Shown here piece after piece: positions 1 to 64,000 of a stretch of DNA of 64,000 nt; the first letter of the stretch is position 1; each line of letters opens with the position of its first letter. The DNA is from an uncultured Acidobacteriota bacterium (GTDB lineage: Bacteria; Acidobacteriota; UBA6911; RPQK01; JAPXNP01), in assembly GCA_963777605.1 (NCBI GenBank), contig CAVZRV010000027.1, forward strand, positions 192,001 through 256,000, written 5' to 3'. The notes under the pieces are model-generated. The model had not been told where the DNA came from and made no database searches. It saw only the letters and a list, made by a program, of their open reading frames with translations. A program made the position numbers and the translations under genes.

Positions 1-10
1 TGACAGGACA

Positions 11-1156
11 CTAGAGCTCTTTGACCCGGATGTCCTTGAATTCGAGCCAGCTGCCCGGCTGGTGCGCCTGCAACTCGATGTGACCTTCCGTCACGTTTTC
101 GAGTTGGTCGTACTCGAGCACCGTGTCCCCGTTGACCCTCACCAGGCAGTTTCGACCCTGCACGCGGATCTGCATCGGGTACCACTTCCCGTCCTCGATC
201 CGCGGGTAGGACGCCCGTTTGAAGTAGTAGAGCGAGCCCGTCGCATAGTGGGCATCGGCGACGTTGTGGATCTGAATCTCGTAATGCCGCTTTCCTGAAA
301 GGCCTTTTCCCTCCGACCTTACGAGGATTCCGCCATTGTGCTCTTTGGGACCCCGGATGTAGAGCGTCAGCTCAAAATCTTTGTACTGTTTCAGGGTGGC
401 CAGGTGGCCGGCACCTTCCGCCCGAATGACCGGTCCCTCTCCGAGGAAACTGACGGGAGAGGACTTGGAACTTTCCGAGATCCGCCATTTCTCCATATCG
501 CTCTCCTGGGCGTAGAGCGGTTCCCAGGTCTCCTTGGACGAGAGTTCGCGGATACTGATGTTCCGGTACCGGAGCGGGTAGCCGAGCCCGCGAAGGGCGA
601 GGTATCCCGATCGCACACGGTCACGCAGGTCCGGAATGGTCTCCAGATTGAGATCCTGGACGATCGCGTCATTGACCCAGACCTGGAGGCGCGGCCAGTC
701 CATCAGGATCCGCATGGAATTCCAGGTTCCACCGGACTTAACGGTGATCCGGGAGGGGGCAACAATCGGGAAGATTGACCCCATCGAATTCGGTTTCGGT
801 GCCTCATCTGCCTGCTGGAAGACCTTCACCATTTTTCCGACCCAAGTCGGGCGCCCGTGGAGCGGAGCATGGAAGAAGACGCCTCCGTCCATCCACCCCT
901 CGATGAAGAACTCGAGCCGCAGGTCGAAATTCTCGTACTGGCGATCCGATCTCAACCAGGCCGGATACTGGGAGGACTTGGACGAGACCAGGGCGCCCTC
1001 GGAAACGTAAAACGCCGAGTCCGGACCATCTTCGATGTTCCAGCCCTGGAGAGTCTTCCCGTCAAAGAGGGAGGTAAACCCAGCCGGCGGCGGTGTGGCC
1101 AAGGCGACCGGGGATGCAGCAGCGACAGCGAGAAAATCACGACGATTCAATTTCAA
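11..1156 (-). CDS. Tat-exported tandem DUF1080 (3-keto-disaccharide hydrolase-like) protein
   Basis: RRDFL twin-arginine signal; two DUF1080 repeats (SLFDGKTLQGW...YRNISIREL; YEIQI...GHIELQAH...FKDIRVKEL); AGGAGGAG RBS. Confidence 0.85.
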   Translation of the reverse strand: MKLNRRDFLAVAAASPVALATPPPAGFTSLFDGKTLQGWNIEDGPDSAFYVSEGALVSSKSSQYPAWLRSDRQYENFDLRLEFFIEGWMDGGVFFHAPLHGRPTWVGKMVKVFQQADEAPKPNSMGSIFPIVAPSRITVKSGGTWNSMRILMDWPRLQVWVNDAIVQDLNLETIPDLRDRVRSGYLALRGLGYPLRYRNISIRELSSKETWEPLYAQESDMEKWRISESSKSSPVSFLGEGPVIRAEGAGHLATLKQYKDFELTLYIRGPKEHNGGILVRSEGKGLSGKRHYEIQIHNVADAHYATGSLYYFKRASYPRIEDGKWYPMQIRVQGRNCLVRVNGDTVLEYDQLENVTEGHIELQAHQPGSWLEFKDIRVKEL

Positions 1157-1226
1157 CTCCTCCTTTAAACGATCAGTTGGACGTTCACAACAAGTCTATA
1201 TCCCGTTCTGCCGAATGACACCTGCA

Positions 1227-1802
1227 CTACCAGCACGCGGAATCCTCAACCCGCCCCGGTGCGAAGATCCCAAACCCGTAAGCCAGGATGGCCGTCACCC
1301 AGGGTTCGTTCAAGGTGATCCAGTTCTTGACCCGGTCACCAAAGTGCTCGAAGCAGATCTCCGCGTAGCGGCCAAAGTAGCCGGCGATGTCCGGTCCCAG
1401 CCAGCCGTCGCATTCAAACTGCAGAGCAAGCGGCACATCCCAGTGGTGAAGGGTCGCCCAGGGCGCAATGCCCCGATCGAGCAAGCGGTCGATAAGATCG
1501 GAGTAAAAACGAATCCCCTCCCGGTTCGGCTTGCCTTTGCCGTCGGGCTGGATCCTCGGCCAGGAAATTGAAAACCGGTATGCCTGTAGGCCCATCTCGG
1601 CCATCAAATCGACGTCTTCGGCATAACGGTGGTAATGGTCGCATGCGACGTCGCCCGTGTCTCCGGGCCTCACCTTGCCGGGAATCCGGCAGAAAAAGCC
1701 CCAGATGCTCGGACCTTTCCCATTCTCGTTCCAGCCACCTTCGATCTGGTAACTGGAAGTGGATGCCCCCCAAACAAAATCTCCCGGAAACTGTGCTCGC
1801 AT
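1227..1802 (-). pseudogene. 3'-truncated GH1 beta-glucosidase (~191 aa)
   Basis: FPGDFVWGASTSSYQIEG, DHYHRY, YRFSISWPRI and TLNEP motifs; stops shortly after the acid/base Glu, with no nucleophile half and no room for it. Confidence 0.85.
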
Positions 1803-1925
1803 AATGACCATCCTCCCGGCCTCAGCGCCACTGCCTATCATAACCGGTTGTCGCCCAGGAGGAATCAATCAACCGTTCGGATGGAAAGATGGGCTATGAT
1901 CTGAAAAGAAGACGGACAAATTTTG

Positions 1926-2930
1926 ATGGAGAAGCCTTTTCCCAAATCTGTTTCCACTGTGGACCGTGTCGGCCAATTGCTGGAGTCCGTTGCGCCGGAA
2001 GATTCTCTGGCGATCCTGATCAGGGCGGATCCCGATGCCATCGCCGGCGCCTTGGCGCTGCGGCGCATTTTCTGGCGGCGGGTCAAGCAGATTCAGATCG
2101 GGCGCATCAACGAGATCAAGCGCCCGGACAACATCGCCCTGATTCATTCCCTGAAGATTGCGCTGGCCCCGTTCAAGCGGATCAAGGCTGCAGAGGTCAC
2201 GAAGTGGGTTCTGATCGACTCTCAGCCACACCACGCGGACCAGTTCGGCAGGATCGACTTCAGCATCGTCATCGATCACCACCCGGTCGAAGAGGGGCTC
2301 AAAGCCGACTACATCGACATCCGCCCGGACTACGGCTCGGTTTCAACGATTTTCACCGAGTATCTCCGGGCCGCCCGGATCAAGCCATCACCCCGGCTGG
2401 CGACAGCGCTCTTTTACGGGATCAAGACCGACACAGGCAACTTCGTCAGGCCGGTTATCCAGAACGACCTCAACGCTTTTCATTACCTCTACAAGTTCAC
2501 CAACATCAACCTGGTTCGGAAGATCGAGTCCTCGGAGATGACCAAGAAAACCCTCGATGTCTTTCGCCAGGGAATGGACAATCTGACTTTCCTCAAAGAC
2601 GTGGCATTCGTCCACATGGAGAACGTAAACAACCCCGATTCTCTGGTCATCGCGGCCGACTTTTTTCTGAATCTCGCCGAAGCCACATGGTCAATCGTGT
2701 CGGCAAAGTGTGGAAACGAGCTGGTCGTGATTCTGAGGAATGCCGGTTTCAGACGAGATGCCGGGAAACTGGCCCAGAAGCTGTTTGGCAAATGGGGCCG
2801 GGCCGGAGGACATCGGGCGGCCGCTCGCGCCGAAATCCCGGTTTCAGCCATCAAGGCCCAGGTCCGGTCGGAACGTGGTTACCGCAACTTCGTTTTTGAC
2901 CAGATCAAGAAGGAGTGGCAAGACAGGTAA
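1926..2930 (+). CDS. DHH family phosphoesterase
   Basis: ADPDA, LIDSQ, VIDHH, GIKTDT and GGH motifs. Confidence 0.85.
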   Translation: MEKPFPKSVSTVDRVGQLLESVAPEDSLAILIRADPDAIAGALALRRIFWRRVKQIQIGRINEIKRPDNIALIHSLKIALAPFKRIKAAEVTKWVLIDSQPHHADQFGRIDFSIVIDHHPVEEGLKADYIDIRPDYGSVSTIFTEYLRAARIKPSPRLATALFYGIKTDTGNFVRPVIQNDLNAFHYLYKFTNINLVRKIESSEMTKKTLDVFRQGMDNLTFLKDVAFVHMENVNNPDSLVIAADFFLNLAEATWSIVSAKCGNELVVILRNAGFRRDAGKLAQKLFGKWGRAGGHRAAARAEIPVSAIKAQVRSERGYRNFVFDQIKKEWQDR

Positions 2931-2978
2931 CGCCCTCCCGAATGATCCCTGGTGGGCTCGTCCTCGATGCGGCAAGGT

Positions 2979-3332
2979 TCAGTTCGCAGCGGTTCCCAGG
3001 AGGCTGTCGACAGCGGCGGTACGCTCTTCGTGAATCTCGAGGATTTCTCCCAACCGGGTAATTTCAATGAGTCGCTTGAGGCGCGGCCTCATCCCTGCCA
3101 AAGCCAGACGACCGCCGCACTTCCCGACGGCCGTATTCGCGGTCAGAAGCGCCTCCAGTCCAAGACTGTCCATGAAATCGACCGTGCCCAGATCGAGCAC
3201 AAGCTTTGATCTCCCGGCATCCACCATCTCTCGAATCAGCAATGACAGGGCGGAGACCCCGTGGTCAATCGTCAACGCCCCGCTGACGGTCAGAATCGTG
3301 ATATTTCCAATCTCTTCCGCTTTAATGTCCAC
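2979..3332 (-). CDS. STAS-domain anti-sigma factor antagonist
   Basis: LVLDLGTVDFMDSLGL motif with phosphorylatable Ser; 117 aa. Confidence 0.9.
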   Translation of the reverse strand: MDIKAEEIGNITILTVSGALTIDHGVSALSLLIREMVDAGRSKLVLDLGTVDFMDSLGLEALLTANTAVGKCGGRLALAGMRPRLKRLIEITRLGEILEIHEERTAAVDSLLGTAAN

Positions 3333-3722
3333 GATCTTCCGCTCCCCTGCTACCCCCTACTATACTCCGCCTCCAGCGGGTTCGAGATCTATGGTCCGAA
3401 TTCCCGCTTCAGAATGCTCCAGAGTGGATTGTCGCGCCGATTCTTCAACGTCTCCGGATCGTCGCCTCGCCCGACGGCCTCCCAGTACTGCTCACCCAGG
3501 GGTTGCGTACCCAACTCATAATCGAGCGTTACCGCAAACGTCCATGAGAAGAGATCGGCGCAGGGCCTTCCGCCCGGGAGACCCTGCGTTTCAGATCCCA
3601 AGCCTGGCGGCAGAAAGGGTAAAGCTGTCGTATCTGGTGATCCGGAACCGGTGTGTTTACAATTGCCAAAGCCTTCCCCGGGAACGGACCCGGTCCGAGG
3701 CACAAAGAAGGGATTCGGAATC

Positions 3723-5045
3723 ATGAGGTGTTTTCTCGCCGCTCTGCTGGCTACAGTGACGTTGTCAATTCCCGTCTCGGGCCAGGTTCCCACGCCCCAG
3801 GCCCGCCGGAATTCCAATCAGAGCAGCACGGTCCTCAAGCCCGACGCCCTGTTCGACGCAGAGTCGGGAACGCTCAGGCAGGGTTGGGGAGTGGTCGTCG
3901 TCGGCAACCGGATCACCGAAGTGGGCCCCACTGGAGAACTTTCGTCCCCACCCGGTGCCCGGATCCTGGAACTTCGGGGGATGACCCTGCTCCCCGGCTT
4001 GATCGAAGCCCACTCTCACATCTTTCTGCACCCCTACAACGAAACGCTCTGGGATGACCAGATATTGAAGGAACCGCTGGCTTATCGCGTGATCCTCGCA
4101 GCGGAACACTGCCGGAAAACGCTTTTGGCCGGATTCACGACTCTCCGGGACCTGGGTACCGAAGGAGCTGACTTCGCCGATGTTTCGGTTCAGCGCGCTA
4201 TCGACGAAGGGCGCATTCCGGGGCCTCGCCTGCTGATCGCGACCCGGGCCATTGTGGCAACAGCCAGTTATGCGCCGGGCCCGCGGGGATACGCCGACAA
4301 TGTGGATCTCCCCACCGGGGCGCAGGAGGCCACCGGCGTCCCCGAGACCGTACGGGCCGTGAGAGAGCAGGTCGGCCACGGCGCCCAGTGGGTCAAGGTG
4401 TATGCCGATTTCCGAAGAGGGCCCGGCCGTGCGTTGACTCCCACCTTCAACATCGAGGAACTGAAGGCGATGGTCGACGAGGCCCACAGCGCCGGGTGCC
4501 CTGTCTCCGCCCACGCCGCGAGCCCGGAAGGGATGCGCAGGGCCGTGCTGGCCGGCGTCGACACCATCGAGCACGGAACCGAGGGCACGGACGAGGTTTT
4601 TCGTTTGCTGGCTGAAAAGGGCGTGGCCTACTTTCCCACCCTGACGGCCGTTGAAGCCTACAGCGAGTACTTCCAGGGCTACCAGCGAGGCAGCCAACCC
4701 GAAACCGAGGAGATGCTGCAGGCGGAACGGGCTTTTCGGGCGGCGCTCAAAGCCGGAGTCACCATCGGCCTCGGCAGCGATGTCGGAGTCTTCACCCACG
4801 GCGACAACTTCCGGGAACTGGAGTGGATGGCCCGCTGTGGAATGAACGCGGTGCAAGCCCTCCAGGCCGCGACCTCGGTCAATGCCCGGATCCTCCGCAT
4901 GCAGGATCAGATCGGCCAGATCAAGCCCGGTCTCCTTGCCGACCTGGTGGCCGTCCCGGGTGACCCGACCCGTGACGTCTCGGTCGTGAAGCAGGTCGAA
5001 TTCGTCATGAAAGATGGGGCGATCATCAAAGGCGGGGAGAAGTGA
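3723..5045 (+). CDS. Secreted metal-dependent amidohydrolase (Xaa-Pro dipeptidase-like)
   Basis: Signal peptide; [37 protein letters not shown] motifs. Confidence 0.85.
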
Positions 5046-5085
5046 TCCGCCACCCTGTTGCCCTATTTGGAGCCGGTGCTAAGAT

Positions 5086-5961
5086 TTGATGGTGAATACC
5101 AAGAATTTCGTGCTCCTTCTCGCTTGCGCAGTAGTCTTTTCGATGCCCGGGTGCGGCTCAGCCCCGACTCACTCCGATTCACCATCAGGCGTACAAAACG
5201 AGTTGACGCCACAGGAGTCAGCCGACGGCTGGGTCCTGTTATTCGACGGGAAAACGCTCAACGGATGGGAAGACCCGGCGCGGGAGACTCCACCCGGGGA
5301 CTCCTGGGTCGTCGAAGACGGGTGCATCCGGGCGGTGGGACATCCGAGGTTGAGGGAAGATCTGCTGACCAAGACGGTCTTCGGTGATTTCGAACTGGCG
5401 TTCGATTGGAAGATCTCACCGGGGGGAAACAGCGGCGTCAAGTACCTGATTCAAGACCGAGCCGTGCTGGTGGCAGGGAAAACCAACCCGGATGCAAAAC
5501 GATTCGAAGACACGGTGGATTACGAACTGGAACACCGGACCGCCGACCGGAGCCGACTGGGCCCGGAAGATCACATCGAGGAGTACCTGGTCGCCTATGA
5601 GTACCAGGTTATTGACAACGACCGGCACCCGGATGCGGCGGAAGATCTGGACCGCAGGGCCGGATCAATTTACGGACTGGTCGCCCCCGAGGGGGCGGAG
5701 GTCAAGCCGGTCGGTGAGTTCAACCAGTCCCGCATCGTCCTGCGCGGACATCACGTCGAACACTGGCTAAACGGAAAGCGGATCCTGCGGGCAAACCTCG
5801 ATTCGGACGCCATTCGGAGCGGCCTCGCAAAACGCTGGACGACGGCTTCACCGGTCTATCGCCTGCTCACCCAACTGCCCCTCCGGCAGACGCCCATTGC
5901 ACTCCAGAATCACGGCGACGACGCCTGGTTCCGCAACATCAAGATTCGCAGCCTCAACTAG
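5086..5961 (+). CDS. DUF1080 family protein, probable lipoprotein
   Basis: LLFDGKTLNGW, GGNSGVKY, EYQVID, IALQNHG..WFRNIKIR; PGC lipobox-like signal. Confidence 0.85.
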   Translation: MMVNTKNFVLLLACAVVFSMPGCGSAPTHSDSPSGVQNELTPQESADGWVLLFDGKTLNGWEDPARETPPGDSWVVEDGCIRAVGHPRLREDLLTKTVFGDFELAFDWKISPGGNSGVKYLIQDRAVLVAGKTNPDAKRFEDTVDYELEHRTADRSRLGPEDHIEEYLVAYEYQVIDNDRHPDAAEDLDRRAGSIYGLVAPEGAEVKPVGEFNQSRIVLRGHHVEHWLNGKRILRANLDSDAIRSGLAKRWTTASPVYRLLTQLPLRQTPIALQNHGDDAWFRNIKIRSLN

Positions 5962-5979
5962 ACTGCCGGGGAACAAATC

Positions 5980-7707
5980 ATGATTCGAATCGCGGTCACC
6001 AGAGACCCGGCAACCGGGGAAGAGGTGCTGGAAACAAGTCTTTCCGGAAGGGCTTTGCTGGGATGTCCGGCCCTCTCCAAGGGAACCGGATTCAGCAGGC
6101 AGGAACGGGCAGAGTTGGGCCTGATGGGGCTTCTACCGTACCACATCCGGAACCTGGAGGAGCAGGTCTTCTGGGCGTACGAGGAATTCAAACAGAAAAC
6201 CTCCGACATCGAGCGCCACATCTACCTGCGTGCTCTCCAGGACAACATTGAGACCGTCTTCTACCGACTGCTGTTCGAGCACATCGAGGAGATGATGCCG
6301 CTGGTCTACACCCCTATTGTCGGAGATGCCTGCCAGCGCTTCAGCCGGATTTACCGGCGGGGACGGGGGTTGATCGTGGCCTACCCGGCCCAGGAGCAGA
6401 TCGAGGACGTTCTCGAAAACCGCCCCTACTACGACGTGGACGTCATCGTCGTAACCGACGGGGAAAGAATTCTCGGACTGGGTGACCAGGGCCTTGGCGG
6501 CCTGGGGATTCCCATCGGGAAACTCTCCCTCTACACTCTCTGCGGCGGCATCCACCCGGCGCGAACCCTGCCGGTCATCCTCGACACCGGGACCGACAAC
6601 GAGCGCCTCCTGAACGATCCCCTCTATCTTGGCTGGCGCCATAAGCGGGTTAGGGGAGCCGAGTACAATCGGTTCGTCGATGCCTTCGTCCAGGCAGTCT
6701 CCCGGAAACTCCCCGACGCACTTTTGCAATGGGAGGATTTCTCCCAGGCCAACGCAAGACCGATCCTGGAACGTCACCGGGACTCGCTGCTCACTTTCAA
6801 CGACGACATCCAGGGCACGGCGGCCGTCCTTCTCGGCACGCTCACCGGAGCCCTCCATGCCGCCGGAACTTCACTGTCCCAGGTCCAGGTCGTCATCGCA
6901 GGCGCGGGATCGGCCGGAGTCGGGGTCGCCGATCTCCTGGCCTTGTTCCTTGAAAGCCGGAGGCTTTCTCGCAGCGAGGCCCTCTCCAGGTTGTGGCTGG
7001 TCGATCGAAACGGTCTCCTGCACAACCGGATGGACAACCTGAATGATCACCAGCGCAGGTACGCCCGGGACTCGGCGGCGCTGCAGGGCTGGAAACGGGA
7101 TGACCAGGGTCGCATCAGCCTGGCGGAAACCGTCCGGAAGACCGGAGCCGGGGTCCTCCTGGGGGCGTCGGGCCAGCAGGGGCTATTCACGGAAGAAGTG
7201 GTTCGTGCCATGTCCGCCGGCACGCCTGTGCCGGTTATCTTCCCCCTCTCCAACCCAACCTCCTGTTCGGAGGCCAGGCCGGAGGACCTATTCCGGTGGA
7301 GTGAGGGGCGTGCGCTGGTCGCGACGGGCAGCCCCTTTCCGCCCGTGGAGATCGCCGGCGAGAGGCGCAATGTCAGCCAGTGCAACAACGTCTACGTCTT
7401 TCCCGGGCTGGGTCTCGGTGCGGTTTCCTGCGAGGCCCGGAGAATCACCGACGGCATGCTGATGGCCGCAGCCATCACGCTGAGCCGGTGCTCGCCCGCC
7501 CTGACCGATCCGGCCGGCTCACTGCTCCCTCCGCTCAAAGACATCCGTCAGGTCTCCCGCAAGATCGCCGTAGCCGTTGGACGCCAGGCCGTCGAGGACG
7601 GGGTCGCCGAAATTATGACGGAAGAGGCCATCGAGCGGGCCGTAACGGCCAACATGTGGACCCCGGACTACCTCCCGCTCAGGCCACGGCCGAGATGGAC
7701 CTGGTGA
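5980..7707 (+). CDS. maeA: NAD-dependent malic enzyme
   Basis: VTDGERILGLGDQG, QWEDF, FNDDIQGT, GAGSAG, PLSNPT, QCNNVYVFPG motifs; 575 aa. Confidence 0.93.
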   Translation: MIRIAVTRDPATGEEVLETSLSGRALLGCPALSKGTGFSRQERAELGLMGLLPYHIRNLEEQVFWAYEEFKQKTSDIERHIYLRALQDNIETVFYRLLFEHIEEMMPLVYTPIVGDACQRFSRIYRRGRGLIVAYPAQEQIEDVLENRPYYDVDVIVVTDGERILGLGDQGLGGLGIPIGKLSLYTLCGGIHPARTLPVILDTGTDNERLLNDPLYLGWRHKRVRGAEYNRFVDAFVQAVSRKLPDALLQWEDFSQANARPILERHRDSLLTFNDDIQGTAAVLLGTLTGALHAAGTSLSQVQVVIAGAGSAGVGVADLLALFLESRRLSRSEALSRLWLVDRNGLLHNRMDNLNDHQRRYARDSAALQGWKRDDQGRISLAETVRKTGAGVLLGASGQQGLFTEEVVRAMSAGTPVPVIFPLSNPTSCSEARPEDLFRWSEGRALVATGSPFPPVEIAGERRNVSQCNNVYVFPGLGLGAVSCEARRITDGMLMAAAITLSRCSPALTDPAGSLLPPLKDIRQVSRKIAVAVGRQAVEDGVAEIMTEEAIERAVTANMWTPDYLPLRPRPRWTW

Positions 7708-7718
7708 GGAATACGGTC

Positions 7719-7787
7719 ATGATCGCACTGCTGAGACGCTGCTTCCTGATTGCGGTTGCCGCAGGGTTCGTTATCATGGGGTTTTGA
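7719..7787 (+). pseudogene. Possible signal-peptide remnant of a lost secreted protein
   Basis: GAGGA RBS, then MIALLRRCFLIAVAAGFVIMG; hydrophobic run continues in another frame and ends near the CTAGTGTCC motif at 7845. Confidence 0.3.
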
Positions 7788-7878
7788 CGATCCTGCTCGC
7801 CTGGGCCGGGCGACGATTCTCAGCTGGCCGACGGTCCGGCGTGTCTAGTGTCCAACTCAAACAGGAGTTGTAGCAAGA

Positions 7879-8526
7879 ATGAAATCGAACCTGGTTTGGT
7901 TGTATCCCGCGTTGGCTCTACCGGTCATGACGCTCCTCGCGATGAGTTTCTCGACTTCCGGCTCCCCTGCCGGGCCGGAAGACCTCGATACACGAGTGAA
8001 CCAGTATCTGGAATCCCAACACTGGAGAGACATGAACGTCCCCCGTGTGGACGGCCAGACCCTCTACGACATCATCGTCGAGCATCGCTACACGCGAGCT
8101 CTCGAGATCGGCACGTCAACCGGACACTCGGGAATCTGGATTGCGTGGGCGCTGAGCAAGACCGGCGGCAAGCTGATCACCATTGACATCGACGAGGGAC
8201 GGCACCGCCAGGCGGTGGAAAACTTCAAGGCAGTCGGCTTGGCCGACATCATCGACGCCCGCCTGGGCGATGCCCACGAAATCGTCCCCGAACTCGAAGG
8301 CCCGTTTGATTTTGTCTTCAGCGATGCCGACAAGGGCTGGTACAAGAACTACCTGGACGCCTTGCTTCCCAAGCTTTCCGTCGGGGGCTGCTATACCACG
8401 CACAATGTCATGCCCAACGGTTGGAACGGCGACTACCTCAAGTACCTGCAAAGCCTTCCAAACCTGGAGACAACCGTGGATACCCGGGGAGGTGGGCTCG
8501 CCATCAGTTACAAGCGCAGCAAGTAG
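7879..8526 (+). CDS. Class I SAM-dependent O-methyltransferase
   Basis: LEIGTSTGHS, ITIDID, GPFDFVFSDADK motifs; hydrophobic N-terminus; AGGAG RBS. Confidence 0.9.
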   Translation: MKSNLVWLYPALALPVMTLLAMSFSTSGSPAGPEDLDTRVNQYLESQHWRDMNVPRVDGQTLYDIIVEHRYTRALEIGTSTGHSGIWIAWALSKTGGKLITIDIDEGRHRQAVENFKAVGLADIIDARLGDAHEIVPELEGPFDFVFSDADKGWYKNYLDALLPKLSVGGCYTTHNVMPNGWNGDYLKYLQSLPNLETTVDTRGGGLAISYKRSK

Positions 8527-8716
8527 CGGCCGGCACGGGCCGGACGCCGACACATAAGCCGCGACCAACTCCGCGACGCAACCCGACTCCCATGTCAGAT
8601 GCTCGGCATCCGGTCGGCAGAAACATCCCGCTCGCGGGGCAGGCCCCGGGGCATCCGGGCCTCGTCAGGCAACGAACAAGACCCTGCAAGAGATGTAAAA
8701 ACAAAACCCGGAACGA

Positions 8717-10793
8717 TCAATCGCGAACGTAGAGCGAAACGATTTTCGAAGACGGGATCGAGTGCTCTTCCTGGCCCACCACTTCCCTGACGTGGGGAAA
8801 CAGGTCCGGAAAGAACGCCTTCAACTGGGAAACTAAGACGTGCCTGGAATTCACCACCTCGAGCATCGCGCGTTGCGGACTCAACCCCTTGACGTTCCCA
8901 TACATGCAGTAGATCCGAACATCCTCCGAGTCTTCGATGCGGGCCGGCGTATTCTCGTCTCCTCCACCAACTTCACCGCTGTTCCGGGTTCCCGCCTCCA
9001 CCTTGAAATAGTAGATGCGGACACCCTTGGCCTGTCGGATCAACGACTGGGGGTTCCGGGTCACTCGCTCCACGTTCAGCGAGTAAAACGAGATCGGGTT
9101 GCGGGAATTCTCGATCAGGAACTGCCGCCCCATGGCCACCATGGCGTAAAGCCTTCCCCCGGCGTTTCCCGAAAACTGGTATGGCGCCCGGGCGTGCATC
9201 GCGATTCCCTGCCCCGACCGCCAGTCGATCTCACCCCCTACCGAAATGAACCAGAGACCCGGGGAAGCCGAGGGGGCATCCGGCGTTGTGAGGCGAAAGG
9301 TCTCCGAACCGGCGTCTTCACCTTGGCGGCCACGGCCCCGCTTGACTCCGATCGAGGTCAGAAAGCCGGAGACGGAAAAGAGCTGGGTCTTCTTCCCGAG
9401 CGCAAGAGTACCGGTCAACCGGTAGTCCCCGGGAGGCACGAATACCTTGTCGTGAGACCGGATGGCTTTTTCGAATGCCCCTGAGTCGTCCGTCACGCCG
9501 TCACCCCTGGCGCCGAAATCCTTCACGTTGACCGCATTCACATCCTCGAACGAGGGCCTCTTCGACCAGTGCCTGGCCTGGATCTCCGAGTAATCGGGAG
9601 CGCGATCCACATACTTCCATCGCTCCAGATTATCGACTGCCGAGACAGTACCGTTGATCATGCTGAGGCCTTCATCCGTGTGCGAGGAAAACCGTTCGAC
9701 CAGAACCCAGCGGTCCGAAGGAGCGATCGGGCGGCTGTCGGTAACAACGCTCCCTGCTCCCTTTACGTAGGTGTTTTCGAGGAAGACATTCTCGCTCTTT
9801 CGGGTAGAGACGACCGCTCCGCCCCGCATCTGAACGACACAGTCTACCAGGCTGATCCCCGCGTAGCTGGGTTCGGTCGTGAGATCGACGGCTTTCCCCG
9901 AGTTGCTCTCGATCAGGCAACCCACGAGCAGGGTTGGGACCTGGTTCCCGCCATTCGTGTAACGGATCGCCGCCTTTTCCTGGTTCCTGAACCGGCAGCC
10001 GATCAGGATCGGGAATCGGCTCTTCGAGTCCGCGAAGAACCCGTAGTCGCCACCGATCACCTCGACGTTGAAGGTTCCCGCCGCCTGCCCCGGACAGTTG
10101 TAGAGCCCGGCGAAGGCTCCATCCGCATAGATCGTGGAATCCTGCAACGTGCAACCCTGGGATCCGGAATGCTTCAACCCGATGGCCCCGGCGTGGCCGC
10201 GAACATCGATATCGATCCCCATGAAGAAGTGGCCGAAGGAGATGTTCGGCTGCTCACCCGTGCCGTCTCCGAACCAGGTCCGTGCCCAGATCCAGACCGC
10301 GATCTTGGGATTCGAGGGGTCGTCGAAGCCCCTGGCGTCCCGGGACAGCTTCAGGACCGGGCGCTTCCCCCCTTTGGTTGAACCGAGGAGGATTATCTTC
10401 TGGTTCTTGTGCCAGTAGTTGGCAACCTGACCATCCACCTGCCGGGGAGTGTCCAGCTTGTAGTTCTCCTGCTCGCAGGAGATGGTGTCCGAGATCAGAT
10501 ACGTTCCCTCCGGGAAGTAGCAGACCAGTCCGTGATCCCGGGCGTCGTTGACCCCCCTGCGGATCGCTTCGGTGGAGTCTTTCGTGCCACTCGGATCCGC
10601 CAGGTAGGGGAGCTTTGTGACATCGAGGAAGCCGTTGGCAAGCAGTTCGTCTCCAATGTTGACTCCGGCAGGGTACTTACCCTCCTGGCCGTTCCTAGGG
10701 ACAGTCCCGCAAGCCGTTGAAAGGGTTGCAAGGGACAGTCCCCAGAAAGATCAACGAAACCCAGAGCGACACCAATAAACATTTTCGCGTCAT
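8717..10793 (-). pseudogene. Secreted beta-helix glycoside hydrolase/lyase-like protein (Pectate_lyase_3/GH55-like), disrupted by a 34-bp insertion
   Basis: AGGAGG RBS + ATG at 10793 with signal peptide; DVTKLPYLADPSGTKDSTEAI..YFPEGTY and NVKDFGARGDGVTDDS..FVPPGDY repeats; removing 34 bp gives one 681-codon ORF. Confidence 0.8.
10697..10742. repeat. Direct repeat of the 12-bp palindrome AGGGACAGTCCC around a 22-bp hairpin
   Basis: Copies at 10697-10708 and 10731-10742; spacer GCAAGCCGTTGAAAGGGTTGCA forms a stem-loop. Confidence 0.9.
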
Positions 10794-11165
10794 CCCTCCT
10801 CCCTTCCCCGCATTCTAATCCGCTTTACGGATGATCCCCAGCCGAATCGTCGTGACACGTGTAAGCCCCGACTCTCGAGCTCCACAAGACCGGCTATTCT
10901 CTGGACGTTGCCGCCACTCTGACTTCCGGACCGACTTCGGGCTGCCTCGTGCTGCGCAGCGAACGAGATCGAATCGTTTCGAAAATCACGGACGTCAGCC
11001 CGCGGAATCCTGACCCGGCCCCGTGCGCGCAGCCAACGGAAGATTCAATTTTCGAACTCTTTCCCGGGATTGGTCAGGAAGTATCTCACTGGTCGATCCC
11101 TCCACAAACCGGACCCCCGGGTCAACCGACAGAACCGTCAGCTTTTCCTCCAACGGATAAAGCCC

Positions 11166-11204
11166 TTGACGCGTATATGACGTTTCCCTGTAAAATTACG
11201 TCAA
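11166..11204 (+). promoter_or_regulatory. Possible sigma70-type promoter with overlapping inverted repeat
   Basis: TTGACG-N19-TAAAAT (long spacer); TGACGT-N14-ACGTCA inverted repeat upstream of the VOC gene. Confidence 0.3.
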
Positions 11205-11288
11205 AGCCCGTTACGGGACCATCCTTTACGTTTCCTATTCTTAAGATTCGCCGAACTCACGTTCGGCCGACGTTTCAGGAGGTAAATT

Positions 11289-12065
11289 ATGGCTACTTCA
11301 CTAGGACGTTTCGTCTGGTACGACCTGTTGACGAGCGATCCGGACTCCGCCCTCCAGTTCTATTCTTCAGTGGTCGGCTGGGGGACAGAAGCGTGGAAGG
11401 GCGACATGCCCTACACCATGATAACGGTGGGCGGTAAACCCCAGGGAGGAGTAATGGAACTGCCGCAGGAGGCGGTCGCGATGGGAGCTCCCCCACACTG
11501 GGAACCATATGTCTCGACCCTCGACGTCGACGCAGCAGCCAAGAAAGTGGAGAAACTCGGCGGTAAGGTCTACAAGGAACCGACGGACATTCCTGGAGCC
11601 GGGCGATTCTCGGTAGTCGCAGATCCGCACGGAGCAATCTTCTCTCTTTTCGCCTCGGCCGAGGGAGCGTATCCCCAGGAGTTCGCCCCGTCGATCGGGC
11701 AGTTTTCGTGGCACGAACTGGCTTGCTTGGACAACAAGGCGGCCTTCGCCTTCTACGAAGAGCTCTTTTCGTGGCAGGCCCTGCACGCCATGGACATGGG
11801 CGACGCCGGAACGTACCAGATCTTCGGACTCGACGGCCAAGCCATGGGCGGCATGTACACCAAGCCGGCTTCAATGCCGGCGCCACCCCACTGGCTGTGC
11901 TACGTTCGGGTTTCCGACATGAATCAGGCTGTCGAAAAGATCAAATCCCACGGAGGCAAGATCTTGAACGGCCCCATGGACGTCCCTGACGGCGACCAGA
12001 TCGCCCAGGCGATGGATCCCCAGGGAGCTGCCTTCGCAGTCCACCACCACAAGGTGAAGTCCTAA
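11289..12065 (+). CDS. Tandem VOC/glyoxalase-like protein
   Basis: Two repeats (GRFVWYDL/GQFSWHEL; DPHGAIF/DPQGAAF); AGGAGG RBS. Confidence 0.9.
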   Translation: MATSLGRFVWYDLLTSDPDSALQFYSSVVGWGTEAWKGDMPYTMITVGGKPQGGVMELPQEAVAMGAPPHWEPYVSTLDVDAAAKKVEKLGGKVYKEPTDIPGAGRFSVVADPHGAIFSLFASAEGAYPQEFAPSIGQFSWHELACLDNKAAFAFYEELFSWQALHAMDMGDAGTYQIFGLDGQAMGGMYTKPASMPAPPHWLCYVRVSDMNQAVEKIKSHGGKILNGPMDVPDGDQIAQAMDPQGAAFAVHHHKVKS

Positions 12066-12072
12066 CCGCTGC

Positions 12073-12096
12073 GTGCGGGACCTGTGGGTCCCGCAC
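12073..12096. terminator. Hairpin between convergent genes
   Basis: GTGCGGGAC-N6-GTCCCGCAC perfect 9-bp stem; no clear U-tract. Confidence 0.45.
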
Positions 12097-12191
12097 CCGC
12101 CTTCATCCGGGATTGACCAGCCTGCGCAACTGACACAGAGAGGGTCGCAATGCCGCATCATCCAGGATTTGAGACAAGGCCGAAAAAGGCC

Positions 12192-12743
12192 TTATCGACG
12201 CTCCCAGGAGAGGATCTCCCGGCGTCTCCGGATCAGGTCTTCTACCTCGAAAGCCATATTGGGATCGACCTCGTTCGCCATCGGCATGACGAATTCCTCA
12301 GTCTCCCGTATGTAGGATTCGATCTTGGCAGGAGGGAAAACACCAGGCTGAAGATCGGTCAGATTGCTGATCCGATCGGCGACTTTGAGGATCTTTGCGA
12401 GGCGGGACCCCTGGTCCCTGATGCGCTCCATAAAATCACACTTCGGTTCGTCCCGGCGCGTCACTTCGTAAACGAGTCGCACGACCGCGTCCCCATCATG
12501 ATCCAGTCTGCCGATCGCAGCCGGGTCGGCCTGGGGGAAGTCCTCGAACAGGTCGTGAATAACCGCCGACTTCAGGAGGACCGGGTCGATGTAGCCGTAA
12601 TCGATGAGAATCGCCATCGTACTCATGGAATGACGAAACTGGTTTCCACCGTTACGGCGCCTCAACCCGATCAGCGCAGTTGCCTTTTGGATGTATGGAG
12701 CCAGTGTGATTGCTTCGAGAGTCAGCCTGTCAGTATCTTCCAT
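12192..12743 (-). CDS. Stand-alone HD domain protein, SpoT/MESH1-like (small alarmone hydrolase-like)
   Basis: AVIHDLFED, LVYEVT and LKVADRISNL match HD_4 hydrolase motifs; 183 aa. Confidence 0.75.
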   Translation of the reverse strand: MEDTDRLTLEAITLAPYIQKATALIGLRRRNGGNQFRHSMSTMAILIDYGYIDPVLLKSAVIHDLFEDFPQADPAAIGRLDHDGDAVVRLVYEVTRRDEPKCDFMERIRDQGSRLAKILKVADRISNLTDLQPGVFPPAKIESYIRETEEFVMPMANEVDPNMAFEVEDLIRRRREILSWERR

Positions 12744-12916
12744 GGACGATTGCGTGGCAGTGTTCTTTCGGGACGGATTGAAAGAATGCTGCCCCCTTCC
12801 GGCCCCTGAGCCGGAAAGGGATCACTATAAGGCAAGAGCCGCACTGCCGCAAAGGATTGTTTTTGGCCCCGGTCGTCAGCATATGCGGCTTTGACCCTGA
12901 GAAACGATTGGTGAGC

Positions 12917-13379
12917 CTAGTGTCCTGTCTCAGGTCATAAATGCCCAGCTTCTTCTCAATCGAGGCCACCTGCCCGACGATCCGCTCGAAGCCGTCATCT
13001 CCGAAGAGGTCATGTTCCCGGCCTTCCGGAAACGAGGAAAGATGAAATCTTCCTCCAACTTTTCGTGGTAGTCCTCGATGAACGAACGGATGATTCCGGC
13101 CGAATCCCGGATCGCTGCCTGCGGGATTTCCTCGCTGCCGTCGAGCCGCCGAATCGCTTCCTGGTAGACCAGAAGGATCCGTTTCAAGACACCATGCTCG
13201 CGCATGAGATCCTCCGCCGGAGAGATCTCCTCTTCCGGCTCCTCGGCGGCCAACAACCTCCGATTCGCTGATTCTCCGAGCACCCATCCCATGGCGAGCA
13301 GCTTCGATCCAGCCGTAGCCGTTTGAAGGAAACGCCGCCGCATCGTCTTCCGGGTAATCAAAGTGATCTGGTCTGACAC
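12917..13379 (-). pseudogene. Tat-exported hemerythrin/HHE protein with internal deletion
   Basis: RRRFL signal; EDLMREHG..HEKLEE..FP in one frame joined at ~13017 to EHDLFGDDGFE..IEKKLGIYDL in another. Confidence 0.75.
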
Positions 13380-13662
13380 GGAACCCCCTCTCAGACGAGT
13401 CGTTCACAGCCCACTGTCCCGCCGGGACGGGCCTATGCTGCCCATCATTACAACAGCGTATCTAGTCTTCTGGAATCGGCCCCGGCCCGGAAATGAACTC
13501 GGGAGATTCCCTGGAGGAGGTCGAATTCCTTTCGAAACCGGCTCAGCCGTCACTCAAGCTTCCCTCTCTTCTGACCAGACCGAAGGAGTCCGATTGTGGA
13601 GCTCTCTCACACCGAAGCATATTCCTATGGGAGAAATACACAACCGCCTTCAGCCCCATGAA

Positions 13663-14685
13663 CTACGGAGCAACCGGGGCGCACATGGCCCAGACCTGGA
13701 TCGTGGCGTTGATCGTGCCGCTGGAGTTTTCCGCGGGCACCTGGAATTCGGCGCTCCACCCCTGACTAAACAGTGGATAGGACTTAGCCAGGGTCAGTTC
13801 GTGAGAGAAAGAGTTGGAGAAGCCCGCCCCTCCTCCCAGAACACTCTTACCTGCCGGGCAGTTGACACTGAAGGACCGTATCGCAAACCGTGGCTCGTTG
13901 ACGAGTTCGTAGGTCTCGACCACCTGTTCATACCCGGAGATAGCTGAGGACACCGCCGCTTTCGGTCCAAAGGCAGCGACCGTGCTGACGTTCCCTGTGT
14001 GCACCTCCTGGACCAGCGAAACCAGCACCACCTCTCCCGAAGAGGTCGAAAGCGACACCGAACCGGCAAAGTCCGTCAGGTCAGATCCAAACAACGAATC
14101 CTCGTTCAGAAAGGCCGCCACCTGCTTCAGGGGACCGATAACAAGGTGAGCCGGATCTCCAACAGTGTGGCCCTCGGGGTCGAGCAGAACCGCCGTTACC
14201 TCGATCGAATCAGTCAGGTCGGGATTCGCGATCGCCAGGCCCGATCGATAGTCCGAGTTGATGAAGCCGCTGACTCTCGCATCTGCGACCTGCGCAGACG
14301 GCAAGACCCCGATTCTCGGCAACGGCTTGCCAACGAACAGGTCGACAAACTCGGTGGCAATGAAATCGGCATCCGCTGAGAGACGGACCCATCCCCGGGA
14401 CAGCGTTCCGTCTCCACTCCCGAACGTCACGGAACCGGTTCCCAGTGGTGCAACCGATAGGAACTCCACCTTCAGCAGTGAACCATCAAATGAATAGAAG
14501 TCGGCGCGGACTGCAACCTCTCCCACGGTTGCGGGGTTGTGGATCGAGAAGGTCGTCGTCGAACCGGCATCGATTACCGCCTGGGCAAAGTAGAGATCCT
14601 GGCTGCCGAATTCCGCCGCCACAGCATAGACCGACATCCCCGCAAGCAGGATTATCACCGGCAGGAGACGCCGCAAGAGCAGCAC
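13663..14685 (-). CDS. Secreted protein: shared ~220-aa module plus C-terminal CPAGK.VLGGG domain
   Basis: Signal peptide; LYFAQ..TTFSIHNP..GWVRLS..SGLAIANP module; start codon uncertain. Confidence 0.75.
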   Translation of the reverse strand: MLLLRRLLPVIILLAGMSVYAVAAEFGSQDLYFAQAVIDAGSTTTFSIHNPATVGEVAVRADFYSFDGSLLKVEFLSVAPLGTGSVTFGSGDGTLSRGWVRLSADADFIATEFVDLFVGKPLPRIGVLPSAQVADARVSGFINSDYRSGLAIANPDLTDSIEVTAVLLDPEGHTVGDPAHLVIGPLKQVAAFLNEDSLFGSDLTDFAGSVSLSTSSGEVVLVSLVQEVHTGNVSTVAAFGPKAAVSSAISGYEQVVETYELVNEPRFAIRSFSVNCPAGKSVLGGGAGFSNSFSHELTLAKSYPLFSQGWSAEFQVPAENSSGTINATIQVWAMCAPVAP

Positions 14686-14930
14686 TTTGACAAAGACGTC
14701 ACTTGTTCTGACAAGCAAGGGACAGTCACCTGTTCTGGTCGGCTCGATTAGGGGCTGGGAACAGGCGAGGAGCCGGCAAGTTCTCGATGCATCGGTCATC
14801 AGGTTCTCCCTCCGACAGGCCAAGCCTGTCTTTTCGACCCACATTGAAACGGTAAGACATTGGAAAGGTTAATCTTGTACCTTCACGAAGGAAATATGAA
14901 GAATAAAAACCTGGCAGGGTCACCGGGACG

Positions 14931-15400
14931 TCAATTCCCCGGGTTGACGGGGAACGCGGTTAGCGTCGGCAGCCCATCGGGGAAAATCGCCCCCGGGCTA
15001 ACCTGACGAAGCACCATCGCCGCAACGGGCCGGGAACTGTGGACCACTACAACAGCCCGAGTTTCCTTGAGCCGATCGAGAAGCCCAGGGTCTGACTCCC
15101 CTGATTCGAGGGCGTACAAATGGAATCGTCGTAGGGGGCGTCAACCGTCAGGTTCGCCCCCTTGCCGGTCCCAAGCACGTGATTGTAGTCCTGAGTGTGG
15201 ATGCTTCCGTAGATCCGGTCGGGATCGAACCCGACGTTCTCCATGATGTCAATCTCGCCACAGGCAGGCCAGCCGACCTGAGAGATGTTGGTCCCCAGCA
15301 TCCAGCTCGCCGGCCACATCCCCTTGCCAGTGGGCAGCTTGGCCCGGACTTCGATCCTCCCGTATGTCCAACTCTTCCGCCCCGTACGGGTCAGAACGCT
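14931..15400 (-). pseudogene. Remnant of a GH16 glucanase fused to the C-terminal end of the shared module
   Basis: YGRIEVRAKLP.G.G.WPA.WML and EIDIME catalytic motif; continues into SSRPVAAMVLRQ..TLTAFPV; 5' end absent. Confidence 0.8.
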
Positions 15401-16309
15401 CAAATTTTCAGATTCTTCAGATAGGCAACACTCTGACGGGTGAGCGCCCAGTTCTGCTCGACGAAATAGTTTTTGACCCCACCCACCGGGGCGGCTTTGA
15501 AGGTTTCCACCCAGTTGATACTGCCCTTGCCCACCGGAACCTGGGGATGCCTCATCCCACGATACTGCGGGGGAGTTCCCTTTGGGGGAGGAACCAGGCG
15601 CTTCATGTCGATGTCCTGGAGGTGCATCGAGAAGAAGCGGCCCGGGTATTTCCGAAAGTAATCGGCCCCGACCAGTCCCTCGGTGATGGTCGACATCTGG
15701 AACTGAAACTTGACCAGTTCAGGATCGAGCAGGTCGAAAAGCCGATCATAGGTCAGCTGGCCATCGATCTTCGAAAGTTCAAAGCCTTCGTTGTGAAGTC
15801 CCTGCTGCATGCCGTTCTTTGCCGCGACCTCGGCGATCCGGTTGTATTCTTCGGCCGCTTGCTTCACCTGGTCCAAGGTCGGATGACTGCCCCCGTTCCC
15901 CTGCCCCAGCGTCGCCGAGATCATCTGCGTAATGCCCACATCATGCGCCCACTCAATGCTCTTCTCCTGCTTGTGCCGAAGTTCATCCATCGTGAAGTGA
16001 GAGCTCTCCGACTGGAGGCCATGATCGGCCATGATCTGCTTCACTTCTTTGCCATTCGAGAGCGAAGCGAACTCTGGGACCGTATCCGATCGGTGAACAG
16101 AGCTCGAGTCGGGTTACTCCAATCTCGGAGATTTTCTTCACAAAACCGGGAAAGTCCGAAAGCATCGAGCGTATGGGCCAGACCTGGCTGCCGATCGGCA
16201 TGCCAAGTGGATTGGCGCGAAGTCCGGCCGAATCGGACAACAGTATTCCAACTGCGCCAGTGCCGATTGTTGCTCTCGTGATGAATCGTCGTCTCGAAAT
16301 CTTGCTCAT
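15400..16309 (-). CDS. Tat-exported sugar phosphate isomerase/epimerase (AP endonuclease 2 TIM barrel), frameshift near 16075
   Basis: SRRRF signal; GLHNEGFE, MHLQD, VGKGSINW, YFVEQ motifs split over two frames. Confidence 0.8.
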
Positions 16310-16799
16310 TCGTGTCTCCTTTAGAATCCGGTCAGCCCGCAAAGCCTGCGCCTGACCTTGCAGCAACAAGACCATCTTCCCCCTTCCCGAGTCGAAACTG
16401 AAGTCCCCACTGCGGGGAAATTCAATCGGACCTGCTCCACTCCTTGTCGCCTCAGAGTTCCGTGCCTAAGATGGAGTCCGCACCAAACCAACGGAGTTGC
16501 ACCATGAGAATCTGTGTCGGGAATCCGGCTGGGGCTGCTTTCGTGATGGCCATCGACAACCACTTCAACGGCGAGCGGAGAGGGCAGGCATGGGCGCCAA
16601 GGGACACTCACTTGTCAAATCACCTTTCCAGTCAGATTGAGATGTTCCGGAAACACCGCTTTGACGTTGTCTATCCTTGTCGAACGGAGCGCATACCTGG
16701 ATCAACGGGTGAGACTATTCGAAGAGTTCGCACCTCGACTCTTTGAGGAGCAGCGGGACTCGAAGGCTCGGAGGGCTGTACAATCTGGCCAATAGTGGC

Positions 16800-19430
16800 A
16801 TGAAGATTTCCAGTTTCCCTTACTGAACGCCTGCCGAAGTCGAGAACCGGTGCCACCCGGCATGCCTTCTCGTTTGCCATCCTGCTATATGGGTGTCTTC
16901 TCATACTGCTCTTCTCGGACGTGCTGTTTCTGAATCGCACTCTGGACCCTTATCCGTTTCGTCCCCGGTATCGACGGCACCACGCTCGCGAAAGGCGGGA
17001 AGGGACCGGTATTCTGCAACGACGCAGGAGCGGTAGTCTGGGCATACCAACCCTGGAACATCCTGGTTCACCGGTCCCTGTTCGAGGATGGACAGATCCC
17101 TCTCTGGAATCCCTACCAGGCCACCGGAACGCCACTGGCTGCGAACTTTCAGTCCGGAGTCTTCTCTCCCCTTCAGTGGCCTTTCTTCCTGTGGACATCT
17201 CGAGCCTGGTGGGATTTTCTCTTCGTGGCCCGCCTGTTGCTGGCGGGAGTATTCACGTTCCTCTTCCTCCGCCGGATTGAACTCCCCTTTGCCTCAGCGT
17301 GGCTGGGCGGCCTGGCCTACATGCTCAGTGGTTACCTGATTGACTACATCAACATGAACCACCTGGCGGTGCCGCTCCTCCTGCCCTCCGCCTTTTACTT
17401 CGCCGAGAGCTGGAGACGGCTCGGAAGTCGCCGGCATTTCCTGGGCACGGTTGCGTCGTTGGCACTGATCGTCCTCGCGGGAATGCCGGAGGCTTCTCTG
17501 CTTGCCTGGTTCATGGTGGGCGGTTTCATTGCGTTTGAGCTCTTTCAGGACAGGAGTCCGCTCCGGGACTGGCTGCTCTGGACAGCTGATTTTCGGACTG
17601 GCGCTCCTGGTCGCTGGCGTTCTCCTGGTTCCCGGCCTGGAGTACCTCTCACTGGCCCACAGCAAGCACTTCGTTCAGGAATGGGGAACCCGCTCTTTCG
17701 ATCTTCGGTCCGTCATCGGGCTCTGGATCCCGTACTTTTTTGGGCCCCCGGGCGGAGTCGGTTGGTCGCCGGTCTTCGACAAGGCTTTTGACGTCCCCTC
17801 CGGTATCGGAGTCCTGGTTCTCGCCCTTTCGATTGCAGGGGTCCTCGGTTCCAGTCTCCGTCTTCGGTGGTTTTTCGCGGGATGTGCAGGCCTGGGACTG
17901 CTGAAACTTTTCGGGTTTCCGATGCTGAACGCCGCCGGTTCGCTTCCCGTGCTGCGCTTCATCATCTTCACGAAGTACCTTCAGCCGAGCATCGCCTTTT
18001 CACTTGCGGTGCTGGCCGCCACAGGTTTTTCGACCCTGCGGCCAGAAACCGGTCCGGTCTCGTGATCACCGTAGCGGCGGGCATTGTCTGGGCCCTCACC
18101 CTCGGGTTCACCTCGTTGAACGCCGAGGCAATTCTCGCAGCGCAACCTCTTCTCCGGCTCGGGGTCGCCGCCTGTATCCTGTTCGCGTTGCTCATGTGCG
18201 CTTTCCTCGGCGGCTGCCGGATACCTGCTTTACCGGGGCCGCGGGAAGATGCCGGCCGTGATATTTGCACTCACGACCTTGGAACTCTTCGGCCTGGCTG
18301 TCCGCCTGCACCCCGACCGCCCCAAGCAGTGCCGTTGAAACAACTCGGACCGCCCGGACTGTCAAAGGCCTCGATCAAGCGTATCGGCTAACGGGAGGGC
18401 AGGTGCTGTTTCCGAATGCGGCCTCCCGTCTTGGCGTCCCGGACCTGCGAGTGTTGGACCCTCTGCTGCCGGAGAACCTGGGATCGGCGCTGGCGGAACT
18501 GGCCGGTCAGCCGATTCAGTCTCGCTTTTCAGGGGACGAGTTCACCGACTACGACCACCCCGCACTCGACTGGCTCGGAGTTCGTTATGTTCTGTCCCGC
18601 CGCGACATTCGCAACCTGTTGCTGCGCGGTCCGTCCCCATCGCAGGAACTGGCGGGAGACCTGTGAACTCAGTGATACTCGCAGAAGGACTCGATTCCCC
18701 TCGTTCGCGTGAGTCCTTCGACTCACTGCCAGTTTCGGATTCCGGAAGAATCACAGTTCCAGATCATCCTGAAAGCAAACGCCGGCGGAATCTTCCAGCT
18801 CAAGAGTGGCAACCGCCTCTTGCTCAGAAAGAGCTACCGTCCCGGGCTGAGTCGTCTCGGCCCATTTCACGATGACGAACTGCGCAAGGTGGGTTACCAC
18901 TCGCTGGTTCAGGTCGAGACGACCGGGACGGTCGAAGTGGCGGCGGTAGCCACTGACAGCGCAGGAAACCCGGGCCTGTTGCCCTCCGGGGATTCGACCA
19001 GCGGAATCCGAATCTTCGAACGGCCTTTCGCCCGCCCGATTGCGTGGGTTGCTGATCGGAAGCCGGCCCTGGACAAGTCCATCCGTGACTGGCCCCGTCT
19101 CGGTCGGGAGGCAGAAACATCGGCGGAAAGAGCGCATCTAGGGTCGTCCGTCGAACCGCCAATCGGCTGGAGTTGCAGGTCCCGGGGCAGGCCGGAGGGT
19201 ACCTGATCATTGCCCAGACTTTCTTTCCGGGCTGGACCTGCCGTGATCAACGGGAAACCGGCACGACTCGAACGACTCGGGAACCTGCTTACAGGTGTTC
19301 CCGTTCCAGCCGGAACCCTGAGAATAGTTCTCCGCTATTCGCCCCACTTCGGTTTGGATCGGGTTGCTTCATCACCCTGACCGGGCTTGATTCTGGCAGC
19401 GGATAGCGGCATGGAGCGTGACCCGTCCGG
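16800..19430 (+). CDS. YfhO-like polytopic membrane protein (GT-C type), multiple frameshifts
   Basis: Successive frames give [46 protein letters not shown]; ends approximate. Confidence 0.65.
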
Positions 19431-19478
19431 GCTCGGATGGTATTCTGGGTGAAATTCCCACTCACAGGAGCGGACCAA

Positions 19479-20367
19479 ATGACACGGAAAACGGCTTCTG
19501 ATTTTGACCCGGAACTGCTCAGACTCTACGACCGCTACGTCCACGGCGGGATCTCCCGCCGCGGGTTTCTGGAAGGGGCCAAGCGGTTCGTGGCCGGAGG
19601 CCTGACCGCGGCGGCGATCCTCGAAAGCCTCAACCCCGATTACGCGCTGGCCCAGCAGGTCCCAAAGGACGATCCGCGAATATCGGCCGAGTACGTCACC
19701 TACTCCTCTCCGGAAGGGTACGGAACCATCCGGGGACTGCTGGCTCGCCCCTCCGAGTCACCGGGGACACTCCCCGGTGTCCTGGTGGTTCACGAAAATC
19801 GCGGTCTCAATCCCTACATTGAGGACGTTGCCCGTCGCCTGGGAGCTGCCGGTTTCCTTGCCCTGGCTCCCGACGGACTCACTCCGGTCGGCGGCTACCC
19901 GGGGAACGACGACAAAGGAAGAGAACTCCAGGCCAGTCTCGACGGCGGGAAGATGCTGGAAGACTTCGTGGCGGCCGCCGGTTATCTGAAGAATCGTCCC
20001 GAGTGCACGGGTAAAATCGGAGTGGTCGGCTTCTGTTACGGCGGCTTTGTCGCCAACACCCTGGCGGTCCGACTGCCCGACCTGGCGGCCGCGGTTCCGT
20101 TTTACGGACGGCAGCCTGCGGCCGAAGATGTGAGCCCGGATCAAGGCCCGGCTGTTGATTCACTATGCCGAGAACGACGAACGGGTCAATTCCGGCTGGC
20201 CGGCCTACGAAACTGCGCTGAAGGCAAACCACGTGGACTACCAGGTGTTCATCTATCCCGGAACCGTCCACGGTTTTCACAACGACACCACGCCCCGTTA
20301 CAATCCCGAAGCCGCCGAACTCGCCTGGAAGCGCACCATCGACTTCTTCAATCAGACGCTTCGCTGA
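19479..20367 (+). CDS. Dienelactone hydrolase family protein (YghX-like), frameshift near 20133
   Basis: [29 protein letters not shown] nucleophile, [11 protein letters not shown]. Confidence 0.88.
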
Positions 20368-20393
20368 CCGAGCCCGAACCGGAGGGGCTCGGT
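20367..20393 (+). terminator. Hairpin after dienelactone hydrolase
   Basis: ACCGAGCCC-N9-GGGCTCGGT 9-bp stem followed by pyrimidine-rich sequence. Confidence 0.4.
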
Positions 20394-20444
20394 TCCGTCT
20401 TCCCTGTGCCTTTGCCGCCTGCTGCTCGAGACGGAGAAACCGCT

Positions 20445-20923
20445 ATGGAAGTGACTGTGAAACTGAGTGTCAACGGTGTTGCCCGAACGGTGACTACCGA
20501 CCAGCGACGCCGGTTGCTCGACGTTTTGCGGGAGGAGTTCGGACTGACCGGTTCGCGATTCGGATGCGGGGAAGGTCAGTGCGGGGCCTGCACGGTCCTC
20601 ATTGACGGCAAAGCTTCACGGTCATGCATTACCCCGATCTCGGCAGTCGAAGGCAAGTCAGTGACAACGATCGAAGGGCTCGCTCAAAACGGGTCACTTC
20701 ATCCCGTCCAGGAGGCATTCATCCAGCACAATGCGATGCAGTGCGGATACTGTACCAGCGGGATGATCCTCACAACGGTCGCACTTCCTGAATCGGAACC
20801 CGAATCCCACCGAAGCCGAGATCGTCGCCGCGATGAATGGAAATCTGTGTCGCTGCAACGGTTATCCGAAAATCCTGGCCGCCGTCCGCGAGGCGGCCCG
20901 CAAGAATGCGGAGTTGAAAGTGA
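20445..20923 (+). CDS. (2Fe-2S) small subunit of a xanthine dehydrogenase-family oxidoreductase, frameshift near 20787
   Basis: [26 protein letters not shown]; 3' end uncertain. Confidence 0.85.
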
Positions 20924-23081
20924 TGGACGAAGAACGGGTCGAACACTCCCCGATACTCTACGCGACCGAAACCATCACTGAGAGTCCGTTCGTTCGACGC
21001 CTTCGACCGGCGGACGTTTATCCAGGCTCTTGGCACGGGCCTTCTGATCACCGTCGTTCGAGGTGCCGGCGCGGGCCCAGCAGAGCAGGGGTCTTTCACC
21101 CAACGCGGTCGCGGCTCGCCTTTACCTGAACGCGGACGGGACCTTCACGGCCCTCAGCGGAAAGGTCGAAGAAGGCCAGGGCCCGCGCACCGAACTGTTA
21201 CAGGCAGCGGCCGAGGAACTCCACGTCCCGCATGACCAGGTCCAGCTGGTCATGGCCGACACCGACCAGGTACCTGACGACGGCATCACCGCCGGCAGCC
21301 GTACCACTCCGATCAACGTGCCCCAGATGCGGAAGGCTGCGGCCACTGCCCGTGAACTGCTCCAGAGACTGGCCGCGGAGTCCTGGAAAACCGAGGTCTG
21401 CCGAACTCGAAATTGAGAACGGGACCATCCGCAATGCCGCAAGCGGGCAGTCAATGGCCTACCGCGATCTCGCAAAGTCGGCCAATGCCCGGTCATCGCT
21501 CGAGGCCCCGGTCCAACCCGACGTGAATCTGACGCCGGTCGGTGACTGGAAAGTGATGGGGCAACCCGTTTCCAGACCGAACATCCGGGACCTGGTGACC
21601 GGCAATCACCGATACCCATCCGACATCGTCCGCCCCGGCATGCTCTACGGTGCCGTCCTGCGTCCCCCTTCCTTTGGTGCCGAACTGAAATCGGTCGATC
21701 TCTCCCCGGCGAAGTCCATGGAGAAGGTGGTGGCCGTCCAGGATGGATGCCTTTGTCGGATGTGCCGCCCCGGCATCCTACCTTGCCGCGCAGGCGGTGG
21801 AAGCTGTGGCGAAGACGGCCCAGTGGGAAGAGAATGCGCCGGACGTATCCCATCAGACCATTCATACCTACCTGACTGAGCATGCCGATCGAGACCGCGC
21901 CCGTCCCAACGAGCGGGGATCCGTTGACGAAGGCTTCCGCTCGGCTACCACGCAGTCTCGACGCCACTTACACCCTGGCCTACATCCAGCACGCCCCCAT
22001 GGAACCGCGCGCAGCGGTCGCGGAATGGGACCGGGACAGGCTAACGGTCTGGGTGGGCTGTGACGGTCCATTCCGGGCCCGGAACCAGCTGGCGGAGGCG
22101 TTCGGTATCGCACCCGAGAAGGTTCGCGTGATCGTTCCCGACATGGGGGGCGGATTTGGAGGTAAGCACACCGCCGAAGTGGCGGTCGAGGCCGCCCGGC
22201 TTGCCAAGGCTGCCGGCAAGCCGGTCTGGATTCGCTGGACCCGGGAAGAGGAATTCACCTGGGCTTACTTCCGTCCGGCGGCCGTCATCGAGTGTCGCGC
22301 CGGCATGGACTCCCAACACTCGATCACGGCGTGGGAGTTCTCCAACATCAACGCGGGCGGCTCCGGCATCGACACGCCCTACGCGATTCCGAACACCAGG
22401 ATCACTTCGATCCGGTCCGATTCTCCGCTCCACCAAGGGTCCTACCGCTGTCTCGCCGCAACCGGGAACAACTTTGCCCGGGAGTCCTTCATGGACGAAC
22501 TTGCGGCCGCCGCCGGGGCCGACCCGGTCGAGTTCAGGCTGGCACACCTCAAAGACGGCCGAATGCGGGCGGTACTCGAATCCGCCGCCGAACGATTTGG
22601 CTGGGCCCGAGCGCAGCAGGGAGAACTCCCCCGATAAGGCGGTCGGAGTGGCGTGCGGCACCGAGAAGAATTCCTACGTCGCAGCCTGTGTGGAAATCGG
22701 CAATCGACCGCACCAAGGGGCAAATCCACGTCCGGGAAGTGACTGAAGTATTTGAATGCGGCCCGGTTTTGAACCCGGACAATCTCCTTGCCCAGGTCCA
22801 GGGTTGTATCAGCATGGGCCTGGGAGGAGCACTCTCGTGAAGAAATTGAGTTCAAGAACGGCAAAATCCTGAATCCCACCTTTTCCCGATACCGTGTGCC
22901 CCGCTTCCGGGATCTTCCGAAAATTGACGTGCACCTTCTCGACAATACCGATATCCCGCCAGCAGGAGGGGGAGAGACTCCCATCATCGCCGTGGCTCCG
23001 GCAATCGGGAATGCTGTCTTTGCGGCCACCGGAATCCGCCTTCGTTCCATGCCGATGCCCGGAGAAGCGCTGAAGGTATAG
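20923..23081 (+). CDS. Molybdopterin-binding large subunit (IorB-like), several frameshifts
   Basis: [58 protein letters not shown]. Confidence 0.85.
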
Positions 23082-23126
23082 CCATAACACCCGCCCAGGC
23101 GGTAACTCGCATCGGATTCCTGCGGT

Positions 23127-23500
23127 GCCAGCTTCACGTTGCCGCAGATCGCAAACGGGACGGCATCAAAACCCGCTTCGTTCTTTAAAATCCGGGTTAC
23201 TCACCGGGCACGGCAACCCTGAAGCTGACCGACGAAAACAGCCAACCTCTGGTCGTGAAATTCTCGACCAACCAGACCAACAGCCAGTTCAACCTGGCCC
23301 TCCCGGCGAACGGATCTCTGTTCCGGGGAACGGATGATACCGTGACGGTCCCTGTAGGCTACTTCTTCCAGTCGGCACCGGCCGAGTCCGCCTCAGGTTC
23401 TTACTCGGGAAGCGTGGATTTCATCAACGACAGCTACTGGATCGTCGTTCCCGTGGAACCTACGAACTGGCTTTCAGCGCCCTGGCAACAGCTTCCCAGG
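23127..23500 (+). pseudogene. Remnant of the shared secreted-protein module
   Basis: FTLPQIANG / GIKTRFVL*NPG..GTATLKLTDENSQPLVVKF..FNLALPANGS; one frameshift, TAA at 23186, no start. Confidence 0.6.
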
Positions 23501-23601
23501 AGGACGGCACCGCGAGCTACACGATCGAGAAGCGGGTCTCTGGGGTTGCGCTGCGGGAGAACGGAACACAAATAGGCGTTCGTCCCGTTTCTATAACAAC
23601 C

Positions 23602-23745
23602 GTAGGACTGGGGTCGTTCGGCGCGCGGTTCTCCGTGGCCGATCGGCCCTCCAGCCTGCCCTGAGCAGCGGCGCATCGTACCGGAAGGCCCAGCGACCCG
23701 CGTCGTCTGCCTGCCGGTCACGAATACGCTCGACCGGCCTCCTAC
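23602..23745. repeat. GTAG-type REP/REPIN-like inverted pair
   Basis: GTAGGACTGGGGTCG (23602) and CGACCGGCCTCCTAC (ends 23745) are imperfect inverted repeats. Confidence 0.5.
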
Positions 23746-24143
23746 TGGCGCAAAAGGGCGTCCGGCCGGCAAGTGTCGATCCCTTTCCCTTTCCAAGGGA
23801 CACTCCCTTGTTGAACTTATCAACTGTTGGCCGATTGTTGGTCTTGACGCAAGAGATTTACTTGTTCGGATGCAATGTGAGTCTTGATAGGCGAAAAGCC
23901 TTCCGGTGGGAGGAGACGAGGCCGAACGGCCGGAGCCATTGCCTCAAGTCAGCACAGCCAGGGGCAAACGCCACTTCGGACTGACGCCAATCTAACCGGC
24001 TTCAGCTGACAGGAAGACAATCTAAACACCAGAAGAGTGGCTTGTTCGGCTCAACTACACTCACGGATCTTACAACCAGGCTTCAGCTTCCCAAATTTCA
24101 GCGAGAAACGCGATCTTCGAACTACGAGTTCCACACGGCGGGC

Positions 24144-25070
24144 TCACGTCTGAACGAAATTGCTGCGGGGGCCACGAACCGCATAAAGGTTGCCAACCCC
24201 GAGCGGAACCGGTTCTCGGTCGCTCGTGTAGATACCCCTCTGCCGGTACTCATCGAGGGTCCGCTGCACCTCATCTTCATTGCTCACAAGGACCCCCCGC
24301 GTAAACGGCGCAATCGCCTCCCGGTAGCAGCCCCGGGCAAATCCTTCCCGCTCCATCTGTTCAGCCAACTCCACCGGGATCAGCCCATCGTTCTCCTTCG
24401 ATGCCTGCGTCCCCCGCCAATACAGCCGACACCAGAACAACCGCTCGCATTCCTCCGGACTGCCCCCGCCCATCAGTTCCTCGATCGGCATCAGCCAGTC
24501 GTCCCGGGCGTGTCGCCGCATCCAGGCCGACGAGAAGCGCCACTGCTCGGGCCATTTCACCAGATGAGCCCGAAGGGCGTTCAACTCCACGTAAAAGACA
24601 GTCTCGATCAGGTTGCTCGACGTCGTCAACTGGAAGCGATCGGCCCAGAAACGGCCCTTGCGGTTGTAATGCTCGTTGTACCAGCGGGCGTAGGCGGACT
24701 GGATGTTGCGCATCAGTTCGCTGAGGTTGAACAGACGCCGGTTGAAGAGTTCCCACTGGCGATCGTTCCAGCACGAGTAGGGACGGTAGCGGGGATTGGG
24801 ATAGAAGCGTTGGGCGATTTCCAGGAGTCTTCGTCGGGAGAGCTTGCGGTAGGCCTGGAAGCGGACGACGAGGTGGTAGTGGTTGCCCAGGACGTTGAGG
24901 GCGGCGACGGAACAGAAGTAGAGGGAGCAGAAATGGTGGATGAGAAAGATGAGCTGGAGGGCATTTTCGGGTTCCTGGAGGGGATAATCGCCGATATGAC
25001 CGGCGACCAGGCCTCGGACGTGGAACAGGCCTCCGGCAGTGGCGTTGAGGTTGCGCGCCAGACGAGCCAT
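24144..25070 (-). CDS. REP-associated tyrosine transposase (RAYT, Y1 HUH family)
   Basis: LGNHYHLV HUH motif, YARWYN...RKGRFWADRF, YVELNALRA catalytic Tyr, PEQWRFSS; 308 aa from ATG 25070. Confidence 0.88.
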   Translation of the reverse strand: MARLARNLNATAGGLFHVRGLVAGHIGDYPLQEPENALQLIFLIHHFCSLYFCSVAALNVLGNHYHLVVRFQAYRKLSRRRLLEIAQRFYPNPRYRPYSCWNDRQWELFNRRLFNLSELMRNIQSAYARWYNEHYNRKGRFWADRFQLTTSSNLIETVFYVELNALRAHLVKWPEQWRFSSAWMRRHARDDWLMPIEELMGGGSPEECERLFWCRLYWRGTQASKENDGLIPVELAEQMEREGFARGCYREAIAPFTRGVLVSNEDEVQRTLDEYRQRGIYTSDREPVPLGVGNLYAVRGPRSNFVQT

Positions 25071-25296
25071 CGAAGCATTCCTTTCTGAAGACCGACGATC
25101 GGGGCCTTCATCCATAAAGAACGTTCGAGGCGAAAGAAGTGCGAGAATGTGCAGCTGGAGGGACGAGAGAATGTCCAAGACGCATCGGGCCGAAGGCTCC
25201 CAGGCGGGATCCCTCGAATGGGCGGGCGGGTGCAGAAAGGCTCGGACACCGGGGCTTTCCCCGACGCATCGGTGGAGCGCAGCGGGAGCCAGGAAT

Positions 25297-25373
25297 CCAG
25301 GCAAGGAATCTAGGGACACTCCCTGTCGTTCCCTCCCAGGCAAGGAATCTAGGGACACTCCCTGTCGTTCCCT
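25297..25373. repeat. Tandem 38-bp perfect repeat (period 39)
   Basis: CCAGGCAAGGAATCTAGGGACACTCCCTGTCGTTCCCT at 25297-25334 and 25336-25373. Confidence 0.95.
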
Positions 25374-25389
25374 GGCAAAGCGCTTGATT

Positions 25390-27307
25390 GAATCGCACAG
25401 CTTGCTGCCCGTGCCAGGGCAAATACTCTTGGGTTGCGGAGAGATTTGAAAAAGACGCGTTCATTAACATCGACAACCCCGCGAAGGTCAGCGAGTACCT
25501 CGCGAAATTCGAGAAAGAGCGCACCGGCATCCGTGACCGTATCGCAGATCTCCGCAAGCTCACAACGCTTCCCGGTGACCAGTCTCGGCTCTCTCAGATT
25601 GAGGCCGACCTGAACGTCTACCTCGATGGGATAACCACCGTCTTCAAGAAGGTCCAAGCAGGAAAGATCACCACAGCGGAGGCAGGAAACCAGGCAGTCG
25701 GGTAGTTCAAGGACGAAATCCACCGACTGGAGAACAGCGTCTTCGAGCTCTCCGACGAAGCATTTTCTCGAATGGATGCCCAAAAGGAGACGCTGAGTGC
25801 CGCTGAAACCAGCGCCGTCTCCAAGATGGTGATGTTCACCTGTTTGGCTCTCGTCGCAGGAGCCGGCATGGGGGTCCTGATCACTGGCAGCATCACCCGC
25901 CCGCTCCGGTCGGCGGTTTCGGTGGCGAAGCAGATCGCGTTGGGAGACACATCCATCAAGATCGACACACCCCGGAACACTGATGAGACGGCAGAGTTGA
26001 TGCAGGCCATGGCAATGATGGTGTCATCGCAGACCCAGATGGCTGAAACGGCGCAAAAGATCGCCGATGGAGACGTCTCCGCCAGTGCCCACGCCCGGAG
26101 CGAGAAAGGCGTGCTGGGCAAGTCCTTCGGCGAAGTACTGACGGCGCTTCAGGACCTTGTAGCGGAAACCGGCCAACTTGTGCGAAGCGCCAGGGAGGGG
26201 AATCTCGAAGCACGGGGAGATGCCGGACGATTCCGGGGAGCATACCGCGAACTGGTTCAAGGAATTAACGAGACTCTTAATGCAGTTACTGGGCCGATCA
26301 ACGAAGCAGCTCAGGTGCTGGGGCGCGTTGCGCAGCGGGACCTGACAGCGCGAATGGAGGGTCACTATCGCGGTGAATTCTCCAGGATAAAGGACGCTCT
26401 CAACGAAGCCGTGGGGAATCTCGATCTGGGCCTCGGCCGTGTGTCGGTGGGAGCCGATCAGGTGAGCACAGCCTCGTCTCAAATCAGTGCCGCGAGCCAA
26501 TCTCTTGCTCAGGAGGCCTCGGAACAGGCGAGTTCACTCGAAGAAGTCAGCAGCAGCCTCCACGAGGTTGCCGCCATGGCCGCGACCAACGCATCCAGCG
26601 CCAAAGACGCCCAGTCCATGATCCGGGAAGCCCGGCTGAGCTCCGTGGCAGGCGTGCAGGAGATGGGCTTCTTGAGCAACTCGATGCAGAAAATGAAGGC
26701 CTCCTCCGAGCAGACGGCTAGAATTGTCAAGACGATTGACGAGATCGCCTTTCAAACCAACCTGCTGGCTTTGAATGCCGCAGTCGAGGCGGCTCGAGCC
26801 GGCGAGGCGGGAAAAGGCTTTGCGGTGGTAGCCGAAGAAGTCCGCAACCTCGCGATCCGAAGTGCCGAAGCAGCCAAGAACACGTTCCAACTGATAGAGG
26901 ATTCGGTGGCGAACGTTGATGACGGGTTCAAGAAGAACAACGCCCGCCTGGAAAGGCTTGAAGAGATCAATCAGAAGATCGAGTCCGTGGAAGAAGGGAT
27001 GGGCAAGGTTGCTGCTGCCTCCGAGAGACAGCGCGAGGGGATTGGCCAAGTGAATTCGGCGATTGAACAGATGAATCAACTGACCCAGGAAACGGCAGCA
27101 AGTTCTGAGGAATCCGCGAGTGCATCACATAATCTTCTGGACCAGGCACAGGAGATGAGAGGAGTCGTGGAGGACTTCAAACTGGGCCATTCCGGGAACG
27201 CTGCGGCCTCGACATATCGAGGCAATCCCCCAGCCGAGGAGCAACTCCCGACCAAGTACCCTTCGTCGAATTCGCTTGGAAGAACGTTCGCCCTGCACCG
27301 AGCCTGA
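25390..27307 (+). pseudogene. Methyl-accepting chemotaxis protein, 5'-truncated, with frameshift and in-frame TAG
   Basis: [34 protein letters not shown], HAMPs and TM2; four-helix sensor remnant ARANTLGLRR/FEKD; TAG at 25703; no TM1 or start. Confidence 0.85.
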
Positions 27308-27496
27308 TTCCGTAGCGAGCAGGTCCTGTTCAAAGTTCATTTGCGGCTCGGGGAGAACCGGGCCGATGAGTGGAAATCTGCTCGATTCCTCCCAGCCGCC
27401 GATTACGCTATCCTGTTTCTGCGCGGCACTCAGAGGGTGACAGACTGGATTCTGTCTCTCTCGAAGGAAGGATGATGACTTATCGGCTCCAGGAAC

Positions 27497-27968
27497 TTGA
27501 AGCCGGCTAAGGCCTGGACGGTTGAAATGGACCCTTCCCAGATCGACCAGATACTGGCAAACCTTTGCATCAATGCCCGGGACGCTATCACCGGCGTTGG
27601 GGAAATTACGATCGAAACCGGCAACGTGATCTTTGACCAAGCCTATTGCGACGGCCACCCCGAGTTTGTTCCGGGAGAGTTCTCGACGTTGGCTGTCAGC
27701 GATGATGGATGCGGGATGGATCGCCCGGGAGTACGAAGGGACGATAGACCTTCTCATAACAGACGTGGTCATGCCCGAGATGAACGGAAAAGAGCTGGCG
27801 GCCACCCTGACGTCGATGCACCCCCATCTCAAGTGCCTCTTTACTTCCGGCTACACCGCCAACGTGATCGCCCACGACGGCGTCCTCGATGAGGGAGTAA
27901 ACTTCATCCAGAAGCCGTTTCAGCTCCACGAGTTGGCAAACAAGTTGCGTGAGATGCTGGACGGCTAA
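27497..27968 (+). pseudogene. Hybrid histidine kinase remnant (partial HATPase joined to partial REC)
   Basis: DPSQIDQILANLCINARDA..VSDDGCGMD joined out of frame to IDLLITDVVMPEMNG..SGY..FIQKPF. Confidence 0.85.
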
Positions 27969-28138
27969 AGAGGGTTAACGGCGGTGGACCTCTCCGTCGG
28001 AATCACCAAATCAGGTAATTTCTCCTTGTCCGCCGCTCTGCTTCGAGAGAAACTGGCATCCCCGGAAGACGACATTTTCGTCGATTCCTGGACCGAGAGG
28101 TTGAATAGCGAATCCAAACAGCCGGGAGGAAACAGGGC

Positions 28139-29527
28139 ATGGGAAGCAGTGTGAATCGCCGGACATTTCTGAAAGCATCCGCCGCAACAGTCTCGACTGT
28201 GGCACTGAACAAGGGAGCCACCGCCCAGGAATCAGGTGGCGATCGGCCGGTGAAGCTGGGCTTCGTCGGGGTGGGCAACCGTGGATCCTACCACCTCGAT
28301 TGTGCCCTCGGTATGGAGAACGTCGAGGTCCTGGCAGTCTGTGACACGGACGATGGAGCGCTTTATCGCGCCAAGCGGTGGGTCGAGGACTCCGGCCGGC
28401 CGTCCCCCCGACTTTACGGAGGAAGTGAAACCGCCTACCAGAAACTGTGTGAGACGGAAGATCTGGACTGCGTGATCTGCTGTACCCCCTGGGACTTTCA
28501 CACCCCCGTTTGTGTCGCCTCGATGACCAACGGCAAGAATGCCGTCAGTGAAGTGCCGATTCTTCTGACCGAGGACCAGGGCTGGGAACTGGTGGAAACT
28601 CACGAAAAGACGGGTAAGTGGGCGACCCTGGGGCTGGAGGGCTTCGGCGATCTCACCCTGATGAACATGGTGAGGCAAGGGCTTTTCGGCGACGTCCTCC
28701 ACGCCGAAGGGGGCTACGTGCACGACCTCCGGATGGTCAAGTTCAACCCCCTGGAAGAACCTTGGCGCCTGCAACATTCAATTGATCGCAACGGCAATCT
28801 CTACCCGGATCACCCCATGAGCCGGATCCTTCGGCTCCTCGACATCAACCACGGCGACCGCTTCGACCGCCTTGTATCGATGAGTTCCAAGGCCGTGATG
28901 CTGAATGAATACGCGGCTCACAAGTTCGGCGAAGAGCACCCCTATGCGGCCACTAAAATGTCCCAGGGCGACGTCAACGTGACGCTGCTGCACACCGAGG
29001 GCGGCAAGGTGGTCACATTGAACTTCGACACCAACACGCCGCATCCCAGGGAGGCTTTCCGCCTCCAGGGAACCAAGGGAGTCTTCCAGTCCGGGATCAC
29101 TCTGCCCACTCCGCAGGCCGACCGCTCCTCGGCGCCCGCCGAGCCGTACTGGAGGCGCAGAGGAGCCCGCGCCATGATGTACATCGACGGCCGCAGCCCG
29201 GAATCCGACCGGTGGGAGTCGGCGGCGCCCTACTACGAGGAGTACGAACATCCTTACCTGAAGAGCTACCAGCCCCAGGAGAGGAAGAGGGCACTTCGCG
29301 GTCACGGCGGCGGAAGCTCAACCACCCCGGTGACCTGGGTTCGGCTGGTGAATGCGCTCCGAGCCGGAAAGATCACTGACTACGACGTATATGATTCGGT
29401 CGCCAGCAGCGTCATCTCCCCGCTGAGCGAGAAATCGGTGGCCGGCGGCAGCGTTCCGGTCGAGTTTCCCGACTTCACGAGGGGAAAGTACAAGACGGCC
29501 AAGCCCTTCGATATTGAACCGATCTGA
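28139..29527 (+). CDS. Tat-exported Gfo/Idh/MocA oxidoreductase, GH109-like
   Basis: NRRTFL; GVGNRG, TPWDFH, EGGYVHDL, RNGNLYP.H, GHGG, FPDFTRG. Confidence 0.88.
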   Translation: MGSSVNRRTFLKASAATVSTVALNKGATAQESGGDRPVKLGFVGVGNRGSYHLDCALGMENVEVLAVCDTDDGALYRAKRWVEDSGRPSPRLYGGSETAYQKLCETEDLDCVICCTPWDFHTPVCVASMTNGKNAVSEVPILLTEDQGWELVETHEKTGKWATLGLEGFGDLTLMNMVRQGLFGDVLHAEGGYVHDLRMVKFNPLEEPWRLQHSIDRNGNLYPDHPMSRILRLLDINHGDRFDRLVSMSSKAVMLNEYAAHKFGEEHPYAATKMSQGDVNVTLLHTEGGKVVTLNFDTNTPHPREAFRLQGTKGVFQSGITLPTPQADRSSAPAEPYWRRRGARAMMYIDGRSPESDRWESAAPYYEEYEHPYLKSYQPQERKRALRGHGGGSSTTPVTWVRLVNALRAGKITDYDVYDSVASSVISPLSEKSVAGGSVPVEFPDFTRGKYKTAKPFDIEPI

Positions 29528-29546
29528 GACGGGGGCCGGGAGATTC

Positions 29547-29981
29547 TTGACTGATTCGACAGGTGGCGCCGAAACTCCGGAGAACATTCGAGTGGTTATG
29601 GACACCTGTGCCCTGGTTGCCGCTCGCTTCTCTCCGGAAGGCGCTGCCTCCCGGCTGATTGATCTCTGTATCGACGGCCGGGTCGATGCCGTAATCACCG
29701 ACGACATCGAACGGGAGAACCTCGACATTATCGCCAAGGTGCGCCCGCCGGCAGGATTCCGGCAACGACTGGAGCGCTTCCATTCCTCTGCGGTCCGGGT
29801 GACGTCCGAACTCCGCCTCGACGTGGTCGAGGATCCCGCCGACAACAAGTATCTTGAATGCGCCCAGGCCGGTCGCGCGAATTTCATTGTCACGAGTGAC
29901 AGGCATCTGCTCGTTCATGACGGATTCCAAGGAATCCGCATCTGTACGGCCGGCCGTCTCCTGGAAGAGTTTGACGGGTAG
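29547..29981 (+). CDS. PIN domain protein (putative TA toxin)
   Basis: RVVMDT, DPADNKYLECA, FIVTSDRHLL; start uncertain. Confidence 0.85.
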   Translation: MTDSTGGAETPENIRVVMDTCALVAARFSPEGAASRLIDLCIDGRVDAVITDDIERENLDIIAKVRPPAGFRQRLERFHSSAVRVTSELRLDVVEDPADNKYLECAQAGRANFIVTSDRHLLVHDGFQGIRICTAGRLLEEFDG

Positions 29982-30144
29982 TCTGCATCCTCAATCGGAA
30001 ATGTCGAGCAAAATCGGGTGGTGCTTTCCGGCCGGGATTCCTGCGCCGAGAGGGTTGTTTCCGAAGGGCGGTGTCAGCCCCCCGGCCGGAACAAGAATCA
30101 GGGGACCATTGGTCGTAGCCAGACCGATCAGTCCGCCATTTCGT

Positions 30145-30924
30145 TCACAACTCTCGATACTCTCCGGCACACTCCCATCGCCGGCAGGTGACGTGCTCGA
30201 TGGGGACTTCGCCGGCCAATGCGGTCGCAAAGCCCGGAACCGAAGGAAGATCCAGCAGGACCCACCTCGGGAGTTCGTTTTCCTCGTCGCCGCCCTCCAG
30301 TAAGGCGGCCGGCTCGCCAGGCCCGCAGGACACGCTGAAACGGTCCAGGGGAAGGGACAGTCCCCGTCCCACCGCTTTGACGAAAGCCTCCTTCCGGGCC
30401 CAGCAGACGAAGAAGGCCGGCTTCCGCAACTCGGGAGGCAGCCCAAGGATCTGCGCGACTTCCATCCGTGAAAAGAACCTTCGGGATACCTCGTCTACGT
30501 TCACGGTTCGGTCGATGCGCTCAATGTCGATTCCAAGCTCCTTGTCCTCAGCCAGCGCAAGCAGAGACACGTTTCCTGAGTGCGACAGGTTGAAACTGAG
30601 CGGAGTCCTTCCGCAGACTTGCGGCTTCCCGTAGAAATTCGTTTCGATCCCGATCCGGTGCGGTTCGATTTCCAGGTACTTCCCCAGTACGGCGCGAAGA
30701 AAATAGCGCCGCGCCACAAATCTCACCCGGTGCTCTTCGAATCGGAATCCCGCCGCGCGCGCGTGCTCTTCGCCGGAGAGGCTTGCGACGTACTGTGCGT
30801 TCAACGCCTGCCCGGGATCGTGCTCAGTGAGCCAGACGTGAACCTCATTTCGCCCCAGGGCCTGCGTACCGGGGGACGTCCGCCACGCGAATGGATCTGG
30901 AACAACTCTCTGATTGTCAATCAT
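30145..30924 (-). CDS. Sfp-type 4'-phosphopantetheinyl transferase
   Basis: YGKP, FNLSHSG, LGIDIE, WARKEAFVKAVG.GL. Confidence 0.92.
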   Translation of the reverse strand: MIDNQRVVPDPFAWRTSPGTQALGRNEVHVWLTEHDPGQALNAQYVASLSGEEHARAAGFRFEEHRVRFVARRYFLRAVLGKYLEIEPHRIGIETNFYGKPQVCGRTPLSFNLSHSGNVSLLALAEDKELGIDIERIDRTVNVDEVSRRFFSRMEVAQILGLPPELRKPAFFVCWARKEAFVKAVGRGLSLPLDRFSVSCGPGEPAALLEGGDEENELPRWVLLDLPSVPGFATALAGEVPIEHVTCRRWECAGEYREL

Positions 30925-31534
30925 ACCGCGCTGCAATCCCGGTCGTCGTCAACCCTTCGTCGCCCCGTTTCCGAACCGCCTTCCAGGCCTCGGGCTTCAT
31001 GTTGCCCTCCCCAAAGTCTGACTACGGCCAGAGCGAATTTCTCCGACGAATTTCATCCACCCGTCCCAAAGGCTAGCAGATTGATCGGTTCCGCCTGTCC
31101 GAACACGATGGCAATCTGGGTCCAAACGCGGTCCATTCTCGCACCGATCGTGCGTTTACCCAATCCCCTGTGCGGGGCTTCCCCTGCAAACCGACACCCC
31201 ACGGCAGTGTAGGCTTGCCAGGTGGCGGGAATGGCTATCCGGAACAAGGTCGTTTTTTGTGTCTCGCCCTGGCTTGAGGCGCAATTGGCCGAAGCGCCTT
31301 TCATACCCGCTCGCTCGTTTGGAACGCCAAGGCTTGAAGGGCGCCAGGGTTGTTTGGGTTGAAAATGAATGGGGATTTTGCGTTCAGGGAACCCTGACGG
31401 TTTAATCACTCGGCTGCTCCGAGAAGGAGTTCCTCGAGGCCGTAGGTGCGCTGTCACCCGAACTGAGCCAAATCGCCACCTCCTGAAGTCGTCCAGTCCG
31501 TCAAATCTGCGTAGTTTCCACGGATACCCCTTCC

Positions 31535-31728
31535 TGCAATGTCCGCAAGAGGAAACTCATCGACGATCGCATCAGCCGTTCCGTGAACGGACAGAAAAAC
31601 GGCGACGCGGAAGGGAGCGATAGCTAGTGGCACGAATTGTTGTTGATCCGATCACGCGCTTCGAAGGGCGCCTCAGAATCGAAGCGGTTGTCGAGGAGTG
31701 TCGAGTAGCCGGCATCTTGAGGCACTGA
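31535..31728 (+). pseudogene. [NiFe]-hydrogenase operon remnant (large subunit N-terminus, preceded by probable small subunit tail)
   Basis: GTG 31627: MARIVVDPITRFEGRLRIEA, like DPITRIEGHLRIE, stopping after 33 aa; upstream frame ends in an overlapping TAG with a GGGAG RBS. Confidence 0.7.
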
Positions 31729-31888
31729 ACGACAGCCGGCAAGGAACTCACCAGGCCATCCAACAACTCTGCCGGTGCCGGCGCTTCCAGAACCGGTAAG
31801 CAGTTGCTTTGCCGGTCCAGAGATCGGCGTCCGGCCTCGTCCGTGGCCCACAGGCGGTTCACCCCGCAGCCAGAATCTCGCTCTGATG

Positions 31889-32833
31889 TCAGAGGTTGAG
31901 ATATCGATCGTAGAACGAGAGCGATGACTGCTGCCGCACGGTCAGCCCGTCTGATTTGCGCCGGACCTCCACTTCATAGGGCATCTCGGAACTCCCGGAA
32001 CCAACCGCGCTACCCGGAAATTCTCCCTTGGTCTTGAAGTCAATCTTGATCACTCCGTTGTTCACCGAAACTCCCGGTGTCTCAATGTACTCGGAAGGTT
32101 GATGGGTGGACTGATATGGGTCATAGAACGGAATGAGGTGATCGACCATTGTCAGGCGCTGTACCGGCTTCGGGATGACCCTTACCTCCCAATCGTTTTC
32201 ATTGATGCCGCCGGGTACGTTGACCTTCAGGTAGTACGCCACGGAGTCCCCACCGTCGCTCAGAGTGGTTTTCGCCTGGCCCCCGCTGCTGTAGGGATTG
32301 AATGTGGCACCCACCTGGTCACCGGCCGCGTCCCACCAGCGCCGCACCGACCCGTCTTCATTGGCCCAGTACAGCTGCGTCCCCCAGACGCTGAGCGAGA
32401 CAACCGCACTGGCCTCGCCTTCTCCACCGCTGCCGGTGGCTCTGATCTTCGGCGAATCGGACAATGAAAATGTCCCCTGATCCCAGTTCTCCTCTGGAAT
32501 GACGCTGTCGGCGGCCGTGACGCTGAGCACGGTGCTGGTCCCGCTTGAAGCACTGTACGAACTGGCCTTGAAAAGCCGGGTGCTGGGCTTATCCCCGGTC
32601 CACTGGGCAGCCTTGGCCTGGCTGCCGACACGGAATTCAGCGGTGGTAGTGCCGGTCTCTCCCTGGACCAGGTTCAGCTTCGCACTCGAAAGCGTTACCG
32701 CAACCGTCTGCTCCTCCTCGCAGTCGCAGCCCGGGTCCGCTCCGGTCAGAAATCCTCCGAGGCCGTCAGAGGCCAGATTGCTGAGGGCCAGTAACCCGAG
32801 CAGAAGCAAAAGCCGTAGGTCTTTGATGTTCAT
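31889..32833 (-). CDS. Secreted hypothetical protein, possible atypical lipoprotein
   Basis: Hydrophobic N-terminus then ASDG..GCDC; beta-rich; 4 nt downstream of the previous gene. Confidence 0.7.
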   Translation of the reverse strand: MNIKDLRLLLLLGLLALSNLASDGLGGFLTGADPGCDCEEEQTVAVTLSSAKLNLVQGETGTTTAEFRVGSQAKAAQWTGDKPSTRLFKASSYSASSGTSTVLSVTAADSVIPEENWDQGTFSLSDSPKIRATGSGGEGEASAVVSLSVWGTQLYWANEDGSVRRWWDAAGDQVGATFNPYSSGGQAKTTLSDGGDSVAYYLKVNVPGGINENDWEVRVIPKPVQRLTMVDHLIPFYDPYQSTHQPSEYIETPGVSVNNGVIKIDFKTKGEFPGSAVGSGSSEMPYEVEVRRKSDGLTVRQQSSLSFYDRYLNL

Positions 32834-32837
32834 TGCG

Positions 32838-35800
32838 TTACTCCGTCCCCGTCTGGAAAAAGGTTGAGAAGTCAGACGGCAAACCTTGGGACGAACCCGA
32901 GTTTGGAGACGAAAGAATATTGCCAGAGACGTGGACATAGCTTCCTGCCGCCGGCAGAGTGATGGGCACTCCGGTCAGACTCCAGTCGAGCTTCAGACGA
33001 CTTGTGATCAACTGCGGCCCACCAGGCGGTTCCAGCACCCGGAATATCAGCCCGAGACCGGGCAGGTTCTCTTCCGGTTGAGCGTCCGGGAAGCGCTGGA
33101 GGGTCAACTCTCCAAAAGGATCTGAACTTCCCTCCTCGATCACATCGACGATGACCTCGGCCGGTGCGACTGTCTTGACCGTCAAATTGTAGGTATCGTT
33201 TGCGTAGGATCCCGTTCCAATGTTGTCTCCGGCCTTCAGACCGCCGAAATCGGATGTCACGTTGAAGAAGCCCACCTGGAACCAGGCCAGCGCGAGTTGA
33301 CCCTCGGCCTGGTCGAAGGAAAAGGAGACGTTGGCCGCCTCCCCTCCTGTAGTCGTGTCGAAAGAGGCCCTGAAGCCCGGGGCAAAGTTCATGCCGCACT
33401 CGTACGTGTTGCCGCCTCCCGAACCGTTGTCGACTTGAATGCTCTTGAGCTGAAGGTATCCCCGGGTCGGCACTGATCCGGAAATTCTCGGAACCCGTGC
33501 CGTCCAGCCTTGTGCACCCTCTGAGGCGATCACCGGAAAGGCGATTTCCGAATTCTGGTTGGTCTCCGTGTCGAACTGCTGAAAGTTGAACACCACCAGA
33601 GGGTTGTCGCCAAACCGGGTCCCCTGCAGACGGACGTTCACACCCGGGCGCAGGAAGATCGGCGAGACGCGGAAGAGATTGGCCAGCGATGCGGAAGGGG
33701 CACCAAATGTCAACTGTTCGGTCGTCCGCCTCGTCAACCGTCTGTCCCTCTCGGGGGACGTCGAAACGGAATTGAACTCCGTAGTCACGGCGACTTTGCC
33801 CGGGTTTGCCGGCACCGTGAGCAGGCCCGGAACCAGCCAAAACTCGGTCTGAACTTCCGATCCGACGTAGGTAAAAGGCTGTTTGCCGAAGAACTGGATC
33901 TCCATAGCCAAGTTACCGTTGGCACTGCCCGCAATCGTCCCGTCGCCTATTGCAGCCGTTCGCTCGGGACCAAACTCGATCAGGTCAAAGGTCCCCCCTC
34001 CAGCCGCGCGGGCGATCAGTTCATACGTCCTGCTCTCATCGTCGCGGATGAAATTTCCAAATCCGATCCGGTCCCCGACTAAAATTCCGGAACCGTCCAC
34101 CCCGAGTCCCGCCGACTCGAGTCGAACGGTCTCCAGGGCGAAGTCTCCGCTCTTCTGGATCAGGCGCCAGTTTGCCGTGGGCGAGACCGTTCCTGCCAGG
34201 CTTTGGGCAAACTTGAGGCTCGAGGTCGGAGCGAACCCGTTCGTCTTTCGGAAATAGGGCATCGAAGTCAGCTTGGTATCCGCCTGGCGAAGGCTCAGGA
34301 ATGTCGCATACTGGCCGGCCGAAATATCGATCCTGCCGTCGAATTCGTCAATCCCTTCGACGTCGGGAAACAGTTCGTGGAGGAACTGCGCGTTGTGCTC
34401 GAAGTTTTCCAGCGAGATTACGGTGGAAGCTTTCCATGAGCCGGTCCGATCATAGAGCGTCATGGTCACCGAGTTGGTGCCAGCCACATCGGAAGGGATC
34501 GGATATGCAACGGCGATCCCAGTATTGTAGCGGTCAAGACTGTCCGCAATCACAGAAAGAGTCTTCTGCAGCGGCGTAGTTCCGACGCCGGCCTCGGAAT
34601 CGAGGATGCCTTTATTGAAGATGGAGAACAGTGCCGTCCCATTGATCGGCTCGTCCATGCTGACGACTGCGTATCCGGTCTGGAGCTCGCCCGTTCCGCT
34701 CGTGACAAACCGCGAGACAGCATTGGGATCCAAACCGAAGTTGAACTGGGCCGCCCGGGTCCCGCTGATCGTCACCTCCATCGGCGTTCCGTCCGAGCGG
34801 TAAAACTCGATCGTGCCTCCGGCCCGGCCTTCCAGGTTGTTCATCAAGACGATCGTAGACTTGATCGACAAGTCCCCCGCAGCGCCGTCTCCCATGTGCG
34901 CGAAGGCGATCTTGGTCCAGGTCGCTCCTGGGGCCGGCGCCTTGAGCATCGGCATCGAGGTCAACTGATCGCTCGTGGAACGCAGAGTGACGCCGTAGAA
35001 TTCCCTGGTGGAGCTCAGAACCGCAGAACCCTCGAACTCCTCAATACCGGGAACCGACGAAAAAAGCTCATCCAGAAACTGTGAAGCATGCCCCCAAGGC
35101 GGAAGCGCCACTTGCGCGGTTTTCTTGGAGTTCCCGTTCCGGTCGAACAGTTCGACCTGGACAGTCACGTTTTCGTTGCTGGGGTTGGACAGTGCGATTC
35201 CGGTCCGACTCGCGCCGATCATGTCCGCAAACAACATGAACTCGGTTCCTACCGGAGACTCTTCGACTCCGACGTCGGTGTAGATGCGGCCACTGCTATC
35301 CCGAATTCCAAATGTCGCGGTCCCGCCGATCGGCTGATCCGAGTGAACGTGGGCCCAACCCACCTTAACGTTCCCGGTACCTGCCGTCTGAAAGCGTTTC
35401 GTCTGGCGGGAACCCAGCGCAAACGGGAATGAACTGTTCGCAACTCCGTCGATCGTGACCACGAGCGGCAACCCGTCATTGTCAAAGAATTCGATCGTTC
35501 CGCTGGTCTCGTTCCTGGTCTGGTTGATCAAGATCAGGGTGGTCTGAAAAAACTGCTGGGTACCCGGGATCTGCCCATCTCCGATTTGCGCGAACACAAT
35601 TGCAGTCCCGAGATCGACGATCGACAGGTCGGGCTCAGAGAATCCTCCTACCGATTCGGAGACGACCGGACTGCGCAGCCAGCCTCCGTTCCCCTTCCTG
35701 TCCTCGGCAAGTCGCACCAACTGCTCGGCTCGAGCGGGGTCCTCCTGGAAGTAACGATAGACCAACTGGGGTGGAAGTTTGGCTCTGCCTGCAACCAGCA

Positions 35801-35861
35801 AAAGTACGGCGGCGCAGAAAACCAGGCCAGGAAAAAGTCGTGTGAAGATCAGACGGAACAT
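32838..35861 (-). CDS. Large secreted protein (1007 aa) with two tandem copies of the shared module and IPT-like beta domains
   Basis: Signal/TM segment; IVFAQIGDG..LTSMP and IAFAHMGDG..LTSMP repeats; AGGAGAGG RBS. Confidence 0.85.
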   Translation of the reverse strand: MFRLIFTRLFPGLVFCAAVLLLVAGRAKLPPQLVYRYFQEDPARAEQLVRLAEDRKGNGGWLRSPVVSESVGGFSEPDLSIVDLGTAIVFAQIGDGQIPGTQQFFQTTLILINQTRNETSGTIEFFDNDGLPLVVTIDGVANSSFPFALGSRQTKRFQTAGTGNVKVGWAHVHSDQPIGGTATFGIRDSSGRIYTDVGVEESPVGTEFMLFADMIGASRTGIALSNPSNENVTVQVELFDRNGNSKKTAQVALPPWGHASQFLDELFSSVPGIEEFEGSAVLSSTREFYGVTLRSTSDQLTSMPMLKAPAPGATWTKIAFAHMGDGAAGDLSIKSTIVLMNNLEGRAGGTIEFYRSDGTPMEVTISGTRAAQFNFGLDPNAVSRFVTSGTGELQTGYAVVSMDEPINGTALFSIFNKGILDSEAGVGTTPLQKTLSVIADSLDRYNTGIAVAYPIPSDVAGTNSVTMTLYDRTGSWKASTVISLENFEHNAQFLHELFPDVEGIDEFDGRIDISAGQYATFLSLRQADTKLTSMPYFRKTNGFAPTSSLKFAQSLAGTVSPTANWRLIQKSGDFALETVRLESAGLGVDGSGILVGDRIGFGNFIRDDESRTYELIARAAGGGTFDLIEFGPERTAAIGDGTIAGSANGNLAMEIQFFGKQPFTYVGSEVQTEFWLVPGLLTVPANPGKVAVTTEFNSVSTSPERDRRLTRRTTEQLTFGAPSASLANLFRVSPIFLRPGVNVRLQGTRFGDNPLVVFNFQQFDTETNQNSEIAFPVIASEGAQGWTARVPRISGSVPTRGYLQLKSIQVDNGSGGGNTYECGMNFAPGFRASFDTTTGGEAANVSFSFDQAEGQLALAWFQVGFFNVTSDFGGLKAGDNIGTGSYANDTYNLTVKTVAPAEVIVDVIEEGSSDPFGELTLQRFPDAQPEENLPGLGLIFRVLEPPGGPQLITSRLKLDWSLTGVPITLPAAGSYVHVSGNILSSPNSGSSQGLPSDFSTFFQTGTE

Positions 35862-36059
35862 CTCACGCCTCTCCTTTCGGGAACTCCTTTACTTGGCTAA
35901 GATGGGGCAGCATGGCGTCGCTGTCAACCCATCGAGAGCGAATACTTTGCCACCTATTTCAAAATCTGAGCGATGCCCGATAGTATGACTGCGATTTACT
36001 TCAAAGCTTGAAGCGTTCCAGACTCGATATCGAGATTTGAGAGATTGAGGAGCAGATTC

Positions 36060-36899
36060 ATGAGGGAGGTCATTATTCAGGCCCTCGCCGGTACGGGGAT
36101 CCCGGGCTGGTTGGTTCCCGACTATTGGTTTATGCTGACAACGGCCATCATCGCGGGATCGCTGGTGACATTGGTCATGAGCCGCCATGCCAAGCTGTCC
36201 GCTCCCGTCTCGGATCTTCTCTTCTTCGGGATTCTCGGGCTTTTCGTCGGATCGAAGATCCTCTACGGCCTTCAGTACTGGGACTCCTGGTCCTGGGGAC
36301 GAATGCTCCAACCGGCGGGCTTTGCCCTCTATGGGGGGCTGCTGGGTCTGCTCACAGCATGGCTGGGCTACTACCTGGTCCGGCCATTTCCATTGTGGTC
36401 GTTTCTCGATTCGGTTGCCCCTGGGCTGGCACTCGGCCTCTTTTTCGGCCGGATCGGATGCTTTCTGGCCGGATGCAATGGCGGAATCGCCTGTGGCTGG
36501 CCGTGGGCCGTCTCATTTCCTCCCGGCACTTCCTCTTTCGAACAACAGGCGGCGTTGGGGTACATTCCACCTGGTGCCGACCTGAGTCTTCCCGCTCACC
36601 CCACTCAGCTTTACGAGTCTTTCTTCGGCCTGGCCTCTTTCTTCCTCCTCTGGCGATTGCTCCGCTCACGACGGTGGGAAGGAGAGGTCTTCCTGACCGG
36701 GATGATTTGGTATTCGGCGTTCCGGTTTCCATCCGAGTGGCTGCGGGCCGACGGAGGCGGCTTTCGGCCGTCGGGGGTTCTCTCCTTCGCCCAGGCTGTT
36801 TCCCTGATCGTTCTCGCTGTTGCCCTGGCCGCCTACTATCGACGGTCAAAGTCCAATTTCCAGGCCAATGCCGGAGGTTCTCCCGGTCTTCGAATGTGA
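36060..36899 (+). CDS. lgt: Prolipoprotein diacylglyceryl transferase family protein (Lgt paralogue)
   Basis: YGGLLG, GRIGCFLAGC, HPTQLYE, RF..E.LR; multiple TM segments. Confidence 0.85.
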   Translation: MREVIIQALAGTGIPGWLVPDYWFMLTTAIIAGSLVTLVMSRHAKLSAPVSDLLFFGILGLFVGSKILYGLQYWDSWSWGRMLQPAGFALYGGLLGLLTAWLGYYLVRPFPLWSFLDSVAPGLALGLFFGRIGCFLAGCNGGIACGWPWAVSFPPGTSSFEQQAALGYIPPGADLSLPAHPTQLYESFFGLASFFLLWRLLRSRRWEGEVFLTGMIWYSAFRFPSEWLRADGGGFRPSGVLSFAQAVSLIVLAVALAAYYRRSKSNFQANAGGSPGLRM

Positions 36900-37127
36900 G
36901 CGAGCCCCGAGTTCACTGCACGCCGCCTTCTTCATCAGTCCCTGCTCCCGTTACCGGTCCGTTCCAGACTCAAGGGGAACGGTGACTTGACGACTGGCCT
37001 TACCTCCGCAATCATTCTCGGTACCGGCCCGACTGTGGCGGCGGGCCTTGAGTTTAAACCAGTTGCGGCGGGACCCCGCTCTCCGCTGCCAGCCTGTCGA
37101 GGGTCAAAAGGAATCGGAGGATTCGAG

Positions 37128-38438
37128 ATGAAAGCTCCCTTTGGTACAACACGCCGGGGTTTTATTCGCAAATCGGTCACTGCCGGAATTGCAACTGCCG
37201 CTCCGTCAATCCTTCCGTCCCACGTTCTCGGGCGGGGAAAGTCGGTGGCTCCCGGAGACAAAATCTCCCTGGGAGTCATTGGAATCGGCCCGCGTTGCCG
37301 GTACGTGCTGAAATCCATGCTCGGCCTGCCCGACGTCCGCTGCGTCGCCATCGCCGATGTGCAGGCAAACCGACGCGCCGAGGGCAAGGCCATGGTGGAC
37401 GAGTACTACCAGAATCAGGATTGTGCCACCGTTCGCGATTTCCGAGAACTGCTCGCGCGCCCAGACATCGACGCGATGCTCATCGCGACCGGCGACCGCT
37501 GGCACGCTTCCGCGTCGATCATGGCCGCAGAGGCCGGGAAAGACGTCTACAGCGAAAAACCGTGCGGGCTGACCATCGACTACTGCCAGCAGGTTTCAGC
37601 CACCATGGAAAAGACAGGACGGGTCTTTCAAGCCGGAACGCAACGGCGAAGCATCGTCAACTTTCAGCGAGCCGTGGACCTGGCTCACAGCGGGAAACTG
37701 GGCAAAATCCACACCCTCTACGCGTCCGTCTACACTCCCGAGATCCGGACCGCCTGGCTTCCCGGCGAACCGACTCCGGCGCCGCAATCGGTGGATTGGA
37801 ACCTGTGGCTGGGACCCGCGCCCTGGCGGCCCTACAACAGCCGGTACGTTTCGGGAGGCTGGCGGGGCCACTACGACTTCGACTCCGGCTGCAAGCTGCT
37901 TGACTGGGGTGCCCACACCCTCGATCTGTGCCAGTGGGCCAACCAGGCCGACGACACCATGCCGATCGAGTTCGAGCCGGGTGAGAGACGAATCACGGCC
38001 CGCTACGCCAACGGAGTCAACCTGATCCTGGACTTCCTCGAGACGCCTTTCGGAGAGCGTCCCGGATGGATCCAGCACCTGGGAACCTGCCCGGTCCGTT
38101 TCGTCGGCGACGCGGGATGGGTGGAGACCGGTGACAGCGGGGAGATTGAAGTGGATCCTCCCTCGCTCAAGAAAGAGGTCCCCGAGCTGGCCGAGAAAGC
38201 GAACGGTCTCGACGTCACCGCCCACGCCCGGAATTTCTTCGACTGCATGCGCACCCGGGGAAAGACGGCGGCGAATCCGACCGTGATGCGGCGTTCTCAC
38301 ATCGCCTCCCATGCTGCAGCGCTGTCCTGGCTCCTCAACCGGAAACTCAGGATCGACCCGGCCAGGGAGGCGTTCATTGACGACAGCGAGGCGAACAGCC
38401 TGCGCTCCCGCCCGGCCCGGGATCCGTGGAACGTTTGA
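37128..38438 (+). CDS. Tat-exported Gfo/Idh/MocA oxidoreductase
   Basis: TRRGFI; IATGDRWH, DVYSEKP, QAGTQRRS, DWNLWLGPAP, DWGAH. Confidence 0.9.
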   Translation: MKAPFGTTRRGFIRKSVTAGIATAAPSILPSHVLGRGKSVAPGDKISLGVIGIGPRCRYVLKSMLGLPDVRCVAIADVQANRRAEGKAMVDEYYQNQDCATVRDFRELLARPDIDAMLIATGDRWHASASIMAAEAGKDVYSEKPCGLTIDYCQQVSATMEKTGRVFQAGTQRRSIVNFQRAVDLAHSGKLGKIHTLYASVYTPEIRTAWLPGEPTPAPQSVDWNLWLGPAPWRPYNSRYVSGGWRGHYDFDSGCKLLDWGAHTLDLCQWANQADDTMPIEFEPGERRITARYANGVNLILDFLETPFGERPGWIQHLGTCPVRFVGDAGWVETGDSGEIEVDPPSLKKEVPELAEKANGLDVTAHARNFFDCMRTRGKTAANPTVMRRSHIASHAAALSWLLNRKLRIDPAREAFIDDSEANSLRSRPARDPWNV

Positions 38439-38455
38439 GGAGGGGAACTCGATTG

Positions 38456-39928
38456 ATGCCGACACGACTGTGTTTGTTTTCGTGGGTGATTCTCCTTCTG
38501 ACGGGATCTCTTTCCTTCGCGGCACCCGGTCCCGGCAAGCCCAACATCGTCTGGATCGTCGGCGAGAACCTCGACCTTGACCTGGGCTGCTACGGCGAGC
38601 ACGTGCGGACGCCCAACCTCGACCGCCTGGCGGCGGAAGGGGTTCGCTACACGAACGTCTTCGCCACTTCCCCGGTCTGCGCGCCGAGCCGGTCGGCATT
38701 CATGACCGGAATGTACCAGACGTCGACCGACACCCAAAACATGCGCAGCCACCGCGACGACGACTTCCGGCTGCCGCCTGGGGTCCGGCCGACTGACCCA
38801 CCGGCTTCAGGATGCGGGCTACTTCACCGCCAACATCATTCGATCGGCGACCGCGTCGTCGGCACCGGCAAACTGGACCTGAACTTCGTCAACGAGGGCC
38901 CGATCTACCAGTCGGACGACTGGTCCGCGTTGAAGTCTCACCAGCCTTTCTTCGCCAGGTCAACCTGCCCGAGGCGGAGTACGACATCTACGACCGGAAG
39001 TCCTGGGAGAAACCCCGCGTCAAGTGGGTCGGAGAAGATTGGCATCCCCGAATCGCCACTCCCGGGAACGTCTCTCCACCACCTTACTATCCCGATCACA
39101 CGCTCGTTCGTGAAGAATGGGCCCGCTACCTCAACTCTGTCTCCGGCATGGATGTCCGCGTCGGCTGGATCCTCGATCAACTGGAGCAAGAGGGGCTGGA
39201 CGAGGACACCGTCATCATGTTCTTCGGGGACAACGGCCGGCTGGAGGCTCGCGGCATCCACTGGTGCTAGGATTCGGGGCTGCGCGTCCCGATGATTCTC
39301 CGCTGGCCGAAGAACTTTCCGGCGCCACCTCAGAATCAGCCGGGCACCGCCAGACGCCCAGGTGATCAGCCTGCTCGACGTCACGGCCACGACCCTCTGG
39401 ATCGCGGGCATCGAGCGCCCGACGCTGATGCAGAGCCGCGGTTCCTCGGCGAACATGCTCGATCCCCCACGAACCTATGCCTTCAGCGCCCGCGATCGCA
39501 TCGACGAAACCGTCATCCGCCAGCGTTCGGTCCGCGACAATCGCTACCAATACGTGCGCAATCTCACGCCCGGCACCGGCTTTCTGACCCTGAACCGCTA
39601 CAAGGAGAAGTGTTTCCTGGTGATGCCTCTGATGCGACGGCTGCTCGCGGAGGGGAAACTGACAGGACCTCCGCTTGAACTCACCAAGCCATTCCCTGGT
39701 GAGATGCTTTACGACACGCTGGAGGACCCCTACGAGGTCAGAAACCTGGTCGGGTCGGCGAACCCGGAACACCGGTCGGCGCTGACGCGGCTGCGGGCCG
39801 CCCTCGACACCTGGATGGTCGAAACCGGAGACCGGGGCGATGTACTGGAACCGCCCGAACTCGTCGCACCATTCGAACAGGAGATGGACCGCTGGTTCGG
39901 GACCCCCGACTGGTACCGCAAGGACTGA
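38456..39928 (+). CDS. Secreted formylglycine-dependent sulfatase, frameshifted, with in-frame TAG at 39268
   Basis: PNIVWI, CAPSRSA signature, GDNG, SLLDVTAT, YDTLEDPYE in successive frames. Confidence 0.85.
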
Positions 39929-39931
39929 CCG

Positions 39932-41788
39932 TCAGGGATAGCTTGACATCTGCAGCCCGTCGCGGGTTCGCAGAACCGTCATCAGGAACGGCTGACTGTT
40001 GTCAGAGACAGCAGTCACCGAGGCGGTCACCAGCTCAGGATATTGCTCGCTCGTCAGGAAGAACGCCCGGTGTGCGCCGGGTCCGAGATCCACGTGAAAG
40101 CGCTCCTTCACATATCCCGGATTTTCCCCAACCAGTTCAACGTCCACCGAGATTGGTTGTGAATGGGGGTTCACCAGGGCAACCGCCGTTTCAAACCGGT
40201 CCACGCGATTGATGTAAGATGCGTGGCGGTTGGAGGGTCTTGAGGGAGCCACGCCGGCCTCGTAGCGCTTCTCGCCGGCACGATAGCGGAAGATGGAACT
40301 CCCCTCCAAAACGCGGTCCGATTCCACGCTGACCCAGCCCACCTGCAAGGTTTCGCCGCCAGACGTCTCCACGGCCCGGGACTCTCCTGCCGCAATCACC
40401 AGGTCGACATCCGAAGCACTCTCACGCCCGACCAGGGGAACCTTCAGTGGACTGCCGTCTTCATCCAGGAAGTGCACCGTGGCTTGAGCCGCCTTTCTCC
40501 CCGGATTTGAAAGTACCAGGAGAGTGCTCTGTCCCTGACCGTTCGCGAGTTGCGCGAAGTTGAGCCGAAGATCCGGCACGAAGACCGCGATGGAATCACC
40601 GTCCCGGACCAGAAGCCGCCCCTGCGAAGCGGAAAGGCTTCCGCCAAAGACTTGGCCGTCGAGCCAGACCGCCTCCCCCGATGTCGCCTTCCACGCGAAA
40701 AGCCCCAAATCAGTGGTAGTGAAAATGGTGTCGTTGATAACGACGCTGTCCCAAATGGCAAGGTCGAAAAGAGTGCCGTAGCTTGTGTATCCGTCTTCCC
40801 AGAGCACTTCACCCGTCTCAGGTGCTCTTGCCTGGAGGCACGGGTAACATCCTCCGCCGAGGGTCCGATCAGCGCCGGTTCGAAAGAAAAAGAGCCGGTC
40901 CCGTGACAGTGCCATCGCATTCGTTTTCGCATCCGCGCCCTGCCAAAGGACCGTTCCGTTCGCTGCATCGAGGACAGCGAATCGGGATGGCTCGAGCGCA
41001 AATCCAACGTAGGGAGAAATGGCCTGGTCAAGGAGGTAGACTCTGCCCTCGGACGCCATCAGATCGGTAACGGAGAAGACCTCCACAGACCAGACGATCT
41101 CCCCGTTCGAGGGATCGATCGATACCAGCCTTCCGTCGGCCAGCGAGACAAACAGCTGTTCACCCGAGAGAACGAGAGGAGCCTCCGCGGTCTCCGCCTC
41201 GATGGACCAGAGCAATTCCCCGCTTTCCACCGCAACAGCCCTGATCCCGGAAGTGCCGTGATAGTAGGCCCTCCGCCCGGTGACGATCGGGCTCCTCCAG
41301 CGCGGTCTCCCCGATTCCAGAATCCTGCCAGAGCAGTTCGCCGGTCGAGGCACGAACCATCGCGACGCCGGCGGCCGAACCACCCAGGAGCAGGTGATCA
41401 TGCGAGTAGGAAGGGGAGTAGTAGAGTCGTGAGTTCTCCGTTGGAAACTGGTGCTCCAGAGGAGTTTCGCTTCGAGGTCATAGAGCGAGAAAGCATAGAG
41501 GCGGTGCTCATAGTCCCAGGCACCGACCAGGACTCGGTCCTCGAACGACAACAGGGGAGTCCCCGATATCGGCAGTGAGGCGACTTTCTTGAGCGGAGCT
41601 TCGAAGTCGCCCATCTGGGTGGCCGCGCCCATCCGTTCGAACCCGTATCTCCCCGTGAAATGGTCCGCGAGGGCCTGGCCTGCAACGGGCAACACGCTGA
41701 GGCCGATCATGCACGGTATGAGCAGGATCCAGCAAGCATCGGGACGCAGCCAGGGCGAAGCCGCCCGGATTCTCTTTAAAGTATTCAT
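39932..41788 (-). CDS. Secreted PQQ-like beta-propeller protein with C-terminal shared module
   Basis: Repeats SGELLW/NGEIVW/NGTVLW/TGEVLW; compensating frameshifts ~41290-41430; C-terminal LNFAQLANG..MSSYP. Confidence 0.8.
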   Translation of the reverse strand: MNTLKRIRAASPWLRPDACWILLIPCMIGLSVLPVAGQALADHFTGRYGFERMGAATQMGDFEAPLKKVASLPISGTPLLSFEDRVLVGAWDYEHRLYAFSLYDLEAKLLWSTSFQRRTHDSTTPLPTRMITCSWVVRPPASRWFVPRPANCSGRILESGRPRWRSPIVTGRRAYYHGTSGIRAVAVESGELLWSIEAETAEAPLVLSGEQLFVSLADGRLVSIDPSNGEIVWSVEVFSVTDLMASEGRVYLLDQAISPYVGFALEPSRFAVLDAANGTVLWQGADAKTNAMALSRDRLFFFRTGADRTLGGGCYPCLQARAPETGEVLWEDGYTSYGTLFDLAIWDSVVINDTIFTTTDLGLFAWKATSGEAVWLDGQVFGGSLSASQGRLLVRDGDSIAVFVPDLRLNFAQLANGQGQSTLLVLSNPGRKAAQATVHFLDEDGSPLKVPLVGRESASDVDLVIAAGESRAVETSGGETLQVGWVSVESDRVLEGSSIFRYRAGEKRYEAGVAPSRPSNRHASYINRVDRFETAVALVNPHSQPISVDVELVGENPGYVKERFHVDLGPGAHRAFFLTSEQYPELVTASVTAVSDNSQPFLMTVLRTRDGLQMSSYP

Positions 41789-41868
41789 TTCAAGCGCCTT
41801 GTGCAGCCAGATTCCCCAGGTTTCCCTGCCGGAGTCGCTGCCGTTCACGCTCCCGGAAGGAAACCCGA

Positions 41869-43515
41869 CTACTCGGGTTTCTTTTCCGACAGTCGTTCCA
41901 GGAAAAGGTATCGATCCCGGTGGGCGGCCGGTTCGGCATGCGATTCCACGTCGATCCGCATCATCATGGACTGGGCGTCCCGGCCGCTCGCTGCGGCAGG
42001 CCAGTCCGGCAATCCGTGCCCGTTGGGATCTCCAGACTTGATGAAGTTCGCAAAGTAGCCCTGCAGGGTCTTCGACACCCGGTAATCGTCTTCCGTCCAG
42101 GCAAAGACCGGGTTGGTCGACAGGTTGCCCATGGCGTATTCGATCTCTGCCGAGTGAACCGCTCCGGGAGGCACCGGCGGAACTTCCGACTGGTCCCCGC
42201 TCGAGGCATCGCCTCCCGCCTCTGACTTAACCGGGGGCCGCGGATGCGCGTAGAGAGTAGCGGTAAACCGGCTTTCCCGCCAGTCTGGCGCTGCAGGTCG
42301 AACCACCGCCAGGTGCTGAATCCGATGAACCGGTCCCCGGCCAGGTCGGTGGCCGACTGAATCGTTTGCTCGACGGTGGCCGACGGATACAGTCTCAGGA
42401 TCTCGTCGGCATCGCTGCCGTAGAGTTCCCGGACCGCCTTGGCGAAATTCTCCGGGGTGGGGTCATTTCTGCCGAAAATGGCCCGGTAGTTTGATTCCTC
42501 CGAGTTCCAGCCGACCAGCAGCGGCACATGCGCCTGCTCCCCGTTGCGGTAGATTTCCAGCGGAGGTTTCGGAAAGAAGTAGCCGTCCACATTCCAGGAG
42601 AACCGGGGCGCGCCCGGACTCGCGGAAGCCTCGAGCAGTTCCATCGCCGACAGGGCCCGCAGCTCCTTCAGCGATGAGGCTCCCAGTTGCTCCCCGAACT
42701 TCAGCCCGGACCGCTCGGCGTCGGCAAGAGACGTCGCAGGACGGGAACCGAGGACCGATCCGCTCTCACCGATCGCACCCGCAATCAGGTCCCGGGACTG
42801 AGGGGAGGCCATTTGAGCGCTCACCGCGAAGGAACCGGCAGACTCCCCGGCGATCGTGACTTTGCGGGGATCCCCTCCGAATGCCGCGATGTTCTCCTGG
42901 ACCCAGCGAAGGGCCTGGGCCTGGTCCATCAGGGTGTAGTTCCCCGAAGCGTGATGGGAGGACTCGCTGGTCAACTCGGGATGGGCAAAAAAGCCGAAAA
43001 TCCCGAGCCGGTAGCTCATGGTTACGACGACGATTCCGCGCTGTGCCATGCTCTCACCGTCGTAGCGGAACTCCGATCCGTCACCGGCGACGAAGCCTCC
43101 TCCGTAGTAGTAGACCAGACACCGGCAACTTCCTGTCGGGCGAAGTGGAGGGAGTCCAAACGTTCAGGTAAAGGCAGTCTTCGCTCATCCCGCTGTTGCG
43201 GAATCTCATGTCGTCGAAGATTCTCCGCTGCATGCACTGAGGCGCGAACTCGTCGGCACGCCGGACCCCGTCCCAATCCAGCGGAGACTGCGGCGGTTGC
43301 CAGCGCAACTCACGCACGGGCGGAGCCGCATAGGGAATTCCCCTGAACTCCAGCACCCCGCTTTGCTTGACCAGTCCTTCAACGATCCCGTTGGCAGTCC
43401 GAACCTGCGGTGATCCGGGGGAAGCGGAGGATCCGGCCCCGGGAGCCCCTGACCGGGCGATCGCAACCGGCGCCAGCAGAAAGGCAGCGACAGAGAACAG
43501 CAGTAAGAGTTTCAT
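41869..43515 (-). CDS. Type B carboxylesterase, two frameshifts (~43118, ~42265)
   Basis: FRGIPYAAPP, SEDCLYLNVW, GGGF, GESAG, GAVHSAEI. Confidence 0.9.
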
Positions 43516-43735
43516 GTCCACCCGATAATATGCCAGCAGGTGCCCAGGGAATAGAACAATCTTCCCCTGAGATCCCGCTGCGGCCGCTCGTCAGGATCTC
43601 ACCGGAATTTCTGCCGGGAGGACATTCCACCCCCTCAAAGAGAAACCTCCACCCCCCTTATTGGATCTTTAAATATGAATGGACAAATTGAATAAGAGCC
43701 CAACTGGGGTGGGATAGAAAGTTGAGGGTAATGCA

Positions 43736-44206
43736 ATGAAAAGCATAAAGGTCGGAATACTGATACTGAGCGTGTTCCTGATGATGGCAGTTCCTGCTAC
43801 TGCGGCCGACCATGACGACCATTTTGAAGGGCACGAACATGAGCATTTCGGGCGTGTCTCACCCGGCTTCGGCGGGTTTGGCTGGTATAGCCCGTACTTC
43901 TTTGGACCCGGACTGGGCTGGTACGGAGCCTACGGGCCTAATCCCTACTATTACCGTCACCAGGCGGATACGGGCCACCTGAAGCTGAAAGTCAACGTGA
44001 AGGATGCGGATGTGTACATAAACGGAGCCTACGCCGGAAAGGCGAAGGACCTCAAATCACTCTGGTTGCGACCGGAATCCTATGAGATCCAGGTACGGGC
44101 GGACGGTTATGAGACCTATGCCACCCAGATCTACCTGCTCCGGGGCAAGACCATGGAGGTGAAAGCGGACCTGGTCCCCATTCCGCAACCGCAAACCCAG
44201 CCCTGA
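43736..44206 (+). CDS. Secreted PEGA domain protein
   Basis: Signal peptide, Gly/Tyr-rich region, ADVYING.YAG..I.V...GYE. Confidence 0.8.
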   Translation: MKSIKVGILILSVFLMMAVPATAADHDDHFEGHEHEHFGRVSPGFGGFGWYSPYFFGPGLGWYGAYGPNPYYYRHQADTGHLKLKVNVKDADVYINGAYAGKAKDLKSLWLRPESYEIQVRADGYETYATQIYLLRGKTMEVKADLVPIPQPQTQP

Positions 44207-44297
44207 TCTGATTGCCCGATCGCTGTCCGCTCGCCAGGGCACTCTCGCCGGGGCACTGAAGTGCAAACTGCAGCGCCCCCGGGAGCAAGTCCAACCA

Positions 44298-45736
44298 CTA
44301 GGAAAGTTCCAGCACTACGAACCTCAGTTGGTCTTTACGCTGAATCTGAAGTACCGCCGGACTGCCGGGCTGCAGCTTATCGAGGATCTCCCGTAAAGAA
44401 GCCAGGTTGAAGATCGGGTTCCCGTTCAGTGAAATGATCAAATCACCAGGGCCCAGTCCGTCTTCCGCCCCCGGTTCCCCGGCAACGCTGGCGGCCACCA
44501 GGACACCCGCAGGTTTCCGCAACTCTCCGATCAGGTCCAGAACGGAATCATCGATATCGACCGCCAGAATTCCAAGCCGGGAGACCAGATTGGATTTCTC
44601 CGTGACCATCTCCAGAAACCGGTTGGGATCGTCCGTCCGATTAGCCACAGTCACGTCGGCCTCGACAGTCTCCGTCCCCCGCAGCGCATGTACCTTAATA
44701 ACGTCGCCGATAGCGTGCCGGTCAATGATCATCAGGAGTTGATGCAGGCTCCGAATCGGCTCGCCGTCGATGTCGGCCAGGAGATCTCCGGGATCGAGCC
44801 CGGCCTTCTGGGAAGGCCCATCCGGAGCGACATCTTCCAGAATCACCCCCCAGTCCCGAGGTAACCGCAGCCCGGCAGCCAGTGACGGAGTCACGGAAAT
44901 CGGAACCACTCCGATCCGGCCGTGGTGAATGTGCCCGGACTCCCGCAGCTCCAAGTAAATCCGCTTAACCAGGTTCGACGGAATCGCGAACCCAATCCCT
45001 TCACTCCCCCCCGACTGGGAGAGGATGAACGCGTTCATCCCCACCACTCCGCCCTCGGCATCGACCAGGGGGCCGCCGCTGTTGCCCGGATTGATCGGGG
45101 CATCCGTCTGGATGTACACGTAGGGATCCCCGACTGTCAGTTGACGTTCAGGCGAACTGACCACTCCCATTGAGACCGAGTCCTCAAGCGCCATCGGGTT
45201 GCCAAACGCCAGCACAATCTGACCCTGGCTGAGCTGGTCGGAGTCGGCCAGTGTCAGCGGAGCAAGTCCAGCCCGATCAATCTTGATAACCGCCAGATCT
45301 GTTTCCTGGTCCATTCCAATCAGCTGTGCCGCTACCGAACGCTTGGCCGGCAAGCCGGCGGAACCGCTGACTGCGGTCAGGTTGGTCTCATCCAGTCGCA
45401 CCTGGATGTGCCGGGCGCCGCGAACCACGTGAGCATTGGTGACGATGTAGCCTTCGCTGTCGAGAACGAACCCGGAGCCCGTTCCCTGCTCAGAGGTAAC
45501 CTGTCCCTGAGGCTGTCCTTCCACGGGACCGAATCCCACCGTTCGAATCTGAACCACGGACGGCCGCACTTGCTGACCAGCTCTGCCACGGAAGCACTCA
45601 GGCTCTGAATCGACGATGCCGTTTTTGAAGCTGGGCTACGCTGCGCCGTAGCCTGGGCCCCGAGAAACGCAACCGAAGTGAACAGAAGTACGGGGAAAAT
45701 CAATAACTGTCTATTCATATCCTGGGAAGACTCCAT
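44298..45736 (-). CDS. HtrA/DegQ-like serine protease with two PDZ domains, frameshift near 45570
   Basis: GSGF, TNAHV, DLAV, QTDAPINPGNSGGPL. Confidence 0.92.
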
Positions 45737-46063
45737 GGCTTTCGATCGTCATCCTCGACTCGAAACGGCCGCTGACACCGACTCATGAATGACGAAAAGA
45801 CACGCCCTGCAGCTGCGGTCATCCGCGGCGGTCAAATCCATCGCCAGTTTCCCATCCGGGTCAACGAAATTCAATGCCGGTGACAATAGCCCGGTTCCCT
45901 TCGATAGTCTCAGATCGGGGCCACTCGTGAAGACAAAAACGCCCACGGCCGACACTCCCCCTCAGTTTCCGGCAGTCAATTTCTGTATGGACAGGGACCG
46001 AGAAATAGTTTAGAAATAGGTTTTTCACCAGGGGTTCCAAGCCCCCGGTCTGTTTCTCCATGG

Positions 46064-46574
46064 GTGGCGTGGACCTCTAACTCGCAAGAAGGGTGGCGGC
46101 AGGTGGTGGAGAGTCACGAGGAGCAGCGCTGCGAAGAGACCGGGTTGTTCACTTCCGTGTTCGGCAGCAGGACGATTCAGCTTGTTTCCTTCAGCCTGGT
46201 CGTCGGGTTGATGAGCAACCTCAATGCGATGGTGGATCTGGTCCTTCACCCGGATATCCCCTACTTCGACCCGGAACATCTCATTGTGGGAGGTGTAACC
46301 GGGCTGGTCAGTGCCCTGCTTTTCGGTTCGTTCTTTCTTGCGCGCGCGCCGACTCGCGCTGGCCCTGACGAAGATCCGCACCCTCGAGCAAATTCTTTCA
46401 TCCTGTTCGAACTGCAGGAAGATTCGAAAACCGGGTGAGGACCCCAAAGCACCCGATTCGTGGGTTCCGCTCGAGGACTACGTCTCCCAGAGAACGGCCA
46501 CATCTTTCAGCCATGGGATCTGCCCGGAGTGCGTTTCGAAGCTCTACCCGGAGCATCGCGATCTCATAGCCTGA
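46064..46574 (+). CDS. Small membrane protein with C-terminal CxxC...SHGICPEC domain, frameshifted
   Basis: Two TM segments; LE.IL..CSNCRKIR...W..LE.Y.......FSHGICPEC. Confidence 0.6.
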
Positions 46575-46613
46575 AAGGGCCCGACAGCAAACCTTCCTGA
46601 AACGGAGGTTGAT

Positions 46614-49600
46614 TCAGGCTCCGGGAGGAGGGCTTGTGGTATGCGCTGGCAAGGAACCGGGCCTGACTGGAGAAGACTGCTCTGCCTGCATGCCGTTCCC
46701 TGTCATTTCTCCACGAAGACACCCGAACGCTCCATGCAGGTCCGCGAGCAACCCGGTGACTTCCTCCAGTTTGCCCTCCCGGGCCGCCTGCTCGATCCGT
46801 GCCGCCACTTCGCACATCGACTCCGCACCCAGGTTCGCGGCGGCGCCTTTGATCGAATGTGATTGCCGTTCGATCTGTGACAGATCGGAATCGTCAAGGT
46901 AGTTCTGCAGGCTTTCAAGTTGGAGTGGCAGGTCGTCCAGTGCCACCTTGACCATCTGCGACAGAAAATCTTCGTCGTCCATGAGACGTTTGAGCAGGCC
47001 GGCGCGGTCCCATACAGGAACGGAAGAATGGCGGTGCTCGCTCTCTGGAACTTCGGATCGAGGAACCTGGTGAGGATTACCAGGCTTGTCCAGGCCGCTT
47101 CCGGCCCCGGGCGGGCGATTCCGTTCCCGGGGAGTTTCCGGAAGCCAGCGTTCCACAATTTCCAGCAGGGAAGAAGGTTGAACCGGCTTGGAGATGTAGT
47201 CGTCCATGCCATTCGCGAGGCAACGTTCCCGATCACCCCGCATAGCGTGGGCAGTCATCGCGATGATAGGAATGCGGGGATGAACTCCCGCGGCGGCGTT
47301 GGAGCGAATCATTGCGGTGGAAGCGAACCCGTCCATGACCGGCATTTGGATGTCCATCAGCACGAGGTCGAAAGATCCTTCCTCGAGTGCCTTGACCGCT
47401 TCCTCGCCGTTGGATACTGCGGTTACACGATGCCCCATCTTCTCGAGCAGTTTGATGGCGACCTTCTGATTGACCCGGTTGTCCTCCGCGAGAAGGATTC
47501 GGGAGCAGGCACGGCGGCCGGTCGTTGCTTTACCGCCGCCGGTCGTGCCATGAACCGGCCTCGACGGGAGTGAGGCCTGGCCGCTTCCCCGGAGGATCTC
47601 CGCCAGACAATCATAAAGTTTAGACTGTTTAACCGGTTTCACCAGGTGGGCAGAGAATTCGACGTCGTCAGAATCTCGGAATTCGTTCTGGCTGCCAACT
47701 GAAGACATCATGACGAGCCTCAGACGTTCCCAGTTCAGGATCGGCCTGAATTGAACGTCCCAGTTCCACACCGTCCATGACAGGCATCTGCATGTCCAGT
47801 ATAGCCAGGCGAAACGGGTCTCCTTTTTCTGTTGCCGCCCGCAACTTGGCGAGCGCCGTCGATCCTCCATCAGCCTCTTCGTGCCGTACGCCCCAGGAAC
47901 TGAGCATCGCCCTCAGGACCTCGCGGTTGGTCGGGTTGTCATCAACGATAAGCACCTTGGTTCCCTGAAGCGGGCACGGCTGAAGATCGCTTGTTTTCCT
48001 GACAGTATCCGACCTCTTCAGCCGGACTGTGAACCAGAAGGTGGAGCCTCGGCCTTCTTGACTTTCAACCCCGATCTGGCCGTCCATCAACTCGCACAGA
48101 CTCTTTGAAATCGCCAGGCCGAGACCGGTGCCCCCGAATTTCCTGGTTGTCGAGGCATCCACCTGCTGGAATGCATTGAACAGGAGGCCGATCTCGCTTT
48201 CCGGAATACCGAGCCCGGTATCACGCACCTCGAATCGCAGGGTAACCCGATCGGCGGATTCCGATTCGAGGGACACTCGCACCGCCACTTCTCCCTCGCC
48301 GGTAAACTTGACGGCATTCCCGGCCAGGTTGATCAGAACCTGGCGCAAGCGTCCCGCATCGCCCAAAAGCCAGGTCGGTACTCCCGGGTCGATTGCGGAG
48401 ATGAACTCAAGCCCCTTCTGCTGGGCTCGAAACGCGAGAAGTTCCGCAGTGCCGTCGAGGACTTCGGTCAGGTTGAATTCGACTTCCTCCAGTTGCAGCT
48501 GGTCGGCCTCGATCTTCGAGAAATCGAGAATGCCGTCGATCAAGTTGAGCAGGGCGTCCCCACTGGAGCGTACGATTTCGGCATAATGCCTCTGTTCCTC
48601 CGAGAGATCGGTTCCGAGAAGCAGGCCGGTCATTCCAATGACACCATTCATCGGGGTCCGGATCTCATGGCTCATATTGGCCAGGAATTGACTTTTCGCG
48701 ATGGTTGCAGCCTCTGCCTGCACCGTCATCTCATTGGCCCGATGGATCGATTTCTCCAGCGCCAGGTTGGTCCGCTCCAAGTCCTCCCGTGAGTGTGCCA
48801 GTTCAATCTCAGCCAATTTCCGGACGGTGATGTCTCGAAGCACCCCGACGCAATGACGGCTCCCTCCGAGTTGAATGGCGGCAAGGGAGAGTTCCACCGA
48901 GATTTCCCGGCCATCCTTTCGCACGCTCTCCAATTCGAGAGTCTTACCAATGGCGGCTCCTTCGCCGGTCGCTTGAAAATGCGCGAAGGCAGCTTGGTGT
49001 GCTGAGTGGTAGCGGGACGGTGCGATCAGACGGTGCAGGTTCTGGCCGATCACCTCGTCCGATGAGTAGCCGAACATCCGCTCTGCTGCAGGGTTCCAGA
49101 AGGAGACATGGCCCTCTGGATCGAGAGTGATGATCGCGTCATGGGCCGATTCGGTAATCGCCCGCATCCGGGTTTCACTGGCGATCAGCGCGGCCTGCTG
49201 CCTTCGGATGCCGATATCGGTCCGCCTGAGGGCCACGTAAGCGTAGCTCACCAGGAGGAAGAGCAAGACACCTCCTCCGACCGCGACCGCCGTCAGATTT
49301 CCGGAAAACGAATGCCGGAGATCCGACATATCGCGCATCACCAGAAATTCTCCCACGACGGTTCCGGAGATGTCTCGAAAGGGGACAACTGCGCTAAGCC
49401 AGTGCGCATCGCCGATACTCACTTCCGATTCGGTGAAATCGTTGTGGTCGGACGCCCGAGCCACCCTCACGAAGTCGTTGGACAAGGACTCCATGGAACT
49501 GTAGACGGGAGCCATGTCGGAAATGTGCACCCATTCTGCATCAAGGCCAGACCGCCGGATCGCAGTTTCCCAGCTTTCCCGGCTCAGGAACTGCTTGTCG

Positions 49601-50859
49601 ATCAAGATTGCCAGTTCGATTTCGGGCGCCGCGTGGAGGGACTTCAAGACCTCGTTGATATCTTTACCCAGCTCGATGTATCCGACAATTTCGCCGTTCC
49701 AGAATGCCGGCTCAATCACTCGTAAGGTGATCCCGCCTGACTGATCCATTTCCAGTCCGTGCACCGACCTTCCCCGCTTCGCCGCCTGAATCGCGATCGT
49801 CGGGCCCACTTCGTCGCCCCGTCTCGACGGGTCGTGAAGGCGGAGAAGGCAACTGCGGTCGGCTTTCAGGAAGGAAAACCGGGTCACGCCATGATTCTCG
49901 CGCATTTCCTCAAACGGAACCCTCCAGGAGGACCGCAGTCGCTGCGCATCGTTCTTGGCAAGAGCCTCTCCGACGAATGGGTCCGCCGAGATCAATTCGA
50001 GCGCCATTTCCAAACCCGTTGTCTCTCGATCCAACAGCAGATCCAGGTTTTTGGGCACTTCACGCAACGCATGAGAGGCCTCACTCTTCAATCGGTATTG
50101 TTCGTACCACCACTCGAAGGCTCCCAGGCAAAGGCCCAGCAGTACCAGGGCGCCAATTAGGGGAGGCATCAGGCGGCGGAGGACAGGCTTCGGGAGCGCC
50201 TCGACCGGCCTCTTTGCGAGCAGCGCACCTACGATCCCGATGACCAGGACCGCCAACAACCCCAGTGGCAGGGCGGAGCGTAGCACCACGTCCCCTTGCC
50301 AACTACGGGCATTGACATCCATCCTGAACATCGCCACGAGGGCGCCGGTCTGAGGATCTTTGATCGGAATCAACGACGAAATCCAGACTCCCCGTCGATC
50401 GCCAACGGGCCCCTCCACAAGTTCGCTTTCGGACTCAAACGCCTGCATCAGGCCGGGCGAGATCTCCTGATAAATCTCTCCGGGCTGGGATTCATCTGGC
50501 GATCCGACCGGCTCGCTGTCCAGGAAAAGATAGACATGTCCATCCCGGCGGCGTCCCATCAGGTAGATGAAACGGCATTCGGGATTGGCGAGGCGAACCG
50601 CTGCAAACTGTTTCTTGAGGCGGAGGTAGAACGGGTTTTCAAGATCGGCTTCAGTGCCTGAGAGTGATCGGATTGAGTCCAGGCTGACGCTCCGTGCAAC
50701 AAGTCGGGCCTCCATCAGGAAGTCGGCCCTCATACGCTGATCGGCCTCTCTCAGCGTCCACCAGCAGAGGGACAAACCGACCAGCAAAAACAACCCAATT
50801 CCGATCAAGGGCGTTCTTGTTACAAACCATCGCCTGGAAAACGGCATCCGGAGCTCCAA
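46614..50859 (-). CDS. Hybrid sensor histidine kinase (TM, Cache-like, PAS, HisKA, HATPase, REC, REC, Hpt), frameshift near 47730
   Basis: FLANMSHEIRTPMNG, NLAGNAVKFT, GGTGLGL, two REC domains, HSIKGAAANLG. Confidence 0.92.
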
Positions 50860-51129
50860 CTCTTTCGTAGTGCCAGTGCGCTCTCATCAGCGGGCAAGCC
50901 TTCGTGCCGCACATTGGCCAGACCTTTTGAAAGCCTGGATACGTAATCGACGGGATAAGACAATTCCCTTATAGCCGGCTGCCTGGAGTGCACTCCCATA
51001 TTCACGAACCCTTGACCGGGATGTGCACAAATCTTTATCGTTGTCCGGAGGATTCTTTTCTCCGTGCCGTTGTCGATCGTCTCGGTGACGGCCGTGGCAA
51101 TTGGTCTTTTACTGTACAGAGGGAGAGTT

Positions 51130-53367
51130 ATGTCATCGGCAAAGATCATCTGGACCAAAATTGACGAGGCTCCGGCACTGGCATCCTATTCATTACTTCC
51201 GATAATTCGAGCTTACGCAAAGGGATCAGGCATTGAGATCGAGCCGAGCGACATCTCCCTCGCCGGCCGGATCATCGCAAATTTCCCGGATCGACTTCGG
51301 GAAGAGCAAAAAATCGACGACCAACTGGCTCGCCTCGGCAAGCTCGTAAAGCGCCCCGAAGCCAACATCATCAAACTGCCGAACATCAGTGCATCGCTCC
51401 CTCAGCTGCAGGCTGCGATCAAAGAACTGCGGCAGCACGGATACGACATCCCCGAGTACCCGGAAGAGCCGAAGAATGACGAAGAACGTGCCCTCCAGAC
51501 GCGATTTGCCAAGGTTCTCGGATCGGCGGTTAACCCGGTCCTCCGGGAAGGCAATTCCGACCGGCGGGCAGCCACGTCCGTCAAGGCTTTTGCCCAGAAG
51601 AATCCCCACCGAATGATGAAGGATTGGCCGGCGACCGGATCGAAGACCCGGGTTGCCCACATGACTTCGGGCGACTTCTACGGCAGTGAGACCTCGGCAA
51701 CAATGGCCGAGGCAACCGACGTCAGAATCGAGTTCGTTGGTGCCGACGGGTCCGTCACGGTCCTGAAACCCGACTTCCCCATTGAGAAAGGGGAAGTGAT
51801 CGACAGTGCGGCAATGAATGTAGCCTCACTCCGCAACTTCTACGCCCAGCAGATGGAGGCCGCCAAGCAGGCTGACGTACTCCTCTCGCTCCATCTCAAG
51901 GCAACCATGATGAAGGTCTCCGACCCGATCATGTTCGGACATTGCGTATCGGTCTACTTCAAGGACGCGTTAGAGAAGCACGCTGATTCTCTGGCCGCGA
52001 TCGGCGCAAACGTGAATAACGGTCTCACCGATGTGCTCGACAAGCTGGAGCGACTCCCCGCCGGAAAGAAAGCCGAGATCGAGGCCGACATCTCCGCCTG
52101 CTACGAAAACGGCCCAGCCCTGGCCATGGTGGACTCGCGCTATGGCATCACCAACCTGCACGTTCCCAACAACATCATCGTGGACGCCTCGATGCCGGTG
52201 GTGGTGCGAGACGGAGGCCGAATGTGGAACAAGGACGATGCGCTTCAGGACACCATCGCAATGGTTCCAGATCGCTGCTACGCAACCATGTACCAGGCAA
52301 TCATTGAAGACTGCCAGAAGAACGGCCAGTTCAACCCCGCGACGATGGGGAGCGTGTCCAATGTCGGGCTGATGGCCAGGAAGGCGGAGGAATACGGCTC
52401 CCACGACAAGACTTTCACAGCCCCCGGGACCGGTGTGATCCGGGTCGTCGAAAAGAGCGGCAACACGATCCTCGAACAGTCCGTCGAGAAGGGGGACATC
52501 TTCCGCATGTGCCAGGCCAAGGACGAGCCTATCCGGGACTGGGTCAAACTGGCCGTCACGCGCGCCCGCGCAACCGGGGTTCCGGCCATTTTCTGGCTCG
52601 ATGAGGACCGCGGGCACGATGCGGAGATCATCAAGAAAGTCAACGTCTACCTGACGGATCATGACACCAGCGGTCTTGACATTCGGATCATGAAACCGGT
52701 GGACGCGATGAACTTCTCCGTCGAACGGATTCGGCGCGGCGAAGACACGATTTCGGTTACCGGCAACGTACTGCGGGACTATCTGACCGACCTTTTCCCT
52801 ATCCTCGAACTGGGCACCAGCGCGCGGATGCTCTCCATCGTTCCCCTGCTCAACGGAGGAGGACTGTTTGAGACCGGCGCAGGCGGATCAGCCCCCAAGC
52901 ATGTTCAACAGTTTCTGAAAGAAGGCCACTTGCGCTGGGACTCCCTGGGAGAGTACTGCGCCCTGGTTCCTTCCCTGGAATGGATCGCGGACCAGACCGG
53001 CAACCCGAGGGCAAAGCTGCTGTCAGAGACTCTCGACGAAGCGATCGGGAAATATCTTGAAAATGCCCGCTACCCATCCCGGAAAGTGAACGAGATCGAC
53101 AACCGGGGCAGCAGTTTCTATCTGGCGCTCTACTGGGCACAGACCCTGGCCGCCCAGGATGAGGACGCAGAACTGAAGTCCCGCTTCACCGGGATCGCCG
53201 AGGCACTTGAGAAGAACGAGGCGAAGATCGTCGAGGAACTCCTGGCCGCCCAGGGGTCAAGCATGGATATCGGCGGCTACTACGATCCCGATCGGGCGCT
53301 TTGCGAGAAGGCCATGCGGCCCAGTTCGACATTTAATCAGGTCATCGACGCGGCGCTGTCGAATTGA
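51130..53367 (+). CDS. icd: Monomeric NADP-dependent isocitrate dehydrogenase
   Basis: [53 protein letters not shown]. Confidence 0.97.
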
Positions 53368-53595
53368 TTAGTGCGGCCCCGTTTCCCTCTCTGAACGATC
53401 CGCACGGAGCCCGGGGGCGGGGCTGAACTGAGACTTCGCTCCCGTCAGGCCTTTCCTTACTGCACTGACCGAGAAATTCATTTGCGCTAGGTACTCGAAC
53501 GGCCTATCCTTTGACTCCGAATGTCAACTTGGACCCTGGCGAGGTTCCTTCAGGCCGGCCGATAACAGCAGCCGGCTTGAGATGAGGGGGAGACG

Positions 53596-55557
53596 GTGAA
53601 CAGACTCCGATGTTGCAGTAGATGGTCAATTTTCCCTGTTGTCACGATTGCTTTCCTGTTATTTACCGCTTCCTTGCAGGCGGTCGATTTTTCCGGCTAC
53701 CTGAACTACGACGGGCTGACCAGCTCGCTTCGTGATTTGGCCGGCCGGCACCCGGAACTGGCTCGACTCTCCGAAATCGGCAAGACCGCGGAAGGCCGTT
53801 CCCTGTGGCTGATGGAACTGGCAAACGCGTCAGGAACACCGGTCGCCGAGCGGCCCGCGCTGTTCGTCGCCGCCAACTTCGAAGGGAATCAGGTTATCGG
53901 CAGCCAGTTGGCCCTCAACTCGATCGAGCGCATGCTGGACGCTTACGGTTCGGATGAAGGGGCCAAGCAAATCCTCGACCATTACGTCGTTTACGTGCTT
54001 CCTCGGGCCAACCCGGACGGGGCAGAAGCCATGTTCGCAGCGGTCAAGACCGGCTCCACCACCAACACCAGGCCCTTCGATGACGACAACGACGGGCGAA
54101 TCGACGAAGACGGTCCGGAAGATCTGAACGGGGACGGGTTCATTTCAGTGATGCGGGTCAAGGACCCCGAAGGCCGGTACATGGTCCATCCCGACGACCC
54201 CAGACTCATGAAGAAGGCGGACCCGGCCAAGGGAGAAGTGGGCGAGTACCAGATCTACTGGGAGGGCACCGACAATGATGGTGACGGTTTCTTGAACGAA
54301 GACCCTCCCGGCGGCGTCGATCTCAACCGCAATTTCCAGCACCAGTATCCCTACTTCCAGAAGGACGCCGGGCCTCACATGGTCAGTGAACCCGAGGCTC
54401 GCGCAATCCTTGATTGGATCATCACTCATCGGAACATCGGGATCATCCTGACCTACGGAGAGAGTGACAACCTGATCAGCCCACCCGACGGGAAAGGGAA
54501 GCTCGGTCCCGAGTCACTGGTCGATCTGGAGCGGTTTGCCGATCAGAGTGTCGTGGAAGCCCGCAACGTGGGGATGTTCGACATCGAACCCCGCAGCCGC
54601 TTCCGGTTTTTTGGCAGATACCGCGATCCAGAGGCGCCCCAGCACGGGTCCGAACGCACGAGGCGACCTCCGCGACGCCCGGAGGTGACGGTCAATTCCG
54701 ATGACATCCCCTACTTCAAGAGTGTCTCCGACAAGTACCGTGAGATCACCGGGCTGGAGAAGACTCCCGAGGTAAGGACGCCGTCGGGAGCGTTCTTTGA
54801 GTATGGCTACTTTCAGTTCGGAGTCCTTTCCTTTTCGACCCCCGGTTGGGGGCTGTCGAGTTCCGGTGGTGAACCGTCGGATTCAGAACAAGCCTCCAAG
54901 TCGGGAGAGCGGACTGCGACCGGCAGAGGTGAAGCCCGTGGCCGCAGACCGGATGGAGACGCGTCTTCCCGGTCAGGACCTCCGGCCGGCCCATCGAAGG
55001 GCAACGACACGGGCTCGGCGAACTTTGATCTCGAGTTACTCCGATGGATGGACGGTCAAAACGTCGAGGGATTCATCCCCTGGGCCGAATACGACCACCC
55101 CGAAAAAGGCAAGGTCGAGATCGGCGGGTTCAACGCCTACGCCGTTGCCAACCCTCCCGGGGATCAAATCCAGGCTCTCGGTGAAAAGCAGTACGAGTTT
55201 CTCTGCTATCTGGCCAGTCTTTTTCCGAAGGTGACGATCGCCAAGACGAGTGTCAGCAATCTCGGCGGTGGACTTTTCCGGATCCAGGCGGAAGTTGAAA
55301 ACAGTGGGTTCCTCCCCACGGCGCTGGCCCACGGAGTCGTTTCCCGGTCAGTGAAACCAACCATGGTCCAGTTGGGGATAGAGCCCGCCAACCTCGTCTC
55401 GGGCAGTCCCAAGACCAGCTTCTTTCAGGCTCTCGATGGTTCGGGACACCGCCAGAAGTACGACTGGATTATTCGGGGCGAACCCGCGTCCGAGATCACA
55501 CTCCGCGTCGTTTCTCAAAAGGGCGGCAGCGAAACCGCAACGCTCAGGCTTCAGTAA
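53596..55557 (+). CDS. M14 carboxypeptidase homologue, predicted inactive
   Basis: M14 fold motifs (NPDG, DLNRNF, SEPE) but FEGNQ, TYGES and SFSTP in place of the Zn and catalytic residues. Confidence 0.85.
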   Translation: MNRLRCCSRWSIFPVVTIAFLLFTASLQAVDFSGYLNYDGLTSSLRDLAGRHPELARLSEIGKTAEGRSLWLMELANASGTPVAERPALFVAANFEGNQVIGSQLALNSIERMLDAYGSDEGAKQILDHYVVYVLPRANPDGAEAMFAAVKTGSTTNTRPFDDDNDGRIDEDGPEDLNGDGFISVMRVKDPEGRYMVHPDDPRLMKKADPAKGEVGEYQIYWEGTDNDGDGFLNEDPPGGVDLNRNFQHQYPYFQKDAGPHMVSEPEARAILDWIITHRNIGIILTYGESDNLISPPDGKGKLGPESLVDLERFADQSVVEARNVGMFDIEPRSRFRFFGRYRDPEAPQHGSERTRRPPRRPEVTVNSDDIPYFKSVSDKYREITGLEKTPEVRTPSGAFFEYGYFQFGVLSFSTPGWGLSSSGGEPSDSEQASKSGERTATGRGEARGRRPDGDASSRSGPPAGPSKGNDTGSANFDLELLRWMDGQNVEGFIPWAEYDHPEKGKVEIGGFNAYAVANPPGDQIQALGEKQYEFLCYLASLFPKVTIAKTSVSNLGGGLFRIQAEVENSGFLPTALAHGVVSRSVKPTMVQLGIEPANLVSGSPKTSFFQALDGSGHRQKYDWIIRGEPASEITLRVVSQKGGSETATLRLQ

Positions 55558-55571
55558 CTGGGGTAAGCAAG

Positions 55572-57362
55572 ATGGAAGCAGCAAATCGGAAACTCATGGT
55601 CTCAACTGGTTGGGGAGCGTTGATCGTCGGGTGCGCGATGCTGGCGCTGGTCGGGTCACCGCGTGTGCTGGCACAGGAGGCTTCGGACCCTCCCTTCAAG
55701 GTCAAGCTCGAGTTCAACCGCTGGCATGACTACGACGAACTGAAGGCTGACCTTCTCCGCCTGGAAAAGGCCTTCCCCAAGTTCCTCAAGTACTCGTCCA
55801 TCGGCAAGAGCTACGAGGGCCGGGACATGATGCTCATGACGATTAACAACCCCGACACGGGCCCGGACACGAGCAAGCCGGCAATGTTCATAGAAGCCAA
55901 CGTCCACGGCAACGAGATCCAGGGGGGTGAAGTCTGCCTCTACACCATCTGGTACCTGATGGAAAACTACGGGCACATCGACCAGATCACCCGACTGGTG
56001 AACGAACGGGTCTTTTACATCATGCCCACGGTCAACCCGGATGGGAGGCAGTACTTCCTTGAAGGGACCGGAATGGGAGCTCGAAGCGGTCACGTGCCGG
56101 TGGACGACGACAACGACGGCCTCTACGATGAAGACGACGTCGACGACCTCAACGGCAATGGAGTGATCGAACAAATCCGCAAGTACGTTCCGGGACAGGG
56201 CAACCTTCGCAAGAGCGCCCTTGATCCCCGGGTTCTGGAACCGGTGCCTCCGGGCACCAAAGGGGACTACGTGTTCCTCGGCTACGAGGGCATTGACAAC
56301 GACGGCGACGGCGACGTCAACGAGGACGGTCCCGGGGGATACGATCCGAACCGGAACTACGCGTCTGACTGGCAGCCGGACTACGTCCAGGGCGGCGCCA
56401 TGGATTACCCCTTCGAGTTGCCGGAAGCCCGAGCCACCAACGACTTCTGGATATCCCACCCCAACATCGCCGGGCTCCAGACCTACCACAACTCTGGAGG
56501 GATGATCCTGCGCGGCCCGGGGTCGGAAGATCAGAAAGAATACACGCGACAGGACCTGACCGCCTACGACGAACTGGGTCAACAGGGGGAACGAATCATC
56601 CCCTTCTACCATTACTACACGATCTGGAAGGACCTCTACACCGTCCACGGCGGCTCGATTGACTGGACCAATGACGGACTGGGGATCATTTCCTTTTCCA
56701 ACGAACTCTGGAGTGACGGGCAGTATTTCACCAGCGAGGAACTGAAAGAACAGCAGAAGAACCCGCTGGGGCCGATCAGTCCCGCTGCCGCTCGCTACTA
56801 CTTCAACGATTACCTCGATTTTGGGAGCGAATTCATCGACTGGGCCGAGTTCGATCACCCGCAGTTCGGCAAGGTTGAGCTGGGGGGATGGAAGAAGACC
56901 TCACGGCGCGTGCCGCCACGGTTCATGAACGAGGAACTCTGTCACCGGAACATGGCCTTCACCCTGTTCCAGGCTGACCAACTGCCCCAGATCAAGCTTG
57001 GGGAGACAACCGTGGAGTCCCTGGGCGATCAGGTTTTCAAAGTCCGGGTTGAGATCAACAACGACAAACTGGCCCCCACGATCCTGGCGGCAGCAGCCCA
57101 GAACAATGTTGTCAGGCCGGACCTGCTCACGGTAACTTCCCCTGCCGAAGTCCTCTCGGCCGGATGGGTTCGGGACCGCTTCCGCCCCGATGCCACCATG
57201 CTGATCGATCAGCAAGACTTGAAGCGGATCCTGATCCGAAACGGGCATCCCGGAAGGACGACCAGGCTGATCGAGTACATCGTTCGTGGAAGTGGGGACT
57301 TCACGGTACGTTATTCAAGCCTGAAGGGCGGCAGTGACTCCACCACGATCTCATTGCAATAG
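55572..57362 (+). CDS. Secreted M14 zinc carboxypeptidase
   Basis: HGNE, NPDG, PNRNY, TYHNS, SNELW; DxDxDG-type acidic loops. Confidence 0.9.
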   Translation: MEAANRKLMVSTGWGALIVGCAMLALVGSPRVLAQEASDPPFKVKLEFNRWHDYDELKADLLRLEKAFPKFLKYSSIGKSYEGRDMMLMTINNPDTGPDTSKPAMFIEANVHGNEIQGGEVCLYTIWYLMENYGHIDQITRLVNERVFYIMPTVNPDGRQYFLEGTGMGARSGHVPVDDDNDGLYDEDDVDDLNGNGVIEQIRKYVPGQGNLRKSALDPRVLEPVPPGTKGDYVFLGYEGIDNDGDGDVNEDGPGGYDPNRNYASDWQPDYVQGGAMDYPFELPEARATNDFWISHPNIAGLQTYHNSGGMILRGPGSEDQKEYTRQDLTAYDELGQQGERIIPFYHYYTIWKDLYTVHGGSIDWTNDGLGIISFSNELWSDGQYFTSEELKEQQKNPLGPISPAAARYYFNDYLDFGSEFIDWAEFDHPQFGKVELGGWKKTSRRVPPRFMNEELCHRNMAFTLFQADQLPQIKLGETTVESLGDQVFKVRVEINNDKLAPTILAAAAQNNVVRPDLLTVTSPAEVLSAGWVRDRFRPDATMLIDQQDLKRILIRNGHPGRTTRLIEYIVRGSGDFTVRYSSLKGGSDSTTISLQ

Positions 57363-57407
57363 GGACAAGGCCTCTTCGAAACCAGTGTCCCTGAAGTTCC
57401 CTGAAGT
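57361..57407. repeat. AGGGACA/TGTCCCT inverted pair with adjacent 10-bp tandem duplication
   Basis: AGGGACA at 57361, AGTGTCCCT at 57384, TCCCTGAAGT twice at 57388-57407. Confidence 0.7.
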
Positions 57408-57491
57408 TCGCCGGAGGCGACAAATTGATTTTTCTGTTGACATCGCCCGAAGCCTATTCTCTAAATGGTGGCTTCATTGCACGGAGGGACC

Positions 57492-58238
57492 ATGAAGTCA
57501 CAAATGAACGTGCTTTTTCACTTGACCCTGGCTTTCGCAATGGGGTGCGGACTCGCAGCACAGACGCTGAACGCGGAACCGATCAAGTGCCTGATGATCG
57601 GCAAAGAGGCCCACGGCGATCCCGGCACGATGGTGGACGCTGTCAAGGCGATTAATGCCGACTACCCCGGCATCCAGATCAACCTCGTGGACAAGTCGGA
57701 TCTTGAAGCGCTTCGATTCGAGAACCTGTCGGCGTACGAGGTCCTGGTCATTGAGCAGATTCAGGCTCCGGAAGGCAATCCGCCGGAGTTCGTCAAGGAA
57801 GGAATCCTCGAGTTTCTCAAGGGCGGCGGCGGGCTGGTCGTCAGCCATTTCGCGGTTGCCAACGTCCAGCAATGGAGAGACTCCATCGACATTTTCGGAG
57901 CCATGTGGGTAAATGGGAAGTCGACGCACGGACCCTACCACGAGTTTCGGGTGGACATGAAGGACGAAGCCCATCCGATTGTCGCCGGTGTGCGGCCGTT
58001 CACTACGACGGACGAACTCTACTACAACCTGCTGATGCGCCCCGATGTTCACGTGATCGCGACCGGAAGTGAAGAGCGCTTCGGTCACACCGTGGCCGAA
58101 CCACTGCTGGTGACCCATTACGTCCACAACGCCCGCTGCGTCTACTTCGCCCTTGGCCACGATCCCGCCTCGGTCAATCCACCGGAGTACCGCCGGATAC
58201 TGGCGCAGTCCATCGAGTGGGTTGCGGGCCGCAGGTGA
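57492..58238 (+). CDS. Secreted ThuA-like domain protein
   Basis: GGGLVVSH, HPIV.G, DELY, YFALGHD, IEWVAG. Confidence 0.88.
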   Translation: MKSQMNVLFHLTLAFAMGCGLAAQTLNAEPIKCLMIGKEAHGDPGTMVDAVKAINADYPGIQINLVDKSDLEALRFENLSAYEVLVIEQIQAPEGNPPEFVKEGILEFLKGGGGLVVSHFAVANVQQWRDSIDIFGAMWVNGKSTHGPYHEFRVDMKDEAHPIVAGVRPFTTTDELYYNLLMRPDVHVIATGSEERFGHTVAEPLLVTHYVHNARCVYFALGHDPASVNPPEYRRILAQSIEWVAGRR

Positions 58239-58530
58239 TCCTGCGGAGGGCCTGGAAACCGGCGGCCAGGTGTCCGATCTTTGGCTCCAGCCTGGGTCGG
58301 GGGAGGATCGCGTCCAACTCCAATTGATCGTTTTCAGGGGAAGCGCTCGGGGGCAGTGTCTACGATCGCCGGTTGCATTCGGTCGGGGACCTGCGGGTGG
58401 ACGCAATCATGGCAGCCCTCGGTGCGGGCGTAAAAATCTGCTGCTGGCTGCTCTTCTTCCTTCCGGACTGGAGCAAATGAGCAGAATTCCGCAGGAAAAG
58501 AACGCATCAGGAGAGGGGCGGCTTCTCCGG

Positions 58531-58908
58531 CTACTTTTTCAGCAGGGCTCCCAGTTGGGCAAATGGCTTGTAACTGGAAACGCTCTCCTGTTTCCCCGTC
58601 GGCGCAGCACTCGCATAGGCATCGGCGGCCTCCATCCTGGAGTGCTGGTTATCATGACAATAGACGCAGAGGAGTTCCCAGTTGGTCCCGTCGGCCGGAT
58701 TGTTTCCGTGGTTGTGATCCTTGTGATGAACGGTTAACTCCCGCAATCTCTTTCCGCTGAACTCCCGCTCGCAGTGGGCGCATTTCCAGGGAAGAACCTT
58801 GAGCGCCTGAGCCCGGTAGCCCCGCTCCCTTTCTTCCTGATCGCGCCGAGCCTCGGCTACCACCCGGTCAAGTCGCTGGCTATCAGACAGAGTCTTACTT
58901 TTCGACAT
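58531..58908 (-). CDS. yajD: YajD family HNH nuclease
   Basis: YRAQALK.LPW.C..C.REF...LRELTVHHKDHNH.NNP.DG.NWELLC.YCHD. Confidence 0.9.
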   Translation of the reverse strand: MSKSKTLSDSQRLDRVVAEARRDQEERERGYRAQALKVLPWKCAHCEREFSGKRLRELTVHHKDHNHGNNPADGTNWELLCVYCHDNQHSRMEAADAYASAAPTGKQESVSSYKPFAQLGALLKK

Positions 58909-59099
58909 TCGGGGGTTACCTCCAGAGCCTCAAACAGCCGCCGTTGGAACTGATTTCCATCCACTAATTGTTGCCGATCACGACCACTTCCACAAACTAC
59001 TGTGAGCACTGGGCATGAACGAGAACGAGACTGGCTCTTTCTCCAGATGATGGGTGATCGCAAAGTCAGTCATCTCATCGCGCAAACGGCAGTGACGGG

Positions 59100-61026
59100 T
59101 TAGGCCACCATATCCAGGGTCCCCTGGGTGATTCGTTCGATGTCCACCAGGAGCTTCACCCCGCCGTGGACTTTTGCCATCGCCAGGATGAACTCCGCGT
59201 CCTCCAGCATGGGGGGTGCATCCTCGACATTCGAGGCATCGATATCGACGATTTCCGCGACCGATTCGACCAGGATCCCGATTCGGCGCAGGCGACCTTT
59301 CCGATGGATCTCGACGATGATGATTGTTGAGCGCTCGTCGTAATCGATCGGCGGTAAGCCGAACCAGACGCGCAAATCAATGACCGGCATGATCTCGCCA
59401 CGCAAGTTGATCACTCCCTTGAGGAACGGGGGGGTCGCAGGAACCGGGGTAATCTCTCGGATCACGATGATCTCCCGCATCTGGTTGATTCCGATCCCAT
59501 AGTCCTGCTCCCCCACCCGGAAAAGCAGGTACTTCCCTTCCTTGTCGAGCATCATCTTGGCCGTCGATCCCTGTGCCCGGGCCTTCTGAATCCTTTCGGC
59601 AACATTACCCAGGTCGAGCTTACTCCTGACTGCTTTGGCTTCAGGCTGAGCCTGGTAGGCGGCGTCCGCAAACCTGGTGTCGATAAACGTATCAAGGTCG
59701 ACCTTCTGTCCGACACCCATCCGATCGACCATGTAGTCGAGCATCCGCCCAAGGTCCTCTCTGACCGGGTAAAGATTGACCGTCTTGATCCCGGCCGGTT
59801 CGGTGAGGACGTTCTTCAGAACCGCGCTGGTAAGGCCAAGTTCGCCCCTGGGATCGAGAAATCTGACCCCGATCTCGGCACTCCGGCCGGGATCCTTATC
59901 CACGAAGCGGCCCGCCGTCGTGAGCATCGACACAAACTCCTGGACCGCCTCCGGGTGTGCATCCACAATTTCCTTGCGAAGCGTGACCACACAACAGGGG
60001 TGATTGTCCCAGGCTTCACTGGAAAGGAACTCGAGGCGGGCGACGTTCGAAGAGATCGCTTTTGTCCCGAGAGGCTCGGCGACCATGAACCCGGCGGCGT
60101 CGGAGTTCGAGTCGAGGAGTTCGGGCATGCGGGCAGGCGGCACGACCTCAAAAGCGACGTTTACGTTCGGCTCTCCGGGAACTCCGGGGTGAAGCCCCAG
60201 TTCCGACAGGTAAAGGTGTGCGAGCATGTGGTGAACTGAAAGGCGATGGGGGAGGTAAAGGACCCGGTCCCTGAAACGCCTCCTCCGGCCGTGCTGATGC
60301 GAAACGCTTGCTGCGCACGAGGATGCTCCCGTTCCGATGCGCCAGAAGTACCATGCGCAGTGGAGCGCCGTGGCCAAACAGGTCCATGCTGATCGGAGCC
60401 AGGATGAAAGCACCATCCACTTGCCCCTGCTGGAGCGCTTTCGAAACCGGGTTCCAACTGCTTTCACAACGGGTGGTAAGAGCAAAGTGACGGGGTTCGA
60501 GCTCTCCGTTGGCGATCAACTCCTGGAGCACGCCCAAGAGGATGTGGTCGGTTATCTGGATGTGCGAGATCGTCAGATTGACTCTGCCATCCGGCAGGAC
60601 TTCCGGCTCGCGTACCGACGGCTGGTCATCCTCAGAGGCCTCCCCTGAAAAGACCGCTTCAATCTGCTTGAGCAGGTCATCCGGCGTGAACGGTTTTGGC
60701 ACGAACCCGCTGACTCCGGCATTCTTGGCGGCCAGTGTCTCGCTCTGTTCTCCGCGCGCTGTTGCCATGATGAACGCCAGCGAGGCACTTTCCTCTCGGC
60801 TTCGGACCCATTTCAGCAGTTCGAGGCCGCTCATTTTCGGCATGTTCCAATCGCTGATAATGAGGCCGATCCCGGGTTCGCGCTCGAGCAGCGCGACCGC
60901 TTCGGTCCCGTCCCCTGCTTCAGTCACGTTCGTGAAGCCCAGCTTCGCGAGAATTGATCGCTCCATCTTCCGCATGGCACCGGAGTCCTCCACAAGGAGG
61001 ACCTTGAGATTTCTGTCGATACTCAT
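59100..61026 (-). CDS. CheY-like REC + NrtA/CmpA/NasS-like binding domain + CheW fusion, frameshift near 60285
   Basis: ISDWNMP/KPF; HIQITDH, SWNP, ILAP, HRNG, VPP, AEP, HPCCV; KGVINLRGEIMPVIDLR. Confidence 0.85.
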
Positions 61027-61163
61027 ATTTCAGCTCAACTCCCGACTTGACGAATTGCCTTCGGAGCTTCGAAGATCCGAAGATAGGATGAATCTGCTCT
61101 CTTCTGATCGGCCGTTGAGACCTCGGGGATTAGGGAAACACCGAAACAAATTGAGGGATTGCG

Positions 61164-61904
61164 CTAGAAGGTGAAGGCTCCTTCGAACTGCATGTCTTTC
61201 GGCTTCATTTTCAGGTCGACCGTCTCAAACGACGTCTCCATGTGAAGGAGGATCTGAGACTCGCTCCCATCGAAATAGGGCTTATCGGAATCGTCAGTTC
61301 GGGGAAAAAACAGCAAAGCACCAGGTTGATTTGCACCCGGCGGAACATATCGGCCAATCGGGCAATAGGCATTCGACGAACTCGACGACAGCCAGACTTT
61401 ATTCTTCAGCGTGTCGATGGTCGAGGTTCGCAGGAAATTCTGAACCGTCTGGAGAGCCGGATGTCCAGCAGGTTCGGAATAGAACGTCACTTCAGCGATC
61501 ACTTCATCGCCGGGAGGCTGTTCGATGTAGTCCGCAACCGCCTGGGCCAGTTCCTTGTTGTCCGGCTGGGCAAGGAGCCGGGATTGGCCGATCGCCGCCT
61601 TGACAGCCTTCGAAGTCACAAAACGGAACCGGAGATAAATGTGCACTTCCCGATCACCAACTCCTCCCGCAATTGAACCGACGTCCGTCCTGCCGACGAT
61701 ATCGCCGTCGCTCCGCATAAACCCGGGCAAGCTGATCCCCGTTGTCGCATAGGGGTATGCCCAGGGCGAGTTTGAGAGAATCTTGACGCAATCCTTCTGG
61801 CTCCACTCCGAATATGGTTTCTTTTGCCAGAACGGTGCGGACAGCACCATGGACGCAAGTAGAAACAGAACCGACAGGGCAATCAAGACTCCAGAACGCT
61901 TCAT
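61164..61904 (-). CDS. Secreted hypothetical protein
   Basis: GAGGAGG RBS, signal peptide, W.KKPY.EWS..D..KIL.NSPWA N-terminus. Confidence 0.75.
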   Translation of the reverse strand: MKRSGVLIALSVLFLLASMVLSAPFWQKKPYSEWSQKDCVKILSNSPWAYPYATTGISLPGFMRSDGDIVGRTDVGSIAGGVGDREVHIYLRFRFVTSKAVKAAIGQSRLLAQPDNKELAQAVADYIEQPPGDEVIAEVTFYSEPAGHPALQTVQNFLRTSTIDTLKNKVWLSSSSSNAYCPIGRYVPPGANQPGALLFFPRTDDSDKPYFDGSESQILLHMETSFETVDLKMKPKDMQFEGAFTF

Positions 61905-62030
61905 GGTTCCTCCTCGGCTGATGAGTTCAACAGCAGCCTCAGTTTTCCGAAACATTTACATTCTGCTAGTCCGAAGGGAATTTCACCAGAGGGCTGCGCC
62001 TCGGATTGTCGGTCAGTTGACTTCTCCGGA

Positions 62031-63543
62031 CTACATGAAAAGGGCCCTGAACTCCTCCCTCAGTTGAGCCTTCTGGACCTTCGCCATCGTGTTTCGGGGG
62101 AGCATATCGACAAAGAGTACCCGTTTGGGAACTTTGTAATTGGCCACATTGCCTTTGGCTGCTCCAAGGATGTCCGCCTCGCTGATTGCGGCCCCGTCCC
62201 TGGCCACCACGACGGCTACCACGGCTTCCCCAAAATCGGGGTGAGGAACCCCGATCACCGCCGACTCCTTTACTCCCGGCAGTTCGTCGATAAACAGTTC
62301 CAGCTCTTTTGGGTAGACGTTCAGACCACCGGTAATCACCAGGTCTTTTGCACGGCCGGCGATGCTGACGTATCCATCCCGGTCGATACTGGCAAGGTCT
62401 CCCGTGTTGAAGAACCCATCGCTCGTGAAGTCCTCCGCCGTCTTGTCGGGCAGTTTCCAGTACCCGATAAATACATTCGGGCCGCGCACCTGGAGATTTC
62501 CAATCTCGTTCGGCCGGAAGCATCTCGCCCTGATCGTTCGTGACCCGAGCCTTCACGCCGGGAAGCGGCAACCCGACCGTACCCGGCTTGCGGACACCGT
62601 GCAGTGGGTTGGACGTATTCATGTTGGTTTCGGTCATCCCGTACCGCTCCATAATGCGATGGCCGGTTCGTTCCTCGAATTCCGAGAAAGTCTCTTCCAG
62701 AAGCGGCGCAGAGCCCGAAATGAAAACACGCATGTTCCTGCAGACGTCGGCTGTGAACCCACGGTCCGCGAGCAGCCTGGTGTAGTAGGTCGGAACACCC
62801 ATCATTACAGTACATTCAGATAGATGGCGAACGACCTCCGATGTATCAAAAGATGACAACCATCGCATGCTGGCGCCGCTCATGAGCACGCATCCGACTC
62901 CAACAAAGAGGCCGTGAACGTGAAAGATGGGCAGGGCGTGAAGCAACCGGTCGGCAGGAGTGAACTCCCATGAGGCGACCAGAGCCTGGGTATTGCTCAG
63001 CAGGTTCCCATGAGTGAGCATGATTCCTTTCGGGACCCCGGTCGTTCCCGATGAGTAGAGCAAGGCAGCGAGGTCGTCCTTGTCGCGAGAGACTGGGCTC
63101 GCCTCTTCCTGCGAATCCCTTGAACCATCGATCAAAGTCCCAGACCCTGCTGCATCCAGAGTGAAGACAGGCTGTCCCGTGAGGGCGCGGATCGACGACT
63201 CCCGCGCAGGGTCGCAGACCAATGCAGCAGGTTCAGCGTTGTCCAGAAAGTAGCTCAACTCACGCGGTTGAAAGGCGGGATTCAAGGGGTGATAGACAAA
63301 GCCGGCGCGCAGGCACGCCAGGTACAGGCAAAGCGCCTCAGGAGATTTGGCTGCCTGCACCGAGACCCGGTCACCAACTCTTACTCCGGCATTTCGAAGA
63401 AAGTTCGCCAGCCTTGCTGACTGACGCTCCACCTCGCCGCAACTGTATGATCTGCCGCCTTCGGTGCAGAGCAACTCTCTTCCGGGATCGTTCTCCAGGC
63501 CAGCCTGGAAATGTGAGAACAAATTGCATTCCTGGTCCAACAT
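62031..63543 (-). CDS. matB: Malonyl-CoA synthetase, frameshift near 62505
   Basis: YSSGTTGVPKG, HALPIFHVHGLFV, ERYGMTET, RAKDLVITGG.NVYPKE, PRNTMAKVQK; adjacent to madL. Confidence 0.88.
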
Positions 63544-63614
63544 CGTCTTTCCTCTCGATTCGGCAAATGATAAGACGATTCATCACACCCTTTCGAATAA
63601 TAGGAGAGTTGGCA

Positions 63615-63989
63615 ATGGTGATCTACGGTGTTGCACTTCTGTCGATCTGCATGCTCGCGGGAGTGCTCGTCGGGGACTTGCTGGGGGCCCTCATCGGCGT
63701 GAAGGCAAATGTTGGCGGAGTCGGCATCGCGATGATCCTCCTCATCCTGCTGTCGAATCTTTCGCATCACCGGTTTCGGCTCACTCCCATGACGGAATCG
63801 GGAGTCGGATTCTGGAGTGCCATGTACATCCCGATCGTGGTGGCGATGGCGGCACGGCAGAATGTCATCGCCGCGGTTTCGAGCGGCTGGCTCGCGATCA
63901 TCGCGGGCACGGCTGCGGTGGCAGCCGGTTTTCTCATGATTCCGGTCTTGGCACGAATCGGCAGGGGGAATAGCCAAAGTGATCAGTAA
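63615..63989 (+). CDS. madL: Malonate transporter subunit MadL
   Basis: MVIYGVALL..C...G..LG..IGVKANVGGVGIAM, FWSAMYIPIVVAMAA.QNV. Confidence 0.92.
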   Translation: MVIYGVALLSICMLAGVLVGDLLGALIGVKANVGGVGIAMILLILLSNLSHHRFRLTPMTESGVGFWSAMYIPIVVAMAARQNVIAAVSSGWLAIIAGTAAVAAGFLMIPVLARIGRGNSQSDQ

Positions 63990-64000
63990 TGCCCTGCCCG

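Follow-up and report, generated by a model that had tools for sequence, protein, structure and literature searches.

How do REP-type palindromes spread through a genome? The matter is still unsettled; as for the transposase, PMC6006769 goes no further than stating that its involvement "has been proposed". One locus in the window (the whole stretch of 64,000 nucleotides analysed) brings this question into a coding sequence, since in a soil bacterium a palindrome has been duplicated within a gene whose product is a secreted beta-helix protein of ~680 aa, just where the signal peptide ends. What preceded the event can be read from the reading frame and from the homologues, which is seldom possible for intergenic repeats. 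A hairpin-cutting transposase family represented nearby has this palindrome as its signature repeat, so the site may offer a view of how repeats of this kind increase in number.

The gene lies on the minus strand and is now in two pieces. The upstream fragment (10695..10793) begins with ATG at 10793, has a signal-peptide-like N-terminus, runs through the insertion and stops at TAG 10697-10695 after 32 codons. The downstream frame (P0001, 8717..10750; 677 codons plus a stop at 8717-8719) is shifted by one base relative to the upstream frame, has its first canonical start at GTG 10438 and matches PF12708 in two stretches (E = 1e-22; GH55/GH28-related). It has 278 homologues, the best full-length ones being 63-71% identical, and the homologues carry signal peptides and are 678-680 aa long. 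We aligned nine full-length homologues with the two window fragments; the G-T-V residues of both fragments share columns 18-20 with the homologues, and the upstream fragment aligns to the homologues' signal peptides. The extra 11 codons are absent from all nine, so that the orthologue comparison (0/9 with the segment) bears out the first-pass annotation, which had described a precise 34-bp insertion inactivating a gene. The nearest homologue (P0003, 87%) ends short of the insertion site, and no second copy of the gene was found elsewhere in the assembly. A 34-bp unit is 3n+1, so the frame is broken; removing one unit gives the single frame that the annotation had predicted, (10793-8717+1-34)/3 = 681 codons including the stop, and deletion of the entire 46 bp would likewise repair it. 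The remainder of the gene has stayed intact, and the pseudogene is therefore probably young. For the organism this would be an ordinary outcome, a further pseudogene.

The 12-bp unit AGGGACAGTCCC (plus strand) occurs at 10697-10708 and again at 10731-10742, 34 bp from start to start. The copy nearest the ORF start (10731..10742), an 11-bp palindromic core plus A, is met first by the ribosome and codes for G-T-V-P in the upstream frame, and the second copy (10697..10708) codes for G-T-V-P in the downstream frame. Between them lies the 22-bp spacer GCAAGCCGTTGAAAGGGTTGCA (10709..10730), an imperfect palindrome (16/21 positions matching by eye), which is predicted to fold into a hairpin with a 4+2 bp stem (-5.6 kcal/mol, z = -3.2). 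The full 46 bp are predicted to form a single hairpin (-14.7 kcal/mol, z = -3.7) equalled by 0/200 shuffles. One prior core has been turned into two, with a new hairpin between. Coordinates, repeats and folding all agree with the earlier description of a sequence duplicated around a 22-bp hairpin in the signal-peptide region, and its denial of a homopolymer error is upheld by the structure of the insert, in which perfect 12-bp repeats enclose a hairpin and the architecture is that of the relatives' arrays. In a genome scan, 12-bp direct repeats per se were common (1100 pairs of at least 11 bp within 120 bp), and this was the sole case among 625 non-tandem pairs in which repeat and spacer are both palindromic. 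The core is also present as eight other single copies in the genome, all unduplicated; a third exact AGGGACAGTCCC in the window (30353..30364, plus strand), likewise single and unduplicated, serves as a comparison site.

An intact gene for a RAYT-like Y1 (HUH) transposase of 308 aa (24147-25070) lies 13.4 kb from the insertion (24144..25070, minus strand). The protein matches Pfam PF01797 (Y1_Tnp) at 28 bits (cut-off 23), and H64, H66, Y160 and N164 are invariant across 27 aligned sequences, so that the H-x-H motif and the tyrosine are conserved. With the AF2 model (pLDDT 79), the top PDB fold match was 4er8_A at E = 5e-5 (RAYT of E. coli together with a REP hairpin), and the transposases of IS200, ISDra2 and IS608 came next; phmmer against PDB sequences returned no match at E <= 1. 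The score for the NCBIfam equivalog REP_Tyr_transpos was 28.1 bits, under the cut-off of 80. The gene does not fit the single-copy, domesticated state given as a RAYT trait by Bertels et al. (2017): a paralogue in its own genome is 69% identical and has a stop, three more are at 38-39%, the relatives have up to 10 Y1 copies per genome, and the homologues lie mostly on contigs of 1-2 kb. On the plus strand, AGGGACACTCCCT stands ~340 bp past the 3' end of the Y1 gene (23796..23808; predicted hairpin with a 7-bp stem, -5.9 kcal/mol) and in each of two perfect 39-bp tandem units upstream of it (25297..25374; motif at 25312 and 25351). The local Y1 gene is thus flanked by three copies of the C-loop form, all in one orientation. 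The duplicated motif had been said to differ by one base from the RAYT-flanking sequence, and it does, AGGGACACTCCC being found at 23796, 25312 and 25351.

An association between motif and transposase is seen in some relatives. The palindrome GGGACAGTCCC exceeded its reversed control in four genomes (G031: 53 vs 1; G017: 31 vs 1; G037: 21 vs 1; G001: 34 vs 3), and the copies within 500 bp of Y1 homologues numbered 13/53 in G031 and 13/31 in G017, against ~0.1 expected by chance; 4/7 Y1 genes in each of these two genomes have a nearby copy. The 9-mer reaches 188-238 copies in the richest relatives vs 11-19 in the control. In the genome under study, GGGACACTCCC occurs 24 times vs once in the control, with ~10/24 copies within long ORFs. 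The G-loop form is weakly enriched there (10 vs 2, two of the ten being the insertion site itself), and both loop variants stand together in a single array (C2:2350-2472). Flanks of the core are variable, a GT[AG]G foot being seen at none. The relatives' arrays are direct repeats of exact GGGACAGTCCC spaced 20-120 bp, and at two loci (L022 and L046) arrays flank the Y1 gene in inverted orientation. Repeated GGGACAGTC was found at only 5/19 of the relatives' Y1 loci (L019, L022, L023, L025 and L028) and was absent at the other 14/19, including those of the closest homologues (L016-L018, 61-64% identity). The pairing of this Y1 clade with GGGACAGTCCC is apparently undescribed: a literature search with the motif strings gave only unrelated papers among the matches listed, and the strings are absent from two supplementary files of PMC6006769.

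Two arrays of G031 bear on how such repeats may grow. One is a 75-bp, three-core array immediately next to a core-like sequence; the array is missing at that locus in 5/5 sister genomes, and the core-like sequence is exact GGGACAGGTCCC in G031 and 3/5 sisters and diverged in the other two. This empty-site comparison leaves aside L037, with rearranged flanks, and L038, with two flanks not recovered together. In the other array, one of the spacers reproduces, at 100% identity, 49 bp of the neighbouring gene 393 bp away, and the piece reproduced bears a hairpin. Most of the relatives' arrays, and the 39-bp tandem in the window, resemble duplications of whole units with their flanks; the insertion site does not.

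Neither the source of the spacer nor an uninterrupted allele emerged from the searches that we ran. The first-pass annotation had singled out the 22-bp spacer for a genome search; it proved unique there, with no other copy or relative at up to 3 mismatches. The 75 other genomes of the order gave 4 matches at 3 mismatches vs 3 in the reversed control; viral contigs gave 0 matches and plasmids none. An exact match in an Erythrobacter genome lies in frame in a sensor-kinase-like ORF with no flanking core and was judged to be chance (~0.07 expected by our own arithmetic), and the longest other match in the genome, a 15-mer at C27:327580, has a chance expectation of ~0.25, again by our arithmetic. 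The likeness of the spacer to local sequence was not significant (91/1000, 50/1000 and 42/200 shuffles equalled it), nor did it significantly resemble the flanking sequences of 340 core-like sites (300/300). The exact 22-mer across the core/flank junction expected of an uninterrupted allele was present in 0 metagenome contigs. A protein-guided scan gave five loci, the best 76% identical, and the core at the insertion site was absent in the two checked (76% and 73%); a search for shorter proteins gave 12 matches, none above 79% identity. Four metagenome runs contained 5-26% of the words in a run search, and Logan contigs of those runs reach 10353-10707 and 10770-10952 at ~2x depth, none spanning the insertion. 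A screen of the window for frameshifted gene pairs, as a gauge of assembly noise, was dominated by ordinary neighbouring genes.

We consider it about evenly probable (roughly 0.5) that the locus is a one-unit "mini-array" of recent date, which was seeded where the palindrome occurred by chance and which yielded a pseudogene. The codons for G-T-V-P at the signal-peptide end would by chance have read GGGACTGTCCC, the 11-bp palindrome that is the cognate REP-like repeat of the clade of the 308-aa RAYT-like Y1 (HUH) protein. The repeat system would then have taken this chance copy for its own hairpin and seeded a two-copy direct array by adding a 22-bp hairpin spacer and a second 12-bp palindromic unit, the +34 shift halting translation after 32 codons and knocking out the gene recently. 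The Y1 enzyme may have cut and joined single-stranded DNA at the insertion site, and the 34-bp unit might leave again. The footprint of RAYT activity suggested by the first-pass annotation is favoured by the RAYT-like fold, the motif arrays beside homologues, and array growth and capture in relatives; its catalytic step at the site stays conjectural, and the spacer has no identifiable source. The link to the RAYT has gained independent support, and the first-pass interpretation as a whole is partly supported. As to its alternative of an on/off switch by recombination between the repeats, such recombination could revert the gene only and could not re-create the insertion.

Several observations count against seeding by the repeat system. 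The spacer is without source or relative in any search; the G-loop form is weakly enriched in its own genome, and it is the C-loop form that flanks the local Y1 gene; repeated GGGACAGTC marks 5/19 of the relatives' Y1 loci only; the insertion site is unlike the usual duplications of whole units with flanks; and the NCBIfam RAYT score is 28 bits against a cut-off of 80. Y1 transposition of the IS200/IS605 type is not known to leave a duplication.

The same anatomy could arise from palindrome instability independent of any enzyme, which we regard as unlikely. The 11-bp palindrome would have stalled replication or broken, and repair, by a template switch or by re-annealing at the microhomology of the 12-bp unit, would have brought in a copy of 22 bp from another place; the resemblance to the transposase repeat would be incidental or a matter of shared hairpin nature only. 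That the 46 bp are one quasi-palindrome and the duplicated unit is exactly coextensive with the palindrome speaks for this, and copy-choice could also yield the G031 spacer, a perfect templated copy of nearby DNA; the eight other single cores in the genome, however, are unduplicated, a template for the 22 bp was not found, and it would be a coincidence that the target matches the motif cognate to a transposase family nearby. The spacer palindrome is moreover imperfect (16/21 positions), and is therefore no fresh snap-back product. A remnant of a cut-and-paste IS or MITE, with ~10-bp terminal inverted repeats, a 12-bp target duplication and nearly precise excision leaving the two termini (22 bp), is quite improbable. 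It would account for a 12-bp direct repeat bounding an insert whose halves are inverted repeats (16/21 positions by eye) and form a hairpin, and remnants of nearly precise Tn10 excision reportedly show such anatomy. It has against it that the 22-mer is unique, with relatives in the 75 genomes of the order not above the reversed control, and that a target identical to the palindrome of the Y1 clade would again be a coincidence; a search for a parent IS, as terminal 10-mers facing each other between flanking duplications, found none in the genome and none near contig ends.

An artefact of assembly or consensus, or a minor variant fixed in the assembly while the real gene is intact, is improbable. 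Contamination is 5.68% in 53 contigs and positions 10708-10769 are without independent sequence coverage; against this, the insert is structured, with perfect 12-bp repeats, its own hairpin and an architecture matching the relatives' natural arrays, and two Logan contigs of run X1 agree with the flanking 10395-10707 with zero differences. It is highly improbable that programmed recoding yields the full-length protein, whether the ribosome shifts by +1 at CCC_UAG (10700-10695) or hops 34 nt from one identical copy to the other, or that gain and loss of the unit are frequent enough to be useful as a phase switch. Positions 10697-10750 are open in both frames, ORF1 ends in ...CCC UAG G, at which a +1 slip of tRNA-Pro would reach the long frame, and identical take-off and landing codons stand 34 nt apart in a strong predicted mRNA hairpin (-51.8 kcal/mol, 131 nt, z = -2.7). 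Recoding is opposed by the occurrence of the segment in 0/9 aligned homologues and by the lack of a stop right after the putative take-off codon (UGC follows the first copy, the UAG lying past the second); neither a stimulatory element nor a second example in the genome was found, and a phase switch would lack a known route for re-inserting the identical 22 bp. Off-target integration of a CRISPR-type spacer and casposon insertion appear unlikely, a 12-bp repeat and a 22-bp spacer being much smaller than is usual in those systems. Type IIS restriction at GGGAC was dropped because its cut geometry yields no 12-bp duplication.

Returning to seeding by the repeat system, a bolder and rather unlikely version is that the site preserves the elementary step by which a RAYT-like Y1 enzyme multiplies its repeats. 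A 34-nt single-stranded unit of hairpin spacer plus core would have been joined precisely at the core hairpin, and arrays would grow unit by unit and admit foreign hairpins, the 49-bp fragment in G031 being an example. Since no bases are lost or gained in Y1 chemistry, excision by that enzyme could bring the gene back, which would make the unit a precise, enzyme-driven on/off insertion in a coding sequence. Together with the insertion site, the relatives' array beside a conserved core-like sequence and their spacer copied from the neighbouring gene give a concrete model, testable with a small enzyme and 34-nt oligonucleotides.

Among known systems, the 'peel and paste' elements of the IS200/IS605 type are alike in enzyme fold and in single-stranded hairpin sites; unlike the present unit, they have left and right ends that differ, with a transposase of their own in between, and are not known to make a duplication. 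The Tn10 remnant said to have been described by Foster et al. in 1981 is alike in being a short palindromic insert between direct repeats, where slippage would restore the gene; here, in contrast, no parent element was found, and the repeat itself is a palindrome and a transposase-family motif. The REP/RAYT 'REPtrons' (E. coli TnpA-REP, PDB 4ER8; Pseudomonas REPIN-RAYT) share the Y1/HUH protein, with 4ER8 as the best fold match, and the short palindromes flanking the gene (inverted flanks being seen here at two of the relatives' loci) and dispersed in the genome. The present system differs from them in a 308-aa protein under the NCBIfam RAYT cut-off, a multi-copy gene (up to 10 per genome), a core in the form of a perfect 11-bp palindrome that lacks the GT[AG]G foot, copies arranged not as inverted doublets but as direct arrays whose spacers vary, and a low repeat copy number (24 in its own genome). 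Among the class 3 and atypical TnpA-Y1 proteins of Quentin et al. (2018; PMC6006769), class 3 is marked by a Y----Q motif, by NHVH and by CnGA at the foot; the window protein, with NHYH and Y-V-E-L-N, is nearer the class 2 pattern. REP insertions within genes are reported in the same paper, and in those cases the reading frame is kept. The locus described here is like them in having a REP-type palindrome inside a coding sequence, and unlike them in that its 3n+1 unit breaks the gene and that the pre-insertion state already had one core.

The upstream ORF on the minus strand opens with ATG 10793, which immediately follows a purine-rich stretch of GGAGG type seen on inspection of the sequence, and its N-terminus is signal-peptide-like (MTRK, then a hydrophobic run). 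The frame reads GGG ACT GTC CCT, continues through 22 more bases into a second GGGACTGTCCCT that lies one base out of register, and terminates after 32 codons at TAG 10697-10695. Shifted by one base, the downstream frame runs for 677 codons (protein P0001), from 10750 to its stop codon at 8717-8719, and has no ATG, GTG or TTG ahead of GTG 10438. The first-pass annotation had described a unit duplicated around a 22-bp spacer, and sequence search bears this out: two copies of the 12-bp unit AGGGACAGTCCC, which contains an 11-bp palindromic core, lie on the plus strand at 10697-10708 and 10731-10742, with the spacer GCAAGCCGTTGAAAGGGTTGCA between them. Frame analysis agrees that deletion of one 34-bp unit gives a single ORF of 681 codons, stop included; removal of all 46 bp likewise restores the frame. 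At 10695-10700, the upstream ORF ends in CCC TAG G (CCC UAG G), a pattern prone to +1 slippage, and a +1 slip there would lead into the long frame and yield the full protein plus 11 extra residues.

P0001 matches PF12708 in two stretches (Pfam search, E 1e-22), and 278 of the 7999 candidates scored are homologues at E <= 1e-3, their source names being glycoside hydrolase family 55, GH28-related or pectate-lyase-superfamily proteins. Thirteen homologues were retrieved, and nine of them (678-685 aa) were aligned with the two window fragments (alignment A2); we left out P0003 (the closest homologue, 87%) and P0012, in which the N-terminus is missing, and P0005 and P0009, which have longer N-termini via upstream starts. 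In A2, the upstream fragment matches the signal peptides of the homologues, the G-T-V of both window fragments falls in columns 18-20, and two homologues have G/A-H-V/S-P at the G-T-V-P position. The comparison of orthologues proposed earlier gave a uniform answer, in that the 34-bp segment, with its extra 11 codons, is absent from all nine aligned homologues. The conserved LLDVT block starts at residue 44 after removal of 34 bp (43-44 in the homologues) and at residue 40 after removal of 46 bp; because the spacing fits the homologues after the 34-bp and not the 46-bp removal, a single copy of the unit is the most likely ancestral state of the gene. The remainder of the broken gene, C-terminus included, is still intact, which suggests that the insertion event was recent.

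Direct repeats of at least 11 bp within 120 bp are common in the source genome (1100 pairs genome-wide, of which 999 were non-overlapping, 879 scored and 625 non-tandem), and among the 625 non-tandem pairs only the window pair combines a palindromic repeat with a palindromic spacer. As DNA, the 46 bp form one hairpin (-14.7 kcal/mol, z -3.7); the spacer by itself reaches -5.6 kcal/mol (z -3.2), and the core by itself forms a 4-bp stem with a 3-nt loop.

The Y1 gene (24147-25070, minus strand; Pfam and fold match) has a 308-aa product that scores above the Pfam Y1_Tnp cut-off (28 vs. 23 bits) and below the NCBIfam RAYT equivalog cut-off (28 vs. 80 bits), with no sequence-level relative in the PDB. 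All 27 aligned family members share H64 and H66 (H-x-H motif), Y160 and N164. The best fold match of its AlphaFold model (pLDDT 79, pTM 0.76) is 4er8_A (E 5e-5, TM 0.64 on target), the E. coli REP-associated tyrosine transposase with bound REP hairpin, followed by the IS200, ISDra2 and IS608 transposases. Homologues of the protein sit mostly on 1-2 kb contigs, and some bear the JGI name "REP element-mobilizing transposase RayT". At E <= 1e-10, 23 of 41 genomes, the source genome among them, have Y1 homologues, with at most 10 copies per genome; one genome in this count, G018, is unpublished, and none of the conclusions depends on it. AGGGACACTCCCT flanks the gene in three copies of identical orientation, one at 23796 and one in each unit of a perfect 39-bp tandem upstream (~25297-25374), which is a recent duplication of a whole unit, in contrast to the core-only duplication at the insertion site.

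Across the source genome, GGGACACTCCC has 24 copies (1 in the reversed control) and GGGACAGTCCC has 10 (2 in the control), the two occurring together in a single array at C2:2350-2472. Nine GGGACACTCCC copies lie within ~40 kb (C11:251567-288759) around a 69% identical Y1 paralogue interrupted by a TAA stop (C11:255163-256074); the stretch also has a repeated element starting GGGACACTCCCC...AGTGTCCCC, which contigs C2 and C4 carry too. The top Y1_Tnp genes of this genome (82 and 77 bits) lie outside the window, at G000:C7:1122040-1123535 and C35:248353-258582, surrounded by a different repeat family of ~68-bp units, which have CCCTGAAGGGG / CCCCTTCAGGG at their borders and are found on at least four contigs; genes and repeats together resemble another REP/RAYT pair, one of more canonical type.

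In some related genomes, which are not independent samples, the exact 11-mer of the insertion site, GGGACAGTCCC, is strongly enriched over its reversed control (G031: 53 vs. 1; G017: 31 vs. 1; G037: 21 vs. 1; G001: 34 vs. 3; G014: 5 vs. 2). Counts of the 9-mer GGGACAGTC are 238 vs. 11 in G031, 225 vs. 19 in G037, 188 vs. 12 in G017, and 78 vs. 36 in the source genome. Core arrays in relatives are direct repeats spaced at 20-120 bp. Copies of GGGACAGTCCC within 500 bp of Y1 genes number 13 of 53 in G031 and 13 of 31 in G017 (four of seven Y1 genes involved in each), 1 of 34 in G001 and 0 of 21 in G037, yet in G037 the 9-mer flanks one Y1 copy (locus L023). At loci L022 and L046, the arrays on either side of the Y1 gene face each other. 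The repeated motif is present at 5 of the 19 Y1 loci retrieved from relatives and absent from 14, and the loci of the three closest Y1 homologues (61-64% identity) are without it.

Two sites in G031, a member of genus g12, allow before-and-after comparison. At G031:5226281-5226345, between a DinB-like and a hexokinase-like gene, a 75-bp block holds three canonical cores and directly adjoins a core-like sequence; the block is missing from all five sister genomes searched, and the core-like sequence is exact (GGGACAGGTCCC) in G031 and three of the sisters and diverged in the other two. At G031:1479628-1479789, a four-core array is missing from all three sister loci alignable across the site, and one of its spacers is a 49-bp, 100% identical copy from an adjacent nucleotidyltransferase-like gene 393 bp away (L035:451-499 and 844-892), the donor stretch being centred on a hairpin. 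These cases show that arrays of the core family can arise next to an existing core-like sequence and can absorb other DNA, the two things that the window's insertion site would need. The 49-bp copy is preceded by TTTCG, the motif directly before the cores in that upstream GGGACAGTCCC array, and has TTCG at its own end. Adjoining one array is a ~65-70-bp element (L037:597-667, G031), either a small repeat or an RNA gene, that is abundant, with dozens of copies (80-99% identity) in all five sister genomes searched (G017, G037, G069, G070 and G072). In G001, an intact FG-GAP-type ORF (L049:360-400; G001:C10:83263-83297) contains two in-frame cores 24 bp apart, read as GTVPKLLQ and then GTVPRLLA; six homologues (29-39% identity) are shorter where the two cores sit, and it may represent an in-frame core duplication within coding sequence.

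Unit duplication at the palindrome of the Y1 clade and the frameshift are established, as are array architecture, seeding and sequence capture in relatives, and we put the probability that the insertion originated from this repeat system at about 0.5. A chance core hairpin in single-stranded DNA would have been recognised by the Y1 enzyme, which would have attached one unit, made up of spacer and core, to the resident core; loss of a unit via Y1 chemistry, or via slippage during replication from one 12-bp repeat to the other across the hairpin, could restore the gene. Replication slippage between repeats can remove palindromic inserts. The RAYT footprint suggested in the first-pass annotation is partly supported, gaining from the motif link and the arrays in relatives; the action of the enzyme is something we infer, and no source of the spacer turned up in the searches. 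This orphan spacer is the main weakness of a repeat-system origin: the search proposed earlier returned no second copy in the source genome, relatives of the spacer in 75 genomes of the order were at control level, viral contigs and plasmids held none, and it resembled neither local sequence nor the sequences flanking other cores to a significant degree. The one exact match in 596 billion bases of reference genomes (L014:601-622, Erythrobacter contig NZ_SOSI01000004.1) lies in frame within a sensor-kinase-like ORF that has no core close by and is best read as chance, ~0.07 such matches being expected.

Instability of the palindrome independent of any enzyme is a conceivable, though unlikely, origin. 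The insertion is known from one assembly, and none of the Logan contigs that match this region bridges it; an assembly artefact or minor variant is improbable. A remnant of an IS or MITE with a 12-bp target duplication is quite improbable, a search for the parent element having found none. Recoding or a programmed switch would accord with the CCC UAG G terminus and with the overlap of both frames over 10697-10750, but the feature occurs in none of the homologues in A2 and such an explanation is highly improbable.

For a REP-type repeat, the site, known from one assembly and backed by cases in relatives, gives an uncommon view of the inferred state before insertion. A literal literature search with four motif strings returned, among the matches listed, papers unrelated to bacterial repeats; supplementary tables may list such structures. 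PMC6006769 covers atypical Y1 classes from Acidobacteria and Planctomycetes and notes REP insertions that keep the reading frame of a gene, and the motifs it gives for its class 3 Y1 proteins are unlike those of the window's Y1 protein.

Follow-up and report, generated by a model that had tools for sequence, protein, structure and literature searches.

Genes for tyrosine transposases that resemble RAYTs and lie between G-rich repeats were named TIRYT by Di Nocera, De Gregorio, and Rocco (2013, BMC Genomics 14:522; PMC3733652), who also defined the GTAG and CGTC REPs. In the accessible part of that paper, the units are called TIRtrons, the common end box is given as GGGGWSAS, and an Acidobacteria group is singled out. 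The same part describes TIRs that also occur solo, as dimers, and in clusters, some of them being partly or wholly self-complementary. Quentin, Siguier, Chandler, and Fichant (2018; PMC6006769) equated their subclass 2.1 with TIRYT, and the portion of their paper used here describes a further subclass, 2.3, which has the motifs NHYH and YVDLNP, an insertion of 55 aa, and a median length of 325 aa and is present more than once in a genome. The hosts of subclass 2.3 are Chromatiales and Alteromonadales, and according to the same portion flanking repeats were not found there. Domesticated RAYTs, on the other side, are defined by a single-copy pattern in the part of PMC5581495 consulted.

Here, we analyzed a 64,000-nucleotide stretch from an uncultured Acidobacteriota bacterium (the window). 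We consider it probable, at roughly 80%, that its segment 23796 to 25373 is a TIRtron, composed of a TIRYT gene of the HUH/Y1, TnpA-REP-like branch and the cognate end repeats of the family (Table 1). The TIRYT assignment rests on gene type, box, and architecture, and the comparison with the TIRYT proteins named in 2013 is one by description. As far as the accessible part of PMC3733652 describes TIRtrons, this locus shares with them a RAYT-like HUH/Y1 gene without GTAG REPs, G-rich-box repeats at similar distances, and the box itself, which reads GGGGACAS in the relatives and AGGGACAC in the window copy (a match at 7 of 8 positions to the published GGGGWSAS). It differs in that the two sides of the window element are direct, whereas the ends of the relatives are inverted (with boxes on both sides in 44 of 80 loci), and in that the copy numbers, with 10 loci or more per genome and copies up to 98% identical, are above those of that part of the paper.

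Table 1. Coordinates of the element, its end repeats, and box-related features in the window
Feature	Position	Strand	Remark
Box pair TAGGGACAGTCCC and AAGGGACAGTCCC, 34 bp apart	10696-10742	+	Signal-peptide region of minus-strand pectate-lyase-like gene
Solo box AAGGGACAGTCACC	14717-14730 (region 14699-14737)	+	Between two copies of TCAC[T/C]TGTTCTG
Solo box AAGGGACACTCAC	16599-16611	+	Apparently intergenic
Tandem repeat TCCCTT x2.5	23780-23794	+	Period 6, 100% identical, just outside left box
Left end box AGGGACACTCCCT	23796-23808	+	3' side of gene, 335 nt beyond stop codon
Spacer, stop codon to left box	23809-24143	minus	335 nt; sequence not conserved in relatives
HUH/Y1 tyrosine transposase gene, TIRYT-type	24144-25070	minus	308 aa plus stop
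Leader: Shine-Dalgarno GAAAGGA	25079-25085	minus	Just 5' of ATG
Leader hairpin TGAAGGCC...GGTCTTCA	25085-25111	minus	3' arm is anti-Shine-Dalgarno
Tandem repeat, 39 bp x2.0	25297-25373	+	100% identical, carries two boxes
5'-side boxes	25312-25324 and 25351-25363	+	241 and 280 nt before ATG
Chemoreceptor (MCP) remnant	25388-27307	+	Abuts element
Inverted pair AGGGACA/TGTCCCT, 18-nt spacer	57361-57409	.	Overlaps stop codon of ORF 55572-57362

Transposase and leader

The transposase ORF runs from an ATG at 25070 to a stop codon at 24144 to 24146 without any internal stop, and its 308-aa product matched the Pfam Y1_Tnp profile with 28 bits (cut-off, 23). The HUH motif is formed by H64 and H66 (NHYH), and the catalytic Y160 lies within the sequence YVELNA, an instance of the family-wide motif YV[E/D]LN[A/P]; residues H64, H66, Y160, and N164 were invariant across an alignment of 46 homologues. 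A helical insertion occupies residues ~72 to 114, and a conserved serine, S181, follows the core. In the AlphaFold model (pLDDT, 84), insertions of ~10 aa and ~45 to 55 aa are located at beta1/alphaA and beta3/alphaC, respectively. The top PDB match in a Foldseek search was 4er8_A, which is TnpA-REP on a REP hairpin (E value, 1.1e-4; TM score, 0.59 on the target), and the IS200, ISDra2, and IS608 transposases came next. These relatives surfaced only by fold search, as a PDB sequence search with the protein returned nothing at an E value of 1 or below. The NCBIfam model REP_Tyr_transpos gave 28.1 bits, below its equivalog cut-off of 80. Among the HUH/Y1 enzymes, the protein belongs to the RAYT-like (TnpA-REP-like) branch, and the earlier note was right in seeing an intact HUH/Y1 gene here.

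The C-terminal ~130 aa had neither a Pfam nor an HTH match, and 45 of the 46 family members showed no Pfam domain beyond Y1_Tnp. An Atlas feature search with the C-terminal domain returned only fragments of similar proteins, with scores within reach of chance. Searches of the window for a second copy or remnant of the gene (tblastn and family HMM, six frames) yielded only the one gene.

The overall architecture resembles that of subclass 2.3, a comparison based on motifs and lengths and not on the profiles of its authors. Shared with that subclass, as described in the part of PMC6006769 used here, are NHYH, YV[D/E]LN, a length of ~310 to 325 aa, both insertions, the post-core serine, a C-terminal domain of its own, and occurrence in several copies. 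In contrast to that description, the hosts found here are mostly Acidobacteriota, the ends carry the TIRYT box, and the W motif is WA instead of WE. The Escherichia coli TnpA-REP and its REPtron (4er8) are similar in being the best fold match and in having inverted cognate short repeats around the gene and others scattered elsewhere. However, REPs are marked by a GT[AG]G foot and by stems that are longer and imperfect, whereas the stems in the window are perfect and 5 to 7 bp long, and that RAYT is ~165 aa and single copy, whereas the transposase described here has 308 aa and is multicopy in relatives.

About 85 nt of the leader is conserved among the closest relatives. The arms of the leader hairpin co-vary between relatives when the alignment rows are read; RNAalifold predicted only the pairing of anti-Shine-Dalgarno and Shine-Dalgarno sequences in the leader, and the case for the upstream hairpin is made by inspection of the rows. 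The leader of IS200 also carries a hairpin before the ribosome-binding site. No Rfam match at an E value of 1 or below was obtained for positions 22500 to 26500, and a promoter and terminator scan of positions 23600 to 25500 found nothing.

End repeats in the window and at related loci

The sequence AGGGACACTCCCT is present in three exact copies in the window (23796, 25312, and 25351), all on the + strand, against 0.12 expected from shuffles, and a further site, at 16600, differs from it by a single base. The sequence AGGGANNNTCCCT occurs at the identical three sites (0.22 expected). The bracketing of the gene by AGGGA-CAC-TCCCT, one copy on the left and two on the right, was thus described correctly in the earlier note, but the copies are direct in the window and the family arrangement is inverted. 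The tandem repeat on the right is perfect as claimed, with a period of 39 bp and not 38 bp (38 is the length of the identical unit, one base lying between the two). Reading of the sequence also bears out that the window ends lack a GTAG or CGTC tag: none of GTAG, CGTC, and GTGG stands at the foot of any of the three boxes.

With its flanks, the left box forms a 7-bp stem (CAAGGGA/TCCCTTG) with a 3-nt loop (DNA fold, -5.9 kcal/mol; z, -2.35), and the unit of the TCCCTT tandem repeat is a copy of the box's own 3' arm. The core of this box, GGGACACT, is oriented towards the gene, as it is among the relatives, in which the spacers between stop codon and box are ~170 to 400 nt. On the other side, the boxes sit where the closest relatives have their 5' end box (-142 to -313), but both cores point away from the gene, and all window copies therefore run the same way. 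An upstream box in reverse orientation only was found in 0 of the 62 relatives that have an upstream box, unlike in the window. Since both 5'-side boxes point outward in a way that is unmatched among relatives, the window copy is not a textbook TIRtron; its gene is intact, its 3' end is normal, and its 5' end is rearranged. PWM scores of the window box flanks, in both orientations, were within the null range. The idea that part of another element remains on the right of the tandem repeat was rejected, as local alignment of positions 25364 to 25700 with the inner 3' region scored 19, with a shuffle mean of 18.4.

The related set comprised 80 loci kept out of 350 confirmed stretches, and the window's own genome is absent from it. 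In 63 of the 80 loci, the core GGGACA[C/G]T (GGGACAST) was found at a distance of at most 400 nt from the gene, which supports a motif cognate to the transposase; the refuting condition set in the earlier note, that homologues lack the motif, did not hold. Boxes were present upstream in 62 loci, downstream in 45, and on both sides in 44. Upstream, 87 cores were in forward and 2 in reverse orientation, and downstream, 65 were in reverse and 4 in forward orientation. This orientation towards the gene from both sides indicates that the box belongs to a terminal inverted repeat. Per kb, GGGACAST occurred 2.85 times upstream and 2.15 times downstream, compared with 0.014 to 0.30 times inside the gene and farther off. 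The end consensus of one large clade was AGAAGGGGACAGTCTaTTTTTCC and, as the reverse complement, GAAAGGGACAGTCTCGATT, and the conserved end in relatives consists of a linear box, GGGGACA[C/G]T, with a T-rich stretch.

The ends of related loci are also variable. Tandem end copies, comparable to the 39-bp repeat of the window, occurred in 26 of the 80 loci, iterated repeats starting with G were seen at end tips, and inverted box dimers were found in L007 and L067. The exact core was absent within 400 nt in 17 loci, several of which (the copies in the CAVUUN genome) carry a variant box missed by the pattern. Loci L003 and L004 have 1172 bp in common at 99.3% identity; this common stretch contains no box, and L003 lacks the box altogether.

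Dispersed boxes and damaged genes in the window

The pattern AAGGGACASTC matched at five positions (10730, 14717, 16599, 23795, and 30352), all on the + strand, against 0.13 expected, and GGGACAST was found 13 times against 4.7 expected, a number reached in 1 of 100 shuffles. The additional motif sites listed in the earlier note are real, including the one reported there at 30353, which does lie undisturbed within coding sequence, an intact phosphopantetheinyl-transferase ORF. The 34-bp box-bearing unit at 10696 to 10742 shifts the frame of the pectate-lyase-like gene, which is broken by it, and the two boxes of this site fold jointly as one long hairpin (z, -4.84). The minus-strand gene at 13663 to 14844 probably starts immediately downstream of the AAGGGACAGTCACC box, the start being placed on the basis of a signal-peptide-like stretch. 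The AAGGGACACTCAC box and its flanks are identical to the left end box at 18 of 19 bases (CCAAGGGACACTC[A/C]CTTGT), and no ORF of at least 200 aa covers positions 16282 to 19436. The inverted pair at 57361 to 57409 is followed by a 10-bp x2.2 tandem repeat. As had been noticed, the motifs often stand beside short duplications: the window has 18 tandem arrays, and 4 of them touch a box, against 0.15 for random placement (4 reached in 0 of 20,000 runs). Leaving out the 39-bp array brings the count to 3 of 17, a number that 3 of 20,000 runs attained.

Gene remnants do flank the element on both sides. On the right, the sensor of the chemoreceptor lacks the first ~67 positions of the 4HB_MCP profile (the match starts at position 68 of 181), and the remnant contains an in-frame TAG at 25703 to 25705. 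The N-terminal part of the chemoreceptor was sought to the left of the element and was not found there. The left side holds a small frameshifted gene (23189 to 23664) and a xanthine-dehydrogenase subunit split over at least four frames.

Mobility of the relatives, alternative readings, and proposed mechanism

In the CAVUUN genome, five copies in addition to L008 were 93.5 to 98.3% identical to it over 1313 to 1342 bp, giving six altogether; they are bounded by GGGGACGGAGT[T/A]CT ends, and no direct repeat (target duplication) was seen in their flanks. Several Acidobacteriota genomes are multicopy, with 5 to 6 copies that are 93 to 98% identical over ~1.33 kb. Two genomes contribute ten loci each to the 80 kept, and at least 6 to 10 loci per genome were found, with identity up to 98 to 99%. 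The units in related loci are ~1.2 to 1.4 kb long, and for 22 of the 26 first-listed non-self protein matches, the longest contig was shorter than 2.2 kb, i.e., about one unit. Boxes mark the borders of these near-identical repeated units. The presence of multicopy, near-identical units in Acidobacteriota genomes points to insertion-sequence-like behavior.

The reading closest to the earlier note is that of a new domesticated RAYT class which would act on the hairpin AGGGA-CAC-TCCCT, spread it in a REP-like manner, and serve the host as a genome-remodelling system. We regard it as improbable. The three window boxes are indeed perfect palindromes forming 5- to 7-bp hairpins, palindromic boxes occur in 11 rows of the protein tree (the window and 10 relatives out of the 78 kept), the surroundings of the gene are enriched in solo boxes, which touch short duplications, and one gene is broken by a 34-bp box-bearing insertion. 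However, the very short palindrome is not the recognition feature of the family: among 141 distinct ends, the median fold energy was -1.3 kcal/mol, against -1.2 kcal/mol for shuffles, and the GGGA arm was paired in 63, only the 5' arm and the loop being conserved. The hairpin was rejected as a family feature on these folding energies. The palindromic state is scattered over the tree (a quick tree, from which rows L019, with 10 stops, and L021, with 162 aa, were dropped) and takes 8 changes, and the two ends of one element may differ in it, as in L020 and L029. The linear, non-palindromic type of the box is GGGGACACTGTTTTTC. What is conserved is the linear box, and the palindrome is only a local variant of the repeat; the 13-nt palindrome of the window exists because the bases after AGGGACAC happen to be complementary to the G-run. 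Furthermore, the relatives are multicopy and near-identical within genomes, the opposite of the single-copy pattern by which PMC5581495 defines domesticated RAYTs, and unlike the single-copy, vertically inherited state with many dispersed REPs of canonical RAYTs. A genome-remodelling role finds no support other than the usual side effects of mobile DNA, the relatives being multicopy and IS-like, and the class, thought to be little described, was already named TIRYT/TIRtron and its box published in 2013, as the accessible part of PMC3733652 documents.

Still less probable is an IS200/IS605-type insertion sequence with subterminal end hairpins on the same strand, moving by the "peel and paste" route of IS608. 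The end hairpins of IS608 lie on one strand, and so do the three window hairpins, which share the same loop. The fold is common to the IS200, IS608, and ISDra2 transposases, no target duplication was seen around the multicopy relatives, and the leader hairpin before the ribosome-binding site and, by analogy, the putative HUH/Y1 chemistry are further similarities. In contrast, the ends of the relatives are inverted and not direct, the same-strand arrangement being confined to the window copy, and most of these ends fold no better than shuffles. The motif Y-x-x-x-N (YVELNA) is the class 2 signature, whereas the class 1 enzymes, including that of IS200, are described in the part of PMC6006769 used here as having Y-x-x-x-Q and as ~150-aa, core-only proteins. 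Class 1 enzymes are dimeric. At 308 aa, the protein has twice the length of the IS200 transposase, its best structural match is TnpA-REP, and no tnpB-like gene is present with it.

Least probable of all is a reading of the gene as a dead-end relic, with boxes that serve another factor as binding sites or act as promoter elements and have nothing to do with DNA movement: in several relatives, TTGACA- or TTGCAA-like hexamers come after the upstream boxes, and the window copy, with its abnormal 5' end, is set among broken genes, but the box also occurs downstream, inverted, at the borders of units repeated at 93 to 99% identity, no catalytic residue is missing from the intact gene, and the promoter scan of the window segment was empty.

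For the TIRtron, a mechanism can be proposed by homology with TnpA-REP and the IS608 TnpA. The enzyme would bind the box on single-stranded DNA, and Y160 would cut beside it, forming a 5'-phosphotyrosine link with the help of a metal held by H64 and H66. Partial outer repeats ending in GGGGA would place this cut directly behind GGGGA. Rejoining of the ends would then move the unit without duplicating the target. Strand transfer between nearby boxes or replication slippage at boxes may have produced, as by-products, the tandem end copies, the solo boxes, and the adjoining short duplications. The window 5' end is most economically read as an inverted box dimer, like those of L007 and L067, from which the outer copy was deleted along with the 5' part of the chemoreceptor gene, followed by duplication of the inner copy. 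A literature search on TIRYT/TIRtron found no biochemical tests of any TIRYT, and none is known to us.

A broader proposal, which we put forward tentatively and consider rather doubtful, is that the Acidobacteriota clade is an active autonomous IS family that moves by HUH/Y1 chemistry and is defined by a linear G-rich terminal box and not by hairpins. Its ends would turn into and out of REP-like mini-palindromes, making it a living TIR-REP intermediate. Genes around each copy would be broken by its strand-transfer by-products, namely end copies in tandem, solo boxes whose flank is duplicated, and mini-insertions bounded by boxes, for example the 34 bp at 10696 to 10742.

The message of the window itself is an ordinary one, that of a mobile element whose 5' end is rearranged and whose surroundings are damaged genes. 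The picture of the family is sharpened by the strictly inverted GGGACAST, the units of ~1.2 to 1.4 kb, and a palindromic variant gained and lost along the tree. The related loci form a substrate set for the question of how a monomer-like RAYT relative recognizes a linear end and not a hairpin, and they also bear on whether REPs can arise from TIRYT-type ends.

Transposase gene and its relatives

The element read as a TIRtron (window positions 23796 to 25373) carries a 308-residue transposase in an uninterrupted frame between copies of AGGGACACTCCCT. A longer GTG-started frame is present, but every homologue begins at the methionine of the ATG. The protein scores 28 bits against Pfam Y1_Tnp (cut-off, 23), in a match confined to residues 115 to 153, and 28 bits, below the cut-off of 80, against the NCBI model for canonical REP-associated transposases. 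Residues H64 and H66 (NHYH) and Y160 and N164 (YVELNA) do not vary across 46 aligned homologues, and the intact HUH/Y1 gene between three motif copies described in the earlier note is confirmed. The AlphaFold model built on this alignment (pLDDT, 84) is best matched among solved structures by Escherichia coli TnpA-REP on a REP hairpin (4er8_A; E, 1.1e-4), followed by the IS200, ISDra2, and IS608 transposases, and a PDB search by sequence alone gave no match. For the C-terminal ~130 residues, none of the 46 members gave a match to a Pfam family.

The ~85 nt of leader upstream of the ATG are conserved in the window and in its closest relatives, loci L001, L002, L004, L006, L007, L008, L013, and L015. 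Part of this leader is a hairpin with the 3' arm CCTTC, an anti-Shine-Dalgarno adjoining GAAAGGA, and the arms covary among relatives (GAAGGCC/GGCCTTC, GAGGG/CCCTC, and GCGCAGG/CCTGCGC). Judged from its sequence, the hairpin looks like a translational control of the transposase. The IS200 leader exerts a comparable translational control.

A protein search yielded 149 transposase homologues from 867 candidates, the closest being 75% identical. The longest contig was shorter than 2.2 kb for 22 of the first 26 non-self protein matches, as expected where a repeat breaks assemblies. Scanning a single genome for each species gave 350 confirmed stretches, and all locus figures refer to the best 80 of these 350. 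Their hosts are mostly metagenome-assembled Acidobacteriota, with a minority of Myxococcota, Planctomycetota, Verrucomicrobiota, and Chlorobiota; two genomes contributed ten loci apiece. Searching 1.84 billion cluster representatives with a profile returned 237 clusters at E <= 1e-30. The full-length transposase family is real, and its size is modest.

Ends of the units

The exact 11-mer palindrome adjoins only ten relatives among the best 80 of 350 loci. The eight bases that open it, GGGACA[C/G]T (the box), are present no farther than 400 nt from the gene in 63 of the 80, and the motif is thus also found in homologues. The box occurs upstream in 62 loci, downstream in 45, and on both sides in 44, the full 400 nt of flank being present upstream in 73 loci and downstream in 74. 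Per kb, the box occurs 2.85 times upstream of the gene and 2.15 times downstream, compared with 0.014 to 0.30 times inside the gene and beyond the flanks. Upstream copies are 87 forward and 2 reverse, and downstream copies are 65 reverse and 4 forward; such near-invariable opposition marks the box as the core of a terminal inverted repeat, and the motif is a genuine cognate of the transposase. End consensus sequences in the largest clade are AGAAGGGGACAGTCTaTTTTTCC and, as the reverse complement, GAAAGGGACAGTCTCGATT, and conservation ceases ~5 bases beyond the core. Tandem end boxes of the same orientation, at most 100 nt apart, were seen in 26 of the 80 loci; the 39-bp duplication in the window is a family habit.

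Farther out, 1 to 3 kb from elements, there are partial ends as well as solo boxes (copies without an adjoining transposase gene) in arrays, mostly in the orientation of the nearer end. More than 400 nt from the gene, the counts are 33 forward and 7 reverse upstream and 54 reverse and 19 forward downstream.

The earlier note had proposed a little-described RAYT class. However, RAYT-like genes flanked by inverted repeats rather than GTAG REPs were named TIRYT, and their units TIRtrons, in 2013 (Di Nocera; PMC3733652). Many TIRtron repeats have GGGGWSAS in common at similar distances from the gene, some are self-complementary, they are also found as singles, dimers, and clusters, and the most sharply defined TIRYT protein group is that of the Acidobacteria (PMC3733652). 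The TIRYT box is present at the window ends, the comparison with the units named in 2013 being one of published descriptions. Quentin (2018) equates TIRYT with subclass 2.1 and also has a nested subclass 2.3, and Table 1 there equates subclass 2.1 with Group 1 (PMC6006769), one of the two most IS-like RAYT groups of Bertels (PMC5581495). Subclass 2.3 combines NHYH and YVDLNP with a median length of 325 residues, a 55-residue insertion following the HUH strand, and a C-terminal domain of its own; its genes are multicopy within genomes, and flanking repeats were not found for it (PMC6006769). The window protein is alike in architecture, judged on published motifs, lengths, and insertions. The terms TIRYT and TIRtron were rarely used in the literature searched.

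A hairpin as a family feature was rejected. The median DNA folding energy of 141 distinct ends is -1.3 kcal/mol, versus -1.2 for shuffles, with the GGGA arm paired in 63, and the two ends of one element may differ (palindromic upstream and linear downstream in L020, the opposite in L029). A quick maximum-likelihood tree was built from 79 proteins, leaving out L019 and L021, and in it the window groups with L001 to L018 in a well-supported clade. Eleven tips are palindromic, 53 are linear, and 15 have no detected end; the palindromic state is scattered, changing eight times, at least seven of them forced by well-supported branches. The short palindrome, which the earlier note took to be the nicked site, is therefore a recurrent variant and not a conserved feature. 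The element belongs to a class with a published name and box, of which the palindrome is not an essential feature.

The genome CAVUUN has five further copies, 93.5 to 98.3% identical to L008 over 1,313 to 1,342 bp, and another genome has ten (among the best 80 of 350 loci), 82 to 93% identical over 1.1 to 1.2 kb. The CAVUUN copies end in a variant box, GGGGACGGAGT[T/A]CT, outside the search pattern, which explains several of the 15 tree tips without an end and of the 17 loci without a core. Outside the box, the tips consist of one to three repeats of a 10- to 12-nt unit starting with GGGG (GGGGGGAATA at one end and the complement of TGTTAGCNCCCC at the opposite end), and the repeat number varies among copies otherwise 97 to 98% identical. 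No direct repeat of the flanks was seen at the CAVUUN units in alignments read by eye, indicating no target duplication. L003 (2771 to 3941) and L004 (2770 to 3941), from the same genome, share 1,172 bp at 99.3%; the shared stretch begins just inside the L004 box, which lies outside it, and ends 20 nt past the stop, and L003 is box-less. Such a pattern points to either gene conversion or a distinct mobile unit.

The window copy and solo boxes

Coordinates of features in the window and in related loci (L numbers; transposase gene plus flanks from other genomes)
Sequence	Feature	Position	Strand	Remarks
Window	Transposase gene	ATG at 25070, stop 24144-24146	minus	
Window	Leader hairpin	25079-25111	minus	
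Window	Tandem repeat	25297-25373		perfect; carries the two right-hand AGGGACACTCCCT copies
Window	TIM-barrel gene	15400-16375		two frames
Window	Membrane protein	17225-18666		four frames
Window	Dienelactone hydrolase to 2Fe-2S subunit	19437-20981		broken, via frameshift
Window	Xanthine-dehydrogenase Mo subunit	21232-23081		at least four frames
Window	Small gene	23189-23664		frameshifted
Window	Histidine-kinase fragment	27497-27889		
Window	Pectate-lyase-like gene	8717-10787	minus	
Window	Two GGGACTGTCCC boxes	10696-10742		34 bp apart; signal-peptide region of pectate-lyase-like gene
Window	Inverted half-boxes AGGGACA/TGTCCCT	57361-57392		18-nt spacer; overlaps stop of ORF 55572-57362
L009	Partial ends/solo-box array	1890-2080		
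L011	Partial ends/solo-box array	5246-5295		
L022	Partial ends/solo-box array	360-391		
L030	Partial ends/solo-box array	2921-3028		
L068	Partial ends/solo-box array	1512-2295		
L074	Partial ends/solo-box array	4378-4534		
L008-L011, L016	Iterated GGGG tips	about 2850-2890, 4170-4210		
L002, L005, L007	Iterated GGGG tips	ends		

The window holds three exact copies of AGGGACACTCCCT, at 23796, 25312, and 25351, all on the plus strand (shuffles, 0.12). The tandem repeat with two of them is as previously described, except that its period is 39 bp and not 38 bp. The 3' side is normal, with a box 335 nt beyond the stop pointing towards the gene. On the 5' side, boxes at 241 and 280 nt are at a normal distance (142 to 313 nt in the closest relatives) and point away from the gene. 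Among the 62 relatives that have an upstream box (best 80 of 350 loci), not one has solely boxes pointing away there, the only two reverse copies (L007 and L067) being inner halves of inverted dimers; flank-only scoring of the window boxes does not separate the two orientations. Directly outside the 5' side, a chemoreceptor gene lacks the first ~67 sensor-profile positions and has an in-frame TAG at 25703; with the frameshifted small gene, this bears out the reported gene remnants. The missing part was not found on the opposite side of the element, and no trace of a second element was found right of the tandem repeat. We infer that an inverted box dimer may have lost its outer copy and adjacent DNA, after which the inner copy would have been duplicated, a scenario that fits this end.

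The region from about 13000 to 28000 is dense in broken genes, and the remainder of the window has ORFs of 1,007 and 1,063 residues; either real decay or local assembly error could account for the broken genes.

AAGGGACASTC occurs five times in the window (0.13 expected), always on the plus strand and between 10.7 and 30.4 kb. The box at 30352 lies within an intact gene and may be a chance occurrence. The boxes at 14717 and 16599 appear to lie between genes, and once their flanks are included both match the left end, CAAGGGACA[C/G]TC[A/C]C[T/C]TGT. In the pectate-lyase-like (GH28-related) gene, the 34-bp unit puts the signal peptide and the mature part in different frames; one frame reads MTRKCLLVSLWVSLIFLGTVP..., and the other runs on as ...GTVPRNGQEGKYPAGV... 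In homologues 76 to 82% identical the signal peptide is uninterrupted and the length matches, so the box-bounded unit breaks this gene. Folding joins both boxes and the spacer into a single hairpin of 45 nt (z, -4.84). Named homologues of this gene are from Planctomycetes and Verrucomicrobia; the transposase relatives are mostly from Acidobacteriota. The half-box pair at 57361, followed by a 10-bp tandem repeat (2.2 copies, to 57409), may represent a minimal dimer of the box or a hairpin resembling a terminator.

Boxes do lie beside short duplications: 4 of the window's 18 tandem arrays are in contact with a box, versus 0.15 under random placement (0 of 20,000 runs reached 4). The geometry X-spacer-box-X recurs at 23780 and 14699 and recalls the partial outer repeats of relatives; it could reflect either enzyme action or replication slippage.

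The window copy is one rearranged copy. At the family level, the analysis adds that the ends are strictly inverted, that the units are multicopy, no target duplication having been seen, that the tips are iterated, and that the palindromic variant is labile.
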